A stretch of 39,320 bases of DNA, taken from the IMG/VR virus record IMGVR_UViG_3300045988_148041, positions 1 through 39,320 of that record; one strand, given 5' to 3'. Positions 1 through 39,320 of the stretch are shown piece after piece. The position numbers and the translations under genes were made by a program. Numbering within the stretch: position 1 is the first letter of the stretch; every line of letters begins with the position of its first letter. The notes below the pieces were generated by a model. It did not search any database. It was not told the DNA's origin and was given only the letters and a program-made list of their open reading frames with translations. The stretch is from a virus.

Positions 1-99
1 GTTTTTTTTGTTTTGCAAATCAATTTCTTTTGCTCGTTTTTCCCAATATACAGGGGAAGAAAGCTTCCCCCAATATTTCTCATCTTTAAGGTTGATAGA
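1..99. repeat. 99-bp terminal direct repeat, identical to 39222-39320. It is consistent with a circular-assembly k-mer overlap, so the window is a closed circle of about 39,221 bp.
   Basis: Exact identity of 1-99 with 39222-39320 read from the sequence. The head-morphogenesis ORF (38340-39239) continues across the junction. Confidence 0.9.
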
Positions 100-108
100 A
101 GCCATGTT

Positions 109-1422
109 CTATTCACCTTCTTCAACTGGTTCCGAGTCTGCTAACGGAAAACTAAACGTCTCAAACGATGCCATTTTTTCATCATTTGCTTTTCTCAACT
201 CATCTTGTGGGTTCTCAACGAATGGTAATAATGATAATAGCGTCTCTTGGCTTACTAATCCATTTAATGATGTAGCCATTTGAGCGATTTCAGCAACGTT
301 CTGAGGTAATGCACGAGTAAATGTAATCTTGTAGTTGCGATAATCAATATTAGACCCTCGCATATTTAAGATTTCTACGATTAACTCAATCATTCGTTGC
401 AATGATTTACGCCATTTAGCTTCCTTCTTGTTGATTTGCTTCTCTAGTCCAAACAATTTATACTGCATCGCCACACCCGATGAATTAGAACTGAAACTCT
501 CATCAGTTAGGTTAGGTGTAGCCGTTAATTTATGAAAATCATTCGTTAAACGATCTAACATATTTTGAATATAACCATCATTCACATCTTTAGTGATAAA
601 TGACACATCCCCGTCACCATCCACGACTAGCACGCGATTGTTCTTCATATCTGCAATATCGTCTTGCTCTACTGACATCCCTTTAACTGCCATATAGGCG
701 TTGTCAAAGTATTCTACCTCATTTACAGCACTAGATTGAATTTTCTCAATAGCATCAACGATTGAAATGGCATCTTCAAATGAACCTCGTCTATGTGCAT
801 TCTCAACAAATTCAATCATTGGAATGTCGCCAAAGAAGTTCGGTTCCTCGGTCAATAAAATCGGAGTTTGAATGTCCCCACCATAATGACGAATGACATC
901 CTTATTATATAGAGTAATATCAGTAAAGGTTTGATTGTTCGATGTATAGACGTTATAGAATACCGCACCAATCGGTTCATGCTTAATGCTATTATCATAA
1001 ATAACAAAGCTTTCCGTTGGTTTTAATGGCGTCATTCTAATTTCGCCGTCTTCGTCTAACCACATAACCAAGTTAGCCTGACCATATACCGATGAAATCT
1101 CGTCTAAGTCAGCATTAACATCTTGAAAGTCGTTATATTCTAAGATGTTTTTTAAAATAATCGTTTCTTGCTCATTATCTGAGGTGATTGTTAACGGCTC
1201 ACCACTGAAATAACCAGTACGAATACCAATAGCAAATGAAGGAAGGTTGCTAATGATTTTGTTATTAGGTTTGCTAGCATCATCAATCACTCGATTAAGA
1301 ATGTCGTGCTTCCCTAAAAAATATCGTTCTAATTTTTCAAGTCGTGGTCTCTTAGTCATGTGAGTATGAATAAGGTCTGTTGCTTCTTGAATTGTGATGT
1401 AATTTGAGTTCGAAGTAATCAT
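109..1422 (-). CDS. portal protein (SPP1 Gp6-like)
   Basis: 437 aa. Lies immediately downstream of terL and upstream of the head morphogenesis, scaffold and capsid genes. Size and acidic C-terminus are typical of siphovirus portals. Confidence 0.65.
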   Translation of the reverse strand: MITSNSNYITIQEATDLIHTHMTKRPRLEKLERYFLGKHDILNRVIDDASKPNNKIISNLPSFAIGIRTGYFSGEPLTITSDNEQETIILKNILEYNDFQDVNADLDEISSVYGQANLVMWLDEDGEIRMTPLKPTESFVIYDNSIKHEPIGAVFYNVYTSNNQTFTDITLYNKDVIRHYGGDIQTPILLTEEPNFFGDIPMIEFVENAHRRGSFEDAISIVDAIEKIQSSAVNEVEYFDNAYMAVKGMSVEQDDIADMKNNRVLVVDGDGDVSFITKDVNDGYIQNMLDRLTNDFHKLTATPNLTDESFSSNSSGVAMQYKLFGLEKQINKKEAKWRKSLQRMIELIVEILNMRGSNIDYRNYKITFTRALPQNVAEIAQMATSLNGLVSQETLLSLLPFVENPQDELRKANDEKMASFETFSFPLADSEPVEEGE

Positions 1423-1497
1423 TTTTGCACCTCCTTTTTTAATTCAACATAATAAGTGTTATATTGAATATAGTCCTTTTTTCACCTAAAATTTGGA

Positions 1498-2739
1498 TTA
1501 TATTCCTAAATTTAACTTAACAGAACGCATACGACCCATCGTGTATAAATCGCTATATGAATAACGTAAAGCATCCATTGTATGCGAGAAATCATGATCA
1601 TAACTGTCTTCTAGATATTGTCCTGTTTTTTTGTCTTTCAAATAAACGTAATTCTCTAACTCCGTTGCTACATGAGTGCATGACTCATGACAAACAATCG
1701 TCATATCTTGTAAGAACGAGATTCCAGCCTTAACACTCCCTGCGCCTTTTTTAGCACTGACAGCATTAAAACCTTGTCTTCTTAAGTAATCTACTTTATC
1801 AGGTTCAGCGCCATCACAGTATAATCGTTGCTTTTTAATTCCTAGCGACTCGATCCCTTCCTTAATCTCTTCAAGTGTCGCTCCACGTTTGTAGAACTCA
1901 CCGATGATGTAAATGGTCTTATCAAGTTTATTGAATAAGCTAACGACAACTGTTGTAGGGTCCACAAACCCCCAGTCAATGCCGACTCTGACTTCTAGCT
2001 TACTAGCAATCATCTCATTAATGTCAAAGTCAGATAGAATGTGATTTTTATAGACTAAACCTTCAACGTCTGCTCCCCAATTCCCATCACAGAAGACTCT
2101 AGCCTTATTAGGATTAGTGCGATACATATCCTCTAAGGCGTTGATGTATTCATCGGGTAGAAATGGATTATCTCTAAAGGTTGATTGAGAATATAAGGAA
2201 TTCAACGGCCTTGTATTACCCTCACAAAACTCATACAACCAATGTTTGGAGCTAATAGGGTTAAACGCCATATAAATCTGTTGATTTTTGACTTTGCCCC
2301 TCATACGAAGGTTTAACTGGTCCACAATCTCTTTCGTGACTTCATAAACCTCTTCAATGAACACATCAGTAATCCCAGCAATAGAGAGTAATTTTTCCTC
2401 ATTATCTAAGCCGACAAAAATTATCTCACTGCCATTAGGCAACTTAATACTCATATCTGATTCTTTAATTCTACATAGATTCGAGATTTTAAAGGACTCG
2501 ATTACGTCTTTGAACAGCCTAAAAACCGAGTTGCGCATTGTAGTGCCATATCGTCTACAAACCATAACTCGGCGTTTTTCTTTCAAAGCCTTGATTAATA
2601 TCTTCTGCGTAATAAAGTGGCTTTTCCCACTCCCTGCGCTTCCTTTATAAATCTCCCAACGATGTGAATAATCAGATAGCAACGGTAGAAATTTAGGACT
2701 AAACACGTTACTACTAATGTTAAGTTGCATCGTTGTCAC
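1498..2739 (-). CDS. terL: terminase large subunit (PBSX-type)
   Basis: 413 aa. Walker A motif KGSAGSGKS near the N-terminus. C-terminal nuclease-like region with acidic residues. Overlaps terS by 20 nt. Confidence 0.85.
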   Translation of the reverse strand: MTTMQLNISSNVFSPKFLPLLSDYSHRWEIYKGSAGSGKSHFITQKILIKALKEKRRVMVCRRYGTTMRNSVFRLFKDVIESFKISNLCRIKESDMSIKLPNGSEIIFVGLDNEEKLLSIAGITDVFIEEVYEVTKEIVDQLNLRMRGKVKNQQIYMAFNPISSKHWLYEFCEGNTRPLNSLYSQSTFRDNPFLPDEYINALEDMYRTNPNKARVFCDGNWGADVEGLVYKNHILSDFDINEMIASKLEVRVGIDWGFVDPTTVVVSLFNKLDKTIYIIGEFYKRGATLEEIKEGIESLGIKKQRLYCDGAEPDKVDYLRRQGFNAVSAKKGAGSVKAGISFLQDMTIVCHESCTHVATELENYVYLKDKKTGQYLEDSYDHDFSHTMDALRYSYSDLYTMGRMRSVKLNLGI

Positions 2740-3157
2740 CTGTTATGTTAACGTTAATCGTTAAATCATCACGAATGCCTTGATCTAGCTTTTGCTTTTC
2801 AAGCTCGAATTTCTTCTCTTTCAACTCCAACTCTTTAGCTTGTAGTTCAATCTCATTCGCTTCCTTACGGTCTTTCCATCCGTGTGGTCTGCGGTTCTTC
2901 AACCAAAATATCATAGCTGTAACATTACCATTGATAGCCGCTTTGTATAAGGCATTCTCAACCTCGTAATCGACCACCTCTTTACCCTTTTTTAAGGCAG
3001 ACGAAAGCGCCGAGTATTTATTTTTATATTCTCGAAATGTCGAATAGGCAATGCCGAGATTATATGCAATTTGCTCATCGGTTAGGCCATCACGCGCCCA
3101 TCCTTCAACTAATATTAAATTATCTTTAACATGTGTATCGTATTTAGACTTCGCCAT
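2720..3157 (-). CDS. terS: terminase small subunit (HTH DNA-binding)
   Basis: Begins MAKSKYDTHVKDNLILVEGWARDGLTDEQIAYNLGIAYSTFREY (HTH). Sits directly upstream of terL. Probable start is the ATG at 3157, after the RBS AAGGTGGTG, rather than the TTG at 3178. Confidence 0.6.
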   Translation of the reverse strand: MAKSKYDTHVKDNLILVEGWARDGLTDEQIAYNLGIAYSTFREYKNKYSALSSALKKGKEVVDYEVENALYKAAINGNVTAMIFWLKNRRPHGWKDRKEANEIELQAKELELKEKKFELEKQKLDQGIRDDLTINVNITGDNDAT

Positions 3158-3184
3158 AGCTTCACCACCTTGCTGCAATAAAAA

Positions 3185-3212
3185 AAGACTGAGGCAACCA
3201 CTCTCAATCTTC
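3185..3212 (-). terminator. imperfect hairpin plus T-run just upstream of terS (late-leader terminator or attenuator)
   Basis: On the minus strand: AGATTGAGAG..CTCAGTC stem with one mismatch, followed by TTTTTTT. Confidence 0.35.
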
Positions 3213-3296
3213 TTTTTATGTTATATATAGTTTTAAAAAGGAGAAATCATTCAGCACATTAACTGCACACACAATGATAGACGTATAACGTACATG

Positions 3297-3656
3297 TGGT
3301 TACTGTTGGAGTTGCACCAACTTTAGGACTGCCATAACCATTTTTGTGTCGCACTGCCGGAATGGAGGTGACATGCGACACAGGAAGAGAAATTCGTCTT
3401 AATCAAATAATAGTAAAGAGGTGTGTGGATTGAAGCATCTTGTAAAGATAGAAATTCACACTGCTACTAAAATGGTATTGCACTCATTGGATTTGAACCA
3501 ATCAACTCTCGTTGCCTACCTGGTTGTGCATATGAGACAGTTAAGGCTGTCTCGTGTATCTATTTCAAATTAAGGGGATTGAAATAAAACAGGGGTGTGA
3601 TTTTGAAAAGGAGCGCCTTCTATTGGAATTGCACCAATCCTAGGACTACCGAAGGC
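3297..3656. other. non-coding region carrying three copies of a conserved stem-loop motif: candidate cos / terminase-binding (R-site) elements or a structured RNA
   Basis: Three copies of a hairpin with a 5-bp stem and 7-nt loop: TTGGAGTTGCACCAAC (3306-3321), ATTGGATTTGAACCAAT (3486-3502) and ATTGGAATTGCACCAAT (3622-3638). Copies A and C share a 3' tail ...TAGGACTrCC and each has a 6-bp closing stem (TGGTTA/TAACCA and GCCTTC/GAAGGC). There is also a perfect 8-bp hairpin GTGTCGCA/TGCGACAC (3346-3381) and GAGACAG/CTGTCTC (3533-3553). No ORF spans the 680 bp. Confidence 0.45.
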
Positions 3657-3863
3657 ATATAGAGGATTTCTCCCCTAATCACATCATTCAATTCTAAACA
3701 AGGTCTCTTAATGTGCACAAACTTGGAATATCATCATTTTTTACAACTTTGAAACTGCATATTTGACGAAAACACCCTTCGTTTGCGGTATCACCTGACA
3801 ATATTAATTATACACCTTATCGATTGACAAAGTATGCCAATATAGTGCCAAAAGTGTGCCATT

Positions 3864-4304
3864 TTATTCGAACGCTTGTTTTAAGTCGCAAATAATACTT
3901 TCACACAGCTCATAAGAGAATTGCATCTCGTGCTTTAATGTGTTGAAGATAAACGATTGTTCTAAGTTGTACTCTAATATCATCTTGGTTTCTTCGTACA
4001 TCTTGTAGGCCAGCCTCACCACCATCGTATCTTCTCCTGGTGTTAACTCTCTAGCACACGAATACATCATCATGTAGTTAAATAAATCTAATAACGTATC
4101 TTGCAACGACTCATCATGCACCGTTGCATTTTTATTTTGTAATGAACTATAGCGATTAACCTTATCTTCCATTCGTACTAAAGCTGACACATCGCCGTAT
4201 TTTCTAAATGACTCATTAAAACTGTCACCGTAATCTCTATTTTTACAAAGATATACTAGCAATCTATCTTTAACAATTTTATTGATCTTATTATGTTTCT
4301 CCAT
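3864..4304 (-). CDS. hypothetical protein
   Basis: 146-aa ORF whose stop lies 24 nt from the HNH gene (4329-4952). Confidence 0.5.
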   Translation of the reverse strand: MEKHNKINKIVKDRLLVYLCKNRDYGDSFNESFRKYGDVSALVRMEDKVNRYSSLQNKNATVHDESLQDTLLDLFNYMMMYSCARELTPGEDTMVVRLAYKMYEETKMILEYNLEQSFIFNTLKHEMQFSYELCESIICDLKQAFE

Positions 4305-4328
4305 CTCATTCCTCCTAAAATCTGACTT

Positions 4329-4952
4329 TTATTTTCTTTTTGATTTCTTCACGTGACTAATCTTAACCATTAAGTCCACGACATTTATTGCGGTTTCAGT
4401 TAACTCCTTATTATCTTGAATTAAACCATTTTGATTTAATCTCACAAGTTGCGCTCTACTTACCATAATTAAATTATCTACTGCGATATTGCTTTTGTCG
4501 CCATCAGCGAATATCAGCGCATAACCTTTGGGTACGGCTCCGTTGTGTTGTTCCCAAACCCACCGATGCTTTAATTTCCACACATTAGGGTCTGCAACCT
4601 TTACCTCTGTATACCCGTCGCGATTAACTCTCTCACTGCCTACTGGTCGATACGTTGCTGGTCTGTGCCCCTTTTTAAACGCCGTCTCTTTGCCATAATT
4701 AAACCCTGTCTTGCCTTTATTGAAAGGCACACTACCTTTTTGGAATTGCCCTGTAAAACCTGTTTTAAAGCCATTCGACTTTATGGCTCTCGATATTTGC
4801 GTCACCACTAATTCAAGCCCGAATTTCTCATTAACTAATTCCATAATCTCTTTATAATGCCTACCTGGGGTTATTTCCCCTAAGTAGGCTTTTTGTTCTT
4901 CCGTCCAAACATGTCTTACTGAATTTTTAACTCCTTTTGGTCTCCCTGTCAT
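4329..4952 (-). CDS. HNH endonuclease (HNH_3-type), packaging-associated
   Basis: C-terminal motif RDGYTEVKV...HRWVWEQHNGAVPKGYALIFADGDKSNIAVDNL. Sits upstream of terS, as is typical of cos-type phages. Confidence 0.75.
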   Translation of the reverse strand: MTGRPKGVKNSVRHVWTEEQKAYLGEITPGRHYKEIMELVNEKFGLELVVTQISRAIKSNGFKTGFTGQFQKGSVPFNKGKTGFNYGKETAFKKGHRPATYRPVGSERVNRDGYTEVKVADPNVWKLKHRWVWEQHNGAVPKGYALIFADGDKSNIAVDNLIMVSRAQLVRLNQNGLIQDNKELTETAINVVDLMVKISHVKKSKRK

Positions 4953-4954
4953 GA

Positions 4955-5185
4955 TTACCCCTCCAACATCTTAGGAATTGTGGCATCGGCACTATAACTA
5001 TCCTCTTTCATTCGTCGTGCCTTCAACACTAACGCCCCATTCGCGATAATCTGTTGGGCAACCGAAGACACCGCCTCGGCTCTCATTAATTCTTCTTTCA
5101 GCGCTTCTCCCTTGATATCCTCGTCACTTAATCTCTCTAATTGTGCAAATAAATGATTGTTTAAATCTCCAAGTGTATTCCTCAT
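4955..5185 (-). CDS. hypothetical protein
   Basis: 76-aa ORF in the operon. Confidence 0.4.
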   Translation of the reverse strand: MRNTLGDLNNHLFAQLERLSDEDIKGEALKEELMRAEAVSSVAQQIIANGALVLKARRMKEDSYSADATIPKMLEG

Positions 5186-5217
5186 GTCCCATTTCTCCTT
5201 TTAAAATTTGTATTTTA

Positions 5218-5637
5218 TTACATCACTAACCCCATAAGGCGCTCGAACTCTTTTTCACCTGCTTGGATCATACGAATAGCTGTCCTTCTGCTCGCTCCTA
5301 CCTCGAATTCAATGTAACTCACACTGCGATTTTCAATGTGGCGTAACTCAATAGCTTTGCGTTCCGATGGCATATCGATGTTCATTAACTCCAATGCTTT
5401 CTCCACCGCGGCCACCTCTAAATTAAGAGCCAACTGGGTCATTCGCATTTCTTCCTTTTTCTGCAATCTTTTTTCGTACTGATCATAAATATCAGCTCTC
5501 GCCCCTGGAATTTCATCCGTGATTTTAGAAATCTTAATCTTGGGAATTTCTAAATAATCTAGCTGAGATTGAATCATCTCAACTCTTTGCTTTTTGTGCT
5601 TGTAATCTTTCAGAATTTCGACCGCCTTTACCCCCAT
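5218..5637 (-). CDS. ArpU-family (sigma region 4-like) phage late transcriptional regulator
   Basis: 139 aa. Lies upstream of the HNH and terminase genes. C-terminal HTH RKAIELRHIENRSVSYIEFEVGASRRTAIRMIQ resembles sigma-70 region 4. Confidence 0.55.
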   Translation of the reverse strand: MGVKAVEILKDYKHKKQRVEMIQSQLDYLEIPKIKISKITDEIPGARADIYDQYEKRLQKKEEMRMTQLALNLEVAAVEKALELMNIDMPSERKAIELRHIENRSVSYIEFEVGASRRTAIRMIQAGEKEFERLMGLVM

Positions 5638-5767
5638 CGAATAATTCCTCCTTTGCCATTTCTAAATATTTATGAATTACTTTAAAATCATCTTTGCTAA
5701 CCTCACCACGTTCAACCAAACTGTACAATATTATTTGCATCTTTGCGATTGAATTAAGATTATTCAC
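5579..5767 (-). CDS. hypothetical small protein
   Basis: 62-aa ORF that overlaps the ArpU-like gene start. Confidence 0.3.
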   Translation of the reverse strand: MNNLNSIAKMQIILYSLVERGEVSKDDFKVIHKYLEMAKEELFDGGKGGRNSERLQAQKAKS

Positions 5768-5782
5768 TGTTCACCCTCCGAT

Positions 5783-6385
5783 TTACATAGCATATTCGCA
5801 GTTACATCCTTCTTTTCCAACTTCCACCATGTCACACACCGGCGGAATGAAATGATTTTCTAAAAAGTCGCGCAATTTACAATCACTTCTGTCTTTGGTG
5901 CATCCTCTACATTCTGCATATAATTTCCCATCAACCAAACTGAACAGTTCTTCAATCGTTAACTGAACATCGCCTAGTTTGTTGACCATTCTTTCTAACT
6001 TTTTAATTTGATAATCGTCAGCCACACGCAACTCCCACTTCATCATCTTCTTAGCAATAGTTTCCTTAGCTTTACGGTCTAGATTGTCCTCTATAAAGCT
6101 AGTCAAGAATTTTCGTTGGTACGTTGTCGCCATCTTTAAGTATTTGATTTGCTCTTTGGTAATCATTCCGCTTTTTTCAAATCTCTCCCACATCGGAACG
6201 CCATCTCCCTTTTCGTGTAGCGATCTTATTCCCATCATCAGTTGATGAGTCGCCGATAGCATAATGATTAAATTTTGCTCATCTTGATTAAGGTAACCCC
6301 TTCTCACTTTTTTTTCTCGCACGTTAATTCCATCTTTATACTTCATGAATTGTTTTTTCATAATTAAGCTCCTTTTCTTCCCCAA
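5783..6385 (-). CDS. hypothetical protein with a C-terminal Cys cluster
   Basis: 200 aa. C-terminus CRGCTKDRSDCKLRDFLENHFIPPVCDMVEVGKEGCNCEY. Confidence 0.45.
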   Translation of the reverse strand: MGKKRSLIMKKQFMKYKDGINVREKKVRRGYLNQDEQNLIIMLSATHQLMMGIRSLHEKGDGVPMWERFEKSGMITKEQIKYLKMATTYQRKFLTSFIEDNLDRKAKETIAKKMMKWELRVADDYQIKKLERMVNKLGDVQLTIEELFSLVDGKLYAECRGCTKDRSDCKLRDFLENHFIPPVCDMVEVGKEGCNCEYAM

Positions 6386-7242
6386 TTTAGGCGTTTGATG
6401 CGGTGGTTAACCGCACCCCAACTTCGTCCTAATTCTTCTGCTATTTCTTTTTGCGTGTACCCTTTGAAAAATAAATCTAGCAACACCTTGTCCTCGCGTG
6501 GCGACCAATAATTAATTTCCTTATACGACTCACCTTGACGGTCTTTTTTTAACTTTTCTTCAAACCATTCAGGGTTTTTTTTATTTTTTTGCAAAAAAAT
6601 GTTTACCGTTAACTTTCTAGAGTCCCACAATTCTTGATTATCGCGAAGGAATTTGATGATCTCTTTCTCTTTAATGCAGTATGTTTTTCTCTTCAAAGAC
6701 CGGTTTTTCTTTGCGACTAAACCATATTTATTAATGAATACGCAAACCCTGTGCTTGCTGACGCCTAACAAATGAGCTAACTCTGTAGCCGTATATCCGT
6801 CACCAACTCGCGTGCCCAACCCTTCTTCAGACGCTTTCTTCAATACCGCTTCTTCTGAGCGATTAATCATTTCAGCAATCACTTTTGGTTTTTTTATTCC
6901 CCACCATTGGTGTAGATATTCAAGTTCTTCATCTGACCAAAACACGCGACGTTTCACACCTAACATAGTAGCCCTATGTTTTATTGCAGTTCTAGTCCTA
7001 CCTAACTTTTCTGCTAATTCATCTAAATTCGCTGTTGCATACTCTTCCCGTATGATCGCTAACTCGTCTTCTGTCCATATATCATCACGCTTAGTTAGTC
7101 CAAGATTGCAACACTTTTTTTCAACCGCTTTTTTGGTTCTTCCAAAACGCTCCGCGATTTCTTCAATCGCCATGCTACCATAATTAGCTTTCAGAAATTC
7201 ATATTCCTCAATAGTCCAAATACGTCCTCCTGCCACGTCCAA
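6364..7242 (-). CDS. DNA-binding protein with five tandem HTH repeats (Myb/SANT- or sigma-R4-like)
   Basis: Five repeats of the pattern W-x-EE-L-x(8-12)-IAE-LGR-x(3)-A-x(3). Examples: WTIEEYEFLKANYGSMAIEEIAERFGRTKKAV, WTEDELAIIREEYATANLDELAEKLGRTRTAI, WSDEELEYLHQWW..., WSPREDKVLLDLFFKGYTQKEIAEELGRSWGAV. Confidence 0.5.
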   Translation of the reverse strand: MDVAGGRIWTIEEYEFLKANYGSMAIEEIAERFGRTKKAVEKKCCNLGLTKRDDIWTEDELAIIREEYATANLDELAEKLGRTRTAIKHRATMLGVKRRVFWSDEELEYLHQWWGIKKPKVIAEMINRSEEAVLKKASEEGLGTRVGDGYTATELAHLLGVSKHRVCVFINKYGLVAKKNRSLKRKTYCIKEKEIIKFLRDNQELWDSRKLTVNIFLQKNKKNPEWFEEKLKKDRQGESYKEINYWSPREDKVLLDLFFKGYTQKEIAEELGRSWGAVNHRIKRLNWGRKGA

Positions 7243-7270
7243 TCCCCCTTAAAATCTACCTTCTATTTAC

Positions 7271-7699
7271 TTAAAATGGTAACTCTGAGTCACCTATATT
7301 AATCGCTGATGCGGTTGCACTCATGCCCCAATCGTAATTCGCATATTGATTTTGTTGCTTTTGTTCAAAGCGAACTTCTGCTACTGTTTTTTCTTGTTGT
7401 CTGGTACCTAAAAATTCAACCTCATTAGCAATAACTTTTGTAAATGAACGTTTTTGACCGTCTTTTTCATAGTTTTCAACTGAAATTCGTCCATTTACTG
7501 CGATTTGACTACCTTTAGATTGGAATTTAACTAAATTCTCTGCTGTTTTCCCCCACACTTGCACTGGGATGAAATCTGCGCCATCATTTCCGTACTTATT
7601 AACCGCTAAATTGAATTGGACCACTGATTTACCGTTAGTTGTTTGTTGCATGTTTAAGTCGTTGCTGATACGACCAATTAAAGTTACGTTATTCATCAC
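7271..7699 (-). CDS. ssb: single-stranded DNA-binding protein
   Basis: OB-fold N-terminus MMNNVTLIGRISNDLNMQQTTNGKSVVQFNLAVN, Q/N-rich linker, acidic tail DSELPF. Confidence 0.8.
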   Translation of the reverse strand: MMNNVTLIGRISNDLNMQQTTNGKSVVQFNLAVNKYGNDGADFIPVQVWGKTAENLVKFQSKGSQIAVNGRISVENYEKDGQKRSFTKVIANEVEFLGTRQQEKTVAEVRFEQKQQNQYANYDWGMSATASAINIGDSELPF

Positions 7700-8112
7700 A
7701 TTTCCTCCAATGGAATTAATTTTATTTTTGCTTCTTCTGTTTCACCATAAAACTTCTTAACCTCTAGCTCAACGATCTGCTTATCATCGCCGTATGCCGC
7801 CCCGTTTAGGGCATCTAACAATGACTTTGCTAAGTTATCAGTATCAGGCGTCACCATAGGGCGTATATAACCCTCTAATTTGCGTTTTTTTACTAACTTG
7901 CTATCTGACTTAGGGACTTTCATAAAAACCTCAATTTCGGCACGTATTGAGCATTTTAGTGGCTCCCATTTATAAATGTCGATGTAGTCTTGGTAACAAC
8001 TCTTTACAAATCTTTCATAATCTACAGTCGGTTTTGGTGTGTACGTTCTACCGTTTGCAAATCGAGGTCTTTGCTTTGCCTGAACCTTCCCTGGAATTTT
8101 AAACTCTCTCAT
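7696..8112 (-). CDS. rusA: RusA-family Holliday junction resolvase
   Basis: MREFKIPGKVQAKQRPRF...YTPKPTVDYE...PDTDNLAKSLLDALNGAAYGDDKQIV matches the RusA signature layout. Confidence 0.8.
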   Translation of the reverse strand: MREFKIPGKVQAKQRPRFANGRTYTPKPTVDYERFVKSCYQDYIDIYKWEPLKCSIRAEIEVFMKVPKSDSKLVKKRKLEGYIRPMVTPDTDNLAKSLLDALNGAAYGDDKQIVELEVKKFYGETEEAKIKLIPLEEM

Positions 8113-8549
8113 TTATTAGTCCCCTCTGCTATTTTTTTAAGTAACCGCTCGTCTTGAATATATAAATGCGTCAACTTTTGGCTCCCCTTAAATTCACTAA
8201 CATCAAACCCTAGATTTTTTAGTGCTTTGATGAACTCAATAGATATCGTGCCGAACGAAAGCCAATAACTCATTGTTGCTTGATTAACTCCAAATACATC
8301 CGCCAGTTCACGATACGTTAAATTATTTTTTGCTTTGAAATCAGCCACTCTCGTTCCTGGTTCCACATCCAATAATAATTCCACAATATCTCTGCTTGGC
8401 TTGTTAGCCTGTTGTGGCGTAACCTCATATTTGAAGGTCCACAATCCGTCTTTCTTATACGAATAAAATTCTGCTTTAAAGCTCTTTAAAATTTCACGCA
8501 CAATAGTAGCTTGTATCTCGTCATAGCAATGCACCACTCTCTCCCTCAT
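8109..8549 (-). CDS. hypothetical HTH-containing protein
   Basis: 146 aa. LTYRELADVFGVNQATMSYWLS is HTH-like. Confidence 0.4.
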   Translation of the reverse strand: MRERVVHCYDEIQATIVREILKSFKAEFYSYKKDGLWTFKYEVTPQQANKPSRDIVELLLDVEPGTRVADFKAKNNLTYRELADVFGVNQATMSYWLSFGTISIEFIKALKNLGFDVSEFKGSQKLTHLYIQDERLLKKIAEGTNK

Positions 8550-8552
8550 CTA

Positions 8553-8768
8553 CTATTCCTCCACGTGCGAGAATCGTTCAATATCTTCAATAATGTAGAA
8601 ATCATCAGGATCAAACTCCTCCACGATGGTTCTGAAATCACGCACTCTTACATCGACTCCGTAAGTAGCGCATTCTGCAACAACATCTTCAATTTGATAT
8701 TTTTTTGAAATAATAGTATTTCCATAATGCTTTAATGCGTAAACTTGATACGATTTTAAAATTTCCAT
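8553..8768 (-). CDS. hypothetical protein
   Basis: 71-aa ORF. Confidence 0.35.
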   Translation of the reverse strand: MEILKSYQVYALKHYGNTIISKKYQIEDVVAECATYGVDVRVRDFRTIVEEFDPDDFYIIEDIERFSHVEE

Positions 8769-8944
8769 CCTCTTTCTCCCCTTCTATCATTTTGTTGGTA
8801 ATAAGCACCATGTCCCGTGTCACACTCAAACTCTGTTCTTTTTTGAGCATATAATTTTAATTTTTTCTCTCTATAAAGCAGATAATGCTCACAATAGCTA
8901 TGACAATTAACACGTCTATCGTTGCAATCCTTGCATCTTGGCAT
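8756..8944 (-). CDS. small Cys-rich protein
   Basis: 62 aa with CKDCNDRRVNCHSYCEHY...C. Confidence 0.3.
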   Translation of the reverse strand: MPRCKDCNDRRVNCHSYCEHYLLYREKKLKLYAQKRTEFECDTGHGAYYQQNDRRGERGWKF

Positions 8945-8953
8945 TCTCTCACC

Positions 8954-9604
8954 TCAAAGATTTAGCTTTTTAGCCGTTGCCTCGTTAACCTTAATGCCTC
9001 GCACTTTGTATTTCTTTTCAAATGTCTTATGCCCGATTTGATGGCACTCGGTGTGGTGTGTTCGACATAAGCAAATTAAATCTGATTTAGTATGATCATG
9101 ATGATTTCTGTCTCCGCCCATCCCAATCAAATTTGTATGATGGTGTATATCCCCTTTTTCGCCACATATAGCGCATTTTCGATGTAGTAGGCATAAATAG
9201 AGGTAGTTGTTAATTTCTCTCGCCATATCGACTGTATTTGCGTCTAAGGGGATGTCCCATTCAAAACAAAATTTCAAGATGTATTCAATAAAGTATCTTG
9301 CTGTCGTCATATCTACATTCGACAAACTGAAATACTCCCTATCTTCATCAATCATGAAACCAACTTTAAGGATATTTTCTTTCAAGTCCTCTACGTCGTG
9401 ACCAGTATACGAACTAATATCTCGACAAAGAGCATATATCTTTTTTCGTTGATCACTTGATATTCTTCTTCCGTCATCGACTCTGATTTCACCGTGCATC
9501 ACCTCGGCTATATAATTTTCATTGATGCAATCGCCTGGAATGTGGCACTTAAGCCACGCTCCACGCTCATCTAGTTGGTAATCCCAAAAAACTGCTTTAA
9601 GCAT
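8954..9604 (-). CDS. HNH nuclease-domain protein
   Basis: CAICGEKGDIHHHTNLIGMGGDRNHHDHTKSDLICLCRTHHTECH (HNH motif). Confidence 0.5.
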   Translation of the reverse strand: MLKAVFWDYQLDERGAWLKCHIPGDCINENYIAEVMHGEIRVDDGRRISSDQRKKIYALCRDISSYTGHDVEDLKENILKVGFMIDEDREYFSLSNVDMTTARYFIEYILKFCFEWDIPLDANTVDMAREINNYLYLCLLHRKCAICGEKGDIHHHTNLIGMGGDRNHHDHTKSDLICLCRTHHTECHQIGHKTFEKKYKVRGIKVNEATAKKLNL

Positions 9605-10181
9605 TTCTATCAGGCTTTTTACTCAACATCTCGATTAATCCATCTGCTTGTTGCTCATTTAATTGTGATAAATCATTCACTTTATAAGTCGATTTGATAA
9701 ATAGCATGACTGCATTGGCATCCACGTCTTTTTTAGCGATCAAAGCCTCGACTTTGTTTAATTTCACATTAATTTTAGTTTTAGATGGCTTTGGTTCTTC
9801 CTTACCGGTTGTAGCTTCCAAACCATCTGACTCCACAATTTCAAAAGCATTCACCCACAAATAACGTCTTAGATAGGTTTGAACTGCTCCTAAGTTTTGT
9901 ACTGCGTGGCACCCCTTTAAAGTAGCTTCCGACATTGGAGACGTAAACACCATTTCTTCATCGGGATTTTCTGAATTAGTAATAGTAAGCGTGGCTTCGT
10001 CTTTACCAAAGTTGATGCGGCTACATAAGTTGTATTTGTCTAACAAAGCATTGATCGTTGGTAAGAAATCACCTAACTCAAAATAGTGATACCCTGCGAA
10101 TTTATTGTGACCTGATTTCTTCAATGGTTTCTCTTGGAACTCACAACGTGCTTTTTGCATTTTGCTGTAAATATTACTCAT
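9597..10181 (-). CDS. erf: ERF-family single-strand annealing protein
   Basis: KKSGHNKFAGYHYFELGDFLPTINALL and AVQTYLRRYLWVNAF match the ERF N-terminal core. Confidence 0.7.
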   Translation of the reverse strand: MSNIYSKMQKARCEFQEKPLKKSGHNKFAGYHYFELGDFLPTINALLDKYNLCSRINFGKDEATLTITNSENPDEEMVFTSPMSEATLKGCHAVQNLGAVQTYLRRYLWVNAFEIVESDGLEATTGKEEPKPSKTKINVKLNKVEALIAKKDVDANAVMLFIKSTYKVNDLSQLNEQQADGLIEMLSKKPDRNA

Positions 10182-10396
10182 TACTCTACCTCCAGGCTTA
10201 ACATCACTTTTTTATTATTTCTCTCAAAACAGCGAACTAACGTCACATCTAAATGTGTTACACGCTTATCACCGTGCAACTCTACTGCCTTATCATTAGC
10301 CATCACCACGATCTTGTTATCGATAACTAAAACAATTTTGTCGTCATACGCCTTATTAAGCTCAATCATTTGTGCCAGTGTTGGATATTTTGTCAT
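10181..10396 (-). CDS. hypothetical protein
   Basis: 71 aa. Strong RBS AAGGGGGAAATGAT upstream of the ATG. Confidence 0.4.
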   Translation of the reverse strand: MTKYPTLAQMIELNKAYDDKIVLVIDNKIVVMANDKAVELHGDKRVTHLDVTLVRCFERNNKKVMLSLEVE

Positions 10397-10485
10397 ATCA
10401 TTTCCCCCTTAAAATCAGCTTTCTATCTTCCTAAAATTTATTTTTTGATGTATAATAGGCTTATCCAAAATATTAATTTCCGCCG

Positions 10486-10520
10486 AATCACATTGTGTCC
10501 GAAGCAATGTGATTTTTTTT
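10486..10520 (+). terminator. plus-strand rho-independent terminator (orphan, may end a short antisense RNA)
   Basis: Perfect 10-bp stem AATCACATTG/CAATGTGATT, 9-nt loop, then T8 on the plus strand only. A TATAAT at 10451-10456 lies about 40 nt upstream. Confidence 0.5.
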
Positions 10521-10522
10521 AT

Positions 10523-11329
10523 TTACAAAATAACTTCATCTTTAAATCGATAATTCTTGCTACTGTCTTTTCCAACCTGGATGCAGTAACTTTTTGCTTT
10601 TTCTTTCATCCGCCCAGCAATCGCTTCATCAATATCTCGCAAATCATTTAGTAGCAATTCTGATGAGATAATTGTCACCGAGTTAGTGTTATAACGCTCG
10701 TTGATTAATTGAAATGCGATATTTACATCACTGTCCGTCACTTTACCTTTGAACAAATCGTCAATGTATAAGATTTCCGCTTTCGCATACTCATTAAAGA
10801 ATTCATCACGATCAAGGTCATATTTCATTCGTTTTAATCTATCCACGAACTCATTCCAAATCATGTATTTAACTTGACGATACTCCTTTAATCTTTGGTT
10901 ACAAATCGAAGCGCATACCATCGACTTACCAATACCGCTTTGTCCTAAAGCCATAAACCACTCTGTATCGGCTTTTAAGATGTAGTCCTTAACTTTATCC
11001 CTCATAGCAACTTGAAACGGCTCTACGGCCTTAAAATCGCGTAATTTGTAGGATAACAACTCACCCATTCCGCTTAATTCTGCATTTTTCATTGCTTTTC
11101 GTACTTTCATACACTCGCAATGGACGATATATGATGAATCTGTTTCTTTATGGTAGTGAGTAATAAACCCTCGATTTAAGCATTTATCGCATTCAAAGCC
11201 TTTTAGGCTTCCAGTTCGTTCATTGTCTAGCTCGACTAATAACTCTGTTGTCGATTTGTCTTTAGAATATGAGTAATCCAAATTCATCTCGCTTGTTGCC
11301 TTCTTCATCAACTCTGAAAGACTTTGCAT
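10523..11329 (-). CDS. DnaC/IstB-like AAA+ helicase loader with an N-terminal zinc finger
   Basis: Walker A GQSGIGKS, Walker B LYIDDL. N-terminal CDKC...HCEC. Confidence 0.65.
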   Translation of the reverse strand: MQSLSELMKKATSEMNLDYSYSKDKSTTELLVELDNERTGSLKGFECDKCLNRGFITHYHKETDSSYIVHCECMKVRKAMKNAELSGMGELLSYKLRDFKAVEPFQVAMRDKVKDYILKADTEWFMALGQSGIGKSMVCASICNQRLKEYRQVKYMIWNEFVDRLKRMKYDLDRDEFFNEYAKAEILYIDDLFKGKVTDSDVNIAFQLINERYNTNSVTIISSELLLNDLRDIDEAIAGRMKEKAKSYCIQVGKDSSKNYRFKDEVIL

Positions 11330-12059
11330 TTTGTTTCTCCCCCTTAACAGTCTTGTTATCTAACGGAAATATCCCTTTCCATCCGTAAATAATTGATTTT
11401 TCTAAAATTTGAATTTTTTCTAAATCGTTCGTTGCTATTTTGTCTAACTTGTTTACAATCAACTGAATAGCTTTTAACGTTGGATAAGGTTTTAGCGTCT
11501 TTCTCATTTCCAAAAAGTCATTGAGTGTGTTTAATAAATTTTCGTTAGTTGTATAAGAAGTAAATATGTTTTGGAAATCAACGTCAGTTGGTTTCTTTTT
11601 TATATTTTTTTCTTTTTTATTATTAAATTTATTATTAAATACTTTATTATTATCCTCCGTGATTTCGTGGATAGGGGTATCCATTATTTCGTGGATAGGT
11701 CTCCCGTTTTTGATGGATAGGTCTCCATTATTTTTTCCATACCCACCAGGCAAATATCGAGTCCCAAACGCACTCAGATAAATCCGTCTTTGCTGAATTT
11801 CTTTGCTATTTTCTTTGTAAATTAATTCAGTTTTGATGTAGTCTTTTTTCTCTAATGTCGAAACCCATTTGGAGATTGTCTTTTTATCGACACCGTATAA
11901 ATTAGAGAAATAACTATTCGAAGCCCAACAATAACCTCGTTCATTTGTCATGGCTGTTATTTCAGCAAATAGTAATTTAGCGTTAGGCGTTAACTCTTTG
12001 TCATATCTAACGTTGGCTGGAATAATTGCGAAAAAATTTTTTTGCTCTGCATCCATCAC
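11262..12059 (-). CDS. phage replisome organizer / DnaD-like replication initiation protein
   Basis: N-terminus NFFAIIPANVRYDKELTPNAKLLFAEITAM is the characteristic motif. A linker region contains internal iterons (see the repeat feature at 11661-11730). Confidence 0.75.
   Translation of the reverse strand: MMDAEQKNFFAIIPANVRYDKELTPNAKLLFAEITAMTNERGYCWASNSYFSNLYGVDKKTISKWVSTLEKKDYIKTELIYKENSKEIQQRRIYLSAFGTRYLPGGYGKNNGDLSIKNGRPIHEIMDTPIHEITEDNNKVFNNKFNNKKEKNIKKKPTDVDFQNIFTSYTTNENLLNTLNDFLEMRKTLKPYPTLKAIQLIVNKLDKIATNDLEKIQILEKSIIYGWKGIFPLDNKTVKGEKQNAKSFRVDEEGNKRDEFGLLIF
11661..11730. repeat. probable phage origin: three ~22-25-bp iterons inside the replisome-organizer gene
   Basis: Direct repeats gatttcgtggataggggtatccatta / tttcgtggataggtctcccgttttt / gatggataggtctccatta with core GTGGATAGG. 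They encode the PIHEIMDTPIHEIT repeat in the protein. Confidence 0.6.
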
Positions 12060-12346
12060 ATCAACCCTCGTTCTTTAATGCCGATATAACAAACGTCATC
12101 GATCGTCACGGCTTTGATTAAGCCTTGCGCATCTAATCCCAAATAGCCTTTATCAAACTTCCACTGTGTGAAGAATGGAACCTCTGCTTTCAATTCAGAT
12201 AACCTCATTTTTACAAGTGCGAAGCCATCTAACATCACAATGTCTTTATACTGGCTCTTCATGACTTTATTTTGAATTTCAGAAAAAATAATGGCCGACT
12301 CTATCCCTAAATCAACTGCCAAGTTCTTGTTAAATGTCACCAACAT
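12056..12346 (-). CDS. hypothetical protein
   Basis: 96-aa ORF. Confidence 0.4.
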   Translation of the reverse strand: MLVTFNKNLAVDLGIESAIIFSEIQNKVMKSQYKDIVMLDGFALVKMRLSELKAEVPFFTQWKFDKGYLGLDAQGLIKAVTIDDVCYIGIKERGLM

Positions 12347-12672
12347 TAATAAACACCTCTACTGTTAAAATACTCTTGCATTAAATCGTTACGTTCTTGC
12401 TCCCACTCGCGCTCTTGAATACGGTGTTCAATCTCGATACGTTTTGAGTTTAACTCACAAATTAACTTTCCATTTTCAACGTCCATGCAAGTCACATAGT
12501 CGCTGACACCCATTGAGTCCAACACTTCAATAACAAAGTCAGCCACTAAAGTTTCTAAATCGAATTTGACAACTTTTAATTCTCCTGCGCAGCAATCAAT
12601 TTCTTCTTCAATCGTTTCGTTCACAATTTGAACCATCTTTTTAGCTTCTAATGCAATTCCGTCTTTGATCAT
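12346..12672 (-). CDS. hypothetical acidic protein
   Basis: 108-aa ORF. Confidence 0.4.
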   Translation of the reverse strand: MIKDGIALEAKKMVQIVNETIEEEIDCCAGELKVVKFDLETLVADFVIEVLDSMGVSDYVTCMDVENGKLICELNSKRIEIEHRIQEREWEQERNDLMQEYFNSRGVY

Positions 12673-12839
12673 TACTCTTCAACTCCATCCATGATATAGT
12701 CCCATGCGAACACTAAAGTTTTTCCCCAACCGTTCTTCGCAATGTATTTAGCCGCTCGATACGTCCAGCAACTCAATGGTGCTAACGTCGCCACCCACAA
12801 AAAAGCTAATACTAGATAACTGACCACTTTAATTTCCAT
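12672..12839 (-). CDS. small membrane protein (55 aa, one TM helix)
   Basis: Not in the ORF track. RBS GGGGAGG then ATG. Hydrophobic core VVSYLVLAFLWVATLAPL. Stop overlaps the next gene's ATG (TAATG). Confidence 0.35.
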   Translation of the reverse strand: MEIKVVSYLVLAFLWVATLAPLSCWTYRAAKYIAKNGWGKTLVFAWDYIMDGVEE

Positions 12840-12853
12840 ATTCATCCTCCCCT

Positions 12854-13066
12854 TTAGTTAGTTAGAACATTGATTTTATTTAAAACAAAATCGAATTTTT
12901 CATGAGTGAACATCATGACCTTAAATCCTAGCATGATTGCTCCAATCCACTCATTATTACGTTGCTCTATGGTTGCTACTTGCTCTCCATCTTTGAATAC
13001 CTTAAATCCTGTTACACACTCATTCGTCAATTCGTAAGCTGTTAAAGTTAGATTAACGTTATACAT
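12854..13066 (-). CDS. hypothetical protein
   Basis: 70-aa ORF. Confidence 0.4.
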   Translation of the reverse strand: MYNVNLTLTAYELTNECVTGFKVFKDGEQVATIEQRNNEWIGAIMLGFKVMMFTHEKFDFVLNKINVLTN

Positions 13067-13225
13067 CTTGATTTCCCCTTTATTTATTTTCGTGTGCTAA
13101 TACAAAGCCAAGAATCAATCCTTCGACTTTATCTTTAAGATGTTCCGGAATCATTTCAAATAACTCTTCCAAGAATTTGGTTTTTTCTTCTGTATTCAAG
13201 GTTATCCCCCTTTATTCCGCTTTTT

Positions 13226-13330
13226 TTGTTACTCACTAACGGAACAATTCAGATTTTACACCATTTTTTGTTACTAGGCAACATTTTTTATGAATTTTTA
13301 TGAATATTTTGTTGCTAGGTAACATATAAT
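13226..13330. promoter_or_regulatory. lysis/lysogeny switch: three operator-like sites and divergent promoters
   Basis: TTGTTACTCACTAACGG (13226-13242), TTGTTACTAGGCAACAT (13268-13284) and TTGTTGCTAGGTAACAT (13309-13325). The last two are near-palindromic and roughly reverse-complement each other. TATAAT at 13325-13330 lies upstream of the repressor-like gene. Confidence 0.55.
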
Positions 13331-13363
13331 GATGTAATATACTGTTTAGAAAAGGGTGATCAA

Positions 13364-13720
13364 ATGATAAATAGAATCAAAAATTTGCGTAAAGAAAAAG
13401 GTTTATCACAACAAGAGTTTGGTTCTCGAATTGGCGTGTCCCGAAGTCACATAGCTGCATTTGAAAATGGGAACTCTGATATCAGTTCACGCGTGATCCG
13501 TGATATTGCTAATGTATACGAGGTCAACGAAGAATGGTTATTGACAGGTGAAGGGGAGAAATACAAGCCACGCACAGACGATGATGAGTTAGCAATCCTT
13601 ATCGGTAGTTTAATGGCTGAGGATGACGAATTTAAAAAAAGAGTCATCAAAGCAATGTTAAAGCTAGATGACTCAGAATGGCGTTTTGTAAAAAACATCG
13701 TTCAAAAAATTTGTGAATAA
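13364..13720 (+). CDS. XRE-family HTH repressor (CI-like)
   Basis: KEKGLSQQEFGSRIGVSRSHIAAFENGNSDIS is an HTH_3 motif. One of very few plus-strand genes. Divergent from the early operon. Confidence 0.7.
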   Translation: MINRIKNLRKEKGLSQQEFGSRIGVSRSHIAAFENGNSDISSRVIRDIANVYEVNEEWLLTGEGEKYKPRTDDDELAILIGSLMAEDDEFKKRVIKAMLKLDDSEWRFVKNIVQKICE

Positions 13721-13724
13721 ATAA

Positions 13725-13760
13725 AAAAAGCAGAGTAATTAAATACTCCGCTTTTTTTTG
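13725..13760. terminator. bidirectional intrinsic terminator
   Basis: AAAAAGCAGAGTA-ATTAAA-TACTCCGCTTTTTTTT. A-run on one side and T-run on the other, with one mismatch in the stem. Confidence 0.55.
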
Positions 13761-14075
13761 TTCATAACGTAACTCAAAATCATATTAGTGATAAAGTCGA
13801 TAAATTTATCATCGTTAACTTCGTCATTAATAAGTTCAAGTAGTTTCTCTTTCTTATTACTCATAACCCCAAATCATCCTTGCCCTTTTTTTATAATGTT
13901 ATTTTACAAACAATCGTTCGATACGTCTACCCATTTTGACAAAAAATAACATCATTCAACAAGTATTATAATCCTTTTTTTGATAATTTACAACGTATGA
14001 TAGTATATGCTTTTAAAAGTGGTAAATATGTATTATTATTACAATTTGTGCTAGTAATAACACTAGGAGGTAATA

Positions 14076-14398
14076 TGAATCAAATCAGTTATAAAATCAA
14101 AGCGTTGCGTGAGTTGAATAGTTTAAAACAATCAGACTTAGCAAGAGCTTTAAATGTTTCTCAACAGTTGGTATCGAATTGGGAAAGAGGCGTCCGACTT
14201 CCTGATTTGAATACTGTCAATCAAATGACTAAATATTTTAATGTGTCCTTTGATGATTTGTTGAGTAACAAACCAATCAAACCTGCTGTTATGAATGATT
14301 ACATTATTCAACACGAATTACTTCCTAAATTATCCGAAGAGGATAAAGATTTAATTTATCACATGATTACATTCATAGCGACACGGAAGAAGAGTTAA
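14076..14398 (+). CDS. second XRE-family HTH regulator
   Basis: RBS AGGAGG then ATG at 14076. LKQSDLARALNVSQQLVSNWERG is an HTH motif. The ORF-track start at 13997 is probably too far upstream. Confidence 0.6.
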
Positions 14399-14417
14399 TC
14401 TCTTCTTCTTTTTTTTG
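14385..14417 (+). terminator. intrinsic terminator
   Basis: Stem GGAAGAAGAG / CTCTTCTTC, loop TTAAT, then T9. Confidence 0.7.
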
Positions 14418-14435
14418 TGCATTAAAAAACGAGTT

Positions 14436-14747
14436 TTAAAGGACTGTTATCTCTGTTATTTGTTCTAAGCCATCTTTGATATGCATTGTTTTTAAATCTA
14501 TGAGCTTTTTATTTAATAATTCAGACATTATTTTATCGATTTCTGTTTTTGGCTCGCTAAAACATTCGTATAAATGTTTATTCGTGATGATATCGTCATC
14601 CGCAAAAGTAAGCAGCGTTAAATACACCGCAATTTCCTCACATTTGAGACCTTGATTAAAAAACGTCCCATCCTTAACTAAAATATTGTTTTCAGTTGTC
14701 ATATGTTTTGATTTATTTATCACTTTAATTTTTGTGTTTTTAAACAT
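14436..14747 (-). CDS. hypothetical protein downstream of the iteron array
   Basis: 103-aa ORF. No recognisable motif. Confidence 0.4.
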   Translation of the reverse strand: MFKNTKIKVINKSKHMTTENNILVKDGTFFNQGLKCEEIAVYLTLLTFADDDIITNKHLYECFSEPKTEIDKIMSELLNKKLIDLKTMHIKDGLEQITEITVL

Positions 14748-14838
14748 TTCCAGTTCTCCTTTTTTTCGCGCGCGTGTAGTTAATAATATAAATAAATATA
14801 TTTAACAGCTTATTTATTTAACTACAATATATATTTTT

Positions 14839-14968
14839 GGGTAAACTTTTTAGTTTATAGGGGGTAAACTTTTTAGTTCAGTGGGTTAAACTCAAAAGTT
14901 TAGTGGGTATATACGGGGTTAAACTTTTTAGTTCAGTGGGGGGAGGGTTAAACTTTTTAGTTTAGTGG
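14839..14968. repeat. iteron array: five direct repeats of about 22 bp (plasmid-type origin or iterated protein-binding site)
   Basis: GGGTAAACTTTTTAGTTTATAG (14839), GGGGTAAACTTTTTAGTTCAGTGG (14861), GTTAAACTCAAAAGTTTAGTGGG (14885), GGGGTTAAACTTTTTAGTTCAGTGG (14915), GGGTTAAACTTTTTAGTTTAGTGG (14945). Spacing is 22, 24, 30 and 30 bp. Intergenic, flanked by AT-rich DNA. Confidence 0.7.
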
Positions 14969-14982
14969 GCTTCTCCACAAAA

Positions 14983-15342
14983 TTACTCGAAGTGTTTGCG
15001 GTCAAGCATATCGTACAATAGTGTTTTATAAGCAATCCCTGTTCTGTAGTATGTGAATGTCCCTTTACTATTTTTTTCAAGATGAAATTCTAACACTTTG
15101 CAGTCGCATAATTTTTTAAACCTTCTTCTCAAAGCTATTTTGTTATTTATTTTTAAAATAGGTAAGTCGTCTATGACTTTTTCGTAATTGACCCAATAAT
15201 AGACAGTGTCATTAAAAATTGCTTCTTGCATGCGATCTGTATTTCTAAAGTCAACGAACCAACGTAACAAAATAAGGTCATTCATATCCAACCCATAGGC
15301 TACAGCTATTTTTTGGTGATAATCTAAAATTGATAATTTCAT
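14983..15342 (-). CDS. small putative DNA-binding protein adjacent to the iterons (candidate iteron-binding initiator or regulator)
   Basis: Probable start MKLSILDYHQKIAVAYGLDMNDLILLRWFV after the RBS AGGAGGA. Basic C-terminal half. Function inferred from position only. Confidence 0.35.
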   Translation of the reverse strand: MKLSILDYHQKIAVAYGLDMNDLILLRWFVDFRNTDRMQEAIFNDTVYYWVNYEKVIDDLPILKINNKIALRRRFKKLCDCKVLEFHLEKNSKGTFTYYRTGIAYKTLLYDMLDRKHFE

Positions 15343-15380
15343 ATAAAAAAGTCCTCCTGGTGCTATAAATTTAGTAGCAA

Positions 15381-15563
15381 ACAAAAGGACTCCCACAAAA
15401 GTTTAACCAAAAATAGAATAAAAGGGTTGAAAATTGGTTAAAATGATATTATAATTACAAACGAACTTAATAAAAAGGTCATTAATTACGTTTGTAATTA
15501 ATTTATATTTTCTTTCGCTATTAGACTTCCACTCGGCTGCCAAACTTTGTGGGAGTCTTTTCA
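15381..15563. promoter_or_regulatory. regulatory region with nested inverted repeats
   Basis: AAAGGACTCCCACAAAAGTTT (15383-15403) is the near-reverse complement of AAACTTTGTGGGAGTCTTT (15543-15561). An inner 9-bp inverted repeat TTACAAACG...CGTTTGTAA (15448-15492) sits between them. Confidence 0.4.
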
Positions 15564-15611
15564 TTTACTAAAAAGAATGTTATCAAATATTGTCACAAAT
15601 TACAATAAAAA

Positions 15612-15646
15612 AAATAAGGGTTATCCACAACGGATACCCTTTTTAT
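15612..15646. terminator. bidirectional intrinsic terminator after the FtsK/Replic_Relax operon
   Basis: GGGTTATCC-ACAAC-GGATACCC followed by TTTTTATT. An A-run on the opposite side. Confidence 0.6.
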
Positions 15647-15675
15647 TATGTCCTTTTATTTACCACGTATACTGT

Positions 15676-16278
15676 TTATCTAATAAATGTATACTTCAAG
15701 TTAGAGAAGTTGCTCCAATCAGGTTTTATCCATATGCACCCGATATCAGGTTTTTTCTCGCACACCGATACCAAACACATCGGATGTTGCATTTTATATC
15801 GTCCTGCTTTCAAATCGTTATATAGACGATTATATGCATCTGTGTTAGTGAATGGCTTTGTTAAATCTATCTCAACGAGTGCGCAATAGGTTTCATCACC
15901 GTACTTAAAAGTTACCAACATATCGGGTCTGATATGGTATCTTTCCTCCAACTTCTTATACTCTACCTCGGTTTCATCTAGTATGATTTCGAAACCATCG
16001 ACTTTCATCCTGCTTAAAAAATCAGTCATCATCAATCTATGTTTAGTTTTGGTTGGATTTTTGCCGATGTAGTAAATATAAGATTGCCCCACGTACTCGC
16101 GCACTCTATGGACTTGTTTTTGGTGCTTGATGATCTCTTGCGTTCTCTTGTGCGCAACATTTAATGATGATTTCTCATTACGTGTCCAGTAAATCAATCG
16201 TGAAGCTATTTGTGCATTTAAGATAAAGTTTTTTTCCAAATATCTGATTAACTCTAAATCTCTAGTTGTTAACCCCAT
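15676..16278 (-). CDS. Replic_Relax (replication-relaxation) family protein
   Basis: N-terminal winged helix LTTRDLELIRYLEKNFILNAQIASRLIYW...SLNVAHKRTQEII. C-terminal nuclease-like RPDMLVTF..CALVEIDLTK. Overlaps the upstream FtsK-like gene by 17 nt. Confidence 0.6.
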   Translation of the reverse strand: MGLTTRDLELIRYLEKNFILNAQIASRLIYWTRNEKSSLNVAHKRTQEIIKHQKQVHRVREYVGQSYIYYIGKNPTKTKHRLMMTDFLSRMKVDGFEIILDETEVEYKKLEERYHIRPDMLVTFKYGDETYCALVEIDLTKPFTNTDAYNRLYNDLKAGRYKMQHPMCLVSVCEKKPDIGCIWIKPDWSNFSNLKYTFIR

Positions 16279-17467
16279 AAATTAACACTTCCCCTTTTAA
16301 ATTGCTCATTTTCGGCTCATTTTTAGGCTTTTCGACTTCGGTAGTAGTTTTAACAACAGATGGTTTTTTCGAGGTTCTAACGGTCTTTAAATGGTCTTTA
16401 ATGATGTTTTCAACGTCATCGTCAGATGTTATTAGCGTTTGCCCTTCTTGAATTTGCCCACCTAGACTAAATAATGCCCGTCCTTTAGCTGCTAATTTTT
16501 CTGCTCCCGGTTGGTCTAGTATCACGCTAGAGTTAACAGAATCGACTGTGTGAAAACAAATTCTATTATCGATGTTAGCTTTAATTCGTGAGTCGATGAT
16601 TTTAGAGTCAAAGCGTTGGCTTGTGAAGATATAGAACACTCCAACAGCGCGACTAATGGCTAGCGACTTAATAAGTGTCGTTTTCAAATCTTTGCTTTGA
16701 TCAATCAAAATTGTGAACTCTTCTATGATGACGAATTTCGGTTTTATTTTTTTATCATTATTTTTATTATGATCCAACCAATTTTTGGAGTCTGAGTCGT
16801 TGATTATATTCAATCTATCCTCTATCTCAGTGTAAATTCTATTAATCTCCGTCTCTGCCTTATCAGGTGCAATAGTGAATGAATTGGTTTGTCTAATTCT
16901 TTTGAATGAATTTAATTCAACCCCACCTTTGAAATCGAATAATTCAAATTCACTTTCAGGATAGTTGATTAATATTTGTAAAATTAAACTGGTCAGAAAT
17001 ACCGATTTCCCCCATCCTGTCGCTCCCGCAATTAGAGTGTGGGGCATCGAAACGAAATCAAGTGTAATCCCTTTAAAATCGCCATTCTCTACGCCTATTG
17101 CGGCTGCTACTTGCATCCCAGGTCTATCATTTGTAATGACTTTATCAAAAGGTATGCTCGAAGGTAGTTTTTTTGTTTCTTCTTTTAATTTTATAAAGTA
17201 ATTAAAATTATTATTGATGATCTCAACTTCACTTTTAACGATATTTTCAATTTTCCCTTTTAAATCTTGTAGGTCTTTGAAACTCTTACCGTTGTTTAAT
17301 CCTATTCCGTATGTTTTCGTTTTTCTGTCGTGAAATTTGATGTAACCTATCCCCTCTAGTAGTTGACTCAACGGTGATGACATATCTTTAATCCCTCCAC
17401 CTAATTCCGATAATTTTAAAGCTCCTAACATAACCGTACCAATCGCCCAAGGCATCCACCATACCAT
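16262..17467 (-). CDS. FtsK/SpoIIIE-family membrane-anchored DNA translocase-like ATPase (TcpA/TraB-like)
   Basis: N-terminal TM helix WWMPWAIGTVMLGALKL. Walker A GATGWGKSVFLTSLI. Walker B KFVIIEEF. RBS GGAGG 7 nt before the ATG. Confidence 0.75.
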   Translation of the reverse strand: MVWWMPWAIGTVMLGALKLSELGGGIKDMSSPLSQLLEGIGYIKFHDRKTKTYGIGLNNGKSFKDLQDLKGKIENIVKSEVEIINNNFNYFIKLKEETKKLPSSIPFDKVITNDRPGMQVAAAIGVENGDFKGITLDFVSMPHTLIAGATGWGKSVFLTSLILQILINYPESEFELFDFKGGVELNSFKRIRQTNSFTIAPDKAETEINRIYTEIEDRLNIINDSDSKNWLDHNKNNDKKIKPKFVIIEEFTILIDQSKDLKTTLIKSLAISRAVGVFYIFTSQRFDSKIIDSRIKANIDNRICFHTVDSVNSSVILDQPGAEKLAAKGRALFSLGGQIQEGQTLITSDDDVENIIKDHLKTVRTSKKPSVVKTTTEVEKPKNEPKMSNLKGEVLIYGVNN

Positions 17468-17558
17468 AACAAAACCTCCAAATGTTTAATTATTAGTAAG
17501 TAATTGGTCATTGGAGGTATTTTTATGTAATTTTGTTTTGCGTGTATAACCAAATATT

Positions 17559-17640
17559 GGAGCGCGAACGGAATTACTTTTTCTCCGTCCCCCCGGAACG
17601 CTCGTTCCCACTCGCTCCCCCCTTTTAATGCGCTTCGCTT
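17559..17640. other. GC-rich, C/G-tract island in an AT-rich intergenic region (possible structured RNA or operator)
   Basis: GGAGCGCGAACGG...TCCGTCCCCCCGGAACGCTCGTTCCCACTCGCTCCCCCC. Inverted repeat GGAACG-CT-CGTTCC. Outer GGAGCG/CGCTCC. Two C6 tracts, which are G6 on the minus strand. Confidence 0.3.
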
Positions 17641-17768
17641 TTTGTGGCATTATCAAGGTTTTTGGCTATTGGTTTCGTGGTTTATCGCTTATACTCAACT
17701 TACTGCTGACCAATACTTAACTTATAGTAGATTATATGAAGTTTGGTGTAAGTTAGTACCAAGAGTTT

Positions 17769-18311
17769 TCAATTTCTCGAATTAATTTTTTGGAGTAGTT
17801 GTGATCCGTCTACTAGCTGCACTTTGCTGAGCCTTGCTTCTTGCCTAGCGTCTTCTGTGAACTTAGATGTAGTGACAAAAATCGCTTCGGCGTTGTGAGG
17901 ATGACACGCACCAACTAACTTTTGAACCAAAGGTCTCCCGACAGCATTAGATTGGGCGAATTGTTTGCATTCTACAAAGTAAGTTTTAGTCCCTTTGTAC
18001 ATCACAAGATCTTTACCACCATCACCACTTTTGCGTGTCTGAAGCACGGTGTACCCTTGCGATTTATAGTAATCAGCTACCACACGCTCGAATTGATAGG
18101 GATTGACCTTCATTAAATCGTTCATCGTCATTCTTGAATATGGTTTTTTGAATATATTTTTAAAATCCTCGCCTGATAGATGAATTGCCACTGTCGCTAT
18201 CGCGATGATCAGGAACATCATAATAACAGTAGGATTGAGTATTTTCCCGAAGGTTATGATCGTAAATAAAATTAAAATTGCTTTGACTGTTTTTTTGCTC
18301 ATCAGCATCAC
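17769..18311 (-). CDS. membrane-anchored Mrr-type (PD-(D/E)xK) restriction-endonuclease-domain protein
   Basis: Two N-terminal TM helices (ILILFTIITFG, IMMFLIIAIATVAI). Mrr_cat-like core NPYQFERVVADYYKSQGYTV...GDGGKDLVMY...YFVECKQF. Confidence 0.6.
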   Translation of the reverse strand: MMLMSKKTVKAILILFTIITFGKILNPTVIMMFLIIAIATVAIHLSGEDFKNIFKKPYSRMTMNDLMKVNPYQFERVVADYYKSQGYTVLQTRKSGDGGKDLVMYKGTKTYFVECKQFAQSNAVGRPLVQKLVGACHPHNAEAIFVTTSKFTEDARQEARLSKVQLVDGSQLLQKINSRN

Positions 18312-18375
18312 CTATCGTTAGGATCGCCAAAAAAAGAGCGGATTATACACAATAGAATCCTGTTTTTAGATGCAA

Positions 18376-18404
18376 ATAAAAAAAGACTTGGAATAACCAA
18401 GTCT
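18376..18404 (-). terminator. intrinsic terminator of the parMR operon
   Basis: On the minus strand: AGACTTGG-TTATT-CCAAGTCT followed by TTTTTTT. Confidence 0.7.
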
Positions 18405-18618
18405 ACCAGTCTTTTTCTTTAAATAGATCCTTTGTTTCTTGTGGCACATTGAATGCGTCCTCTTTGATGTTGCCACTTACTTTATCAGCTAACGTTGTTA
18501 AAATAAAAGAAGTAAAGTTGCGTTTGTCAGCTTTAGCTGCTTCCTCGATAGCTTGTAACAACGCTTCGTCACCTTCATAAAAAGTGATCGTCTTTTTAGC
18601 AATTATTTTACGCGCCAT
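18403..18618 (-). CDS. parR: ParR-like ribbon-helix-helix partition adaptor
   Basis: 71 aa. Beta-strand KTITFYEGDEAL then helices LQAIEEAAKADKRNFTSFILTTLADKV. Lies immediately downstream of parM. Confidence 0.5.
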   Translation of the reverse strand: MARKIIAKKTITFYEGDEALLQAIEEAAKADKRNFTSFILTTLADKVSGNIKEDAFNVPQETKDLFKEKDW

Positions 18619-18622
18619 ATTA

Positions 18623-19585
18623 TTACCCCTTTTTGATCAATGTGTATTTATAGAATCCTCTTGCATTCGCGATTTGTGCTTCGGGATAAACTATCGCATT
18701 TGAACGTAATTTTATGTGATTTTTAATAGCCAAAGCTCCACCACCAGTATAGATAATTCTGTCATAGTGTGCTAAATTAATCCCACTTCGTCTGATAACA
18801 GTTTCTAAGGCTGATACGAAGTCTGTTTTAACTAAATCTAATTCTTCGGTGAAATCAAATGTTTCGCCGTATTTATGAATAATTGGCGAGATATCATCGC
18901 TCACATCGTTATGTGTAAAATGATAATCAGTCCCTTTGTATTTGTTGTTCATTTCACGAACTAAATCATTTACGATATCCATACAACCAGTGTCGTCACC
19001 TGCTAATTTCTCGACTTGCAACCCATTTGTGGCAAGTATATCCGTAGTTGAGTAACCAATATCAATCACAACGTAATTGAATTTGTTACGGTTGTTAACG
19101 ATTTGCAGTTTTTCATTGAAAACGAAGTCACATAGAGTCCCTAACGGCTCACACGCAACGAAAACATCTTGGATATTGATGACATATTCCTCAACAACAT
19201 CGTCAATTATAACGTTTATTGCATGGCGGCCAGTCAATTTTTTAACAATCTGTTTCTTTAGGTCGATTTTTTCAAAGTCCCTGCAAGGAACTCCAATAGT
19301 TAATGATACATTGCGCTCAGTGATGACCTGAGTAATCGCGATTAATAATTCTAAAAGATATTCTTTGCTTAAATAACGGTCAGAGCTACGTCCACCACTA
19401 CTGATCCCCGTTGTATCTAAAGTATATTGTTTCCCTTCATATTCATAGATTGTCCCAATACCACCTACGATATTAAATTCGCTTCCTGTCAAACGTTTTA
19501 ATTTGTTAGGGTATGTCAACTCTGTGTCATTGGATACAACTTTAATGAAGCCGTTTGCAACCTCTAGTCCTATTTTTTGACTCAT
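18623..19585 (-). CDS. parM: ParM/StbA-family actin-like segregation ATPase
   Basis: Phosphate-1 motif IGLEVANGFIKVV. Phosphate-2 motif VVIDIGYSTTDILA. Adenosine motif YTGGGALAI. Confidence 0.7.
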   Translation of the reverse strand: MSQKIGLEVANGFIKVVSNDTELTYPNKLKRLTGSEFNIVGGIGTIYEYEGKQYTLDTTGISSGGRSSDRYLSKEYLLELLIAITQVITERNVSLTIGVPCRDFEKIDLKKQIVKKLTGRHAINVIIDDVVEEYVINIQDVFVACEPLGTLCDFVFNEKLQIVNNRNKFNYVVIDIGYSTTDILATNGLQVEKLAGDDTGCMDIVNDLVREMNNKYKGTDYHFTHNDVSDDISPIIHKYGETFDFTEELDLVKTDFVSALETVIRRSGINLAHYDRIIYTGGGALAIKNHIKLRSNAIVYPEAQIANARGFYKYTLIKKG

Positions 19586-19589
19586 TTTC

Positions 19590-19860
19590 GATTCCTCCTT
19601 AAACTCTTTCTAGTACATATTATGTTGCTATTTTAAAAAAATCAACCACTTTCTGTTTTTTTCTTGATAAAAACTTCTATTTTCAGTTTATATAAGAAAA
19701 AATAAGTCAATAACTAGATTATATACTTATGAAAAATAGTTATTATACGTATATAAAAAGGTTTTAACTATAAAAAATAAGAAAAAAACTTCTAAAAGAA
19801 GGTATCTTATGGTTATCCTCTGCATATAATGTACTAAGAAGCAAATGAAAGGGGAAATGC
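19590..19860. promoter_or_regulatory. AT-rich divergent control region (candidate parC centromere plus promoters)
   Basis: Reiterated TATATA(A/C) and AAAAATA(A/G)G words. TGcATATAAT at 19821-19830 precedes the plus-strand operon. Confidence 0.3.
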
Positions 19861-19863
19861 GGA

Positions 19864-20109
19864 ATGAAAAAAGATTTCTTAGATTGTAAAACGGTTAAAG
19901 AATGTGTTGAGTGGTATTTAGTAGAAACAGAAGGAAAAGAAAGAGATGTAGAGTTTGATCTAGGATTTATATCATCGTTGTTCGATAATCACTACTGGGA
20001 GCTAGTGGATGAAGCAGAAGAGTTGAAACTTGAAGCAGAACGTAAAAGCCGAATCGCAGAATGTTTGAAAGATAGTCAAGTGTTAGAAGATATCGTGGAG
20101 TGGGCTTAG
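19864..20109 (+). CDS. small acidic hypothetical protein
   Basis: 81 aa, rich in D/E. Confidence 0.45.
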   Translation: MKKDFLDCKTVKECVEWYLVETEGKERDVEFDLGFISSLFDNHYWELVDEAEELKLEAERKSRIAECLKDSQVLEDIVEWA

Positions 20110-20143
20110 GCTCACTCTTCACTTAAAATTGGAGGGATTAGTT

Positions 20144-20506
20144 TTGCGTTTAGATATTTGTAACGAAACAATCACGTGGAGTCGTTTAAATCAATATCCT
20201 AGAGTTTTTGAAACGTTTATGCACGACGTTATGTTAGACTTGACTGGCTGTAATGGGTTCGAGTTTTTAATAAATAATGGGGTTTACACCCTAGATGAAC
20301 CCTATTTAATTGAAAAAGAATTTATGGAAAGTTGGGTGAATGTAGCAAAAGATGTTCCAAACAAATTTTATTTGCACAAATTATGTTTAAATATATCCAA
20401 AAAATTAGTTTATGCGAAGTGTACTTATACCGACAAAGTCTTTTACGTCAAGTATGAAGTTGATATCCCCGGCGAAGATGTTGCAAGTGACGATCATATG
20501 CATTGA
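20144..20506 (+). CDS. hypothetical protein
   Basis: The RBS GGAGGG favours a TTG start at 20144 over the ORF-track start at 20129. Confidence 0.4.
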   Translation: MRLDICNETITWSRLNQYPRVFETFMHDVMLDLTGCNGFEFLINNGVYTLDEPYLIEKEFMESWVNVAKDVPNKFYLHKLCLNISKKLVYAKCTYTDKVFYVKYEVDIPGEDVASDDHMH

Positions 20507-20615
20507 TTAAAAGAATAAATTTAAAAGAAAGTTTTCGAAAATACTTGTAATTCATTCGCGAATGAGTTATATTATAAGTGTAACAGGGAATAACAAATCG
20601 AAGGGATGATAAAAT

Positions 20616-20816
20616 ATGAATAAATTTGAATTAGCGTGTGAATTAAGAGGAAAATACGATTTAGAAGAATTGCAACAAATGAAACTAGTTGCTACACCTG
20701 GTGAAGATATGGAACAAGAAGAAATTGAATCAGTGTGGGAATCAGGCGACGCTCACTACTTATTATTGGTTGACGAAGAAGATTGTAAATCAATTTACGA
20801 TAAATATTTAGCTTAA
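20616..20816 (+). CDS. small acidic hypothetical protein
   Basis: 66 aa (EDMEQEEIESVWESGD...). RBS AAGGGATGATAAAATATG. Confidence 0.45.
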   Translation: MNKFELACELRGKYDLEELQQMKLVATPGEDMEQEEIESVWESGDAHYLLLVDEEDCKSIYDKYLA

Positions 20817-20830
20817 TAGGAGGAATTGCC

Positions 20831-21304
20831 ATGATTAAAACTAAAGAATGGTTAATTGAGTCTCGCCAAAAGGCTGGGATTACCCAACAGCAACTTGCGG
20901 AACGTAGTGGAGTTTCGGTTCATGCTATCAGAAATATCGAGCAAGGAACTAGAGAAGGCTCTTCCGAGACATGGAAGGCGCTAATAACTGCATTAGAGAA
21001 TAGAACGTACACATTAGTTGAAGTGATAGAGGAACTAAAGGGTTACAAAATAGAGTATCAAACTATATACGGAATTATAGGTGGGTTAAAATATGATGAT
21101 TTTTCGCGTTTACACGATGATTTTTTCGCGGTAACAATCTTTAGAAATGATGACAATTTACAATTTTACGTTAACTTAAATAAAGAATTAATGTTCATAA
21201 AAAAATCTGATGTTAATTACAAGGAGTTCACATCATTCAATAATAAAGAGATAATCACGTTTTGCGATTCAGATGCAAGAACTGCTCATAGTTTAAAAAA
21301 ATAG
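20831..21304 (+). CDS. XRE-family HTH regulator with a C-terminal domain
   Basis: AGITQQQLAERSGVSVHAIRNIEQG is an HTH motif. Confidence 0.55.
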   Translation: MIKTKEWLIESRQKAGITQQQLAERSGVSVHAIRNIEQGTREGSSETWKALITALENRTYTLVEVIEELKGYKIEYQTIYGIIGGLKYDDFSRLHDDFFAVTIFRNDDNLQFYVNLNKELMFIKKSDVNYKEFTSFNNKEIITFCDSDARTAHSLKK

Positions 21305-21335
21305 GTATGTAATTAAAATCATAGTTCTAAATATA

Positions 21336-21361
21336 AAAACCACCTTTTTTGGTGGTTTTTA
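21336..21361. terminator. bidirectional intrinsic terminator between convergent operons
   Basis: AAAAACCACC-TTTTTT-GGTGGTTTTT. Confidence 0.75.
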
Positions 21362-21368
21362 TATTGTT

Positions 21369-22121
21369 TTAGCTATGAAATTTTTTGGTTTCTGATGAAT
21401 ATAAGATAGGATTTTTCGTTAAACCACAAGAATATACTTTATTGCATAATATTGATAAATAATCATCCACTGAACGTTGTCGTGTTATATTAGGTAAAAA
21501 TTGTTTAATTTTACGTTCCATTTGTGAATGATCGTATCCCTCTTTAAAGAATAATCTTGAAAAAGCCGTGATAAAATGGCTTTGCTTGTAGTTTCTAAAT
21601 TCATGGAACGATTCGAGGGCCATAAAAAATAATACCACAGAATCTAATCCATCTAACGACACTGCGCCTGTTCTAAATTCTCGTTTCAGTTGCGGTATAT
21701 TTTTTTCTTGAACGACAGATAATATCTTTAGAAAATCATTAATACTTATATCGAAATCGTTTGTGATTTCTGCTATTTTTAGATACTTCTCTTCTTTTAA
21801 TTCGCAATAGCGGTGAAGATAATCTGCATCATACCAACGTCTTCCACCATTAACATTAGCTCTTATTACGTCATCAATGCTATATCCATTCTCCATAATA
21901 TAATAGACGGGTAATTTCAAATATTCACACGCCTTAAATCTATGTTGACCATCGATAATTTCAAATTTTTCATTTACTGTAATTGGAATGATTAACTGTT
22001 TCTCCTTCATACTCTCAATTATTTGATTAAGATTCGTTGGATTTGTTCTTCTGTTTCCGCCCATGATTTTAAACAATGAGTAGTCGTTTGTTTTCATTAC
22101 ACTTGTGTAAACTTCAATCAT
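21369..22121 (-). CDS. ParB/Sulfiredoxin-like nuclease-domain protein with a DGQHR motif (DndB-like)
   Basis: EIIDGQHRFKACEYLKLPVYYIM. Confidence 0.55.
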   Translation of the reverse strand: MIEVYTSVMKTNDYSLFKIMGGNRRTNPTNLNQIIESMKEKQLIIPITVNEKFEIIDGQHRFKACEYLKLPVYYIMENGYSIDDVIRANVNGGRRWYDADYLHRYCELKEEKYLKIAEITNDFDISINDFLKILSVVQEKNIPQLKREFRTGAVSLDGLDSVVLFFMALESFHEFRNYKQSHFITAFSRLFFKEGYDHSQMERKIKQFLPNITRQRSVDDYLSILCNKVYSCGLTKNPILYSSETKKFHS

Positions 22122-22650
22122 ATTTGTACCCTCCTGTAATATACCACTTTCTATAATCTTTTCTTTTACAATCCTTGCATTGATTCAAGTGACCGTCTTT
22201 CATGCCTTTGTTTTTGTTAAATTCGGACAGCGGTTTAGTTTCTCCACATTTGTTGCATTTTTTTGTTGCTTCTGAAATGGTTGCTTCTGAAATGGTTGCT
22301 TCTGAAATGGTTGCTTCTGAAATGGTTGCTTTCCTTTGGTTATAAGCATCTTTATACTTTTTTGCGCAAAACCTACAATAAGATTTAACGCCACTTTTGC
22401 TTTTTTTGTGTTTATTAAAGTAACTTAAAGGCAAGATTGTTTCGCATTGCGAACAAGTCTTGTAACCAGCAGGAGCTACGTCGTTGATTATCGGCCTTTT
22501 TAAGTTCAATTCACTTGCTTTAGTGTAGATCGATTTAATATCTCTTTCTAAAGCGTTCGATATTTCTTTTGTTGTGAACTCTGAACTTTTATATGCATAA
22601 CGCAAAAAAACAATCTCTTCTTCAGTCCATAATTTTCGCTTTTTTTCCAT
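22114..22650 (-). CDS. zinc-ribbon repeat protein with an ATISE pentapeptide tandem repeat
   Basis: Two CxxC-x(20-25)-CxxC modules (CSQCETILPLSYFNKHKKSKSGVKSYCRFC and CNKCGETKPLSEFNKNKGMKDGHLNQCKDC). N-terminal HTH-like WTEEEIVFL. The ATISE repeat is encoded by a 15-bp tandem repeat. Confidence 0.5.
   Translation of the reverse strand: MEKKRKLWTEEEIVFLRYAYKSSEFTTKEISNALERDIKSIYTKASELNLKRPIINDVAPAGYKTCSQCETILPLSYFNKHKKSKSGVKSYCRFCAKKYKDAYNQRKATISEATISEATISEATISEATKKCNKCGETKPLSEFNKNKGMKDGHLNQCKDCKRKDYRKWYITGGYKYD
22265..22330. repeat. 15-bp tandem repeat (GTTGCTTCTGAAATG), 4.4 copies, inside the CDS
   Basis: Read directly from the sequence. Confidence 0.9.
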
Positions 22651-22795
22651 ATTTATTTTCTAACCTCTCTGTATCTGCTATCACCAATTCCGTTATGTAA
22701 TCTTTAGCGGTCATATTAGATATTACGGCGTTCATTTTGATTTGTTGTTTAAGATCTTCTTTAATTCTAATTGTCAAAGTTGTTGTTTTATCCAT
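22622..22795 (-). CDS. ribbon-helix-helix (CopG/Arc-like) small protein, 57 aa
   Basis: Not in the ORF track. RBS GGAGGTG then ATG. MDKTTTLTIRIKEDLKQQIKMNAVISNMTAKDYITELV shows an RHH pattern. Overlaps the start of the downstream gene. Confidence 0.4.
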   Translation of the reverse strand: MDKTTTLTIRIKEDLKQQIKMNAVISNMTAKDYITELVIADTERLENKYGKKAKIMD

Positions 22796-22945
22796 GCTGC
22801 ACCTCCAAATAAAAAGATACTATTTAATATACTAATGGTCTAGTTGTAAGTAATGGGTTCAAACCCTTTTTAAGGTTTTATTTGAAGTTATTAGAATTGC
22901 ATTTCTATCGCGATAAACATAAAGTGCGATTAAATTTAGAAATTA

Positions 22946-22975
22946 TTGTTATTTTTATCGGTTAATGGTATAATA
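22946..22975 (+). promoter_or_regulatory. strong sigma-A-like plus-strand promoter (TTGTTA-17-TGgTATAAT)
   Basis: -35 at 22946-22951. Extended -10 TGGTATAAT at 22966-22974. A plus-strand terminator lies about 100 nt downstream, so this would make a short non-coding transcript. Confidence 0.5.
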
Positions 22976-23053
22976 GTATTACTTTAACTTTACAACTTAC
23001 AACCTTTCAATGTGCATCAAGCGTTTGCTTGTGACATGTTCGAATCAAAAGGC

Positions 23054-23080
23054 AACCTATCGATGAGGTTGTTTTTTTTG
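23054..23080 (+). terminator. plus-strand intrinsic terminator
   Basis: CAACCT-ATCGATG-AGGTTG followed by TTTTTTTT. Confidence 0.55.
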
Positions 23081-23083
23081 TGC

Positions 23084-23113
23084 ATAAAAAAAGAGGCAAG
23101 CATAAGCTCGCCT
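23084..23113 (-). terminator. terminator of the lysis cassette
   Basis: On the minus strand: AGGCGAGC-TTAT-GCTTGCCT (one G-U pair) then CTTTTTTT. Confidence 0.6.
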
Positions 23114-23688
23114 TACTCAAAAATTTTATAGTTAATATCTAGTGATAATACCGTGTTATAGTAGCTTGACACGACATACTGAAGATCAGGGCTAGACTTT
23201 TTACACCAAAGCACGTGCGTTGGGTTTAAAGTGCTATCTATACCAGCTTTTAACACCGCATTTGATTTGCTCGTTTGTGGCGTGTAATTAGGGTATTCGA
23301 TATCTGTATCGCACTCAATATGTAAATGTGCTCCTGATGATGCACCTGTATTTCCATAGTAGCCGATACGCGTGTCTTTCGTCACGTTCTGTCCTTGTTT
23401 AACTCGAATTTTATCTAAATGGTAATAACGCATAGCAATGTCTTTAATTGCACCAGTTGGAAGCTCACAATCTTTATACACGATAACGACTACATTACCA
23501 CCTGAAGGATGCCAACCACAATGAGTCACTATTCCGTGTCCACTAGCCCAAATAGTTGTGTCTTTGCGTTTTTCATCCGTACAATCAACTCCGTAATGAG
23601 TATAGCCAAATTCTCTTTTATAAGCTGAGTTCTTGTATCCTGCCGTAACACGCATTGAATTGATAGGTAAAATTAAACGTTGTGACAT
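23113..23688 (-). CDS. M23-family peptidase (endolysin, catalytic domain only)
   Basis: HYGVDCT...GIVTH...GNTGASSGAHLHIECD, with the HxH and HxxxD zinc motifs. Confidence 0.65.
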   Translation of the reverse strand: MSQRLILPINSMRVTAGYKNSAYKREFGYTHYGVDCTDEKRKDTTIWASGHGIVTHCGWHPSGGNVVVIVYKDCELPTGAIKDIAMRYYHLDKIRVKQGQNVTKDTRIGYYGNTGASSGAHLHIECDTDIEYPNYTPQTSKSNAVLKAGIDSTLNPTHVLWCKKSSPDLQYVVSSYYNTVLSLDINYKIFE

Positions 23689-23690
23689 TA

Positions 23691-24068
23691 TTATTCCCCC
23701 TTTGTTTTTTGATTAAAAATTTCTAGCTTTTCAGCCACAATAATAGGCAACTCAACCCCACACTCATGTAAATTTTCTAAGATTGAACCGCCCTCTTTAT
23801 AGATAAATAAAGCCAACGTGAAACCACAGAGCATGTAATTAAGCCCTAATACCACATCAACACCGATAACAAACACGACAGCTACCATTTCTGCAATCCA
23901 ACGCACGATGCCGTCACGCATTTTAGAGCTTTTGTAATTTTGGTTTTTCCACGACTTAAGGATGCCTAATAGCATATCAATGACTTTAATACCTAAATAT
24001 GCGACAACTAATGTCGAAATACTTTGTGGTAATATTGCTAAAATTCCGTATTGTAACATTTTTTTCAC
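23691..24068 (-). CDS. holin (multi-TM, Holin_4_1/TcdE-like)
   Basis: 125 aa with 3-4 hydrophobic helices. Sits immediately upstream of the endolysin. Confidence 0.6.
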   Translation of the reverse strand: MKKMLQYGILAILPQSISTLVVAYLGIKVIDMLLGILKSWKNQNYKSSKMRDGIVRWIAEMVAVVFVIGVDVVLGLNYMLCGFTLALFIYKEGGSILENLHECGVELPIIVAEKLEIFNQKTKGE

Positions 24069-24129
24069 TCCAAATAGTTTAATATTTTTTTAACACACAA
24101 TAAAAGCCACTCCGAAGAGTGACTTTTTA

Positions 24130-25143
24130 TTAAGCTACATTTAGAAATGCTTCAATTAAATCATCAGCATCGCGATCATCATACAACGACACCATGTCTA
24201 ATGACTCCCAATTCACAATCGCTTTGATTAATTCAGGCGGATATCCTGCGCGACCTAACTCTGTACAGAAATTATGGCGTAGACAATGGAAATAAAAACT
24301 CACGTCAAACCAATTTCCAAACGTAACCGCCCACGATTTCAAAGTTTGGGTTTTCAACGGAACCCACTCTTCCGTTTTTTTATCATATTTAACAAATAAA
24401 TGCTGGATTTTATCGGGCACACCTAATCGCTTACGTTCTTCTAACCATAAGTTCAAATAAGGCTCAAATTTATCGATTAAAACGTATCTAGGTATTTGTT
24501 TACCCAACTTTCCTCTGCCCTTTGTACGGAGCTTTTCAGGCGTTTTCCAAAATTTATTCCACTTAACGCAATCGTCTGTGAAATAATTGCACTTGAATTG
24601 GACCAATTCCGATACTCGGCTACCACTAGCCCAGGCTAGAGCGAAAGCACACGCTTTTTGGTATTGTTTTTTCTCTACTAAGTGATCTAAGAATTTTTGG
24701 CACTGCTCATCTGAAAGAACTGTTTTTTCTCGCACATTTTCTCTAGCAGGAGCTTCGATTTTTAAAATAATATTTCTGAAACCTTTCCACTTAGGTTCTT
24801 CATCTAAAAAGTTTTCAATGTATTTACTTAAGCTAGATAACGATGATCTAACGCGTTTAATTCGCGCCGGAGATAACCCTTCACTTAACATATAGCCTTG
24901 GAAATTCAAGTAATCATTTTTCTTAACCTCGCAAAAGTCTTTATTTTGGCACTTATCACGGAACCAACTAAAGAAGATATATAAATCACTTCGATAATTT
25001 GTGACCGTTACAGGGCTTCTATCGACTCCTGTGCAATACATTAAGAAACTGTCAACCAACTGTAAATTTTCAGGATTAATCGTGCTAATGTCCGAACTCG
25101 CTAGCACACGCTTTGTTTTTCTAGTATTTTTTCTTTTACCCAT
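24130..25143 (-). CDS. tyrosine site-specific recombinase (Xer/Cre-like integrase or resolvase)
   Basis: SAM-like N-domain. Catalytic residues present: SGSRVSEL (R), HCLRHNF (H-x-x-R), and the nucleophile in ...MVSLYDD. No extended arm-binding N-terminus. RBS GGAGGG. Confidence 0.8.
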   Translation of the reverse strand: MGKRKNTRKTKRVLASSDISTINPENLQLVDSFLMYCTGVDRSPVTVTNYRSDLYIFFSWFRDKCQNKDFCEVKKNDYLNFQGYMLSEGLSPARIKRVRSSLSSLSKYIENFLDEEPKWKGFRNIILKIEAPARENVREKTVLSDEQCQKFLDHLVEKKQYQKACAFALAWASGSRVSELVQFKCNYFTDDCVKWNKFWKTPEKLRTKGRGKLGKQIPRYVLIDKFEPYLNLWLEERKRLGVPDKIQHLFVKYDKKTEEWVPLKTQTLKSWAVTFGNWFDVSFYFHCLRHNFCTELGRAGYPPELIKAIVNWESLDMVSLYDDRDADDLIEAFLNVA

Positions 25144-25155
25144 AATATCAACCCT

Positions 25156-25197
25156 CCGTACAACGTACTATAGTAAATACTATGATTTGTTGTACGG
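25156..25197. other. nested palindrome next to the recombinase start: candidate recombination core (att, lox or dif-like) or operator
   Basis: CCGTACAAC-[GTACTATAGTAAATACTATGATTT]-GTTGTACGG. 9-bp perfect arms. The inner TACTATAGTA is a 10-bp palindrome. Direct repeat of TACTAT. Confidence 0.45.
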
Positions 25198-25231
25198 AAA
25201 GTTGCCATTAAAATCTATTTTTTAGTAACTT

Positions 25232-28200
25232 TTATTCTACTAATTCGCGAGCATCCATTAATGAGATTAATTCGTCATACTCTTCTTGCGTTAATTGCCC
25301 TGCTTCTAAATAACGTTTTAATTGGTATTCCATTTTTGAACGCTCATAACGCCCACCTAAGATTAATGTTTTTGCTTGTAAAAATCTACTCATAACATCA
25401 GCCTCCTTTAATTTGAATGTAGCCATCATAGGCACATCTAAAACCATTTCAATTTCAAACAATCTAAAGTCAATATCCCATTGATTAGATAATAAATCCA
25501 TGTCACCATCCACACGGTATTGATTTGCTTCAATTAACCCATCTTTTAATGCTTCATTTTCAGATTCTAACGCTTGGATCGTGTTGCGTTGCTGTGCGAT
25601 CGTTGCTTGCACGTCAGTTGGTACTTTAACGGATAGCGTTGGGACTAATGAACCTTCTTCACTACTACATGAGTAATGAGTTGTACCGTCGTATGAATAA
25701 ACAACGTTGTCGCTTAAATCAACTGTTTTATTGACTTCTTGTTCAAGAACGTATCTTACTGTAATCGGATTTTCGGAAAAATACGCCTTTAATTGAGAAA
25801 CATCCATCTGAACTTTATCATTAGAAATAAAAATGACAACATCATTTGTGGAAACATATAAATGTTCTGCATCAAGCGTATAGTTTGCTATTGATTGGAT
25901 TTTATCACATATAGCATTAGAATTGCCTTTTCCTCTGTAAGGAAGGGGTATATAATATCGTGATGTATTTCCCAAGTTTTCACTATATACAATATTTTGA
26001 CTACCATCAATAACAAATTCATGTGTAATTTGTTTCACATTCTTATTAATAATATCTAACGTGTCATATATATTTCCAACACTACCTAAAACTAATTCAC
26101 TTGGAGTAGATAAAATGTTTGATTTAAAGCTCTCGAATGAGGTGGCAACTGGACTTTCTTCGAGTTGTGCGACTTCTAAATCTAAATAAGCACCCCTATT
26201 AAAATTGTACGAACCACTAATATAATCAATCGTTTTATCTTTTTCAGATGTTATAGTAAATAAACTTCCTTGCTCTACGTTATTCGCAGTTCTTGTTCCA
26301 TCAGTATAATAAAAATTAAAATTAACTTTCATAGAATTGTTTTCATCATCACGATAAATTTTCCCTGTAAAGGTGTATCGAGTATTTTCTTTAAACTTAC
26401 TGTGATATTTGAAATTAGTCCCACCATCAGTATAACGGTAAACAGATTTACCATTAAAAGTTGCAAATTCACCACCACTTAATTTTGTTTTATCAAACAA
26501 ATTCTTCCCAGTAGTCGTTAAAACAGGCATTCTAACGCTCTGCATACCCTCAAAATAAGGAATGTCCCAATTTTCCATACCTTCTTGATATTGTAATATC
26601 GTTACTGCCCTACTTAAATCGTCCTCACTTGTCCAACCATCACTAAATTTACATAAAAACTGATAGAAGAATCTATTATCTTCAAGTTCAACTTTAAGAT
26701 AACTATCACCTTCTAAATAAAGAATGTCCGCGTAAATAGTTGGTTCTATTTGGTAAACACCTATCGTAATCCTGTGTGGTGTATTGTTTTTAATGAAATA
26801 GATACCTTCAGAATACAATGAACTAACTGTATTATTAGCCCATATTTTTTCATCATCAACTTCTTGTCCTCTTATTTTATAGTGATTCACTAACGTATTA
26901 CCCTTTAAAATCGCACTTTTAGTGTGCCCCTCAATGGAATTGTTAGCTGTGATGTGTTGACCTTCGTAATCTAAGTAATTAAATTCACCGATAGCCGTTT
27001 TTACAGCATAATCAACATTAGCATTAGCCGCTTGGCGCATATTCTCATGAGTATTCCCCATGTAGTCTATACGCATATCTGCAACCTCTTCCGCGCTACC
27101 TTCTAAAATTTCTAACGCTGCATCTGTGCGTTTTTCGATATCTGAGACTACCTGTTCACCACGAGTTAGGAATTCTTCAGTTCGTTGCTCAATCTCGATA
27201 ACCGTTTGTTCTCCGCGTGTTAGAAACTCTTCTACTTTAGCATCGCGTGTTGCTTCTTTTTGCACGCGTAATTCTTCATTGGCAATGCGTGTATTTTCAT
27301 TTGTGATACGCTTTGACTCGTTATCTTTTCTTAATTCCTCGTTTTGATTGCGAGTTAATTCTGCTTGGTTATATGCTGTGTAACGTTCTTTTTCAGCCGT
27401 TGCATATGTTTCTTGACGAATTGTTTCAGCATCGCCAAAATCTGCATTTCGTTGAGTTTCACAATCTTCATATAACTTGTTGCGATTAGCTTCTGCTTTG
27501 GTATAGCTTTGATCGCGTAATAACTCAGCGTTAACGCGTTGCTGTTCTGCTACTTGACGTGCATCTTCAGCTTTTTGGCGTTCTTTTTCTTTTTCATTAA
27601 AACGAGTATATGTAGCTTCACGGTTATCTTCCTGAGCTTGGCGATTAGCTTCTGCATTGATACGATTTTCTTCGTTATTCACGCGTTCTAATTCCTGAAT
27701 TAAGCGATTATTTTCAGATGCTAAACGAATAATTTCATTTTTCTCAAACTCACCGAATTTATTAATACGTGCATTTTCATTAGCTACGCGTTTATTTTCT
27801 TGTAAGTTGCGCACACCTTCATTTGCTTCAAACGTTTCATTGCGGTTTTGTTCTGCTAAGATGCGCGAATTTTCATTTGAAATGCGTGTTTGCTCTGCGA
27901 TTTTGCGGTTTGTCTCATTGACCATGCGAGTTTCTTCATTCGCTTGGCGTTCTTCTTCCGATGGAACCGCAGTCTCGTATAATGCGATGCGCATTTCTTC
28001 ATTAACTTGGCGGATCGCTTCGGCATTTGCACGCGCCGTTTCTTTAGTGACACGAACTAATTCGTCCTGTTTGCGTTTCGCTTCCTCAATTTTAATATCC
28101 TCGTTTGTCGCGACTACTTCGGTATTGATTTGTTCTATTTGTTGCTCATAGTCTCTTAAGTTAGCAACCACCACATCTAAATCATCTAATGTGTCAATTT

Positions 28201-28576
28201 TGCGAATACTTTCTACAATGTTACCTTCTAACGATTTGCCGACAACGAATGAAAAAATACAAGTGCTTACGCGCCCATTATCTTTAACCACGAGTTGCAT
28301 ATCTAACACACCATCTTTAGTCGCGAATTGTTCATCCAACGCAACTTTAACCGTGTGTTCTGTTAACGATAAAACCTCGAAGCCTTCCGTTTGACGAACT
28401 TCATTTTTATCCATTTTAACCCCAATTAATTCGAAAGTCGGTTGTTCCCATGCCTCACCAACATCACCGTTAGTTAGCACTTTAATTTCCAATTCAACAT
28501 TATCTAGCATGTTAAATTTTCCGAAGCACTGGTTATTAAGTTGTGTATCAACGTTATTTTTAATATACTGTTTCAT
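25232..28576 (-). CDS. tail fibre / baseplate upper protein (BppU-like N-terminus, long coiled-coil, C-terminal receptor-binding region)
   Basis: 1114 aa. N-terminus resembles BppU_N. The central region is a heptad-like run rich in NE/R/A residues (NENTRIANEELR...). C-terminal beta-rich domain. Confidence 0.6.
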   Translation of the reverse strand: MKQYIKNNVDTQLNNQCFGKFNMLDNVELEIKVLTNGDVGEAWEQPTFELIGVKMDKNEVRQTEGFEVLSLTEHTVKVALDEQFATKDGVLDMQLVVKDNGRVSTCIFSFVVGKSLEGNIVESIRKIDTLDDLDVVVANLRDYEQQIEQINTEVVATNEDIKIEEAKRKQDELVRVTKETARANAEAIRQVNEEMRIALYETAVPSEEERQANEETRMVNETNRKIAEQTRISNENSRILAEQNRNETFEANEGVRNLQENKRVANENARINKFGEFEKNEIIRLASENNRLIQELERVNNEENRINAEANRQAQEDNREATYTRFNEKEKERQKAEDARQVAEQQRVNAELLRDQSYTKAEANRNKLYEDCETQRNADFGDAETIRQETYATAEKERYTAYNQAELTRNQNEELRKDNESKRITNENTRIANEELRVQKEATRDAKVEEFLTRGEQTVIEIEQRTEEFLTRGEQVVSDIEKRTDAALEILEGSAEEVADMRIDYMGNTHENMRQAANANVDYAVKTAIGEFNYLDYEGQHITANNSIEGHTKSAILKGNTLVNHYKIRGQEVDDEKIWANNTVSSLYSEGIYFIKNNTPHRITIGVYQIEPTIYADILYLEGDSYLKVELEDNRFFYQFLCKFSDGWTSEDDLSRAVTILQYQEGMENWDIPYFEGMQSVRMPVLTTTGKNLFDKTKLSGGEFATFNGKSVYRYTDGGTNFKYHSKFKENTRYTFTGKIYRDDENNSMKVNFNFYYTDGTRTANNVEQGSLFTITSEKDKTIDYISGSYNFNRGAYLDLEVAQLEESPVATSFESFKSNILSTPSELVLGSVGNIYDTLDIINKNVKQITHEFVIDGSQNIVYSENLGNTSRYYIPLPYRGKGNSNAICDKIQSIANYTLDAEHLYVSTNDVVIFISNDKVQMDVSQLKAYFSENPITVRYVLEQEVNKTVDLSDNVVYSYDGTTHYSCSSEEGSLVPTLSVKVPTDVQATIAQQRNTIQALESENEALKDGLIEANQYRVDGDMDLLSNQWDIDFRLFEIEMVLDVPMMATFKLKEADVMSRFLQAKTLILGGRYERSKMEYQLKRYLEAGQLTQEEYDELISLMDARELVE

Positions 28577-28624
28577 CGTTATTCACCACTTTCTCTAATG
28601 TTCTTACCCATTAAAAAATAAATT

Positions 28625-29122
28625 CTATAGTTCCCACTCAGTGATTTCGAAGTGGAGGTTCTTAACGCGAATTGCGTTAGATGTAGCGTTAGTCGCCCAA
28701 AATCGCACTTTAACTGCGTTGTAGTAGGTTGATGTGTTGCCACTTGTTAAGGTCTGCGTTTGGTCTGTATTCCCTGTGTAGTTCTGATCTATGGTGCTAG
28801 AATTTAACAAAGTCCAAGAACTACCGCTATTTGTACTGCCGTAAATCTCTACGTGCATTGTTCGAGGGTTAATCCCACCATCAACAGCTTTCCATTGTTT
28901 CCCCCACACAAACTTTCTAAATTTATATTTGTCACCAAATACCTTTGTAAACTCTTTAACCTCGTCGCCGCGCTCTGTGTAGCTTTGAGATAATAAATAG
29001 TTTTCTAATCGGCCTGTAAAAATAGCGCTATAAACTAATTGAGTGCCGTAGTATACCTTTTTGACTAATTGAGTGCCGTAGTATACTTTTTGTGATTTGT
29101 TGTTACCGTAATAAGCCGTCAT
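28625..29122 (-). CDS. tail / baseplate structural protein
   Basis: Lies inside the tail module. Contains an internal 30-bp duplication (KVYYGTQLVK x2). Confidence 0.4.
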   Translation of the reverse strand: MTAYYGNNKSQKVYYGTQLVKKVYYGTQLVYSAIFTGRLENYLLSQSYTERGDEVKEFTKVFGDKYKFRKFVWGKQWKAVDGGINPRTMHVEIYGSTNSGSSWTLLNSSTIDQNYTGNTDQTQTLTSGNTSTYYNAVKVRFWATNATSNAIRVKNLHFEITEWEL

Positions 29123-29130
29123 GTCTACAC

Positions 29131-29436
29131 CTACCAACTAAATGTGATATACCCACTAGCGCCTGTTAAACCTGCACCACCTCGAACTTGCATATTATTG
29201 ATTTTTGTTGAATTAGTCGATGTTGTGGCACTGTCAGCGTTAACAGAACTTAACACTTTTACGTCATTACCGTTATGAGTGATACGCCCTGTTGATGAAT
29301 TATAGCCAAATGATGCTGAGGCGTGAGTTTTGTCTAGCTTTCCATCATCTAACGCCTTGATACCTTCATCCATATTGTTTAGATTTTCTACATTAATCGG
29401 TGTATTTTCCTGCCAATTCACTTTTGTATAAGCCAT
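29131..29436 (-). CDS. tail / baseplate structural protein (Ser/Thr/Gly-rich)
   Basis: 101 aa in the tail module. Confidence 0.4.
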   Translation of the reverse strand: MAYTKVNWQENTPINVENLNNMDEGIKALDDGKLDKTHASASFGYNSSTGRITHNGNDVKVLSSVNADSATTSTNSTKINNMQVRGGAGLTGASGYITFSW

Positions 29437-29439
29437 GTC

Positions 29440-31176
29440 TTACCACCCCTTTGTGTCTGTTCTTGAAATTTGCACGCCTTCAATTTGCGTTTTGCTGATC
29501 GCTAACTCATTTTCATCAATTAGAACGCCAGTTCCAATCCCAAAAGTAGCATTACGCCCACCATAGAATCGAACTTTCGCCCATTCTCCTACGGCATCAT
29601 ATGGATCAATATAGAAATATGTGTGGATAGCGTCTCTTGTTGGGTCTGTCTGCACACTCTTAATATTCCGGACTAACACTTTCCCGTTAGTGTCGATGAC
29701 TTCTATAAATGTCACGCGGTCATCGGGATTAAACATCGGTGTACGCCCATCTGCAAGTGTTGCCCCATCCATTGGGAATAAAGTTTTATAAATGTTTGGA
29801 TTGTCCGATAGAATCCAAGTTTTAGAGAACGAATAATTTAAAACCACTGTTTCTGTCTCTGAAACGTCTTGAAGCGCCATCGTTGGCTTGTGTTGTAGCC
29901 CTTTACCGAATGATCGTGTCCATGAGTCGCACAATGGACCTTTGACAGCTGTAATCTTGTACCAAATGGTTGTGACATCATCTGTAATGTCGATTTTATC
30001 AATGATATAGTCGGTATCTTTCAACTCATCCACTTCAAACGCCACTTTATCGCCCGTTTTAAAGCGATTTGAGCGTGTTGTAAATGTCACTTGATAAGAA
30101 TTACCGCAATACTTAGAAAGCCGCCCTGTGGCTGTAGAAATAGCCGCAGCGAGGTCATTGATTTCCGTCTCTGTGTCACATTCTTCAATCAACCCAGTTC
30201 CTGCTCCTAATTGGTACAGGCGGTTAATCTCTGCCCTTGAATCTGTGATGGCTACGATTGGATAAATCCCTTGATATTCAACTCGTAGCGTAGATGAAGC
30301 CGTTAATGGCGTGTGACTAGGGTTTTGAAGGATAACGGCGTCGTTTTTCTCGTAATACCACTTTGCCGACTCGTTATAACCCTTTAATACGATGTCATCT
30401 TCTGCAATGTATGCTCCGTTGACGTAGATTTTAGGTTTATCCGCTAATCTGTACCCAAGTGTGAATGATTGGGTTGAACCATCGCCTTTGAAAGTTTGAT
30501 TAATCGTATTTGTGACCGCGTTAGCACCTTTGATGTATTGTTTGTTGCGGTACTGGTTGTTTTTATTGGTTACTGTTAACGAATTTAATATCACATCAGC
30601 ATCCGTTACAATTAATTCATCTAATTGCTCCGCTTGAGTAGGGTTAATGAAGTGTAATTGACCCAAATAATCTACATACCACACGAACCCTGCGATCTCT
30701 GCTAGTTGGTTCATGATTTCGCTACATTTTTTATAACTAAACGAGATAGCCGTGACGTTATACCCGTCCTCAATCACTCCAACCGTGATAGATTCTTCCT
30801 CTAACACTTCTGAAATCATTTGTCTGACGATATTACCACACGTTTCATTCACAAACCCTCGTGTCCAAATACGCTTGTCTACGAAGTAGTGCATATCGCT
30901 GCAATTAATCGATTGAAGGCGGACGTTTTGGTTGTAATAGTCCTTGTATTTCACATCGTTAACGACACCGTTAAAATACACGGTCATTTCTTCCGTTTCT
31001 TCATCTAGCTCATAAAGAGATACCGTCATCCCTTTCTCGCAAAGACAATAGAAATCGGTTTTTAATTGGAACGAACAAGTGCTGCGCTCGTTGAGTTGTT
31101 CTGTAATGCTTAATGAATTTTCCATTAAGTTGTCGGTGTAATAGTTATCACCGATCATCACAATCAATTTTTTCAC
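29440..31176 (-). CDS. distal tail protein (Dit/Tal-like tail tip component)
   Basis: 578 aa, immediately downstream of the tape measure gene. Confidence 0.5.
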   Translation of the reverse strand: MKKLIVMIGDNYYTDNLMENSLSITEQLNERSTCSFQLKTDFYCLCEKGMTVSLYELDEETEEMTVYFNGVVNDVKYKDYYNQNVRLQSINCSDMHYFVDKRIWTRGFVNETCGNIVRQMISEVLEEESITVGVIEDGYNVTAISFSYKKCSEIMNQLAEIAGFVWYVDYLGQLHFINPTQAEQLDELIVTDADVILNSLTVTNKNNQYRNKQYIKGANAVTNTINQTFKGDGSTQSFTLGYRLADKPKIYVNGAYIAEDDIVLKGYNESAKWYYEKNDAVILQNPSHTPLTASSTLRVEYQGIYPIVAITDSRAEINRLYQLGAGTGLIEECDTETEINDLAAAISTATGRLSKYCGNSYQVTFTTRSNRFKTGDKVAFEVDELKDTDYIIDKIDITDDVTTIWYKITAVKGPLCDSWTRSFGKGLQHKPTMALQDVSETETVVLNYSFSKTWILSDNPNIYKTLFPMDGATLADGRTPMFNPDDRVTFIEVIDTNGKVLVRNIKSVQTDPTRDAIHTYFYIDPYDAVGEWAKVRFYGGRNATFGIGTGVLIDENELAISKTQIEGVQISRTDTKGW

Positions 31177-31187
31177 TATTACACCTC

Positions 31188-33092
31188 CTATAATGCAAAT
31201 CCTGTGCGAAGTCTAATCGTATCCATTAAAGGCTCACCGATGGCTCTCGCGATGGTATAACCATCTAACTCAACGATGATATTCGCTGTTTGGTTCATTT
31301 GTGGTTGGTCTTCTAAACCTAGTAAAGAAGGTAATCTATCAATCGGAAGAACGGCTTCCATTTTATTTCCGCCACCTTTAATCGCATCACCAACCCCGAC
31401 GCCGCCCGGTAAGACTGTTCGTTTGGTGAAAATACCACCATTTGAATACCAGTCGACACCGAATTTCGGAATACTTGGTGGGTTTAATGAGAAACTACCT
31501 GAAACAGTGAAGTGAGGAAGTTTGATTTTAGGTAACGACCATTCAAAATCAAAGAAACTTTTCAATTTCTCTACGCCTTTTTTGACGAGGTCCTTAATGT
31601 CTTCAATGATATTAAAGAACCCTTCTTTTAAAGCTGTTAACTTCTCAACAGCAACGCTCTTAGCCGTCTCAATTCCTGTTGAGATTTTTTCTTTTGTATC
31701 TTCCATCCAGTTTTTAATGATAGTTTTTATGTACTCAACATAGGATTGAAGACCTTTTGAAATGTTTTCCCATGTTTTCTGAATGTTCTCACCGAGAATG
31801 CGACAAGCTGCTTTGACTTCATCCCATGAAGCGATTAACGCCACGCAGATTCCGATAACTACGGCAATGGCTGCGATAACAACCCACAAAGGAACGTTTA
31901 ATGCTATTGCTGCTGCGGTTAATACCCCTGTTACAAAGGCTGCTGCACCCGCCACTACTTCATAAGCACCCAACGCCATCGTGAATGCGCCCCACAATAC
32001 ATTCCCTAAAGTCATCCCGACATTGATCCCGGTAATTAAGCCACCGACTATTAAAAGAGTGTTAGATAATGGGGTTAGTTTGCCGTCTGCATCGATAAAC
32101 CATTCACCTAGTTGTCGTACATGGTCTCCCATTTCTTTAATAGATAAAACAAACTCTCCCCATTCAGGTTTTCCAAGCGTGTTGAAGAAAACTTGGATGG
32201 CATAGTCTAAGTCGCCTGTTTTTTCGATGACTTGATCAAAACGTTCTTTAGCTAAATCAAATTTATCAACGATTTTTTGCGTTTCATCAACTAACCCCAA
32301 TAATTTTTCCAATAAGGGTTGGAAAATTGGGATTAACTTCTCGCCGATTGATCCTGCTAATTCGAAGGCTTTAGTCTTTAGAAGGTTCATTTTAACGGCC
32401 CAACTGTCAGACTCACTCGCTGCAAAGCCTGTTAAATGCGCCCCACGTTCTAACATAGTGTTGTAAATGGCTTGTGTCTTCTCACCCATCGTCATTTTTT
32501 GAGTGGTTTTGCCTAATGACTTGGCATATTCACTCTCATTGATGATGGCATCAGACATTTCAATGTTTAACTTTCCTAACGCTTCATAGTTACCCATCGC
32601 AGCGCTTGAAATAGCCGCCATAGCTTCATCCATGCCAACGTTAGCAAAGGCTGCACCGTCTGCGGTTAATTGCATCATTAACGGGATCATTTCGTTGATT
32701 TCATCGGCTGTCATCCCCATTGAGTTCATGAACGAACCCATTTTGGCTGCACCGTCTTGATATTGTTTAGCTGTCATCCCCATTGCCTGAGCTTGTTGAG
32801 AATGCGATTTAATCAGGCTCTGTGTGCTATCATCTAAGCGACCCAATAAGAACTCCGTCTGTGCGACTTGTTCTGAATACTTAGCCCCGACCGCAATAAG
32901 CCCACCGACTGCCGTAGCACACGCTGTTGTGGCGATGGTAGCAGCTTTTAACCCAACTTTCATGACGTTAGTAGCCGTTTTGAAGGTTTTACCGATTTTA
33001 TTTGTTTCTTTTTGGATAGTCGATAGCCCTTTTTCGAATGAATCGGTTGCTAACGTAATCCTAACCTTTAAATCATCTAATTTTTGTGACAT
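31188..33092 (-). CDS. tail tape measure protein
   Basis: 634 aa. Ala/Gly-rich helical N-terminus, hydrophobic central TM-like segments (LLIVGGLITGINVGMTLGNVLWGAF...), and a C-terminal region. Confidence 0.75.
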   Translation of the reverse strand: MSQKLDDLKVRITLATDSFEKGLSTIQKETNKIGKTFKTATNVMKVGLKAATIATTACATAVGGLIAVGAKYSEQVAQTEFLLGRLDDSTQSLIKSHSQQAQAMGMTAKQYQDGAAKMGSFMNSMGMTADEINEMIPLMMQLTADGAAFANVGMDEAMAAISSAAMGNYEALGKLNIEMSDAIINESEYAKSLGKTTQKMTMGEKTQAIYNTMLERGAHLTGFAASESDSWAVKMNLLKTKAFELAGSIGEKLIPIFQPLLEKLLGLVDETQKIVDKFDLAKERFDQVIEKTGDLDYAIQVFFNTLGKPEWGEFVLSIKEMGDHVRQLGEWFIDADGKLTPLSNTLLIVGGLITGINVGMTLGNVLWGAFTMALGAYEVVAGAAAFVTGVLTAAAIALNVPLWVVIAAIAVVIGICVALIASWDEVKAACRILGENIQKTWENISKGLQSYVEYIKTIIKNWMEDTKEKISTGIETAKSVAVEKLTALKEGFFNIIEDIKDLVKKGVEKLKSFFDFEWSLPKIKLPHFTVSGSFSLNPPSIPKFGVDWYSNGGIFTKRTVLPGGVGVGDAIKGGGNKMEAVLPIDRLPSLLGLEDQPQMNQTANIIVELDGYTIARAIGEPLMDTIRLRTGFAL

Positions 33093-33096
33093 TTTC

Positions 33097-33749
33097 TCAC
33101 CTACTTTCTTTCATTGCATTTTGTAAGAAAGCCATTGTCTCGTCCTTTTGTTTCTTTGTGGCAGCCGTTTTGGTTGCTTTCTTCTCAAAAGGATGTTGAA
33201 TTTTGAACTTCTTTCCGCCGTATACAGCACCGCTTGAGTTGTAGGTAGCCATAAACATCAGTGAATAAAATTCCTCTTGTTGCTTCTCATGATTATTAAT
33301 CAATAAGATCGCTTCGTGTACCGTTAATTCAAAAAAAGTGGTGAGCGATATTTTAACATCTCCCACCAACTTACAAAATAATGTCTCGTAGAAGGTTTCG
33401 AATGGAATTACTTCATTTGCTTTCCCTTTGGTTTACCAGTTGAGGGCGTGTCTTTAATTCCTAATGATTTCGTTAATGAGTTTGTTAAAACGTTGGTGAA
33501 TACTTCGAAATCACCGTCATTTTCAATATAATCACTCATTAACTCTCCTGCATCTTCAACTGTTAAGACAGTCTCTTTATGAAATTTTTGTAGTCCATAA
33601 TAAAACAGCGCACGGATCATTGAAAAGTCCATCGTTGCTTCATTAAGTGCCATAACATTAATTCCATCTTTCGCCATTTTGCAGAACGTATTAATGTTAA
33701 ATTTAATTACATAGTCTTTGTCATTGATTTTGATTGTATCACCAAACAT
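33097..33749 (-). CDS. tail assembly chaperone G/GT pair joined by a programmed -1 frameshift
   Basis: G product is 33408-33749. Slippery heptamer G_GGA_AAG (plus-strand CTTTCCC at 33420-33426) lies 4 codons before the G stop. The -1 frame is open into 33097-33369 (..GKANEVIPFETFYETLFCKLVGDVKISLT..). Confidence 0.6.
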
Positions 33750-33774
33750 TTAAAAAACTCCTTCTATCGTCTTT

Positions 33775-34167
33775 TTATCCTTTTGTTAATGTTAAAGGTC
33801 CAGTACCTTCTAAGCTCACTGAGAATGATACTACGTCATCTTCTCCAGCTTCTTCGCTAATGCTTGTGATGACTGCTCTCCCTTTACGGTAGTATCCAGT
33901 CGAGTTCGATAATTCAACATCAATCACTGTGTCATTTTCGAATGCTGTGTAAGCTGCTGTTTGTCCTTCATCACTTACCCAAAATAAAGCATCGCAAGTT
34001 GTACTCCATGCTTTTTTCCCTGGAATTTTATCTGTCCAACCGTTTGAAGACTTTGTCGTCACTTCGATTGGTGAGTTATTCATTTCTAATGAAGCTGATT
34101 TTTGTCCTCCGATTACTTGAGAGCCGATTTTTAATAACACATCAACCGCTTTAATTTCTGCCGCCAT
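33775..34167 (-). CDS. major tail protein
   Basis: 130 aa. Sits immediately upstream of the chaperone pair. Confidence 0.6.
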   Translation of the reverse strand: MAAEIKAVDVLLKIGSQVIGGQKSASLEMNNSPIEVTTKSSNGWTDKIPGKKAWSTTCDALFWVSDEGQTAAYTAFENDTVIDVELSNSTGYYRKGRAVITSISEEAGEDDVVSFSVSLEGTGPLTLTKG

Positions 34168-34179
34168 GTTGTTACCTCC

Positions 34180-34533
34180 TTAATAAATTTTAAAATTAAT
34201 TTCAAGGATTCCATGTTGGATATGGTCCTCTTGTTGTGTTCTAAAGCTCCAACCATCAACGATGCACTGTTTATCGGCAACAAAAAAAGGCGCCGTCAGT
34301 ACGTCTGTTACTGCGTTCGCCATCGTTTTAACTTCTTTAGTCCCGTTATATGTGCTGTATAAATTGATTTGATAATACGCTCGGTATCCGTTTGAAGTTT
34401 TAGTATTTAAAGGTTCAGTCGTTGAGTATCCGATAGCTCCGTATGGGTAGGCTTCATCCTTAATTCCCTCATAAAATGGAAATTCTAGTGTCTCAAGCAG
34501 ACTGAATAAGGTTTTTTGGAGTTCTAAATCCAT
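34180..34533 (-). CDS. tail-completion / head-tail joining protein
   Basis: Position in the connector module. Confidence 0.45.
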   Translation of the reverse strand: MDLELQKTLFSLLETLEFPFYEGIKDEAYPYGAIGYSTTEPLNTKTSNGYRAYYQINLYSTYNGTKEVKTMANAVTDVLTAPFFVADKQCIVDGWSFRTQQEDHIQHGILEINFKIY

Positions 34534-34878
34534 CTATTTTCCCTCCAATATCTTTCCAATATTTTCGCGCATTTTATTTACGTTCTTATGATAGGCAGGT
34601 CTTAAAAAAGGCTTTTCGGACTGTTTGTAAGTCCCGTATTCAACATAAGGGGCATACTCGACATTTGTCCCAACAGTTCCTTCTAACTCACCCACATTTG
34701 AAGTGATAGACATTCTTAATCGTCCTGTATCTACAGGGCAATTTTTTTTAGCATCCGCTTCGATAGAACGAACGCATTTCGAAACCTCTTTTTGTAATCC
34801 TTGAACGGTTTCTTCACCATAGGCTTTGACACTTTCGATAAACTCGTCATAATCTAACGTAATCGTTGTATTAGCCAT
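34534..34878 (-). CDS. head-tail joining protein (HK97 gp10-like)
   Basis: Position in the connector module. Confidence 0.45.
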   Translation of the reverse strand: MANTTITLDYDEFIESVKAYGEETVQGLQKEVSKCVRSIEADAKKNCPVDTGRLRMSITSNVGELEGTVGTNVEYAPYVEYGTYKQSEKPFLRPAYHKNVNKMRENIGKILEGK

Positions 34879-35167
34879 GACGTTTCAACTCTAGCACCGA
34901 ACCTTTTGAATAGACAGGCTTCACCTTCTCAATGTTGTAGTATAGCCCCTCGTATTCAACGATCGCGTTACGGATTGAAATAGGCGTGTCGCTCACAAAT
35001 TTGGCAGTTGTTTCGATAGCCACTTTTGAGTTAGAGCTAGAAATTTCATCAGTCCCACCGACAAAATAGCCGCTCACCTCTTTGATGAAGTTAAAAACTA
35101 TATTAGAGCCACCATAACCATCACTAACGTAAGTTTTTTGAAGGAGTTTAACTTTTGTCTTCTGCAT
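34871..35167 (-). CDS. head closure / head-tail connector protein
   Basis: Position in the connector module. Confidence 0.45.
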   Translation of the reverse strand: MQKTKVKLLQKTYVSDGYGGSNIVFNFIKEVSGYFVGGTDEISSSNSKVAIETTAKFVSDTPISIRNAIVEYEGLYYNIEKVKPVYSKGSVLELKRHG

Positions 35168-35478
35168 TACAAAAACCTCAACTTTCTTCCATATGCCGAA
35201 GCATAACGATCAAGTGTCACTTTGTAAGGTTCTAGTACGTCTGCATAATTAAAGCTGATTCCATCAATCGACTCACTTGTTAGATGCTCAGACCCAACCA
35301 TGCGGAATTTTTTAATCGCAATGTCCTCACAAATCCACTGTAATTCAGTGGGAATGGTTGGAGAAGCGATATAAACTCTCACTGTGTCTTCTGCATCCTT
35401 TAAAAATGCGTTAATTTGTTTCATTTGTTCAACGGAAGGTGATAAAATTCCGATTTTAGTAAGTACGTTCTCAAACAT
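35167..35478 (-). CDS. head-tail connector (gp6-like) protein
   Basis: Position in the connector module. Confidence 0.45.
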   Translation of the reverse strand: MFENVLTKIGILSPSVEQMKQINAFLKDAEDTVRVYIASPTIPTELQWICEDIAIKKFRMVGSEHLTSESIDGISFNYADVLEPYKVTLDRYASAYGRKLRFL

Positions 35479-35588
35479 TACTTGTCACCTTCTTTTTTAG
35501 CCTTTTTTACGGGCTTTTTAGCTTCTTTTACAGGCTCAGGTTTAACGTTATAACGCCCCATATGGCGTTTTAGCATTGCGTACCCCAT
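35478..35588 (-). CDS. small basic protein (36 aa), translationally coupled
   Basis: Not in the ORF track. RBS AAGGAGGT then ATG. Product MGYAMLKRHMGRYNVKPEPVKEAKKPVKKAKKEGDK. Stop overlaps the next gene's ATG (TAATG). Confidence 0.35.
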   Translation of the reverse strand: MGYAMLKRHMGRYNVKPEPVKEAKKPVKKAKKEGDK

Positions 35589-35638
35589 AATCATACCTCC
35601 TTATATAAATAAGGGGCATGAAGCCCCTTTAAATGCTA

Positions 35639-36277
35639 TTAAGCGTTAGCAATTTTAACAACTTTAGTTTTGTCACGTAAGTAAGCTGCATAGTGTTTAT
35701 CAACTGCATAAACTGTTGTTTTAGCTAAGATATCACGATCAGACTCAACGCGAGTTTCACGTTTTAACTCAATTCCTAATGCACCTGGTTTAACAATGTA
35801 TGCTTGTCCTGCAGGCACACGGTTAGACACTACCACTGCTGCATTGTAGATATAACCAATTGTCCCACCAATAGCTCCATTTACGTTTGTAGCTGGTTCG
35901 AATTCTGCACCTTTGCGGATTGCAGTGTATTCAGCTGGGTTGATGAATACTTGCATAGCTTCATCTAAATCTTCACCGAATAAACCGATAGCATCAGCAA
36001 TCGAAGCTGCAGTGACTGTAGCAGTATGTTTTAAAGTCGCACCTTCTAAAGCAGTGTAGCAATCTTTTTCGATTTTAACTGCTAAAGATAATAATAATTG
36101 GTCTGCGATTTCTCCAACTGGATTCCCGTGACCTGATAAGATAGCTTCATCTGTAATTTCAACTGATTTAGCTGCTTTTTTAACTGTAACTGTAGACTCA
36201 TCAGAGTTTAATACTACTGGAACATCAGCTACACCTTCTGCTAAATCTTGAGCATCTCCGATATCATTAATATTCAA
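35639..36277 (-). CDS. major capsid protein, exon 2 (C-terminal about 210 aa)
   Basis: Begins ..NINDIGDAQDLAEGVADVP... and continues a siphovirus HK97-fold capsid sequence. No independent ATG or RBS. The ORF is open from the intron boundary. Confidence 0.65.
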   Translation of the reverse strand: MNINDIGDAQDLAEGVADVPVVLNSDESTVTVKKAAKSVEITDEAILSGHGNPVGEIADQLLLSLAVKIEKDCYTALEGATLKHTATVTAASIADAIGLFGEDLDEAMQVFINPAEYTAIRKGAEFEPATNVNGAIGGTIGYIYNAAVVVSNRVPAGQAYIVKPGALGIELKRETRVESDRDILAKTTVYAVDKHYAAYLRDKTKVVKIANA

Positions 36278-37503
36278 CGAAACTCGCTACATTTCGCCCG
36301 TTCTCTTATGAACTGCTATACATTACTGCATAGATTAGACTATATCACCAACTCTTTTCAGAGTGCCTCCCATTTCCATCCGCTTGGATGTACGTCATTT
36401 GACTAGTCGTTGAACCTTATTAATCTTTCAAGAAGTTTTCCAACTCATTCGTTATTTTATTTGTTCGCAACCACCAATAGGGTATTCTAAGCAACGGAAT
36501 TTGCTTGTTTTTACAGTACTCGTTTTTAATAGCATCTCTTCTTAAAATCCCGGTTCTATCGCCCTTTCCCCAATTTTTAGCATTAGTGAAATGTTGCGAA
36601 CCATCGAACTCTATTAGTTTTAATGTCCCGTTAACGAAAACTGCAAAATCAAACTTCAACAACGCTTTGTCCTTGCAATCTTCGAACGTGTATTGTGGTT
36701 GAAAAACGTATTGTTTTGAAGTTAAAAAATCAAAAATAAATAACTCACCTTTTGAATACATACATTTTGGGCACCTTATTTCCTTCAGTAGATCTTTAGG
36801 GATGACATCCCATTCATAGCCACATTTATGTCGTACTAAAATTTTAGTGCGATTATTAATGTATTCTCCCAACACTTCATACTCTCCTGGGTATTTTTTT
36901 GCCAGTGCCTGTATAAATAATTGTGTGTCTTTCATTCCGTGACATATTGGGCAGCCACTACCACGAACCACGTTCCCTGCAATAGCTTCGTATTCGTGTC
37001 CACAAACGTTGTTTTTAATCTTTATTTTATGCCTTAACCCTAAATATTCCCCGATAACTGTAACATTTACATTGTTGTCGGATAGCCTTTTTTGGTAGGT
37101 TTCTAAGCTGTTAACCTTTGTCGCACTGATCCTTTTGGCTCTGCATTTTGAACATAGCTGACCATTCAATAGTTTAATCGGCGCTTTCTCGTCTATATGC
37201 CCACAATTTGAATATTTAACAGCAACTTTGTTCTTGTTCCCTGTGTAATTGGTGAGTATTTCTACTTTATCTCCATAAAGTTCTTTAACTTCATCTAAAA
37301 ATTCTCCATGAGTTTTTCTTCTTGTCATCAAACCACTCCTTGTTGTTTATATTATACCAACTTTAGACAATATAATTCAACATTGGAACGGTTAAAGATT
37401 AATCTTGGCTGCTGATTGTCCTTAATTGCTCATGTTAAGGAGTTTCCAGCAATTAGAGAGGTTTCCATTCAAGCGTCACCACTTGACGGCGCAATCGTTA
37501 CGA
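36278..37503 (-). mobile_element. group I intron (IA-like, phage type) interrupting the major capsid gene, carrying a homing-endonuclease ORF
   Basis: Conserved core elements are readable on the minus strand. P-like AATTGCTGGAAAC (plus 37442-37454). Q-like AATCAGCAGCC (plus 37407-37417). R GGTTCAACGACTAGTC (plus 36401-36417). S GGTGATATAGTCTAA (plus 36334-36350), with GACTA/TAGTC P7 pairing. The last intron nucleotide G precedes the exon 2 codon AAT. Exon 1 ends ..GTATGG. Confidence 0.7.
36420..37331 (-). CDS. intron-encoded homing endonuclease: three zinc-ribbon repeats plus a C-terminal DUF559/Vsr-like PD-(D/E)xK nuclease domain
   Basis: Three repeats CGHIDEKAPIKLLNGQLCSKC, CGHEYEAIAGNVVRGSGCPIC, CGYEWDVIPKDLLKEIRCPKC. 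C-terminus FDFAVFVNGTLKLIEFDGSQHF...ILRRDAIKNEYC..PLLRIPYW. RBS AAGGAGTGG. Confidence 0.6.
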   Translation of the reverse strand: MMTRRKTHGEFLDEVKELYGDKVEILTNYTGNKNKVAVKYSNCGHIDEKAPIKLLNGQLCSKCRAKRISATKVNSLETYQKRLSDNNVNVTVIGEYLGLRHKIKIKNNVCGHEYEAIAGNVVRGSGCPICHGMKDTQLFIQALAKKYPGEYEVLGEYINNRTKILVRHKCGYEWDVIPKDLLKEIRCPKCMYSKGELFIFDFLTSKQYVFQPQYTFEDCKDKALLKFDFAVFVNGTLKLIEFDGSQHFTNAKNWGKGDRTGILRRDAIKNEYCKNKQIPLLRIPYWWLRTNKITNELENFLKD

Positions 37504-37650
37504 CCATACCGGAACTGTTAATGTGTTACCTGGACGCCCTTGTAATTCAGTACCAATCACTGCTAAAGGTGATAATTTGATTTTGTCCACTAATTTAGCG
37601 TCGATGTACTGTCCGACTACCTGTGGGTTTAATAAGTTAGATAATTTAGT
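37498..37650 (-). CDS. major capsid protein, exon 1 (N-terminal 50 aa)
   Basis: RBS GGAGG then ATG. MATTKLSNLLNPQVVGQYIDAKLVDKIKLSPLAVIGTELQGRPGNTLTVPVW is the typical capsid N-terminus. The in-frame stop appears only after the intron junction. Confidence 0.65.
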   Translation of the reverse strand, partial: TKLSNLLNPQVVGQYIDAKLVDKIKLSPLAVIGTELQGRPGNTLTVPVWS

Positions 37651-37676
37651 TGTTGCCATAATTTAAAACCTCCGTT

Positions 37677-38249
37677 TTAATTGGAATTATTAGCCTCAAA
37701 GGCTTTGGCGAAATCGGCGAAGCTCATGCGCTTAACATCGATTTCTTGTGCTTTCGGCGTTGGTTGTTGCTTTGGTGTTGAACCTTTTGTGCGTTCAATC
37801 ACTGCCGCGTCTAATGCCATCTTGTACGCTTCTGTAAACTTATCGATGTTATTTGTCGTCGTCTCTTCATCAGGACCAACGAAATAATGTGCTAGGTGTG
37901 AAGGCAATCCTTTTTCACTCGCTAATGATTGAGCCTTAAGCATTAATTCCTTTTGAATTGCTTCTTGCTCTTTTTGATTTAACTTTGCTTCTAATTCTTT
38001 GATTTTTCGCATCTCAGGAGTTTCTTGCGGATATAACTCTGCTACACGTTCATCAACTAATTTAGATAAATTATTTTCTTTCCAAGACTCTAAGCCTTTA
38101 TTGAAGTATTTATCTAGCTTTGGTTGTAACAACTTTTTACCGTTTTCGGTATTCAAGTAGTTCTCGATATGAGTTGGTTGGACCACCTCTGCGATAACCT
38201 CTTGATTTTCTTTTAAATAAGCTAAAACTTGTTCTTTAGTAAGTTCCAT
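37677..38249 (-). CDS. scaffolding protein
   Basis: 190 aa, helical and charged (EMRKIKELEAKLNQKEQEAIQKEL). Sits between the morphogenesis and capsid genes. Confidence 0.65.
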   Translation of the reverse strand: MELTKEQVLAYLKENQEVIAEVVQPTHIENYLNTENGKKLLQPKLDKYFNKGLESWKENNLSKLVDERVAELYPQETPEMRKIKELEAKLNQKEQEAIQKELMLKAQSLASEKGLPSHLAHYFVGPDEETTTNNIDKFTEAYKMALDAAVIERTKGSTPKQQPTPKAQEIDVKRMSFADFAKAFEANNSN

Positions 38250-38339
38250 TTGTATATCTCCTTTATGCCCAACAAGTACCGAAGTCCAAGCCGTGCAATG
38301 TTTTTGAGTAAAATAAAAGAGAAGTTCTAATGACTTCTC

Positions 38340-39239
38340 TTAAAAATAAACGCCAAATTGTTCCCAATTAACGACTGGCATAACTGTAGTTCTACAATTG
38401 GGGTGGAATGGCGGGTAGTTTTTTCCGACTACTGCTTCATTTAGCTTAAACGTGCGATTTTTAGGCTCACACTCTACCCAGCCTTTGCATATCTTAGATG
38501 TCCTTTTGTCTAAATGAGCTAATATCTCATATTTCTCACATACACCACTATCTTTATAACCTTGTAAATGCCCTTGATTAACCGCATAGTTAGTTTCAGT
38601 TCTAACGAGCCTTTCTGCCTGATAATAATATTTTACGCCTAAATCTTTTTTAAGCCTTCTAGCTGTTTTTTGAATACTGTCACCACGCACTATCGCCGTA
38701 GTTAATTCGTTTTCAATCCATTTGCACAAAGCATCTTTATTATCCCACACACTGTCTGCAAACATCTTCCCGTGATATGGATAATTGATAATCGCTTCAA
38801 GCGCTGCTGTGTGAATGATAGGTTGCATAACCCCAAGTAATTGAGCAACCTCCCCGTGTCCATTAATAACTAAATTTGTCATTGTATCTCTTAGCGTTGT
38901 TTCGAACTCATGCGACAACTTTGACATTTCAATGTTGATTTTATCATTAAGTGCCTGAAGCCTTGTCACTTTCAACCTTGCGTTTAATTTGTCAATTTCA
39001 CGTTTGAGTCGTTCATTGCCACTATCTTGATAAAGAGCCTTTAAATCAGCTATCCTTTGATTATATTCGTTAATCTCAATAGGCGTTAACACTTGCGTTG
39101 CCGTTGTGTAATCAATCTTATTGTCAGTAGCATACTTGATTATAAATTCATTAATATCTGCACTAATCGCATCTGAAGCTCTTTTATAGGCATTTTTAAG
39201 TTCTTTTAAAACTTCTTGCTCGTTTTTTTTGTTTTGCAA
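38340..39239 (-). CDS. head morphogenesis / minor capsid protein (SPP1 gp7, Mu F-like)
   Basis: 299 aa with a TTG start. C-terminal Cys pairs. Lies immediately downstream of the portal gene across the circular junction. Confidence 0.65.
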   Translation of the reverse strand: MQNKKNEQEVLKELKNAYKRASDAISADINEFIIKYATDNKIDYTTATQVLTPIEINEYNQRIADLKALYQDSGNERLKREIDKLNARLKVTRLQALNDKINIEMSKLSHEFETTLRDTMTNLVINGHGEVAQLLGVMQPIIHTAALEAIINYPYHGKMFADSVWDNKDALCKWIENELTTAIVRGDSIQKTARRLKKDLGVKYYYQAERLVRTETNYAVNQGHLQGYKDSGVCEKYEILAHLDKRTSKICKGWVECEPKNRTFKLNEAVVGKNYPPFHPNCRTTVMPVVNWEQFGVYF

Positions 39240-39320
39240 ATCAATTTCTTTTGCTCGTTTTTCCCAATATACAGGGGAAGAAAGCTTCCCCCAATATTTC
39301 TCATCTTTAAGGTTGATAGA

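Follow-up and report, generated by a model that had tools for sequence, protein, structure and literature searches.

How is the lysogen of this phage maintained, when the slot usually taken by an integrase holds a set of plasmid-type genes? The window, by which we mean the whole 39,320-nucleotide stretch of DNA analysed, is one complete, circularly assembled temperate siphovirus genome of about 39 kb with complete gene sets for head, tail, packaging and lysis. Its first 99 bp recur exactly at its end (1–99 = 39222–39320); circularly permuted virion DNA would give a circular metagenomic assembly just as readily. The host is probably the gut bacterium Turicibacter. The segment of interest is framed by the following features.

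1–99, no strand: terminal repeat, an assembly overlap; circular or circularly permuted genome of 39,221 bp
10523–12059, minus: lytic replication module, DnaD-like initiator and DnaC-like loader
13364–14398, plus: immunity region, two Cro/CI-type HTH regulators of 118 and 133 aa (HTH_3/HTH_19)
23113–23688 and 23691–24068: lysis genes, M23 lysin and holin

The initial annotation described positions 14436–22800 as a contiguous plasmid-like backbone flanked by strong terminators. The segment is indeed contiguous, lying between the repressor genes (13364–13720 and 13997–14398), which form the left edge of the module and are transcribed divergently from the early lytic genes, and the lysis genes on the right. 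The terminators fit less neatly: a good plus-strand terminator (14385–14409) abuts the left end, but the strong one on the right (23094–23113) lies 300 bp outside the segment and two others (18384–18404 and 21330–21365) are internal. A plasmid-type partition, replication and dimer-resolution kit occupies the usual integrase slot, and the lysogen is therefore most likely kept as a low-copy circular plasmid and not integrated, by means of a predicted partition system and a predicted iteron replicon. Plasmid persistence had been proposed in the initial annotation and is well supported by our comparative and structural evidence. We observed directly which genes are present, their folds, the repeats, the synteny with relatives and the circular assembly. 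Lytic growth would use its own DnaD/DnaC replicon, apart from that of the plasmid; internal repeats (11592–11817) are located within the DnaD-like lytic initiator. The putative plasmid replicon comprises five elements.

14436–14747, minus: 103-aa winged-helix-like protein, 3′ of the iterons (weak TrmB match, E 0.002)
14770–14836, no strand: AT-rich stretch of 67 bp with a 17-nt inverted repeat (18 % GC against 36.5 % for the genome)
14837–14969, no strand: five direct iterons of about 22 nt from a repeat search, core CCACTRAACTAAAAAGTTTAACCC
14983–15342, minus: Rep119, a small initiator-like protein of 119 aa with a RepA_N/DnaD-N-terminal-domain winged-helix fold
15397–15415, no strand: partial iteron, inverted, in the rep promoter/leader

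Rep119 starts at the ATG at 15342, preceded by an AGGAGG ribosome-binding site, and consists of one small domain only. Structure comparison matches its fold to the N-terminal domains of DnaD and of staphylococcal plasmid RepA; at the sequence level it matched no named Rep family and no Pfam RepA_N model. The iteron locus reported earlier is confirmed, with the repeats at 14838–14964: the pattern TAAACTN5GTTTAMCCC has five matches, all in the iteron cluster, where chance would give 0.24. The gene of each Rep119 homologue is followed by an iteron array of its own, and the array sequence shifts as the Rep diverges, being identical at 89 % Rep identity and different at 67–72 %. In RepA_N replicons the iterons are located inside the rep gene. 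The rep119 gene ends before the iterons, which are therefore non-coding here, unlike those of RepA_N theta replicons (pSK41, pAD1, pCF10 type); the lack of a Pfam RepA_N match and the separate 103-aa ORF after the iterons are further differences. We infer the activities of all module components, as well as the plasmid state itself. In a theta-type replicon, Rep119 would bind the five downstream iterons beside the AT-rich stretch, the candidate site of DNA unwinding at the plasmid origin. The inverted half-site at its own promoter, a sixth and a candidate autoregulation site, would probably allow Rep119 to control its own synthesis. The 103-aa protein, whose gene is found in relatives L005, L020 and L021 and not in L022, may complete a split initiator as its second half, or could be an accessory protein.

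The neighbouring genes and intergenic region resemble a type II partition system.

18403–18618, minus: ParR-like RHH-type adaptor of 71 aa, directly 3′ of parM (weak TacA1 match, E 0.0064)
18623–19585, minus: ParM-type actin-like partition ATPase (ALP_N and MreB-like_C; phrog_691 ‘partition protein’, E 6e-44)
19586–19863, no strand: divergent intergenic region, 24 % GC, with 22-bp tandem units (19722–19779) and flanking repeats

The best solved-structure match of the ATPase is itself a ParM (3js6, E 1.6e-6), and the protein is 27–28 % identical to the ParM of Bacillus (pBWB403) and Paenibacillus plasmid prophages. The parMR pair of the initial annotation thus holds for ParM, whereas the match of its RHH partner is weak; this 71-aa protein is retained beside parM in relatives. 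By position and weak matches, it is a candidate ParR, and the intergenic region a candidate parC centromere that also carries promoters. The RHH adaptor would sit on the repeats in the AT-rich region upstream of parM and link plasmid copies to the ParM filaments that would push them apart.

The third part of the kit lies outside the segment.

24130–25143, minus: Xer-like tyrosine recombinase, flanked by the tail fibre and holin genes (PF00589 and SAM_1)
25143–25210, no strand: imperfect palindrome with 33-nt arms, 76 % complementary, directly upstream of the recombinase gene

The module had been said to replace the integrase; a plasmid-type kit does fill the slot, but this recombinase, 1.3 kb beyond the segment's right end, was missed. 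Its presence beside a site that occurs once in the genome would suit an ordinary integrating temperate phage, with the recombinase as integrase and the palindrome as attP. ParM–ParR would then position DNA in the lytic cycle, and Rep119 and its repeats would be a regulator with its operators. Actin-like systems in integrated prophages can serve lytic replication, as AlpAC in Corynebacterium CGP3 does. Rep119, a small winged-helix protein with no sequence match to Rep families, could be accommodated, and the circular assembly does not discriminate. We nevertheless regard integration as improbable. The best matches of the recombinase are XerC/A/D/S, although sub-threshold and far below the equivalog cut-offs; it is encoded among late genes far from the repressor, and relatives of it are found in virulent large lactococcal phages. 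Close relatives that lack it carry small serine resolvases beside plasmid-type Rep genes (RepA_N, HTH_36) instead. Iterons and an AT-rich region directly after the rep gene form an origin layout, and real plasmids (the Paraclostridium plasmid and B83, below) share the architecture. Apart from the window, the recombinase site was seen only in L026, a close relative, where it is intact and lies in the same phage configuration. No chromosomal (integrated) copy was seen among the copies of this site or among the contigs that encode the family of RR200, a protein of the module described below, all 96 protein clusters of which are on contigs of at most 40.3 kb. Since metagenome contigs are generally short, the lack of chromosomal flanks on them counts as no more than moderate evidence. 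Under plasmid maintenance, the recombinase is a probable multimer (dimer) resolvase, and would act on the palindrome beside its own gene, the candidate recombination site. XerS/difSL is similar: there, too, one Xer-like tyrosine recombinase is paired with an imperfectly palindromic site just 5′ of its gene, difSL adjoining xerS; the 33-nt arms here are longer and the equivalog scores far below the cut-off.

The layout of the window recurs in many metagenomic phage contigs of about 40 kb, which exchange their ParMR and Rep modules. In relatives, this slot is filled by different plasmid initiators (RepA_N, HTH_36), by ParM of different lineages and by small serine resolvases; no integrase was found in it. 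A circular 35.4-kb Paraclostridium plasmid combines siphovirus genes with ParM, a tyrosine recombinase and an FtsK-like gene (32 % identity). The arrangement had been called undescribed, but elements of this type, and the overall arrangement, have been described before. Bacillus phage vB_BtS_B83, a siphovirus and proven plasmid prophage, carries ParM/ParG, an Xer-type recombinase and Rep in the same position, between endolysin and immunity genes. It differs in its single large Rep, where the window has a 119-aa domain followed by iterons, in lacking the nuclease–translocase genes described below, and in the place of the recombinase, which in the window is past the lysis genes by the tail fibre. 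B83 and its kin among the Firmicutes ParM-type plasmid prophages (IEBH, phiS58/Waukesha92 and the pBWB403 group) are siphoviruses with the module in that position, and they pair a ParM-like ATPase, 27–28 % identical to ours, with a small RHH adaptor, alongside an Xer-type tyrosine recombinase and a replication protein; none of them shares nucleotide similarity with the window, and their host lineage is a different one. It is likely that the phage belongs among these known Firmicutes ParM-type phage-plasmids.

Between the replicon and the partition genes lie three further genes and a non-coding element.

15676–16278, minus: RR200, Replic_Relax-type protein (PF13814, MOBC superfamily) by family matches and modelled fold
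16262–17467, minus: FtsK/SpoIIIE-family ATPase (PF01580, E 4.5e-16)
17560–17635, minus: non-coding G-rich element (58 % GC) in the Mrr–ftsK-like intergenic region
17769–18311, minus: membrane-anchored Mrr_cat restriction-endonuclease-fold protein (E 1.1e-28)

The FtsK-like protein and the transmembrane Mrr nuclease (hydrophobic N-terminus, residues ~7–50) named in the initial annotation are both borne out. Its Replic_Relax assignment stands for the family, by motif, by modelled fold and by the 24 of 29 members that match PF13814 (best E 2.8e-8), whereas the RR200 of the window has no Pfam match even at E ≤ 1 and reaches no Pfam or NCBIfam relaxase model. All family members share the motif RPD...VExDxTK without variation, and the model shows a C-terminal PD-(D/E)XK nuclease fold after a poorly modelled, all-helical N-terminal part. 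The RR200 gene overlaps the ftsK-like gene by 17 bp, and in relatives the Mrr gene is always linked to both. The G-rich element follows a conserved TATAAT, is conserved in part among relatives and is a candidate cis site or mRNA leader. The three proteins, a membrane nuclease, a TcpA/FtsK-like motor and a Replic_Relax nuclease, would process or move DNA at the membrane. As to their purpose, episome handling (replication nicking, or septum or forespore transfer) is a tentative possibility, superinfection exclusion or defence a doubtful one and conjugative mobilisation unlikely, with some other role taking the remainder. Defence or episome handling suits the trio as well as conjugation does.

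The initial annotation called the element mobilisable, which comes from homology (TcpA-like and MOBC-like proteins). RR200 would be a MOBC-type relaxase nicking an oriT and the ATPase its coupling protein, with transfer through the type IV secretion system (T4SS) of a co-resident conjugative element or by dsDNA export of its own like that of TraB/TdtA. The closest solved relative of the ATPase is the pCW3 coupling protein TcpA (32 % identity, E 1e-27; 6o1z E 2.6e-24 against 5.6e-17 for FtsK). Its gene lies upstream of a PD-(D/E)XK protein of the Replic_Relax family with conserved catalytic residues, the order of coupling protein and relaxase in integrative mobilisable elements (IMEs) and in MOBC (PF13814, TraX/MobC) modules, and the conserved G-rich element is just upstream. 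The trio also occurs on a 9.1-kb circular element of a Turicibacter sanguinis isolate, and DNA donation by Thermus ICEth1 uses an FtsK/HerA-type motor and two nucleases, independently of a T4SS. Against this, no T4SS genes were found in the window or in any relative, neither a nic site nor a recognisable oriT was found in the window, and the N-terminal stretch of the ATPase is below the standard transmembrane hydropathy threshold. TcpA and MOBC are not known as partners; the MOBC relaxases of streptococcal IMEs pair with VirD4, never TcpA. The phage location and the obligatory third gene, Mrr, also set the trio apart from such modules. Moreover, the ATPase is equally similar to the FtsK-like protein of Bacillus phage DZ1, and such proteins are widespread in phages (401 phage records). 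FtsK/SpoIIIE with Replic_Relax beside partition genes has been remarked on in papers on Bacillus phages, whose authors tied the pair to plasmid-prophage biology; Izhevsk and Kirov have Replic_Relax together with ParM and Xer. The Andromedaviruses Bolokhovo and Novomoskovsk encode the same two families, adjacent and in the same order, but only as distant relatives (ATPase about 27–30 % identical; RR200 without detectable BLAST similarity), and among the Bacillus examples are virulent phages whose Replic_Relax is truncated and which lack ParM; the pair is present in virulent Andromedaviruses.

As a superinfection-exclusion or anti-phage system in the lysogeny region, with no plasmid function, the membrane nuclease, DNA-pumping ATPase and second nuclease would attack incoming DNA. 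Two intact restriction-endonuclease-fold proteins with an FtsK/HerA-superfamily ATPase recall HerA–nuclease and Zorya-type systems, and PADLOC gave domain-level matches (SspH E 4e-29, mad8 E 1.5e-26, PDC-S02 E 1.6e-18, ZorD E 3.5e-17) but no complete known defence system. Morons and defence genes classically occupy the place between lysis and immunity genes. Relatives exchange the module, which diverges rapidly (FtsK-like proteins 28–60 % identical where ParM is 71 %), and a satellite-like element also carries it; satellites are known defence carriers. However, hotspot cargo would vary, whereas all relatives examined have the trio, which always adjoins partition and replication genes, and the RR200 family is known from plasmid relaxation and replication. 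The T. sanguinis isolate element, satellite-like, encodes TerS with the same trio.

The rest of the segment consists of two further gene groups.

19864–21304, plus: operon of three small acidic proteins and an HTH protein (157 aa)
21369–22795, minus: RHH (57 aa), Zn-ribbon (178 aa) and ParB_N-like (250 aa) genes

The minus-strand genes had been counted as part of the backbone, an assignment we do not retain. The ParB_N match is sub-threshold (Pfam E 0.0052; phrog_12305 E 3e-24), and the Zn-ribbon/ParB-like pair lies inside the early lytic operon of L004 and is therefore probably not backbone; the three genes are probably ordinary early-phage cargo and not partition functions. The plus-strand operon is accessory cargo: its three small acidic proteins matched no family, and relative L007 carries its first gene at 90 % identity.

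The first and last 99 bases of the window are identical, and it therefore represents a circularly assembled genome of 39,221 bp. PHROG and Pfam scans of the window identified a complete siphovirus gene set, nearly all of it on the minus strand, with packaging, head, tail, lysis and immunity functions all present. The landmarks of this gene set are:

109-1422, portal (packaging)
1498-2739, TerL (packaging)
2720-3178, TerS (packaging); an HNH endonuclease lies beside the packaging genes
10523-11329, DnaC-like loader (early; SSB, RusA and Erf are further early genes)
11262-12059, DnaD-like initiator (early)
13364-13720 and 13997-14398, plus strand, two Cro/CI-type regulators (immunity), divergent from the early genes
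23113-23688, M23 lysin (lysis)
23691-24068, holin (lysis)
31188-33092, tape measure (tail); tail proteins reach to 25232

The segment 14436-22800 occupies the gap between the Cro/CI-type regulators and the lysin, the location of the lysogeny module in an integrating Firmicutes siphovirus. The following features of the segment are discussed here:

14436-14747, minus strand, 103-aa winged-helix-like protein (wH103)
14838-14964, five direct repeats of about 22 nt (iterons)
14983-15342, minus strand, 119-aa initiator-like protein (Rep119)
15676-16278, minus strand, 200-aa Replic_Relax-type protein (RR200)
16262-17467, minus strand, FtsK/TcpA-like ATPase
17769-18311, minus strand, membrane Mrr nuclease
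18403-18618, minus strand, 71-aa ORF, putative ParR-like adaptor
18623-19585, minus strand, ParM
19586-19863, candidate centromere

Repeat finding and Pfam/PHROG matches confirmed the iterons, the FtsK-like protein, Mrr and ParM, so that most of what the initial annotation placed in the segment is real. Its flanking terminators were found at the left end (14385-14409), but the right one (23094-23113) lies 300 bp outside the segment and others are internal. Assembly chimerism was discounted, as identical synteny is seen on many independent contigs. Rfam and tRNA scans returned no matches. We note that a 30-bp unit occurs twice (96 % match, 29034-29092) within the tail-region ORF 28625-29137.

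The DnaD/DnaC module, with its internal repeats, serves as the lytic replicon and is separate from the Rep119 unit. Short AT-rich tandem repeats cluster at 11592-11817 inside the DnaD-like initiator gene; this cluster probably constitutes the origin of lytic replication, which would then lie within its own initiator gene. For rep119, reading of the sequence locates the true start at the ATG at 15342, with AGGAGG upstream, and the resulting length of 119 residues agrees with homologues of 114-120 aa. Rep119 gave no Pfam, NCBIfam or PDB sequence matches and is not recognised by sequence as a member of a Rep family; it has a weak match to phrog_428 and fold similarity to the N-terminal domains of RepA and DnaD. 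A degenerate iteron pattern finds exactly the five repeats, against 0.24 matches expected. The iterons are followed by 67 bp at 18 % GC, and a partial inverted copy (15397-15415) sits ahead of the upstream gene. The arrangement is that of an iteron replicon, in which at least three direct repeats of about 20 bp adjoin an AT-rich region and an initiator gene. The order of gene, iterons, AT-rich region and second small winged-helix ORF resembles, in our reading, a RepA_N replicon whose gene is split around its origin.

Every Rep119 homologue examined has its own iteron array 3′ of the gene. At 89 % identity between the Rep proteins the iteron core is shared, and at 67-72 % identity it differs (CCTACTTTAAAGTAG...); such co-divergence would be expected of a protein and its own binding sites. 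The iterons track Rep119 and not RR200. They are present on phage-like contigs of 105-127 kb, in the examined stretches of which the FtsK and RR200 genes were not found, and absent from two related contigs (L003 and L006) that carry RR200 and lack Rep119. The MOBC protein TraX binds five direct repeats, and the iterons were accordingly considered as the binding site of a MOBC-like protein; this was rejected because they accompany Rep119 and are missing from L003 and L006. The large contigs are L005 (stretch 1-17729), L020 and L021, of 105,860, 126,931 and 125,055 bp. They encode an antirepressor, a methylase, a guanylate kinase and an RNA ligase, and they have one or two ParM loci and a homologue of Rep119 accompanied by its own iteron array; at the margin of the examined part of L021 there are tyrosine recombinases as well. 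These contigs are possibly much larger phage-plasmids with the same replicon type.

ParM contains ALP_N (E 5.8e-11) and MreB-like_C domains in Pfam, as in a type II ParM, and matches phrog_691 ‘partition protein’ (E 6e-44); its match to NF010498 (E 2.9e-19) is below the cut-off of that model. The best solved relative is a ParM (3js6, E 1.6e-6), and ParM is 27-28 % identical to its counterparts on (putative) plasmid-prophage plasmids of Paenibacillus larvae and Bacillus, including pBWB403. An exact-protein look-up of ParM gave no match. The 71-aa ORF has a weak RHH match and a position that is conserved in relatives. The region upstream of parM is 24 % GC, and 22-bp units with flanking repeats, of modest score, lie within the candidate centromere. 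Our assignment of the putative adaptor and centromere relies on position, the weak RHH match and these modest repeats. The segment holds a partition system and a replicon distinct from the lytic one, functions that we infer. Divergent from parM, 19864-20816 encodes three proteins of 81, 125 and 66 aa, all small and strongly acidic, without a family match; the first is 90 % identical in the relative L007. They may have anti-restriction or anti-defence functions. The operon with a ParB-like gene had also been counted as plasmid backbone. The protein does have a weak ParB_N match, but the Zn-ribbon/ParB-like pair lies in an early lytic operon in the related contig L004; the operon is thus probably not part of the backbone and a plasmid function of the ParB-like protein is unlikely. 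Within the Zn-ribbon gene, a perfect 15-bp tandem repeat (22265-22331, 4.5 copies) encodes (ATISE)n and probably forms a linker, contingency-type or variable in length, that joins two Zn-ribbon modules.

A recombinase gene was overlooked in the initial annotation. It lies outside the segment, with a palindrome beside it:

24130-25143, minus strand, Xer-like tyrosine recombinase (Phage_integrase and SAM_1)
25143-25210, imperfect palindrome with 33-nt arms, directly upstream of the recombinase gene and unique in the genome

The best family matches of the recombinase are XerC, XerA, XerD and XerS, at 40-54 bits against cut-offs of 220-335 bits, and its phage relatives include large virulent lactococcal phages. 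An exact-protein look-up gave no match. The palindrome is a candidate recombination site. A search for further copies of the recombinase site brought up a single near-identical phage fragment (L026, from another sample and 96-99 % identical), in which the palindrome is intact and in the same phage context; in IMG/VR nothing was found. Inversion of the tail fibre by the recombinase was rejected, since its site occurs just once.

The best-supported explanation of the segment is that the prophage is maintained as a plasmid, and we regard this as likely. It draws on gene content, the relatives and known precedents, and the persistence as a plasmid proposed previously is retained. Two observations weigh against it: the tyrosine recombinase could be an integrase, and a circular assembly is expected equally from permuted virion DNA. 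No chromosomal context was found in 96 related clusters or at the recombinase site, and none of the relatives examined has an integrase adjoining the repressor or a bacterial flank. Firmicutes plasmid prophages have been described as typically combining a Xer-type recombinase with a ParM system, sometimes inside tail gene clusters. Bacillus phage B83, for which a circular plasmid prophage was shown experimentally, likewise has ParG-like, ParM, site-specific recombinase and replication proteins exactly between its endolysin and regulators. A circular 35,430-bp plasmid of Paraclostridium bifermentans carries siphovirus structural genes, a lysin, ParM, a tyrosine recombinase and an FtsK-like protein that is 32 % identical to that of the window. 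In view of these two precedents the arrangement is already known, and the claim that it is undescribed falls. The segment is a real, well-delimited plasmid-maintenance module within a complete temperate siphovirus, which is probably a new lineage of the known Firmicutes ParM-type phage-plasmids.

Nucleotide searches with the segment against phage and plasmid collections found nothing. RR200 homologues form 96 clusters, some of them labelled Turicibacter sp. or T. sanguinis, and Turicibacter is for that reason the likely host. No member of the family is on a contig above 40.3 kb in these clusters. In tblastn searches RR200 had no match in phages and one weak match in plasmids; a scan of a genome collection with an RR200 profile found one 1.7-kb contig, from a goat-colon metagenome-assembled genome. 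RR200 does not align with the 201-aa gene product encoded after ftsK in Bacillus phage DZ1. Gene contexts of the relatives were taken from IMG/VR and metagenome assemblies. Many siphovirus contigs of about 40 kb share the order tail, holin, lysin, ParM, small adaptor, Mrr, FtsK-like, RR200, initiator, repressors and lytic replication; in L022 the trio of Mrr nuclease, ATPase and RR200 is complete but in a different order. Parts of the maintenance region behave like interchangeable units. For ParM, identity is 71 % at the highest, and at the lowest the protein escapes tblastn with ALP_N still present; the initiator is, depending on the contig, Rep119 with iterons, a RepA_N protein or an HTH_36 protein. 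Neither Rep119 nor wH103 aligns with the HTH_36 or RepA_N initiators of relatives or with the DnaD-like protein of the window, and they are therefore alternative replicons and not diverged copies. In several relatives the tyrosine recombinase is missing and a small serine resolvase adjoins the initiator; L007, one of these, has a tail fibre end 96 % identical to that of the window. In another relative, L017, a 109-aa protein with a Spo0A C-terminal domain (15259-15588) hints that such phages interfere with host sporulation control.

Phage-plasmids are increasingly seen as bridges between phages and plasmids, and to our knowledge the Firmicutes examples characterised so far were found almost exclusively in Bacillus and Clostridium-type hosts. 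With the window and the numerous related metagenomic contigs, Turicibacter, a gut commensal on whose phages little has been published, would join these hosts. The maintenance region of these elements is highly modular, with ParMR, Rep-iteron units and resolvases swapped between them.

The RR200 family is represented, too, on a 9,183-bp contig (L015, JAQMIS010000039.1) of cultured T. sanguinis GCA_028325185.1, which anchors the host assignment. Its 77-bp terminal overlap indicates that it is circular. It encodes a TerS 60 % identical to that of the window, a phrog_36-type (late-type) regulator, a small serine recombinase and a VapE-type primase-helicase followed by a repeat cluster (4475-4775), as well as a Mrr-FtsK-RR200 trio 53-59 % identical to that of the window. 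Structural (capsid, tail), ParM and integrase genes are all absent from it. It looks like an episomal, plasmid-like satellite of the window's phage group and shows the trio moving independently of ParMR. The trio, always present and found on this element as well, offers a tractable handle on the long-unexplained FtsK/SpoIIIE and Replic_Relax proteins of Firmicutes phages.

The Mrr protein has a Mrr_cat domain (E 1.1e-28) and a hydrophobic N-terminus. In the ATPase, the Pfam FtsK_SpoIIIE match (PF01580, E 4.5e-16) spans residues 132-331. Motors of actinomycete TraB-type dsDNA conjugation read clt repeats through a C-terminal winged helix; in the K/E-rich tail of the ATPase, of about 65 residues, no DNA-binding domain was detected. 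No 19-residue window reaches the Kyte-Doolittle hydropathy of 1.6 for an N-terminal transmembrane anchor. RR200 itself has no match to PF13814 at E ≤ 1; the family is matched by 24 of 29 RR200 homologues (best E 2.8e-8). For RR200 a PD-(D/E)XK catalytic core is predicted, preceded by a winged helix at the N-terminus. The MOBC prototype, TraX of pAD1, combines an N-terminal winged helix with a restriction-endonuclease-like active site.

The conjugation-like mobility suggested at the outset finds homology in its favour. PF13814 is treated as the MOBC relaxase superfamily. Among solved structures the closest relative of the ATPase is TcpA, the coupling protein of pCW3 (32 % identity), ahead of FtsK (E 2.6e-24 against 5.6e-17). 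Upstream of the nuclease gene and overlapping it lies the ATPase gene, an order also seen for tcpA and relaxase genes in IMEs; a G-rich element, partly kept in relatives, separates the ATPase gene from a conserved -10 box. T4SS-independent transfer has a parallel in Thermus TdtA with two nucleases. However, RR200 matches no relaxase model, the window and its relatives yielded neither VirD4 nor T4SS genes, no oriT was recognised apart from the conserved G-rich element as an unexplained feature, and no conjugation genes lie near the ATPase that would link it to MPF_FA. In the one systematic survey MOBC relaxases partner VirD4 and not TcpA. The ATPase is equally similar to FtsK-like proteins of Bacillus phages, such proteins being common in phages (401 phage records, 276 Bacillus), and FtsK and Replic_Relax occur together in virulent Andromedaviruses. 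Conjugative or T4SS-independent transfer by the trio is thus a legitimate but minority hypothesis, which we consider unlikely. An exclusion or defence system, a doubtful alternative to which we give slightly more weight, would fit two nucleases and an FtsK/HerA-class ATPase in the lysogeny region, but PADLOC found no complete known anti-phage system, only domain-level matches to single components of unrelated systems. Handling of the episome, by replication nicking or by transfer at the septum or into the forespore, is tentatively possible and a little more credible again; a role of the latter kind has been speculated for SpoIIIE homologues of Bacillus phages. Some other purpose accounts for the remainder. 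Least probable, slightly below transfer as such, is a DNA-export or mobilisation device common to the Turicibacter phage-plasmid lineage and its small episomal TerS-carrying satellite, which would give these elements a cell-to-cell route in addition to that by capsids; the cell-to-cell route would combine a MOBC-type nuclease and a TcpA-type motor, partners not seen together before, and might do without a T4SS. If the trio were truly a transfer device, the distinction between phage, plasmid and mobilisable element would be blurred within a single replicon.

The G-rich element itself (17560-17635, minus strand) is non-coding, lies between the Mrr and ftsK-like genes, is rich in G-runs (58 % GC against 36.5 % for the genome) and ends ATTCCGTTCGC; the conserved box upstream is TATAAT. 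No significant structure emerged when this intergenic region was folded (z -1.4). L015/L016 and L017-L019 share the end motifs and G-richness of the element, L011/L012 have a variant of it, and a cis site and an mRNA leader are both possible roles.

Follow-up and report, generated by a model that had tools for sequence, protein, structure and literature searches.

A membrane-anchored TcpA/FtsK-type ATPase and a Replic_Relax-family nuclease encoded by an overlapping gene pair in a Turicibacter-type phage genome

The chromosome translocases FtsK and SpoIIIE are membrane-anchored, and a single FtsK-like motor also moves plasmid double-stranded DNA between compartments in the TraB/clt transfer of Streptomyces, where TraB ends in a wHTH of its own and works without a partner nuclease. 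TcpA of the Clostridium perfringens plasmid pCW3 (PDB 6O1W-6O1Z) is likewise a membrane-anchored FtsK-like motor without a gamma domain, which comprises 527 aa with two N-terminal hydrophobic segments, lies in the tcp T4SS locus and works with the tyrosine-recombinase-like relaxase TcpM. The MOBC relaxases, including TraX of pAD1, its pTEF1 homologue and MobC of CloDF13, belong to the Replic_Relax family PF13814 and combine a winged helix with a PD-(D/E)xK core (PMC12857230). Their gene is located just downstream of that of a DNA-pumping ATPase, and the TraX-type protein of pTEF1 (261 aa) has a VirD4-type partner within the conjugation locus. Among the systems described, TcpA-type coupling proteins partner rolling-circle-type relaxases, whereas PF13814 relaxases partner VirD4-type proteins (PMC5357655, PMC12479173).

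Pairs of an FtsK-like and a Replic_Relax gene are also found in Bacillus-group phages and plasmids (the gamma/Wbeta gp22-23 type, Andromeda gp67-68, Pony gp26-27, pBFR_3 and RBClin15). Genome papers have already commented on them (PMC9658697, PMC11526630), and the literature on their function is confined to speculation (PMC4113786, PMC3359378, PMC11526630). Herein, a divergent example from a stretch of viral DNA of 39,320 nt, termed the window, is described. The Bacillus-group pairs resemble it in gene sizes, domains, overlap and phage or phage-plasmid setting, and homology is detectable at the profile level for both proteins; they differ in that the window ATPase is about 26-32% identical to theirs and the nuclease has no BLASTP-detectable similarity.

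Organization of the two-gene operon

The ORF calls for the ATPase (401 aa) and the nuclease (200 aa) agreed exactly with the original prediction (Table 1). On reading of the sequence, the ribosome-binding site of the nuclease gene (AAGGGGAAG) sits within the 3' end of the ATPase gene, which together with the overlap of the two genes suggests translational coupling. Overlap or abutment, with a spacing of -1 to 95 nt, was observed in 15 of 15 elements, and the divergence of the ATPase correlates with that of the nuclease (Pearson 0.94, Spearman 0.69, over 105 locus pairs that are not independent of each other). The overlap with its internal ribosome-binding site, the 3' terminator, the close spacing in all 15 elements and the co-divergence indicate that the pair functions as one unit. 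Such a bicistronic operon, with apparent translational coupling, is found repeatedly in Bacillota phages, phage-plasmids and plasmids.

The terminator that closes the operon (RNA fold -11 to -14 kcal/mol, z -2.25) was missed by a simple terminator scanner because its hairpin is bulged. At the other end, an anti-SD (CCUCC) in the folded leader hairpin pairs with the SD and AUG of the ATPase gene, and this hairpin, which is seen in this element only, may act as a translational brake; an SD-sequestering hairpin as a conserved regulator was rejected, no equivalent significant structure being present in eight relatives.

Table 1. Features of the operon and its surroundings in the window
Feature	Position	Strand	Remarks
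wHTH/DnaD-like gene	14436-14747		Part of the plasmid-type replicon
Five iterons	14837..14969	.	Core TAAACTTTTTAGTT; spacing 22-33 bp
Small Rep-like gene	14983-15342		Part of the plasmid-type replicon
Separate plasmid-type replicon, just downstream of the module	14436..15342	-	Weak phrog_428 and phrog_186 matches; sequence reading
Nested inverted repeats, operon terminator to Rep-like gene	15375..15570	.	Arms 25 nt (15375-15399 / 15546-15570) and 31 nt (15441-15511)
Promoter-like site	15427-15455	+	
Intrinsic terminator closing the operon	15605..15640	-	Bulged GC hairpin, then U8
Nuclease gene, 200 aa	15676-16278	-	ORF call
ATPase stop / nuclease start overlap, 17 nt	16262..16278	-	Sequence reading
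ATPase gene, 401 aa	16262-17467	-	ORF call
5' leader hairpin of the ATPase gene	17465..17527	-	Inverted repeat I9; fold -19.2 kcal/mol, z -2.44
Mrr_cat restriction-type nuclease, membrane-anchored, 180 aa	17769..18311	-	PF04471, E 1.1e-28
Candidate ParR, small, RHH-like	18403-18618	-	Followed by a terminator at 18384-18404
ParM/ALP actin-like partition ATPase	18623-19585	-	ALP_N E 5.8e-11; phrog_691 'partition protein' E 6e-44; NCBIfam ParM E 2.9e-19
Plasmid partition operon (ParM and candidate ParR), directly upstream of the module	18403..19585	-	

The translocase and the nuclease

The larger protein matches Pfam FtsK_SpoIIIE (PF01580, E 4.5e-16) and phrog_1358 'FtsK/SpoIIIE-like' (E 6.5e-62), and its Walker A and Walker B motifs, both foreseen in the original prediction, occupy residues 148-155 (GATGWGKS) and 245-251 (FVIIEE(F)). 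It is constructed of a membrane helix (about residues 1-22), a small alpha/beta domain (30-95), the motor domain (119-360) and a Lys/Glu-rich C-terminal tail (364-401) that is disordered in the AlphaFold model (pLDDT 82), and the Pfam search gave no match to an FtsK_gamma or alpha domain. The N-terminal hydrophobic segment is weak in the window copy (Kyte-Doolittle 19-residue mean 1.26); among the ATPase homologues, 87 of 116 reach at least 1.6 on the same scale (median 1.78), the property being kept as the sequence drifts. Since residues 5-22 also form a helix in the model, the single N-terminal membrane anchor that had been proposed is credible.

TcpA was the best match among solved structures. 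A sequence search of the PDB gave 89 bits for TcpA of pCW3 versus 65 for FtsK, BLASTP aligned the ATPase to TcpA at 32% identity over 269 aa (E 1e-27), including the region before Walker A, and Foldseek with the model returned TcpA at E 5e-23, FtsK at E 2e-21 and HerA at 3e-9 or weaker. The window ATPase shares the alpha/beta domains of the motor with the FtsK/SpoIIIE translocases (Foldseek about 2e-21 to dsDNA-bound FtsK motors), whereas the gamma domain, the multi-pass N-terminal domain and the long linker of the latter are missing from it. The motor is nearer to TcpA/FtsK than to VirD4, and the conjugal coupling-protein models TraD and TrbE matched marginally only. Sequence and model together thus assign the protein to the TcpA/FtsK-type dsDNA translocases of RecA fold, with a predicted one-helix membrane tether and without a gamma domain.

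Other placements of the ATPase were ruled out on scores. Matches to HerA (PF01935, E 0.094; NCBIfam HerA_antiphage, 16.3 bits where 800 are required; PADLOC HerA, E 1.7e-4 at best, range 1e-4 to 1e-3) and to packaging proteins (phrog_2666 'terminase large subunit', E 6.9e-7; the STIV2 B204 NTPase by Foldseek, E 3e-7) were weak, so that profile searches did not move the protein into a packaging or HerA defence family. The Streptomyces TraB model (NCBIfam plasmid_TraB) scored 11.8 bits (E 0.063, cut-off 800), by which the suggested likeness to actinomycete-type transfer is not borne out.

The smaller protein joins an N-terminal winged helix (about residues 1-75) to a C-terminal PD-(D/E)xK core (H80, E106, D119, E136, D138, K141; AlphaFold pLDDT 92.4), which is the Replic_Relax architecture of Pfam, an N-terminal HTH fused to a PD-(D/E)xK core (PMC3424549). 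The window copy alone does not match PF13814 (gathering threshold 25.3 bits) at E up to 10, its sole Pfam match being TnsA_N (E 0.035). Homology to the Bacillus-phage proteins was demonstrated with profiles, because BLASTP and tblastn against phages returned none of them; a sequence-profile search of the PDB gave noise only. At E <=0.01 or 0.001, PF13814 is matched by 29 of the 33 close homologues and by 54 of the 90 diverse ones (best E 5.7e-12), no other family appears, and hhalign aligned the family profile to Bacillus-phage PF13814 proteins at a probability of 94.7% (E 6e-8). D119 and E136 do not vary among the 90 diverse members, and H80 is almost as constant. Profiles and predicted fold identify the product as a standalone nuclease of the Replic_Relax/MOBC superfamily, in which a winged helix is joined to a PD-(D/E)xK domain and the catalytic centre is conserved, and the Replic_Relax assignment made from the window sequence holds at the level of the family.

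The link of this family to TraX is indirect, via the Bacillus-phage proteins: the pTEF1 TraX-type relaxase matches PF13814 (E 2e-6) and the Bacillus-phage nuclease profile (82%, E 1e-5), and the direct comparison of the window family with TraX was weak (E 0.1-0.19, or E 3.7e-4 at a probability of 36%). Single-sequence hhalign of the family against TraX or pBFR_3 was not significant. The nuclease further shows a weak match to phrog_9381 'replication initiation by nicking' (E 3.6e-4) and no PADLOC match. For a cis site, no repeated site was found upstream of the ATPase gene and no downstream repeat common to relatives.

Both family assignments stand, and the pair has the look of the proposed module of DNA recognition and DNA translocation. 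Its equation with the pairings of known transfer systems does not hold, since the window couples a TcpA-like ATPase with a PF13814 protein instead of Rep_trans or Rep_2; the pair is not the described conjugative pairing of TcpA-type or MOBC transfer systems.

Genome setting and distribution of the pair

The window is a complete phage genome of roughly 39 kb with a 99-bp terminal repeat, an SPP1-type portal (E 3e-109), TerL (Terminase_3, E 7e-57), capsid, tape measure and endolysin, and its replication genes encode an O/DnaD-like initiator, a DnaC-like loader, Erf and SSB. Beside the phage genes it carries ParM-type partition genes and an iteron replicon. Upstream of the pair, the gamma-type cassettes have two small ORFs and a divergent HTH regulator, whereas the window has the partition operon and the membrane-anchored Mrr nuclease (hydrophobic segment at about residues 24-47, KD 2.39), and a terminator scan found none between the Mrr and ATPase genes.

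The replicon downstream contains a small Rep-like gene, five iterons, an AT-rich stretch and a wHTH/DnaD-like gene, and the iterons, lying between the Rep-like gene and the AT-rich stretch, are placed in keeping with a replication origin. Since TraX binds five direct repeats, the iterons were also considered as a binding site of the nuclease. This was rejected, the motif being missing from all 29 related loci, including those in which the nuclease is 74% identical but the Rep is another one, and the iterons were assigned to the local replicon. The nested inverted repeats next to the operon terminator could represent a rep promoter/operator or a nuclease target. The idea that the Rep-like proteins of the window are halves of the RepA_N initiator of a related locus (L003) was discarded, as no similarity was found. 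No Rfam family reached the gathering threshold in the window, and no near-identical DNA was found in phage or plasmid collections, the sole match being 50 bp to Acinetobacter phages.

Homologues come from Turicibacter, and the host lineage is Turicibacter-like. In eight related loci (L003, L004, L018-L023), the order ALP_N/ParM, ATPase, nuclease is kept; the Mrr gene is conserved ahead of the ATPase gene in Turicibacter-type relatives, namely L003, L004, L018 and L019, while the Rep gene beside the kept block varies (RepA_N/DnaB_2, HTH_36 or the small Rep of the window). Pattern-based locus searches found close relatives only (two viral loci and one genome fragment), and 347 protein clusters match the profile of the window's branch.

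The overlapping pair is present in at least 105 GenBank phage records, among them the B. anthracis phages gamma, Wbeta, Cherry and Fah, phBC6A51, Andromeda-like siphoviruses, Geobacillus phages and Pony/Page podophages, as well as in 129 Bacillaceae plasmids, so the statement that it is not part of canonical siphovirus genomes was wrong. PGAP already names both genes, and many phage records call the nuclease gene 'replication initiation protein' or 'plasmid replication-relaxation protein'. Phages of all lifestyles carry the pair, usually in the early region past the lysis cassette; gamma/Wbeta, phBC6A51 and BhaS-171 are integrating temperate phages, and no annotated partition gene occurs in the flanks examined of Andromeda-like and Pony-type phages. 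In phage Fah, the ATPase is a delayed-early lytic gene by expression (PMC4113786).

Among the plasmids, the pair lies near ParA in the B. cereus phage-plasmid pBFR_3, and in a 90-kb B. mycoides plasmid that is not a phage, ParM is followed by the replication initiator and next by the cassette; the mobility typing of this plasmid rests on a separate MOBP relaxase. Seven plasmids with the pair or a close ATPase relative were inspected with MOB-suite, which types TraX-type relaxases as MOBC: none was so typed, six were non-mobilizable (pBFR_3, C. perfringens p4, a P. bifermentans plasmid and three large Bacillus plasmids), and one was mobilizable via MOBP. Most phage and plasmid matches belong to Bacillus, Geobacillus, Clostridium, Paraclostridium and Thermoanaerobacterium, which like Turicibacter are endospore formers; other taxa also occur, and this host pattern may reflect phylogeny and the sensitivity of a single-query tblastn. 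With an ATPase within 380-440 aa that bears an N-terminal hydrophobic helix, and an overlapping PF13814-type gene of about 180-215 aa in a Bacillota phage-plasmid, the window copy is an ordinary but divergent example of a common module of Bacillus-like phages and plasmids.

Possible roles of the pair

Because the operon lies inside a maintenance block (ParM/ParR, Mrr, ATPase-nuclease, iteron replicon), handling of the episome appears to be its most probable role. The repeated occurrence of the pair beside ParM and replication genes in episomes, the constancy of the block while the Rep gene varies, and the predominance of endospore-forming hosts, a pattern that may simply be one of phylogeny and search sensitivity, also speak for it. 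The ATPase has no gamma domain, and DNA recognition would therefore have to come from the separate nuclease. The latter would supply the sequence recognition absent from the pump, bind and nick or cut a site on the element's own DNA, and pass this DNA to the membrane-anchored, hexameric pump, which would clear or move episome copies across the closing division septum, possibly the sporulation septum, whereby the element would be inherited. Such loading of own-element DNA for post-replicative handling at the membrane or septum is the reading we tentatively favour, while giving it somewhat less than an even chance. Plasmid inheritance cannot be the sole function, since the pair also occurs in integrating phages and in phages without an annotated flanking partition gene. 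A segregation pump has no obvious need of a nuclease, yet the catalytic residues are invariant, and the searches found no cis site for the nuclease.

Conjugative mobilisation, in which the nuclease would be a MOBC-like relaxase nicking an oriT of the phage-plasmid and the ATPase would couple it to the T4SS of a co-resident ICE or plasmid, is a live rival, though a rather unlikely one. The relationship of the ATPase to TcpA, the fact that PF13814 is the MOBC relaxase family (PMC5357655), the profile matches of the pTEF1 TraX-type relaxase, the conserved catalytic residues and the inverted repeats just downstream of the operon all speak for it, as does the order of coupling protein before relaxase, which is shared with pTEF1 and Firmicute ICEs and IMEs; IMEs with a coupling protein and relaxase alone are common (PMC5357655). 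Against this stand the crossed partnership already noted (PMC12479173, PMC5357655), the lack of any T4SS gene in the window or beside the pair at any locus examined, the MOB-suite result, in which the one mobilizable plasmid of the seven owes its typing to a separate MOBP relaxase, and the insignificant direct profile match to TraX. The phage proteins are also shorter than TraX (about 200 versus 261 aa), the ATPase has one N-terminal hydrophobic segment where TcpA has two, and the pair occurs in podophages and in phages reported lytic. If mobilisation were true, the phage genome could spread without virions. A reading in which a site is opened and dsDNA is threaded, independently of a T4SS, across the septum to the forespore or spore or, as with TraB, into a neighbour cell, or in which the pair is a coupling-protein and relaxase set riding resident conjugation systems, is doubtful and slightly less probable than mobilisation as such.

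Roles in packaging, in the initiation of replication or in defence are less probable than episome handling, and the other functions are already covered in the window by its own TerL and portal, by the initiator, loader, Erf and SSB, and by the separate iteron replicon. In the lytic cycle, the nuclease might nick phage DNA, for instance at a sigma rolling-circle switch or in intermediates, while the ATPase organises or moves replicating DNA at the membrane. The phrog_9381 match, the replication-type gene names, the early position in phages of all lifestyles and the delayed-early expression in Fah (PMC4113786) are in line with such processing; however, the names are transferred annotation rather than experiment, the window already has its initiator, loader and second replicon, FtsK-type motors move duplex DNA and are not replicative helicases, the cassette also sits on large non-phage plasmids beside their own Rep, and the window iterons do not travel with the nuclease. 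We regard a lytic function as about as doubtful as T4SS-independent delivery.

A role in which the membrane pump and one or more nucleases destroy foreign DNA on entry or drive it out again, whether in superinfection exclusion or in defence against plasmids or phages, is improbable. ATPase and nuclease pairings are a common defence architecture, the membrane-anchored Mrr-type nuclease is a conserved neighbour in Turicibacter-type elements, and the motor domain matches the PADLOC profiles SspH (E 4e-29) and mad8 (E 1.5e-26). These matches span only the shared motor of far larger proteins or multi-gene systems, that to SspH being confined to profile positions 1536-1759 of 1766, and no further SspFGH or MADS component was found in the five proteins scanned. 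Moreover, the nuclease has no PADLOC match and the HerA matches are weak, Mrr is missing from the Bacillus cassettes, and the stable position in the core early or maintenance region, with co-divergence with the element, is unlike typical defence islands. A genome-packaging ATPase of FtsK/HerA type, as in membrane-containing viruses, would agree with the weak phrog_2666 and distant B204 matches, but this role is effectively refuted because the window encodes a canonical TerL and an SPP1-type portal; the TcpA/FtsK matches are also stronger by many orders of magnitude, and non-phage plasmids carry the cassette.

As a single finding, the window is of minor weight, adding a divergent, gut-associated Turicibacter-type branch to a pair for which hundreds of phages and plasmids of the Bacillus group already have annotations. 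Greater interest attaches to the module in general, it being widespread, tightly coupled and conserved in its catalytic residues, and its union of a conjugation-like DNA pump with a relaxase-family nuclease is a pairing without description in the conjugation literature. Episome inheritance, spore entry and virion-independent transfer are candidate roles, and septum delivery or riding on conjugation, if true, would give phages a virion-free route of transmission. Knowledge of the function of this module would account for a feature that is conserved in numerous phages of Bacillota, among them gamma, the typing phage of B. anthracis.

The ATPase and nuclease genes

The gene pair that the original prediction had described as a membrane-anchored ATPase and a Replic_Relax-family protein was confirmed by the open reading frames and their families, both frames having the predicted extents and lengths of 401 and 200 aa. 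The ATPase was matched to Pfam FtsK_SpoIIIE (E 4.5e-16) and to phrog_1358 'FtsK/SpoIIIE-like' (E 6.5e-62), and the anticipated motifs were located, with Walker A (GATGWGKS) at residue 148 and Walker B (FVIIEE) at residue 245. In the PDB sequence search, the top solved structure was the 'DNA translocase coupling protein' 6O1W-Z with 89 bits, followed by FtsK structures with 65 bits and EssC/EccC with lower scores. This PDB protein was identified as TcpA through BLASTP against the annotated gene of the Clostridium perfringens plasmid pCW3, with which the ATPase shares 32% identity over 269 aa (E 1e-27).

The AlphaFold model of the ATPase (pLDDT 82) comprises an N-terminal helix (residues 5-22), a small alpha/beta domain (30-95), the motor (119-360) and a disordered tail (364-401), and no gamma winged helix was found in it. 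TcpA (5e-23) and dsDNA-bound FtsK motors (about 2e-21) led the Foldseek search of this model, while a HerA or packaging placement was rejected, with HerA at 3e-9 or weaker and the STIV2 packaging NTPase at 3e-7. The predicted single transmembrane helix is credible at the level of the homologues, 87 of 116 of which show an N-terminal hydrophobicity of at least 1.6, the property being kept as the sequence changes; the segment of the window copy is only moderately hydrophobic (KD 1.26). TcpA possesses two such segments, in contrast with the one of this ATPase and of most Bacillus-phage ATPases. The ATPase is a membrane-tethered FtsK/TcpA motor that lacks a DNA-recognition domain of its own.

The Replic_Relax assignment of the second protein holds for its family, although the window protein alone gave no PF13814 match in the Pfam search. 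Its homologues number 74 (53-80% identity), PF13814 was matched by 29 of 33 close ones, and an exhaustive profile search yielded 347 representative clusters, almost all of them standalone proteins of 180-215 aa. Among 90 diverse members, 54 matched PF13814 and none another family, and the family profile was matched at 94.7% (E 6e-8), across the wHTH and the nuclease core, to a profile of nine Bacillus, Geobacillus and Clostridium PF13814 proteins. Across the 90 sequences, no substitution occurs at D119 or E136 and H80 is nearly invariant, and the closer set displays the pattern H80-R81, E106, R117-P118-D119 and E136-x-D138-x-x-K141, which is consistent with the placement of Replic_Relax in the PD-(D/E)xK superfamily (PMC3424549).

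The nuclease ATG lies 17 nt inside the 3' end of the ATPase gene and has its own RBS, and the nuclease gene is followed by a GC hairpin that is bulged and carries a U8 tail. The two genes overlap or abut in all 15 elements compared (-1 to 95 nt), and their products co-diverge (Pearson 0.94, Spearman 0.69; 105 non-independent locus pairs). Even distant ATPase relatives, about 45% identical where they align, precede a nuclease homologue (hhalign probability 100%). The nuclease is a translationally coupled partner with conserved catalytic residues, predicted to combine sequence-specific binding with nuclease activity. A leader hairpin was also noticed at the ATPase start (Table), and no comparable significant structure was found in eight relatives.

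A circular phage-plasmid and its gene order

Since the ends of the window share an exact direct repeat of 99 bp, the assembly was regarded as circular and the genome as complete, with about 39.2 kb. It carries virion genes together with ParM and an iteron replicon, and is therefore a phage-plasmid, as had been assumed originally. The named homologues of both ATPase and nuclease are from Turicibacter, and several contig records derive from pig-gut or goat-colon metagenomes. The iterons, of core TAAACTTTTTAGTT, did not recur in relatives that have the nuclease in common with the window, and were assigned to the replicon; because this plasmid-type replicon exists besides the phage-type module, the element possesses two replication systems. 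Replication initiation, packaging and partition are all encoded separately from the pair on the same element.

Features of the window by position; (-) marks the minus strand
Feature	Position	Description
Direct repeat	1-99 and 39222-39320	exact, 99 bp
Nuclease-type genes	4329-4952, 6364-7242, 22114-22650	HNH, endonuclease VII or Lar-like; phrog_1891 (E 9e-78); D5-like regulator with HNH pieces; phrog_1035/phrog_5558
Phage-type replication set	7271-12059	O/DnaD-like initiator, DnaC-like loader, Erf, SSB
Plasmid-type replicon	14436-15342	compact; small Rep-like gene, iterons, AT-rich stretch, wHTH/DnaD-like gene
Five iterons	14837-14969	between small Rep-like gene and AT-rich stretch
Nested inverted repeats	15375-15570	between operon terminator and Rep-like gene; 25-nt arms (84% complementarity) enclose 31-nt arms (77%)
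Nuclease gene	15676-16278 (-)	Replic_Relax type
ATPase gene	16262-17467 (-)	TcpA/FtsK type
Leader hairpin	17465-17527 (-)	CCUCC pairs with ATPase SD and start codon; -19.2 kcal/mol, z -2.4
Mrr_cat restriction-type nuclease	17769-18311 (-)	directly upstream of ATPase gene; membrane-anchored
ParB-like protein	21369-22121 (-)	phrog_12305 (E 3e-24); additional to ParM system
Tyrosine recombinase	24130-25143 (-)	Phage_integrase (E 9e-14); between tail genes and lysis region
Major capsid, exon 2	35639-36277 (-)	phrog_544 match starts only at profile position 54
HNH homing endonuclease	36420-37331	between capsid exons; phrog_559 (E 1e-73)
Major capsid, exon 1	37498-37659 (-)	53 aa
Partition		actin-like ParM with small RHH protein
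Head and packaging		SPP1-type portal, Terminase_3 TerL, Mu-F-like head protein
Other phage proteins		major head, scaffold, tape-measure, endolysin

In the Turicibacter-type order, ParM/ALP, a small protein and a membrane-anchored Mrr nuclease are followed by the ATPase and the nuclease, with Mrr at that position in four related loci (L003, L004, L018 and L019). This order stays constant while the initiator varies among RepA_N/DnaB_2, HTH_36 and the small Rep with iterons of the window. The window Mrr protein has a hydrophobic segment at about residues 24-47 (KD 2.39) and a D...ExK motif, and its gene may belong to the transcription unit of the pair, because a terminator scan between the Mrr and ATPase genes found none.

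For the recombinase of this ParM-bearing element, both a Xer-like dimer resolvase and an integrase are conceivable identities. A group I intron that carries a homing endonuclease probably splits the major capsid gene; two Rfam group I intron matches lie between the exons, both (29.6 and 29.5 bits, E about 3e-5) below the gathering score of 50. Homing-type nucleases are abundant in this genome.

Distribution in phages and plasmids

With the ATPase as tblastn query, 401 phage records (276 of Bacillus) and 1034 plasmids were retrieved, while one Bacillus-phage PF13814 protein retrieved 105 phage records; 53 of the 60 matches listed overlap a gene whose annotation is FtsK/SpoIIIE, cell-division protein or DNA translocase. 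The PF13814 query recovered gamma, Wbeta, Cherry, Fah, phBC6A51, phIS3501 and Andromeda-like phages, as well as PM1, Geobacillus phages and Pony/Page podophages, and the gene maps of Andromeda, PT9.1, Pony, gamma, phBC6A51 and BhaS-171 were inspected. The nuclease version of the B. cereus phage-plasmid pBFR_3 detected 129 Bacillaceae plasmids, in which PGAP names a 'replication-relaxation family protein' overlapping an 'FtsK/SpoIIIE domain-containing protein', and the pair has already been mentioned in genome papers (PMC9658697, PMC11526630, PMC7685451). Given this frequency, the original assumption that ordinary siphoviruses lack such a pair was wrong.

A gamma-type five-gene cassette, in which the ATPase and nuclease genes stand between two small ORFs and a divergent HTH regulator, recurs in Bacillus plasmids, including large non-phage ones (L030-L033, 83-246 kb). 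In the 90-kb B. mycoides plasmid L033, it directly adjoins ParM and the replication initiator, with a type I-C CRISPR-Cas locus downstream of it, and the sole typed relaxase of this plasmid is a separate MOBP. Two records named 'Staphylococcus phage MVC_VPHSA1/2' (OR670591.1 and OR670592.1) encode a PF13814 protein that shares 99% identity with its counterpart in Bacillus phage DZ1, with unchanged gene order, and their Staphylococcus host assignment looks doubtful.

Possible roles of the pair

The likeness to transfer machinery was retained in part: the pair resembles a coupling-protein and relaxase module in gene order and families, but it is not among the described conjugative pairings. PF13814 is the MOBC relaxase family (PMC5357655, PMC12857230), and the TraX-type protein of plasmid pTEF1, typed MOBC, matches PF13814 (E 2e-6) and the Bacillus-phage nuclease profile (82%, E 1e-5), with a weak profile match to the window family. 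Unlike the window pair, the pTEF1 relaxase is partnered with a VirD4-type coupling protein, as are the PF13814 relaxases of 71 Streptococcus suis IMEs (PMC12479173), whereas TcpA-type coupling proteins partner with rolling-circle-type relaxases (PMC5357655) or, in the case of TcpA of pCW3, with TcpM. No T4SS genes were found in the window or adjoining the pair at any inspected locus, and MOB-suite classified six of seven inspected plasmids as non-mobilizable and none as MOBC. Helper-dependent conjugative mobilisation is considered unlikely.

Published views of the function are limited to speculation (PMC4113786, PMC3359378). Tentatively favoured, at somewhat below an even chance, is a role in inheritance of the episome across the closing septum, possibly the sporulation septum, because the pair adjoins partition and replication genes in episomes; the nuclease would recognise and open the element's own DNA and would load it onto the membrane-tethered pump. 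The chief weaknesses of the inheritance role are that the pair is also carried by phages that integrate and by others that are reported to be lytic, and that its expression in Fah is delayed-early (PMC4113786). A nicking or replication role in the lytic cycle was considered decidedly unlikely, exclusion or defence very improbable, and packaging, which has its own genes here, scarcely credible.

The pair of the window is a new and divergent addition to a known phage/plasmid cassette of uncharacterised function; the significance is modest for this copy and higher for the cassette class as a whole.

Follow-up and report, generated by a model that had tools for sequence, protein, structure and literature searches.

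A gene for a predicted membrane-anchored Mrr_cat nuclease, conserved beside FtsK-like and Replic_Relax-like genes in a phage genome with plasmid-type genes

Membrane-tethered nucleases have only recently been shown to defend cells at the point of DNA entry, the case in question being SNIPE, an inner-membrane-bound nuclease that cleaves phage DNA during injection and for which membrane tethering can distinguish self from incoming DNA (PMC13190303). SNIPE is a GIY-YIG nuclease and requires DUF4041, which binds the tape measure protein and DNA (PMC13190303). Nucleases are also found together with ATPases of the FtsK/HerA superfamily, as in archaeal HerA-NurA (PMC3326311), and in the DUF4297-HerA defence complex the ATPase and the nuclease activate each other on assembly (PMC11291478). 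TcpA/FtsK-like coupling proteins are typical of the mobilisable elements of Firmicutes, where, as on plasmids, they form mobilisation modules with MOBC relaxases (PMC5357655), and MobB/MobC of CloDF13 form a coupling-protein/relaxase module (cited in PMC3424549). FtsK/SpoIIIE-like and "replication-relaxation" genes of Gram-positive phages and phage-plasmids pose an annotation puzzle (PMC9658697, PMC11526630, PMC3853050), for which the nuclease cassette described here provides a handle.

The locus lies in the window, the whole stretch of 39,320 nucleotides that was analysed (IMG/VR record IMGVR_UViG_3300045988_148041), which was assembled as a complete circle (suffix and prefix overlap by 99 bp) and represents a siphovirus genome that also bears plasmid-type genes. 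An earlier reading made from the letters alone (the sequence-only reading) had described, at 17769..18311 on the minus strand, a stand-alone nuclease with two N-terminal transmembrane helices and an Mrr_cat PD-(D/E)xK core, lying between partition and ATPase modules and a candidate for superinfection exclusion or abortive infection. The open reading frame is present in the ORF listing. The likelier start is the ATG at 18302, with the SD sequence AGGTGA (18313-18308) 5 nt ahead of it, giving a coding sequence at 17769..18302 (minus strand, stop codon 17769-17771) for 177 aa. A database protein (P0001) that is 100% identical and likewise 177 aa long carries the annotation "MAG TPA: Restriction endonuclease [Caudoviricetes sp.]". 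The alternative start, a GTG at 18311, would add three residues to the nuclease.

The claimed nuclease core is real. Pfam PF04471 (Mrr_cat) was matched far over threshold (E=1.1e-28, 100.1 bits, cut-off 21) from position 2 to 113 of the 115-position profile, the protein contains the GDGGKD...VECK motif, and Pfam, alignments and the AF2 model place the domain at residues ~64-171 (17790..18113, minus strand). The codons of the catalytic residues lie, all on the minus strand, at 18087-18089 (E72), 18021-18023 (D94), 18009-18011 (D98), 17970-17972 (E111) and 17964-17966 (K113). Alignments of 20 and 46 sequences show no variation at E72, D94, D98 and K113 and a conservation of at least 90% at E111, which is replaced by Q in haloarchaeal family members. 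The active site is therefore not the catalytically dead consensus that the sequence-only reading had named as the outcome speaking against it, and, judged from these residues, the protein is probably an Mrr_cat DNase that is competent for catalysis and looks non-specific. NA-iREase1 came second in Pfam (PF22722, 32.8 bits, cut-off 27), which would fit a catalytically inactive scaffold or regulator with an inactive restriction-endonuclease fold of that kind, but this match lies under the far stronger one of the same residues to Mrr_cat, and all five catalytic residues are present and conserved; membership of NA-iREase1 was rejected, and an inactive protein is highly improbable.

The AF2 model shows a restriction-endonuclease-like alpha/beta fold with a pLDDT of ~90 over the Mrr_cat domain, and the top Foldseek matches were AF1548 (1y88, E 2e-06), MspJI, AspBHI, Hjc and Cdn1/Can2. 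Structural relatives emerged by fold comparison only, a PDB sequence search with the family profile having yielded nothing at E<=0.01. The fold and the E...D...(E/Q)xK motif are common to the nuclease and the catalytic domains of Mrr, MspJI and AspBHI. Mrr type IV enzymes, however, possess an Mrr_N or SRA-like reading domain where this protein has a two-helix membrane anchor, and Mrr-type enzymes are solitary in the chromosome, whereas the nuclease has only 177 aa and is linked to FtsK-like and Replic_Relax genes. An assignment as an E. coli Mrr-type type IV enzyme was rejected, the N-terminus being a hydrophobic hairpin and no N-terminal winged-helix Mrr_N, the DNA-binding domain with which Mrr reads modified DNA, being present; membership of YraN/UPF0102 was likewise dismissed, as a sub-threshold or domain-only match. 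Matches among PHROGs are annotated as "restriction endonuclease" or as of unknown function.

The two N-terminal helices were also recovered, as two hydrophobic segments, the hydropathy profile peaking near residues 8-19 and 25-40, and as AlphaFold2 helices at residues 3-19 and 24-42, together forming a helical hairpin (residues 3-42, 18177..18296, minus strand) with the turn K20-I-L-N-P24. Both segments are kept in homologues around a K-x-G/N-G/P turn. From the basic flanks MSKKTVK and FKNIFKKPYSR, the positive-inside rule predicts an N-in/C-in topology. The anchor is joined to the nuclease by a flexible linker (residues 43-59, 18126..18176, minus strand) of low pLDDT, which falls below 50 at residues 47-53. 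If so anchored, the nuclease would resemble SNIPE in its tethering through an N-terminal helix or helices and in a membrane location that could act as the DNA selector, and it would represent a different, much smaller enzyme with the same tethering logic. It differs in that neither GIY-YIG nor DUF4041 was matched in Pfam or PADLOC, and in that SNIPE is a single-gene system whereas the nuclease is part of a conserved three-gene neighbourhood.

The position between partition and ATPase modules held as described. On one side lies a partition pair (18403..19585, minus strand), which is syntenic in related loci and consists of an actin-like protein of the ALP/ParM type (18623-19585; Pfam ALP_N 5.8e-11, MreB-like_C 1e-07) and a 71-aa adaptor-like protein (18403-18618). 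On the other side lies a gene for an FtsK/SpoIIIE-like ATPase of 401 aa (16262..17467, minus strand; Pfam PF01580, 4.5e-16) with the Walker A motif GATGWGKS, the Walker B motif FVIIEE and one N-terminal hydrophobic helix (MVWWMPWAIGTVMLGALKL) that is conserved in the clade. In PADLOC this protein matched the ATPase domains of SspH (4e-29) and mad8 (1.5e-26). The end of the FtsK gene is overlapped by the start of a gene for a Replic_Relax-like protein of 200 aa (15676..16278, minus strand), HTH-like at its N-terminus and built around a core of the PD-(D/E)xK type. H80, R117-P118-D119, E136, D138 and K141 of this protein are invariant in seven close family members. PF13814, a family of MOBC-type relaxases (PMC5357655) that has been placed in the PD-(D/E)xK superfamily (PMC3424549), was matched by seven of eight members of this family (best E 1.5e-06), while the window's own copy gave no PF13814 match at E<=1.

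Conserved synteny contradicts the description of the nuclease as stand-alone. Each of the close lineages examined has the nuclease gene beside genes for an FtsK/SpoIIIE-like ATPase and a ~200-aa Replic_Relax protein, and this cassette usually adjoins an actin-like or TubZ partition locus and occurs together with RepA_N and partition genes. Its carriers are Turicibacter-type phages, small integrated elements, Clostridium phage c-st and a C. tetani plasmid. The nuclease was found with FtsK-like and Replic_Relax-like genes in an 80%-identity phage (L001-4), in a 54% lineage with divergent ALP (L005-8), in a 35% lineage (L014-15) and in further loci (L017, L023-24, L134-135 and L138); in a 44% lineage of integrated ~12-kb Turicibacter elements (L009-13) the order is Mrr-ALP-x-FtsK-RR. 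In phage c-st, CST191 (TM plus Mrr_cat) lies between the FtsK-like CST193/CST194 and TubR/TubZ, and on the C. tetani plasmid the Mrr_cat gene and FtsK-RR are divergent, with ParM at a distance of 3 kb from the former. The neighbourhood thus persists from ~80% down to ~25-35% identity, despite gene orders shuffled in at least four ways, and has outlasted the replacement of an actin-like by a TubZ partition system. In a reverse test anchored on Replic_Relax, 11 of the 13 metagenome loci whose flanks were long enough had the nuclease as a neighbour, placed upstream of FtsK or immediately after Replic_Relax. Across nine lineages, the nuclease co-diverges with FtsK (Mantel r=0.80, p=0.002) and with Replic_Relax (r=0.70, p=0.004), the pairwise values for the three proteins being 0.70-0.92.

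Because its gene accompanies those for a membrane DNA pump and a relaxase-like protein beside the partition genes of several phage-plasmids, the nuclease is probably part of an uncharacterised DNA-handling or exclusion machine, and we see about an even chance that it is one member of a three-gene machine of this kind within a plasmid-maintenance block. The cassette would comprise the nuclease, a membrane-anchored FtsK/SpoIIIE-type pump and the MOBC-relaxase-like Replic_Relax protein (HTH plus PD-(D/E)xK), and would form part of the backbone for the plasmid state, along with the partition locus and Rep-type genes, in phage-plasmids of the Turicibacter and Clostridium types and in small integrated elements. 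The two-helix hairpin would hold the Mrr_cat DNase at the cytoplasmic face of the membrane, and the N-terminal membrane helices predicted on both nuclease and ATPase count in favour of this reading. No sensor or DNA-recognition domain was detected in the nuclease, Mrr_cat being its only domain, and its targets may therefore be chosen by the partners. The hexameric pump, beside the nuclease in the membrane, may feed dsDNA to it in a "pump-and-cut" manner like that of HerA-NurA or DUF4297-HerA, and it may be through the Replic_Relax protein that DNA of the element itself is recognised in a sequence-specific way. The outcome would be either the destruction of DNA entering or competing at the membrane, amounting to entry or superinfection exclusion, or the cutting or processing of the element's own DNA in mobilisation or segregation, with the first slightly likelier.

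The likeness to DUF4297-HerA and HerA-NurA lies in the conservation of a nuclease gene beside that of an ATPase from the same superfamily that pumps DNA as a hexamer. In contrast to both, the nuclease here is of the Mrr_cat family and gave no DUF4297 or NurA match in Pfam, both proteins are predicted to be membrane-anchored, and a third protein of the Replic_Relax type is present; and whereas DUF4297-HerA assembles into a complex, the nuclease and the FtsK-like ATPase would do so only putatively.

We advance only tentatively the narrower proposal of an undescribed membrane pump-and-cut exclusion system of phage-plasmids, whose effect would be to shield the resident plasmid-prophage against superinfection by phages and against plasmids that compete with it. 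In such a system dsDNA that reaches the membrane or rests on it would be engaged by the FtsK-like motor, the tethered Mrr_cat domain would cleave all that the motor threads past, and DNA of the element itself would be recognised by its sequence and marked or spared by the Replic_Relax protein. If correct, this would give a function to many unexplained FtsK-like genes of Firmicute phages. The fixed partnership of the nuclease with a pump and a relaxase-like protein by partition genes suggests a three-protein machine that can be tested.

The link between the nuclease and the FtsK/Replic_Relax pair is not obligatory in either direction, which counts against a three-gene machine. At least one locus with FtsK and Replic_Relax proteins ~65% identical to those of a nuclease-bearing element (L125) has the backbone without the nuclease, and a search there for a decayed nuclease gene found none; remoter TM-Mrr_cat proteins occur without FtsK; and among phage records 394 encode FtsK-like proteins and only 7 a homologue of the nuclease. 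Shared residence in a block expressed during lysogeny could also yield linkage without functional partnership. Scans of viral contigs recovered only 2-4 loci. When the 7-kb region was compared at the nucleotide level with collections of phages and plasmids, nothing was returned, so that these collections contain no annotated close relative, and tblastn with the Replic_Relax-like protein gave no match in phages and one in plasmids, as this family diverges fast.

An alternative reading is that the nuclease acts by itself in superinfection exclusion or defence, the tether alone confining cutting to phage or plasmid DNA that crosses the membrane with no help from neighbours, and the place beside the partition genes reflecting only expression during lysogeny. 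In the nuclease-less L125, a gene of the Ltp family (Pfam PF07553, "Host cell surface-exposed lipoprotein", E 7.9e-50) directly follows Replic_Relax, and we take Ltp to be a superinfection-exclusion family (phage TP-J34). Distant TM-Mrr_cat genes on plasmids have toxin-antitoxin, restriction-modification and ABC-three-component genes as neighbours, and the Mrr_cat domain occurs mostly in restriction-type enzymes and is found in type IV restriction enzymes, ZorD and the PADLOC candidate PDC-S02. The PADLOC matches of the nuclease to PDC-S02, ZorD and mREase_IV, however, are confined to the nuclease domain, spanning only the C-terminal ~120-residue part of profiles of 317-1171 positions, and were rejected as assignments. 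SNIPE offers a precedent for discrimination of self and non-self at the membrane (PMC13190303), but it needs DUF4041, and the nuclease lacks any domain for sensing, for binding a tape measure protein or for recognising DNA. A membrane DNase without regulation would also encounter the DNA of host and plasmid there, and the gene, co-diverging with FtsK and Replic_Relax, behaves as backbone and not as swappable cargo.

The arrangement upstream of the gene would suit independent action. An intrinsic terminator (18384..18404, minus strand), AGACTTGG-TTATT-CCAAGTCT followed by T7, was found by the terminator scan and by reading of the sequence, and a promoter-like stretch (18342..18375, minus strand; a consensus match only) follows with a perfect TATAAT (18347-18342) preceded by TGTG and, at a non-canonical spacing of 22 nt, TTGCAT (18375-18370). 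This spacing explains why the consensus scan did not report it. The terminator (18404-18384), however, closes the ALP/ParR-like partition operon and lies upstream of the nuclease gene, and the scan found none in the 300-nt spacer before the FtsK gene, so that the sequence-only description of a monocistronic unit with its own terminator is not borne out. Taken together, we consider a nuclease acting independently of its neighbours unlikely. As for the roles that had been proposed, superinfection exclusion or defence is possible, while abortive infection finds no specific support; the nuclease matched no Sie family (Ltp and Sie families) and no Abi family in Pfam, PHROGs, NCBIfam or PADLOC.

A different reading makes the nuclease the accessory of a DNA-transfer or segregation module, in which the FtsK-like and Replic_Relax proteins form a coupling-protein/MOBC relaxase pair or a septum or forespore pump, and the nuclease, at the pore or septum, cuts or resolves DNA of the element itself, for instance to end transfer or to resolve trapped or multimeric DNA. 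This overlaps the own-DNA outcome of the three-gene machine. The composition of coupling-protein/MOBC modules is identical to that of the two neighbours of the nuclease, with the FtsK-like gene before the relaxase-like gene in the same order, and agrees with the assignment of PF13814 to MOBC relaxases and with the TcpA coupling proteins typical of Firmicute mobilisable elements (PMC5357655). The L009-type element resembles a mobilisable element, with integrase, Rep-like, ALP, FtsK and RR genes, and the cassette sits with RepA_N and partition genes. Distant TM-Mrr_cat genes lie inside conjugation operons or near relaxases: one on an Aeromonas plasmid is 12 nt after traN in the conjugation operon, one in Priestia overlaps a DUF3991/TOPRIM primase gene near a MobP2 relaxase, and those on Bacillus plasmids are near a relaxase or topoisomerase. 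There is also weak structural and sequence similarity to Hjc resolvases, but the match to Hjc (PF01870) reached 17.4 bits, below the Pfam cut-off of 21.1, and was rejected as a similarity at the level of the fold only. In contrast to mobilisation modules, the pair here belongs to the genome of a tailed phage and adjoins a cytoskeletal partition locus. Genes for a conjugation pore are absent from the window, the FtsK-RR backbone of L125 persists without the nuclease, and no published mobilisation module containing a membrane-anchored Mrr_cat nuclease was found. We know of no transfer system that requires a second membrane nuclease, and regard this role as doubtful.

The intact active site and the frequency of toxins in plasmid stability regions would also accord with a lytic-cycle or toxin function, namely host-DNA degradation or the release from the membrane of a toxin for abortive infection or post-segregational killing. 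The nuclease has no antitoxin-like partner that could be found, though, and its gene is placed in the maintenance block, not with the early lytic genes. Turicibacter elements in the chromosome also carry it stably (305 indexed blocks of the assembly collection), and a permanent tether fits local and not bulk action, which together make such a function very unlikely.

The architecture itself extends well beyond the cassette. The Mrr_cat profile gathered ~15,000 clusters at 50% identity (E<=1e-10), and among the best 150 of these about a quarter are short, full-length relatives that include the hairpin. WP_004187392 of pOXA-48 and CST191 of c-st resemble the nuclease in having an N-terminal membrane helix or helices followed by Mrr_cat in ~170-220 aa and in lying close to ParM/TubZ partition loci. 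The pOXA-48 homologue differs in having one helix and no FtsK/Replic_Relax neighbours, and sequence identity to the nuclease is only ~27-31%. No functional data for the pOXA-48 homologue were found in Tn-seq and CRISPRi papers, nor was a reported function found for the uncharacterised TM-Mrr_cat genes (pOXA-48, c-st CST191), so that homologues of the nuclease reside on clinically important plasmids and a botulinum-toxin phage with no function assigned.

The spacer between the nuclease and the FtsK-like gene (17468..17768, minus strand, 300 nt) is itself conserved. A conserved G-rich non-coding element at ~17633-17583 folds not significantly better than shuffles (z-score -1.5), and the Rfam scan gave no RNA family match anywhere in the window. 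A small ORF of 56 aa in this element was dismissed as non-coding because relatives differ by 1-nt indels. In an alignment with six related loci, the mean column identity of the spacer is 73%, with 1-nt indels within G runs, and a pattern search found the spacer pattern in eight of the 13 loci searched (L001-L008). The spacer also holds a conserved box, GGTACTAACTTACACC (17760-17745), and a TATAAT (17736-17731), and from this promoter-like box the FtsK operon could be transcribed separately from the nuclease.

The nuclease gene lies in a complete siphovirus genome with portal, large terminase, tape measure, and head morphogenesis genes, recovered as a circular assembly of 36.5% GC with a 99-bp end overlap; bases 1-99 are identical to 39222-39320, an assembly overlap, so the true circular genome is 39,221 bp. 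DnaD-like and DnaC-like replication genes are present in the window, together with plasmid-type genes, all on the minus strand in the region under study, encoding an actin-like ALP/ParM protein (ALP, 18623-19585) with a 71-amino-acid partner (ParR, 18403-18618), an FtsK/SpoIIIE-like ATPase (FtsK, 16262-17467), and a 200-amino-acid Replic_Relax-family protein (RR, 15676-16278), and with a gene for a Xer-like tyrosine recombinase. Because the nuclease has close homologues annotated in Turicibacter, the element looks like a Turicibacter-type phage-plasmid, and we infer its host and lifestyle from this resemblance.

The nuclease open reading frame was called mechanically at 17769..18311 (minus strand), with a GTG start that falls within the Shine-Dalgarno sequence AGGTGA (18313-18308). 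The probable start is the ATG at 18302, 5 nt 3' of that sequence, which would give a product of 177 amino acids; a database protein (P0001, 'MAG TPA: Restriction endonuclease [Caudoviricetes sp.]') has 177 amino acids and is 100% identical. In Pfam, Mrr_cat (PF04471) matched strongly (E=1.1e-28; 100 bits, cut-off 21), the overlapping matches to NA-iREase1, UPF0102, and Hjc were weaker and secondary or sub-threshold, and the matches from PADLOC, PHROGs, and NCBIfam were to the nuclease domain only or to families of unknown function. The sequence-only reading had regarded a catalytically dead consensus as fatal to its proposal; in alignments of 20 and 46 sequences, residues E72, D94, D98, and K113 never vary and E111 almost never does, and with these residues kept, an inactive scaffold is a highly improbable reading. 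Two hydrophobic segments flanking a turn, K-x-(G/N)-(G/P), are kept across the family, and the AlphaFold2 model (mean pLDDT 82) places helices at 3-19 and 24-42, followed by a disordered linker and a restriction-endonuclease fold whose closest solved structures are AF1548, MspJI, AspBHI, Hjc, and Cdn1/Can2. Since basic residues flank the hairpin on both sides, the positive-inside rule suggests a topology with the nuclease domain on the cytoplasmic side. Together, these comparisons show a predicted membrane anchor joined to an Mrr_cat domain with an intact active site. The domain itself is ordinary; its architecture, though uncharacterised, is widespread.

FtsK-like and RR-like genes adjoin the nuclease gene (Mrr) in every close relative among the loci compared. 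The order ALP-ParR-Mrr-FtsK-RR is found at 80% identity (L001-4), ALP is divergent at 54% identity (L005-8), L017 has Mrr-FtsK-RR-ALP, and in L023-24 the nuclease is 38% and RR 74% identical. Elements of ~12 kb integrated in Turicibacter chromosomes (L009-13, 44% identity) carry Mrr-ALP-x-FtsK-RR, and at 35% identity (L014-15) Mrr is followed by two opposite-strand genes and then FtsK-RR. L134-135 have ALP-x-Mrr-FtsK-RR with a RepA_N gene farther downstream, and in L138 RR and FtsK are divergent from Mrr, followed by ALP. The pattern recurs in two distant relatives from annotated replicons. In Clostridium botulinum phage c-st, CST191, which combines a membrane helix region with Mrr_cat, is flanked by FtsK-like CST193 with CST194 on the one hand and by TubR/TubZ partition genes on the other, and a 139-kb plasmid of C. 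tetani has an Mrr_cat gene that runs divergently from FtsK-RR and lies 3 kb from ParM. The trio thus persists through four or more gene orders and the replacement of actin-like by tubulin-like partition genes. Across nine lineages, pairwise protein identities correlate (Mantel r 0.80 for Mrr-FtsK, 0.70 for Mrr-RR, and 0.92 for FtsK-RR; p<=0.004); the linkage of the nuclease gene to the other two is conserved through shuffling, and the nuclease co-diverges with both partners. In the integrated Turicibacter element L009, 1.4 kb upstream of the nuclease gene (6564-8000) contain no called gene.

In a reverse test, the search began from Replic_Relax relatives in metagenomes, and among the 13 loci whose flanks were long enough, 11 have the nuclease gene, placed upstream of FtsK or immediately following RR; one of them reads ALP-x-FtsK-x-RR-Mrr-RepA_N. 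Neither the nuclease nor a remnant of it was found in L125, an ALP-ParR-FtsK-RR backbone ~65% identical to a nuclease-bearing element; L128 has RR alone; and 394 phage records, mostly of Bacillus phages, contain FtsK-like genes, against 7 with this nuclease. Linkage is thus close in this clade without being universal. Directly after RR, L125 encodes an Ltp-family lipoprotein (5314-5877; PF07553, 'Host cell surface-exposed lipoprotein', E 7.9e-50), at the place taken by the Mrr_cat gene in L127, L129, and L131.

The only intrinsic terminator near the nuclease gene in a terminator scan lies upstream (18404-18384, minus strand), where it closes the partition operon; a perfect TATAAT (18347-18342) stands between it and the gene, and the scan detected no terminator in the 300-nt spacer before FtsK. 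The sequence-only reading was largely right in describing an anchor with an intact Mrr_cat domain, its 'stand-alone' framing fails in view of the neighbours kept in every close relative, and its description of a monocistronic unit with its own terminator is not established. The nuclease-FtsK spacer (17468-17768) contains two nucleotide blocks kept even where the proteins are only ~54% identical, and 1-nt indels among relatives mark them as non-coding. Immediately 3' of the nuclease stop codon, the box GGTACTAACTTACACC followed by TATAAT (17731-17760, minus strand) has many columns invariant across related loci and may serve the FtsK-RR genes as a promoter/operator. The other block, GCGCATTAAAAGGGGGGAGCGAGTGGGAACGAGCGTTCCGGGGGGACGGAG (17583-17633, minus strand), is G-rich in an AT-rich genome and is kept in L001-L008, including the lineage with ~54%-identical flanking proteins; 1-nt indels in its G runs rule out coding. 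It gave no Rfam match and no significant fold; candidate roles are those of a protein-binding site, an oriT/clt-like site, a leader, and a G-quadruplex.

Farther out, a stretch of ~25% GC (15400-15570) between the RR gene and the gene for a 137-amino-acid protein, whose L002 homologue carries HTH_36, contains a 31-nt imperfect inverted repeat (15441-15471 / 15481-15511) and may be a plasmid origin or an operator. A second AT-rich region (19600-19860, 18-24% GC), lying between divergent transcription units and upstream of the ALP gene, is a candidate parC site of the centromere-like kind, with direct repeats at 19686-19715 / 19761-19790 and a number of inverted repeats.

Walker A (GATGWGKS) and Walker B (FVIIEE) motifs are present in the ATPase, together with a single N-terminal hydrophobic helix kept in the clade; in PADLOC, its ATPase domain matches the FtsK-like portions of two defence proteins, SspH and mad8, a similarity at the level of the domain only. 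RR belongs to a divergent Replic_Relax branch, with a PF13814 match in seven of eight members, and retains the signature PD...ExD..K in alignments. PF13814 has been placed in the PD-(D/E)xK superfamily (PMC3424549) and corresponds to the MOBC-type relaxases, whose partners in mobilisable elements of Firmicutes are coupling proteins of the FtsK-like type (PMC5357655). In Bacillus phages, FtsK and 'replication-relaxation' genes of no known function lie by partition systems (PMC9658697, PMC11526630, PMC3853050). No description of a conserved partnership of nuclease, FtsK-like, and Replic_Relax proteins by cytoskeletal partition loci of phage-plasmids was found in the literature searched.

We give an even chance to the nuclease being a member of a three-gene cassette, within which exclusion of incoming or competing DNA is slightly favoured over the alternative that the cassette processes the DNA of its own element for mobilisation or segregation. 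Because the 177-amino-acid protein has no domain for recognition or sensing, and because a DNase at the membrane would be hazardous if left unregulated, target choice would most likely come from the partner proteins. A lytic or toxin role seems very unlikely. The gene arrangement resembles known pairs of an FtsK/HerA-superfamily pump and a nuclease, HerA-NurA (PMC3326311) and DUF4297-HerA (PMC11291478), and the nuclease shares the logic of a membrane-localised nuclease with SNIPE (PMC13190303).

A family profile matched 15,249 clusters (50% identity) at E<=1e-10, and about 39 among the best 150 of these were short, full-length matches including the hairpin. Several settings hold distant TM-Mrr_cat genes without FtsK neighbours, some adjoining genes of toxin-antitoxin, restriction-modification, or ABC-three-component systems. 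That the present gene is truly stand-alone and serves exclusion or defence by itself is unlikely. Other distant genes lie in conjugation or establishment operons, where they follow traN in an Aeromonas plasmid, overlap a TOPRIM primase gene with a MobP2 relaxase nearby in Priestia, or have a relaxase or topoisomerase nearby in Bacillus. Such neighbours are consistent with a transfer or segregation accessory, which as a separate reading is equally unlikely and overlaps the own-DNA version of the cassette explanation, the five readings not being mutually exclusive. The carbapenemase plasmid pOXA-48 encodes a 195-amino-acid protein in which an Mrr_cat domain is accompanied by a single membrane helix and a poly-arginine stretch (L133 4854-5441 = NZ_CP124826.1 22632-23219), ~1.7 kb upstream of a block comprising a tyrosine recombinase, ParM, a ParR-like gene, and PLD-type Nuc; no function for this gene was found in recent Tn-seq and CRISPRi studies. 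Matches occur in 1,746 plasmid records, mostly conjugative, a count dominated by pOXA-48 clones.

Elsewhere in the window, a 303-amino-acid HNH/homing-endonuclease-like reading frame (36420-37331, minus strand; phrog_559, E 1e-73) lies amid the head-morphogenesis genes. At 21369-22650 (minus strand), in the same lysogeny-side region as the nuclease, a 250-amino-acid protein with weak ParB_N / GmrSD_N similarity overlaps a cysteine-rich, zinc-ribbon-like protein of 178 amino acids; the two may form a second DNA-binding or nuclease pair, and L001 has a homologue of the 250-amino-acid gene.

Follow-up and report, generated by a model that had tools for sequence, protein, structure and literature searches.

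An operon of an actin-like ATPase gene and a small adaptor gene lies in a complete temperate siphovirus genome, preceded by an A+T-rich region with reiterated words and followed by a terminator-like hairpin (Table 1). The genome occupies the whole window, by which we mean the entire stretch of DNA analyzed (39,320 nt, or 39.3 kb); the element itself measures ~39.2 kb, and the window carries a 99-nt terminal overlap. The host of this phage is Turicibacter sanguinis. The gene set is complete, with portal, TerL, TerS, tape measure, tail fibre, holin, endolysin and two cI-like repressors, so the virion, packaging, lysis and immunity genes looked for in a phage-plasmid are all present. The first-pass annotation had placed a partition cassette at 18403-19863, and all the features that it described were found there. 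The cassette belongs to a block that has the lysis genes on one side and the repressor genes (13364-14398) on the other, and is outside the early lytic operon (12672 and below).

Table 1. Features of the par cassette and of related loci in the window
Feature	Position	Strand	Details and basis
Terminal direct repeat	1..99	.	Identical to 39222-39320; signature of circular assembly
Candidate plasmid-type replicon	14838..15415	-	Five iterons, Rep-like gene, one inverted iteron copy
Accessory genes between par operon and Rep-like gene	15676..18311	-	Three co-oriented genes; domain matches
200-aa protein	15676-16278	-	Accessory block
Membrane-anchored FtsK/SpoIIIE-like ATPase	16262-17467	-	Accessory block
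Membrane-anchored Mrr_cat nuclease-domain protein	17769-18311	-	Accessory block
Intrinsic-terminator-like hairpin and T-run	18375..18404	-	Stem 18404-18384, 8 pairs, then TTTTTTATTT
parR-like adaptor gene, 71 aa	18403..18618	-	4 nt after parM stop; sub-threshold RHH matches
parM-like gene, actin-like ATPase (ALP), 320 aa	18623..19585	-	Pfam, PHROG, motifs, AlphaFold, Foldseek
Candidate parM promoter	19617..19645	-	-35 TTGATT (19640-19645), 17-nt spacer, -10 TAATAT (19617-19622)
Proximal cluster of TAGAAG-type words, as in the distal cluster	19647..19681	-	TAGAAGTTTT at 19670-19679, then ATCAAG and ACAGAAAG units
Distal cluster of candidate centromere/operator words	19760..19801	-	Palindrome CTTCT-N3-AGAAG (19789-19801), exact TAGAAGTTTT (19785-19794), then degenerate ~10-bp units
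Tyrosine recombinase (Xer/Cre-like), candidate multimer resolvase	24130..25143	-	phrog_1 4e-31; Phage_integrase

The ATPase and its adaptor

The ALP matched Pfam ALP_N (5.8e-11) and MreB-like_C (1e-7), both above the cut-offs, and PHROG 691 'partition protein' (6e-44). The phosphate-1, phosphate-2 and adenosine motifs that had been noticed at first reading held up on comparison, since the actin-fold motifs were invariant when 17 homologues were compared. These motifs are G6-L7-[E/D]8-x-A10-N11-G12-x-I14-K15 (phosphate-1), E146-P147-x-G149 (connect-1), D175-x-G177-x-x-T180-T181-D182 (phosphate-2) and T280-G281-G282-G283 (adenosine). In addition, an AlphaFold model of the ALP (pLDDT 85.8) was compared with solved structures using Foldseek, and the best 28 PDB matches were all ParM/Alp-type actins, comprising plasmid, chromosomal and archaeal homologues. 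The top match was pSK41 ParM (E 4.4e-22, TM 0.75), with which the ALP profile also aligned at E 7.9e-15 and 20% identity, and R1 ParM matched the model at an E-value of ~1e-14. Orthology to R1 ParM was ruled out using the NCBIfam equivalog NF010498, against which the ALP scored 69.5 bits versus a curated cut-off of 417. Judged from its sequence, the product is a ParM-like ALP and not an orthologue of R1 ParM.

The adaptor has a conserved, ribbon-helix-helix (RHH)-like N-terminal part of 47 residues and a variable tail with a conserved terminal Trp. It gave matches below the cut-offs to Pfam TacA1 (0.0064) and NCBIfam YlcI/YnfO (0.0017). The adaptor model (pLDDT 69) has two helices at residues 18-30 and 35-48, which are RHH positions, and its top Foldseek matches were the RHH proteins AmrZ, Arc, CdbA and CopG, all with E >= 1. 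Comparison with CopG by hhalign was not significant, and the adaptor profile had no detectable similarity to any solved protein among the PDB sequences. The earlier description of a 71-aa RHH adaptor behind the ATPase therefore stands for position and size, while the RHH fold, for which every match stayed sub-threshold, is at best probable. The hairpin directly 3' of the adaptor gene closes the two-gene operon, and all relatives, as well as three unrelated cassette types, keep the layout of ALP followed by adaptor.

Upstream repeats and exchange of the cassette

The upstream region (19586-19863) has a G+C content of 24.1%, compared to 36.5% for the whole window, and holds two clusters of TAGAAG-type words, the proximal of which adjoins the -35 hexamer. 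Exact TAGAAGTTTT occurs just twice in the 39 kb, with both copies in the upstream region, on the same strand and 115 bp apart. In the window alone, the longest upstream repeat was within chance (an 11-nt repeat was reached by 123 of 1000 shuffles). The word [TC]A[GT]AAG, picked after the relatives had been seen, has four copies upstream, a count reached by 1 of 500 shuffles. In the related loci L007, L008 and L010, the distal position is occupied by a run of TAGAAGTTTT-type units with a start-to-start spacing of 10 bp; the word array of L007 is strictly 10-bp phased, with 8 copies (reached by 0 of 500 shuffles). The proximal cluster consists of four exact 10-bp-phased units in L007 and of three to four in L001. 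It is mainly this comparison with relatives that points to the TAGAAG-type words as a putative centromere and operator. The initial suggestion of an AT-rich region with reiterated words that might serve as parC was thus correct in base composition and is favoured by the relatives' 10-bp arrays, whereas the repeats of the window itself are degenerate. The parM-like gene has the RBS AAGGAGG just 5' of its ATG. The TTGA of the -35 hexamer was invariant in a 5-sequence alignment; because the promoter fell below the 9/12 threshold of the consensus scan, we regard it as a candidate only.

Furthermore, phage backbones that have an identical repressor and 99-100% identical replication-initiator and helicase-loader proteins were found to carry four cassette types, with ALP and adaptor sizes of 320+71, 308+91, 306+88 and 324+101 aa. 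Identity is 56% between the 308+91 and 306+88 types and at most ~24% for the other pairings. The ALPs of all four types matched ALP_N, and two further adaptors matched RHH_4 weakly. Each cassette type has a different upstream repeat, so that adaptor type and repeats co-vary: one other type has CCGTTAAAA-N11-TTTTAACGG three times at 63-64 bp spacing, another has AACGAC-type sites in a 39-nt unit that occurs three times at 63 bp spacing (with a fourth copy read by eye), and a further type has AATTGTATGACAATT twice. Exchange of the cassette as a unit together with adaptor-specific upstream repeats is expected for a cis-acting DNA-handling system. A ParMR pair repurposed for a cytoskeletal or host-manipulating role without DNA segregation, like the chromosomal CorMR, seems highly improbable here: the two genes form a mobile cassette, swapped whole among phage backbones, and adaptor-specific repeats lie directly 5' of them. 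The alternative is suggested by the existence of chromosomal ParM relatives with other roles, of which CorM and Dh-cParM1 are among the PDB matches of the ALP.

A candidate second replicon, a recombinase and the free circular form

The iteron locus of the first-pass annotation was recovered as five copies of ~23 nt (GGGTTAAACTTTTTAGTTYAGTGGG) at 14838-14969, with an inverted copy at 15397-15415. Beside them is a small Rep-like winged-helix gene (14983-15396), the 137-aa product of which matched phrog_428 replication initiation (4.3e-7) and has homologues that carry Pfam HTH_36. At other alleles of this gene the iterons are different, so that alleles and iterons co-vary. The locus is separate from the O/DnaC-type lytic module, where a further array (4 x 22 nt) lies at 11652-11741. 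These features suggest a candidate second, plasmid-type replicon beside the cassette. The accessory genes located between the two are kept beside ALP genes in L001, L002, L004 and L017-L026. A defence-system reading of the Mrr-like and FtsK-like proteins was dropped, as PADLOC gave domain-level matches only and none for the par genes.

This setting bears on whether the ALP and its adaptor might instead move or anchor replicating phage DNA after induction or infection, for efficient replication and packaging rather than plasmid partition, as in AlpAC-type systems. The architecture is the same: in prophage CGP3, the adaptor attaches to sites 5' of the operon that encodes it and links the phage DNA to filaments of AlpC (PMC4446434). 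Further ALP genes are present in Bacillus phage G and in L009, a phage-like contig of 105.9 kb. However, the cassette of the window lies beside a Rep-like gene with iterons and away from the early lytic operon, the ALP-adaptor-FtsK block adjoins RepA_N and resolvase genes in L004, and the element was never seen joined to host DNA in the collections searched. We therefore consider an AlpAC-type role unlikely as the main function; partition and such a role are not mutually exclusive.

Within the late operon, the tyrosine recombinase gene is located between tail-fibre and holin genes at gaps of only 88 and 61 nt; it thus lies, as originally noted, away from the repressors (24130-25143 versus 13364-14398). 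A homologue (61%) is located between TerL and portal in L037-L039, and homologues at ~50% identity are found inside large SPbeta-like phages. No shared recombination site was found in the recombinase flanks of the window, L038/L039 and L027. Both the late-operon position and the differing location of the gene in relatives speak, as far as gene order can tell, against a classical int-attP unit. In addition, the tRNA and Rfam scans of the window were both empty, with no tRNA or tRNA fragment, and there was therefore no tRNA-type attP clue. When the cassette and the left 13.8 kb were compared by megablast with phage and plasmid collections, no related record was found. One unrelated 80-nt match to Staphylococcus phages was obtained.

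The phage could still be an ordinary integrating prophage with this gene as its integrase; the circles would then be excised or virion DNA, and the par cassette would be dispensable cargo or act transiently. The gene does belong to the Phage_integrase family, its T. sanguinis homologue is named 'site-specific integrase' by NCBI, and headful-type packaging genes predict circular assemblies from virions; circular contigs are equally expected for any headful-packaging phage. An actively or spontaneously induced integrated prophage may also mimic part of the separate-contig pattern. We nevertheless regard ordinary integration as improbable, on account of the squeezed position of the gene in the late operon and not beside the repressors, its other late-operon site in relatives, the lack of a tRNA or tRNA fragment in the window and the contigs themselves.

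Contigs with the exact repressor protein of the phage were found in 88 collection blocks, with a longest contig of 20-50 kb in 22 of them and a contig of >50 kb in none (0/88), T. sanguinis entries not tagged as MAGs included. Likewise, no contig of >50 kb was found among 59 blocks with an adaptor homologue (0/59). The clusters of seven phage proteins had longest contigs of 38.5-39.9 kb, several of which are named from T. sanguinis. Two T. sanguinis assemblies contain contigs of 39,736 bp; across the 14.7 kb compared these match at 100% identity, and they begin at different points, as would be expected of circular permutations. The break point of the window lies between the portal gene and the adjoining head gene, and break points differ between assemblies rather than coinciding at a common att site. 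No host gene or host flank was seen on any locus examined. A scan of GTDB genomes returned just a 2-kb MAG contig and a distant match, with no integrated copy and no host flank, and a scan of metagenomes returned no further contig of >46 kb.

The element thus assembles as a free circle, and the collection evidence indirectly favours an episome. In host genome assemblies it was encountered solely as a free circle, so the phage is most likely maintained as a circular plasmid of low copy number rather than by integration. The first-pass annotation had argued for plasmid maintenance partly from a circular assembly, which the 99-nt overlap of the contig bears out. Its main proposal is supported by the permuted identical contigs, by the limit on contig size and by the second Rep-like gene with its iterons; chromosomal integration, which it had named as the refuting case, was not encountered as a host flank or integrated copy in the collections searched.

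Proposed mechanism and comparison with known systems

Taken together, we propose, with a probability of about 70%, that 18375-19863 constitutes a self-contained DNA-segregation cassette of type II (actin-type) and is part of a plasmid-maintenance block that keeps the phage as a low-copy circular plasmid. In transcription order, the cassette would comprise the two TAGAAG-type word clusters (as centromere and operator), a weak promoter, the ALP gene, the adaptor gene and the terminator. On each copy of the phage genome, the repeated words would become covered with adaptor dimers, and the adaptor-DNA complex would cap and stabilize ATP-bound ParM-like filaments. Filament growth between two copies would push these apart, and both daughter cells would therefore inherit the prophage. 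Binding of the adaptor beside the -35 hexamer probably also represses the operon. The maintenance block (14.4-19.9 kb) would combine the par cassette with the small Rep-like protein and its own iterons, and the tyrosine recombinase of the late operon would resolve multimers. As a tentative and rather doubtful extension, a widespread Turicibacter phage-plasmid family may swap partition cassettes (ALP, adaptor and centromere) and, independently, replicon cassettes (Rep and iterons) at fixed loci while keeping the same repressor, which would amount to natural shuffling of incompatibility groups; the FtsK/SpoIIIE-like translocase and the Mrr-like protein might aid delivery of the episome into the forespore, as the host forms spores.

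T. sanguinis is a gut commensal linked to host serotonin and lipid metabolism in papers on spore biology (PMC13492147), and none of the papers searched describes a phage-plasmid of this species. Should the element be a plasmid prophage, contigs of this family classed as 'viral' in metagenomes are at the same time stable replicons of the host, genetic tools for Turicibacter could take the par and rep cassettes as ready-made parts, and cassette swapping among near-identical backbones offers a clean natural experiment on the evolution of adaptor/centromere specificity and incompatibility. The system repeats a known type, as the Bacillus plasmid prophages B83 and IEBH already show the design, and the conceptual gain is therefore moderate.

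Both B83 and IEBH encode a ParM-like protein together with an RHH adaptor. B83 has, in addition, a RepA-like initiator and Xer recombinases, of which one lies beside the terminase genes, and RBClin15 has an FtsK/SpoIIIE and replication-relaxation operon (PMC6669507, PMC8026635, PMC11526630). Like the phage of the window, vB_BtS_B83, IEBH and the Bacillus cereus group 'plasmids' that are phages are temperate siphoviruses of Bacillota, and they exist as circular plasmids. In a layout like that of the window, they have a ParM-like gene directly followed by a small RHH adaptor gene, iterons 5', an Xer-type tyrosine recombinase and a RepA-like initiator apart from the lytic genes. In contrast, the present phage has a host in another order (Turicibacter) and one recombinase, not two, and its plasmid state, experimentally shown for B83 and IEBH, is deduced here from assemblies and gene content. 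When the ALP was compared by tblastn with 50,697 phage records, no Bacillus phage of the B83/IEBH type was listed at E <= 1e-5. The best cultured-phage match was Paenibacillus phage API480/SV21 (28% identity over 99% of the ALP), in which the ALP gene is followed by an 80-aa gene; a close relative with the same gene order is found in the databases under two labels, as a phage and as the circular 46-kb P. larvae 'plasmid' NZ_CP019718. It differs in the virion module, as implied by vB_PlaP (podovirus) in the phage name, and has a MazEF module beside the ALP gene and no FtsK/Mrr block.

In AlpAC of Corynebacterium glutamicum prophage CGP3, an actin-like protein encoded by the phage is likewise paired with a co-transcribed adaptor, which binds 5' of its own operon (PMC4446434). 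However, CGP3 is integrated, and AlpAC filaments are needed for efficient replication and serve it after induction (PMC4446434); judged from the operon name, its adaptor gene comes first. The ParM of pSK41 ParMRC from Staphylococcus aureus is the closest solved structure to the ALP, at an identity of only 20%, and that system resides on a conjugative plasmid, whereas the cassette described here is on a phage. The ParR of pSK41 is an RHH protein that binds tandem repeats 5' of parM. With R1 ParMRC of Escherichia coli, the type II archetype, the cassette shares the order of centromere (putative in the window), ATPase and adaptor, the actin fold and two clusters of roughly 10-11-bp iterons, while its ALP lies below the NCBIfam ParM equivalog cut-off given above. 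The iteron clusters of R1 flank the promoter, whereas both clusters of the window lie upstream of it.

The actin-like ATPase and its adaptor

The actin-like protein (ALP) of the cassette was 100% identical to a deposited 'MAG TPA: ParM-like protein [Caudoviricetes sp.]' and matched Pfam ALP_N (5.8e-11) and MreB-like_C (1e-7), both above cut-offs, as well as PHROG 691 'partition protein' (6e-44). When 17 homologues (41-81% identity) were aligned, the phosphate-1, connect-1, phosphate-2 and adenosine motifs were invariant, and the profile built from them matched the solved structures of pSK41 ParM (7.9e-15) and Alp12 (4.4e-12). The best 28 PDB matches of the AlphaFold model (pLDDT 85.8) were all ParM/Alp-type actins of plasmid, chromosomal or archaeal origin; pSK41 ParM ranked first (E 4.4e-22, TM 0.75), followed by Alp12, Ta0583, Dh-cParM1, pCBH ParM, Alp7A, BtParM, CorM, R1 ParM and AlfA. 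Thus, the actin-fold ATPase with phosphate-1, phosphate-2 and adenosine motifs proposed in the first-pass annotation was borne out. ALP scored below the NCBIfam equivalog cut-off for R1 ParM (69.5 vs 417 bits), so we regard it as a ParM-like ALP and not as an orthologue of R1 ParM.

The adaptor gene starts 4 bases past the ALP stop and is followed by a hairpin with a T-run, indicating that the two genes form a closed operon. Adaptor residues 1-47 were nearly invariant across 11 homologues, and the tail was variable with a conserved Trp at its end. Domain matches were sub-threshold (TacA1, 0.0064; YlcI/YnfO, 0.0017), and neither CopG nor any PDB sequence was matched significantly. The adaptor model (pLDDT 69) has an extended N-terminus followed by helices 18-30 and 35-48, and its best Foldseek matches were the ribbon-helix-helix (RHH) proteins AmrZ, Arc, CdbA, AtaR and CopG, all with E of at least 1. 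The gene, size and position of the 71-aa RHH adaptor annotated at first stand, and its RHH fold is plausible.

Features of the window (PHROG/Pfam, annotated from PHROG and Pfam scans)
Feature	Position	Strand	Remarks
Portal	109-1422		packaging; PHROG/Pfam
Large and small terminase	1498-3178		packaging; PHROG/Pfam
SSB, RusA, Erf, DnaC-like loader, O/DnaD-like initiator	7271-12059	minus	early genes; PHROG/Pfam
Second iteron array	11652-11741		4 x 22 nt, inside O/DnaD-like (lytic-type) initiator gene
Two cI-like repressors	13364-14398	plus	immunity; PHROG/Pfam
Iterons	14838-14969		five copies, ~23 nt; with the inverted copy, flank the Rep-like gene
Rep-like gene	14983-15396	minus	137 aa
Inverted iteron copy	15397-15415		one copy
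200-aa protein			third of three co-oriented genes between adaptor and Rep-like gene
FtsK/SpoIIIE-like ATPase	16262-17467	minus	hydrophobic N-terminus
Mrr_cat nuclease-domain protein	17769-18311	minus	hydrophobic N-terminus
Hairpin and T-run	18404-18384		3' of adaptor gene
Adaptor	18403-18618	minus	71 aa
ALP	18623-19585	minus	320 aa
Upstream repeat region	19586-19863		G+C 24%
Holin and M23 endolysin	23113-24068		late; PHROG/Pfam
Tyrosine recombinase	24130-25143	minus	phrog_1, 4e-31
Tail fibre	25232-28576		late; PHROG/Pfam
Tape measure	31188-33092		late; PHROG/Pfam

Upstream repeats and cassette exchange

Upstream of ALP, TAGAAGTTTT occurs in exactly two copies in the whole window (19670-19679 and 19785-19794), both on the gene strand and 115 bp apart, each starting a short run of degenerate ~10-bp units. 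The distal copy belongs to a palindrome, CTTCT-N3-AGAAG (19789-19801), and the proximal run stops at a -35-like TTGATT (19640-19645), with TAATAT 17 nt further on. An 11-nt repeat was attained in 123 of 1000 shuffles, and the window-only repeat signal is thus weak; the four gene-strand copies of [TC]A[GT]AAG, a word picked after the relatives were inspected, were attained in 1 of 500. Three relatives with ~71% identical ALPs (L007, L008 and L010) carry arrays of TAGAAGTTTT-like units at both corresponding positions in exact 10-bp phasing, with eight copies (attained in 0 of 500 shuffles), and their proximal array directly adjoins the conserved TTGATT. Three to four phased units were also found in L001, a phage with other virion modules. 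The AT-rich region with reiterated words noted initially is present, and the case for a putative centromere or operator comes from the phased arrays of the relatives. In the same intergenic region, TGCATATAAT (19821-19830, plus strand) was kept invariant in all relatives aligned and probably serves as the -10 element of a promoter that drives the divergent small genes at 19864-21304; since it shares this region with the par repeats, adaptor binding could act in both directions.

The exact 118-aa repressor of the window is present on many contigs, and in those compared the replication-initiator and helicase-loader proteins were 99-100% identical to those of the window. At the cassette position of these backbones we found four ALP+adaptor pairs: 320+71 aa (window), 308+91, 306+88 and 324+101. 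All ALPs match ALP_N, with identity between types of at most about 24% except for 308+91 and 306+88 (56%), and two of the other adaptors matched RHH_4 weakly. Every type has its own upstream repeat: three palindromic CCGTTAAAA-N11-TTTTAACGG units at 63-64 bp spacing in one; AACGAC-type sites in another (a 39-nt unit x3 at 63 bp spacing, and a fourth site by eye); and two copies of AATTGTATGACAATT in another. A cis site that varies together with the adaptor is what an adaptor-recognised centromere or operator predicts. It is very likely that the region is an ALP-adaptor-centromere cassette. Other Rep-like alleles with different iterons were also found, and on one contig (L041) the iterons are those of the window and the ALP cassette is a different one, showing that par and rep units assort independently. 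When related loci (L040-L049) were compared with window positions 14436-19863, a 769-aa AAA ATPase and two small genes took the place of the FtsK/200-aa/Mrr block in some of them.

Putative replicon, recombinase and host

PHROG and Pfam scans identified the window as a complete temperate siphovirus (G+C 36.5%). For seven of its proteins, the 90%-identity clusters include entries that carry the name Turicibacter sanguinis without the 'MAG' tag borne by other Turicibacter sp. entries; we took these as isolate assemblies, which makes T. sanguinis the host. At the DNA level, the left 13.8 kb matched deposited phages in a single place: ~80 nt (5104-5188) between the HNH and regulator genes, which share 84-87% identity with a segment of 14 Staphylococcus epidermidis siphophages. 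An HNH/endonuclease VII-like gene (22114-22650) contains a perfect tandem repeat of 15 nt (22265-22331; 4.5 copies, GTTGCTTCTGAAATG).

Downstream of the cassette, on the same strand, three genes precede a replicon-like unit. The hydrophobic N-termini of the FtsK/SpoIIIE-like and Mrr_cat proteins look like membrane anchors; PADLOC gave domain-level matches only. Both genes accompany the ALP cassette in several unrelated elements, and we speculate that their products might have a role in episome movement, such as entry into the forespore of this spore-forming host. The whole ALP-adaptor-FtsK-200aa-Mrr block adjoins RepA_N and resolvase genes on one contig, L004, where phage structural genes were not seen, and it is found in two phages with other virion modules (L001 and L002). 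The Rep-like protein is related to replication initiators (phrog_428, 4.3e-7; homologues with HTH_36), and the expected iteron locus was found beside its gene; the two separate iteron arrays suggest distinct plasmid-type and lytic-type origins. A phage-like IMG/VR contig of 105,860 bp (L009), which also has antirepressor, guanylate kinase, cytosine methylase and RNA ligase genes, carries at 2600-8100 an ALP (73% identity), a 95-aa adaptor and, without the FtsK block, a Rep-like gene (72% identity) whose iterons are different; it may be another phage-plasmid using the same cassette family.

The Cre/Xer-like recombinase was indeed located away from the repressors (~10 kb), inside the late operon, where 88 nt separate it from the tail fibre gene and 61 nt from the holin gene, a placement that differs from the usual int-attP unit beside the immunity region. 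A tRNA scan of the window found no tRNA gene. Close relatives have the recombinase at the same site, in other family members (L037, L038 and L039) a 61% homologue lies between TerL and portal, and ~50% identical homologues lie among the structural genes of large SPbeta-like phage contigs of 120-154 kb (L027 and L029). Its different tight slots in the late operon resemble the behaviour of a mobile or late-acting gene more than that of a classical integrase. The 88-nt gap immediately upstream of the recombinase gene contains CCGTACAAC-N24-GTTGTACGG (25156-25197), a perfect 9-bp inverted repeat that may be a recombination site or a transcription signal; nothing comparable was recognised beside the homologue in L038 and L039. 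The points of interest are that whole par and rep cassettes are swapped among near-identical backbones and that the recombinase gene shifts position within the late operon.

Probable episomal maintenance and known systems

The window is an entire contig of 39,320 bases, and its first 99 bases recur exactly at its end, the usual mark of a circular assembly, as had been claimed. An integrated prophage would predict some chromosome-joined contigs or ends at one fixed att site. The longest contig was 20-50 kb in 22 of the 88 collection blocks listed for the exact repressor and exceeded 50 kb in none; the same held for >50 kb in the 59 listed for an adaptor homologue (0/59), and a metagenome scan contributed no contig longer than 46 kb. 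For the seven phage proteins, the longest contigs of cluster members were 38.5-39.9 kb. T. sanguinis assemblies GCA_028325385.1 and GCA_015668915.1 each contain one 39,736-bp contig, mutually 100% identical over the 14.7 kb compared, with the repressor at ~22.9 kb and ~4.3 kb, respectively; one stops between the adaptor and Mrr genes and the other continues through that point. Identical sequence with different ends shows that they are circular permutations. Breaks in other assemblies lie within the endolysin gene, upstream of ALP, or between the portal gene and the head gene next to it, and no recognisable host gene was found on any locus examined. Free phage contigs can also come from induced cultures, and circular assemblies would likewise arise from headful packaging, a mode that the SPP1-type portal and terminase genes suggest here. 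The evidence for a plasmid prophage is indirect but consistent. A possible AlpAC-like role in lytic replication is the main rival reading: AlpAC of the integrated prophage CGP3 has the same operon logic as found here (PMC4446434). The two roles are compatible, and we put the probability that the cassette partitions an episomal prophage at about 70%. Collectively, the cassette observation is confirmed and the phage-plasmid interpretation is supported.

This type of system is already known from Bacillus phages; for Turicibacter, no such report was found for the genus. The cassette and replicon layout matches the design of Bacillus plasmid prophages: in B83 and IEBH an RHH adaptor comes after a ParM-like gene, and in Bp8p-C the ParM-like gene is paired with an HTH adaptor; B83 also has upstream iterons, a RepA-like initiator and two Xer recombinases, of which ORF2 has its listed position between the small and large terminase genes; and RBClin15 carries an FtsK/SpoIIIE and replication-relaxation operon (PMC6669507, PMC8026635, PMC11526630). 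Among cultured phages, Paenibacillus phage API480 has the nearest ALP (28% identity); a close relative of the API480 sequence that shares its gene order also exists as a deposited 46-kb circular plasmid from P. larvae.

Follow-up and report, generated by a model that had tools for sequence, protein, structure and literature searches.

This locus raises two questions: what role a single tyrosine recombinase gene plays between the tail fiber and lysis genes of a phage, and whether the palindrome immediately 5′ of that gene is the DNA on which the enzyme acts. The locus lies in a viral DNA stretch of 39,320 nucleotides (IMG/VR record IMGVR_UViG_3300045988_148041; referred to here as the window). 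The recombinase gene (24130 to 25143, minus strand; 337 aa) stands between the gene for a tail fiber/virion structural protein on its upstream side (25232 to 28576, minus strand; 1114 aa; phrog_23208) and those for the holin (23691 to 24068, minus strand; Pfam/PHROG) and an M23 endolysin (23113 to 23688, minus strand). Two HTH repressor-type genes of a lysogeny switch (13364 to 14398, plus strand) are found ∼10 kb away, with no integrase adjoining them. An initial annotation had described a Cre/Xer-like recombinase between tail fiber and holin genes, not next to the repressor, with all catalytic residues and no lambda-type arm-binding domain; each of these points was borne out. It had also proposed that the palindrome is a lox, dif, or att core and that the setting is that of a phage-plasmid with multimer resolution, and these proposals fared unequally.

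Judging from its sequence and predicted structure, the gene product is an active-looking, simple (core-binding plus catalytic) tyrosine recombinase of the Xer/Cre type. It matched Pfam Phage_integrase (PF00589; E = 8.7 × 10−14, above the family cutoff) and Phage_int_SAM_1, and its PHROG matches were integrase families. Residues R176, K208, H286, R289, W312, and Y321 were invariant in 27 homologues and aligned with the catalytic residues of XerH. The AlphaFold model (pLDDT 88) comprises a helical core-binding domain from approximately residue 24 and a catalytic domain; ahead of these, where lambda Int carries an arm-binding domain, there is only a basic tail (residues 1 to 17), the sole disordered part of the model. 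Foldseek returned a probability of 1.0 for XerA, Cre, XerH, IntI, Tn1549 Int, and the lambda Int core (the Int matches being arm-less constructs), a structural comparison that does not separate Xer enzymes from other tyrosine recombinases as relatives. A profile search against PDB sequences placed XerA, XerH, and XerD at the top, but weakly (E = 5 × 10−10 to 5 × 10−6), with Tn1549 Int ranking after them; XerH was the sole solved structure aligned by sequence over the full length of the protein.

Homologues were found on the Clostridium botulinum c-st-type phage-plasmid p1BKT015925 (47% identity) and the Bacillus subtilis phage-plasmid pBS32, in both of which the gene closes the late/lysis block. 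More distant full-length homologues (∼26% identity) are encoded by Tsamsa and the Lactococcus 949-group phages, and distant homologues also occur in large plate-isolated phages, some of them considered virulent. The exact protein had no record in the contig index, a scan of viral contigs with the single recombinase protein gave no match, and DNA-level searches of phage and plasmid collections found no near matches; the best portal identity of the window phage to any deposited phage was 38%. Within the window, the family HMM found no second copy of the recombinase, and PHROG/Pfam scans of the remaining open reading frames (ORFs) found no other recombinase.

The enzyme could be a lysogeny integrase that inserts the phage into the host chromosome, with attP at the palindrome or elsewhere. 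It is the sole recombinase of a temperate-looking genome with repressors, the PHROGs matched are labeled "integrase," the fold of the enzyme matches the cores of Tn1549 Int and lambda Int just as well, and actin-like proteins such as the one described below occur in integrating prophages too (CGP3, cited in PMC8026635). However, the protein has neither an arm-binding domain nor an Xis-like neighbor, homologues are carried by plasmids and by virulent-type large phages, the window assembly is circular, and the slot occupied by the gene changes between sister genomes. Moreover, phage genes lie on both sides of the recombinase in every context examined (tail/lysis, TerL/portal, head/tail, and RNAP-tRNAs/TerL). 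The tRNA genes 5′ of ∼11 distant homologues were considered as attL and rejected: these genes form phage tRNA arrays, bordered by a YonO-like RNA polymerase upstream and TerL downstream. We therefore regard chromosomal integration as quite unlikely.

The window is a circular siphovirus genome of ∼39.2 kb, a 99-bp terminal overlap indicating circular assembly, with the phage genes for terminase, portal, head, tail, and lysis. Circular permutation of the virion DNA, or DNA in replication, would likewise yield a circular contig. Alongside these genes, there is a ParM/StbA actin-like partition gene (18623 to 19585, minus strand; Pfam/PHROG) with a 71-aa gene downstream (18403 to 18618, minus strand), possibly an RHH adaptor on the basis of a weak RHH-type match. 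Their products are 71% and 53% identical, respectively, in sister phages, and ParM/StbA homologues are found on 45- to 66-kb Bacillus/Paenibacillus plasmids. Five iteron-like repeats of ∼23 bp (14838 to 14969, no strand assigned; GGGTTAAACTTTTTAGTTyAGTGGG), a feature of plasmid-type replicons that is conserved in sister genomes L143 and L144, adjoin a Rep-like gene of 137 aa (14983 to 15396). The maintenance module also includes an FtsK/SpoIIIE-like ATPase gene (16262 to 17467, minus strand). The combination of a sole recombinase, a plasmid-type maintenance module, and the lack of an integrase suggests that the window phage is most likely a phage-plasmid. The proposed phage-plasmid setting is thus supported by the partition gene, the iterons and Rep, the FtsK-like gene, circularity, and the single recombinase, while the multimer resolution half of that proposal is read from this context: by analogy with plasmid prophages, it is most likely the recombinase's job.

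Several candidate sites in the window were considered and set aside. No sequence matched a host-type dif within 3 mismatches, and no second copy of a palindrome half-site rose above chance; a partial inverted copy (21316 to 21335; 16 of 20 positions) did not stand out from ten other pairs within that 10-kb stretch. A conserved palindrome at 15441 to 15511 was rejected as a resolution site, its arms being ∼25 bp apart; an origin or copy control element is likelier. Tail fiber inversion (a shufflon) was rejected as well, with no inverted repeats bracketing any tail fiber segment.

The palindrome itself is a 42-bp element (25156 to 25197, minus strand) with perfect 9-bp inverted arms, CCGTACAAC (25156 to 25164) and GTTGTACGG (25189 to 25197), around a 24-bp spacer. 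The initial annotation was exact as to length, arms, and internal 10-bp palindrome but not as to nesting: the 10-bp palindrome TACTATAGTA (25166 to 25175) is off-center, and the concentric inner repeat is ATAGTA (25170 to 25175)-AA-TACTAT (25178 to 25183). The element lies within a 68-bp imperfect dyad (25143 to 25210, minus strand), whose 33-nt arms are 76% complementary. No inverted repeat in the window is longer, and in sense RNA the dyad gives a continuous 16-bp outer helix (CAACUUUCCGUACAAC/GUUGUACGGAGGGUUG). The Shine-Dalgarno (SD) sequence of the recombinase gene, GGAGGG (25152 to 25157, minus strand; CCCTCC on the plus strand), falls within the 3′ arm. Short-range 9-bp inverted repeats are common (57 pairs in the window); we consider this palindrome to be beyond chance because the leader fold is extreme (−27.2 kcal/mol; z = −6.7; 0 of 200 shuffles equally stable) and because its pairing is kept by compensatory changes in relatives. 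Compared with the leaders of 57 window genes, it was the most stable fold, with an SD pairing probability of 0.91 against a median of 0.51. G-U pairs leave the helix continuous on the sense strand and interrupted on the antisense strand. Rfam 15 covariance models gave no hit at E ≤ 1 in 23900 to 25500 and none at the gathering score in the whole window. The 42-bp hairpin was rejected as an intrinsic terminator, its stem being followed by AUAUUAUG and not called by the terminator scan.

The palindrome could nonetheless be the DNA target of the recombinase, whether as a lox/dif-like site for multimer resolution or as the core of attP, in a position immediately 5′ of the gene like that of difSL relative to xerS. 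Cognate sites beside recombinase genes are common (XerS/difSL and TnpI/IRS), and here the longest dyad of the genome adjoins the recombinase gene. The inner 24 bp are identical in the window and L002, an 83% relative; they can be drawn as an 11-6-11 core (7 of 11 positions symmetric) or a 13-8-13 core with the asymmetric spacer GTATTTAC (9 of 13 symmetric, and 11 of 13 in L002). In addition, an apical motif, GCATATGATRTAT, is kept in three other lineages despite their differing stems, a hint that the loop region may be recognized by its sequence. The perfect outer arms, however, do not look like those of a DNA site. In L002, each arm is displaced by 3 bp, and the distance between the half-sites thereby changes by 6 bp, an alteration that is tolerable in a hairpin but not in a dimeric DNA site. 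Relatives with 59 to 67% identity have other arms altogether, unrelated in sequence to those of the window yet complementary to each other; in all, five lineages have five different arms (CCGTACAAC, TACAACGTA, CCCACATTG, CAACACCC, and TTAATCACCC). By inspection, the inner repeat of the L005-type element does not share a center with the outer one, and no lox/dif-like inner dyad is visible in the L139-type element. Sister genomes with 61% identical enzymes have no common leader arm sequence, yet they share conserved noncoding DNA elsewhere. There is no second copy of the element in the window, a 27-mer of it is absent from IMG/VR, and no att junctions were found, all 4 of the 4 contigs that carry it being unbroken across it. 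The L005 loop resembles Escherichia coli dif (GCATA..ATGTAT..TATGTTA) by eye, a superficial likeness with the spacing off by 2 + 2 nt.

Only one feature is shared by every lineage, namely, the burial of the SD sequence in the 3′ arm. All distinct leaders of the clade with at least 59% identity pair the SD with a probability of 0.66 to 0.99 (a value of 0.51 for L138 was set aside, since its annotated start codon falls inside the hairpin), compared to a median of 0.42 in 84 distant leaders. Double compensatory changes were seen at 5 of the 11 consensus pairs of the leader hairpin. Such changes are expected from a DNA palindrome and an RNA hairpin alike; the strand-specific support, from G-U pairs and SD inclusion, amounts to about five lineages and is suggestive. 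From these comparisons, the palindrome most likely acts as an RNA hairpin hiding the recombinase SD rather than as a DNA crossover site. A lox, dif, or att core, as originally proposed, is unlikely given the replaced and shifted arms, the shared SD occlusion, the L139-type element, and the absence of att junctions in the contigs examined, although in the window lineage the palindrome may have a dual role as RNA hairpin and DNA core.

A further possibility, the fallback of the initial annotation, is that the recombinase, or some other protein, controls the gene by way of the dyad as a DNA operator, which might overlap a weak promoter. Its position directly 5′ of the gene and the conservation of the apical motif above differing stems would suit an operator, and the apical region contains −10-like hexamers (TATAGT and TAGTAT, with TATGAT in other lineages). 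Furthermore, the recombinase unit of L085 stands after a terminator and so needs its own promoter. In contrast, no sigma-70-type promoter in the leader passed the consensus scan, arm sequence and spacing vary among close relatives, and the G-U-type asymmetries favor the RNA level. We give an operator little chance of being the correct explanation.

Comparison with the empty tail fiber/holin junction of sister phages delimits an inserted cassette of 1,091 bp (24124 to 25214, minus strand) consisting of leader, hairpin, and recombinase ORF. The empty site in L142 and L143 reads ...AAAAAATAG/GTCACTC... (slash, junction), and the junction is base-precise, just upstream of the resident tail fiber terminator. 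This terminator (24102 to 24127, minus strand; stem GTCACTC/GAGTGGC and then a T-run; terminator scan) has its stem directly 3′ of the tail fiber gene in L142, L143, and L145, and the tail fiber C terminus is 51 to 63% identical in sister phages. From this alignment of junctions, the terminator is the tail fiber gene's own, older than the insert and pushed downstream by it. The only hairpin 3′ of the recombinase stop codon is this ordinary tail fiber terminator. Conversely, the TerL/portal spacer (1423 to 1497, minus strand) is empty in the window, and its counterpart holds the recombinase cassette in L005 to L012, such that the two slots are reciprocally empty and occupied between the window and its sister phages. 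The sister phages have exactly one recombinase copy alongside ParM, in differing slots. The 5′ boundary motif of the cassette, (A)TTTTAAT(A)GG, is the same in both slots, and L145 retains a solo leader remnant.

One explanation would be that the 1.1-kb cassette moves autonomously, as a mobile element with the recombinase as its only gene, and that the palindrome at its end serves as its attachment site, whether double-stranded or as a folded single strand, much as in integron attC or CTX attP. It would hop between the intergenic linkers of phage late operons. Such an element would explain the differing slots, the shared 5′ boundary motif, and the solo leader of L145; we nevertheless consider both its autonomy and its hopping very unlikely. 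Two sequence features of the junctions were considered and rejected. A dyad of the form TAAAA-N6-TTTTA, found at both ends of the cassette, is overrepresented (7 observed against 0.74 expected), but it is not a minimal core site: it occurs at nearly every gene junction of the sister phages (stop codon, SD, TTTTA, and ATG) and at terminators. Short A-rich direct repeats flanking the cassette (TTAAAATT and TAAAAA) were considered as target duplications, but the L139 lineage did not reproduce them, and the cassette does not have the same 3′ end in the two slots.

Because the cassette is inserted between the tail fiber stop codon and the terminator of that gene, the late tail fiber message would extend 3′ into the recombinase gene. 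This position is relevant to whether the enzyme serves the lytic cycle, for example by processing replication or packaging intermediates, instead of acting as a plasmid maintenance resolvase. A lytic-cycle role fits a location inside the late transcription unit at least as well as plasmid resolution does. Structural-module recombinases of the Tyroviruses (gp50) and the Lactococcus 949 group are analogues, and the same argument has been put forward for gp50 by the authors of PMC9703825. The TerL/portal location in sister phages and the distant homologues in large plate-isolated phages, some regarded as virulent, point the same way. The consensus scan found no leader promoter that would account for the expression that multimer resolution calls for in the lysogenic (plasmid) state. 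On the other hand, no known mechanism needs a site-specific recombinase late in infection by a pac-type phage, the SD-occluding hairpin would suppress translation just when late transcripts are abundant, and the steady co-occurrence with ParM in sister genomes fits a plasmid role better. On balance, a lytic-cycle role is doubtful, with a modest chance of being right.

The reading that we favor, and to which we give an even chance as a whole, is that of a phage-plasmid resolvase carried in a portable late cassette, with an SD-occluding RNA hairpin and a palindrome that is not the crossover site. The recombinase gene and its ∼70-nt leader would form a portable 1.1-kb unit lodged between the tail fiber stop codon and its terminator, and the recombinase message would be read as an extension of the late tail fiber transcript. 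The 42-bp nested palindrome would be the core of the leader hairpin, with the SD in its 3′ arm, and in the mRNA the hairpin would occlude the ribosome-binding site and keep translation of the recombinase low. The enzyme would then resolve multimers of the circular plasmid or replicative form at a site outside the palindrome. Of this picture, the class and architecture of the enzyme, its genomic setting, the ends of the cassette, and the conserved pairing over the SD are shown by the comparisons, whereas the plasmid lifestyle, the throttling of translation, and multimer resolution are inferred.

These observations matter for annotation, since Xer-like recombinases of Firmicute phages are routinely labeled "integrase," a label that leads to wrong lifestyle calls (integrating versus plasmid prophage) and to wrong safety calls in phage therapy. 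They also provide a comparative data set in which one recombinase per genome is kept with a ParM module while its cassette moves between late-operon slots, accompanied by a conserved hairpin that occludes the ribosome-binding site. Two cautions follow: a striking palindrome beside a recombinase gene need not be a recombination site, and a hairpin 3′ of a stop codon can be the terminator of a neighboring gene. If the resolution role and the true site were confirmed, the system could, speculatively, offer a small Cre-like tool for use in Gram-positive bacteria of low GC content.

Among known systems, P1 Cre/loxP resembles the window in that a phage-plasmid with packaging genes of the headful type encodes one two-domain recombinase that lacks an arm-binding domain. 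Cre has Trp at the fifth catalytic position, matching W312, and is among the best fold matches, but no sequence similarity was detected at E ≤ 0.001. loxP is a 13-8-13 site, two 13-bp inverted recombinase-binding elements flanking an asymmetric 8-bp spacer; drawn in this way, the window element is 9 of 13 symmetric, and its relatives do not keep the layout. The cre gene, ∼0.4 kb away from loxP, is served by promoters of its own, whereas the window recombinase is a late-operon insert. XerS/difSL and XerH/difH share with the window a single Xer-type enzyme, and difSL lies just upstream of xerS. Xer enzymes resolve dimers at dif-type sites of 28 to 31 bp, usually with FtsK in control. In contrast to the window, which has no host-type dif-like sequence, these systems act at the chromosome terminus with FtsK, and the window's upstream element is not conserved as a DNA site. 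The leader is like known SD-sequestering hairpins, a general means of translational control among bacteria and phages, in having the SD in the 3′ arm of a stable stem, compensatory changes, and sense-strand G-U pairs; it differs in matching no Rfam family, and its trigger, if any, could be a ligand, temperature, upstream translation, or an RNase.

Tyrovirus gp50 and the 949-group "integrase" (PMC9703825) belong to the same distant family (Tsamsa, which has three recombinases, and 949 are ∼26% identical to the window protein), and their genes likewise lie among late/structural genes and are presumably cotranscribed. Those phages have genomes of 125 to 170 kb, some with three recombinases, compared to ∼39.2 kb and one in the window. 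For their enzymes, an 11-6-11 repeat immediately 3′ of the stop codon has been proposed as the site; at that place, the window has the preinsert terminator. The nearest parallel is with the Firmicute plasmid prophages vB_BtS_B83 (Bacillus), phiCD38-2 (Clostridioides difficile), and c-st (C. botulinum), whose Xer-like recombinases are presumed dimer resolvases (Piligrimova et al. 2021, PMC8026635); dimer resolution by such enzymes has thus already been proposed (PMC8026635, PMC7969092). The window recombinase differs in its location, which is the late operon instead of the maintenance module, and the window phage is known from sequence alone. The two settings are otherwise alike in a siphovirus-size temperate genome, a ParM-like protein with a small protein encoded downstream, and one Xer-like recombinase with no classical integrase module, and by this analogy the window recombinase is an ordinary member of the known class of plasmid-prophage Xer-like recombinases.

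The window's recombinase (24130-25143, minus strand; 337 aa) scored above cutoffs for both Pfam Phage_integrase and Phage_int_SAM_1, and PHROG integrase families also matched. Six residues (R176, K208, H286, R289, W312, and Y321) were unchanged across an alignment of 27 homologues and lined up with the catalytic residues of XerH in a pairwise alignment. A profile search of PDB sequences placed XerA, XerH (full length), and XerD on top, followed by Tn1549 Int. In the AlphaFold model (pLDDT 88), the helical core-binding domain starts at about residue 24 and is joined to a catalytic domain, and all that precedes the former is 17 disordered basic residues. The initial description of a Cre/Xer-like enzyme with all catalytic residues and no arm-binding domain was thus borne out by Pfam, alignments, AlphaFold, and Foldseek. 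Placement in one subfamily does not hold, because Foldseek scored XerA, Cre, XerH, IntI, and the arm-less cores of Tn1549 Int and lambda Int about equally.

The 42-bp element 5' of this gene lies exactly where it had been annotated (25156-25197, with 9-bp perfect arms and TACTATAGTA at 25166-25175). It forms the core of an imperfect dyad of 68 bp (25143-25210) that is longer than any other inverted repeat in the window. ATAGTA-AA-TACTAT, rather than TACTATAGTA, is the inner repeat sharing a centre with the outer arms. In the sense orientation, the leader RNA forms an unbroken helix of 16 bp, CAACUUUCCGUACAAC/GUUGUACGGAGGGUUG, capped by a small inner stem (-27.2 kcal/mol; z = -6.7). This helix takes in the entire Shine-Dalgarno sequence (SD), GGAGGG, and two G-U pairs, at which the antisense-strand helix is broken. 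Among 57 window genes, the recombinase leader had the lowest folding energy, with an SD pairing probability of 0.91 versus a median of 0.51. A terminator was rejected because the element has no U-tract.

The element is the same in homologue locus L135 (99% identity), where tail fibre and holin differ. More distant relatives carry different arms: a 9-bp repeat, TACAACGTA/TACGTTGTA, displaced 3 bp inwards per side, in L002 (83%); CCCACATTG/CAATGTGGG in L139-L141 (65%; window's slot); CAACACCC/GGGTGTTG in the L005 group (61%; other slot); and TTAATCACCC/GGGTGTTAA in L116 (59%). In the leaders of all those relatives the 3' arm reaches into the SD (pairing 0.66 to 0.99; L138, the one exception tabulated, scored 0.51 when counted from an annotated start codon inside the hairpin). 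RNAalifold across three lineages gave 11 consensus pairs, with double compensatory changes at 5; no Rfam family matched the element or leader. Median SD pairing in more distant family members was 0.42 (84 distinct leaders), and in many of these leaders the SD is free and simply preceded by an intrinsic terminator. The arm changes with retained SD pairing argue for reading the element as a leader hairpin that would sequester the SD and throttle translation of a gene carried on abundant late transcripts.

The element had also been proposed as a candidate lox, dif, or att core. This is not supported: relatives show half-site spacing altered by 6 bp, inner and outer repeats that do not share a centre (L005 type), and an inner dyad that has been lost (L139 type), none of which a dimeric DNA site is expected to withstand but all of which a hairpin accommodates. 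A DNA-level role in the window lineage may nevertheless exist, given that the inner 24 bp are the same in the window and L002 and that the apical motif GCATATGATRTAT is kept in three other lineages. This loop motif, found in leaders of L005-L012, L116, and L138-L141 on differing stems, is left unexplained by SD occlusion.

Comparison with sister genomes (eight IMG/VR contigs of 35 to 42 kb, L005-L012) delimited the cassette. Identities to the window are 85% for TerS, 86% for TerL, 73% for portal, and 57% for the minor head protein; at L142, L143, and L145, on the same contigs, they are 71% for ParM, 53% for the 71-aa protein, 71% for the M23 lysin, 66% for the Rep-like protein, and about 50% for the repressor, with gene order as in the window. 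The sister recombinase (61% identical) sits between TerL and portal, a slot that in the window is an empty 75-bp spacer; the sisters' tail-fibre/holin junction is empty. That junction reads ...GTAGATTAA TTAAATAAAAAATAG / GTCACTCattGAGTGGCctttt...holin, and the occupied window junction reads ...GTAGAATAA AAGTTACTAAAAAATAG / ATTTTAATGG...recombinase...TAATAAAAA / GTCACTCttcgGAGTGGCtttt...holin. The terminator 3' of the recombinase (24127-24102) is therefore the tail-fibre gene's own, and the same alignment, which is decisive, shows 24124-25214 (1,091 bp) to be an insert upstream of it.

The 5' boundary motif, (A)TTTTAAT(A)GG..CAAC, is identical in both slots (window, 25201-25214; L005, 5923-5945), and a solo copy marks the emptied tail-fibre/holin slot of L145, which retains a remnant of the leader's 5' part; the motif may be a promoter, a site, or a remnant. 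In L007 (7053-7900) and L085, a DNA methyltransferase gene lies between cassette and portal gene, flanked by the same ATTAAAAT linker; in this phage group, modules seem often to be shuffled at conserved linkers between genes. L009, alone among the sister contigs, has an extra noncoding insert of about 357 bp (5635-5990) between the TerL stop codon and the cassette. The cassette may move by recombination at linkers or by self-mobilisation; the difference between its 3' ends in the two slots argues against a precise, transposon-like element. All sister genomes retain a single recombinase copy alongside ParM, which argues that the phage benefits from the enzyme and that the enzyme is linked to a plasmid-type lifestyle.

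Nearly all window ORFs were scanned against PHROG and Pfam, which gave the following gene map (minus strand unless stated). TerS, TerL, and portal (3178-109) are followed by head, tail, tape-measure, and tail-fibre genes (39239-25232, wrapping on from portal), the recombinase, and then holin and M23 endolysin. Next come a small Arc-like gene, HNH-type and ParB-N-like genes, a plus-strand four-gene block, ParM/StbA with the 71-aa protein, Mrr-like and FtsK/SpoIIIE-like genes, a 200-aa protein and the Rep-like 137-aa protein, two plus-strand repressors, and finally early genes (replication initiator, DnaC-like, Erf, RusA, and SSB). An exact 99-bp direct repeat at the two window ends (1-99 and 39222-39320) marks the assembly as circular and puts the genome at about 39,221 bp. 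GC content is 36.5%, and metagenome-assembled genome (MAG) labels of relatives are Clostridia. ParM homologues occur on 45- to 66-kb plasmids in Bacillus and Paenibacillus.

Next to the Rep-like gene are five direct iteron-like repeats of about 23 bp (GGGTTAAACTTTTTAGTTyAGTGGG; 14838-14969), kept in sister phages, with one inverted copy (15397-15415) opposite, across the Rep-like gene; they probably form an origin or partition site of plasmid type. No noncoding DNA common to window and sisters is more conserved than this array and a block of 200 bp at 15397-15675. This block is 82 to 88% identical, versus 38 to 41% and 66% (amino acid) for the flanking proteins. Within it are the hairpin GACTCCCAC...GTGGAAGTC and a palindrome with 12-bp arms, TAATTACAAACG...CGTTTGTAATTA, whose changes in L142 are compensatory (ACTAGCG/CGCTAGT). 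The block, which thus carries a covarying palindrome of its own, is a better candidate for an origin, nick site, or copy-control element or RNA than for the recombinase's DNA site.

The genome is also rich in selfish or defence-type nucleases (17769-18311, 4329-4952, and 22114-22650), including several free-standing HNH-type genes and an Mrr_cat restriction-endonuclease-like gene that has the ParM operon on one side and the FtsK-like gene on the other. At 35639-37659, an HNH "intron-encoded nuclease"-type ORF (36420-37331) lies between a 53-aa ORF (37498-37659) and the major-head-protein ORF (35639-36277), which covers PHROG profile positions 54-271 only. Noncoding DNA flanking the HNH ORF is 88 to 90% identical in L005, where the arrangement is the same. 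The region may be an intron-split capsid gene; Rfam gave no group I/II intron there at gathering score.

Chromosomal integration of the phage seems unlikely, as the window, L001, L002, and L135 are contiguous across the element, with no att junction seen, and the window holds no second copy of the element and no host-type dif-like sequence. The window also encodes no second recombinase by family scans and a six-frame search with an HMM of the recombinase family. Annotated homologues occur in the Clostridium botulinum phage-plasmid p1BKT015925 (47% identity) and in Bacillus subtilis pBS32 (28%; again after the tail/lysin block). In Firmicutes plasmid prophages, a ParM-like protein and small adaptor accompany Xer-like recombinases "believed" to resolve dimers (PMC8026635; put in general terms in PMC7969092). 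By context and this precedent, multimer resolution is the best-supported candidate function. The enzyme and phage-plasmid part of the initial interpretation probably stands; its site part is not supported.

Against multimer resolution, no promoter was found in the recombinase leader and the gene is wired into a late transcription unit, which makes a lytic-cycle role, like that suspected for Tyrovirus gp50, a serious rival; gp50 and 949-group recombinases sit in structural modules and are probably cotranscribed with late genes (PMC9703825). Phage genes lay on both sides of the homologue in every context examined: within the lysis module (L003 and L004), between head and tail genes (L099), after an unrelated tail-fibre gene (L116), or with a YonO-type RNA polymerase plus tRNA array on one side and TerL on the other (L115 and L127). 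Large-phage contigs of up to 128 to 225 kb (L115, L127, and L111-L113) share the order YonO-like single-subunit RNA polymerase (Pfam RdRP match scanned in L115 only), tRNA arrays, recombinase family member, TerL. The tRNA genes directly 5' of about 11 distant homologues were rejected as attL; they belong to phage tRNA arrays.

The phage is distant from any isolated phage: the closest portal among isolates is 38% identical (Clostridium sporogenes phages), and phage and plasmid collections held no nucleotide match. Recombinase homologues are numerous in metagenomes and occur at about 26% identity in large phages of Lactococcus (949 group), Bacillus (Tsamsa and relatives), Enterococcus, and Staphylococcus. 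The recombinase system belongs to an already known kind, to which the cassette boundaries, slot switching, and conserved SD-occluding hairpin are useful additions.
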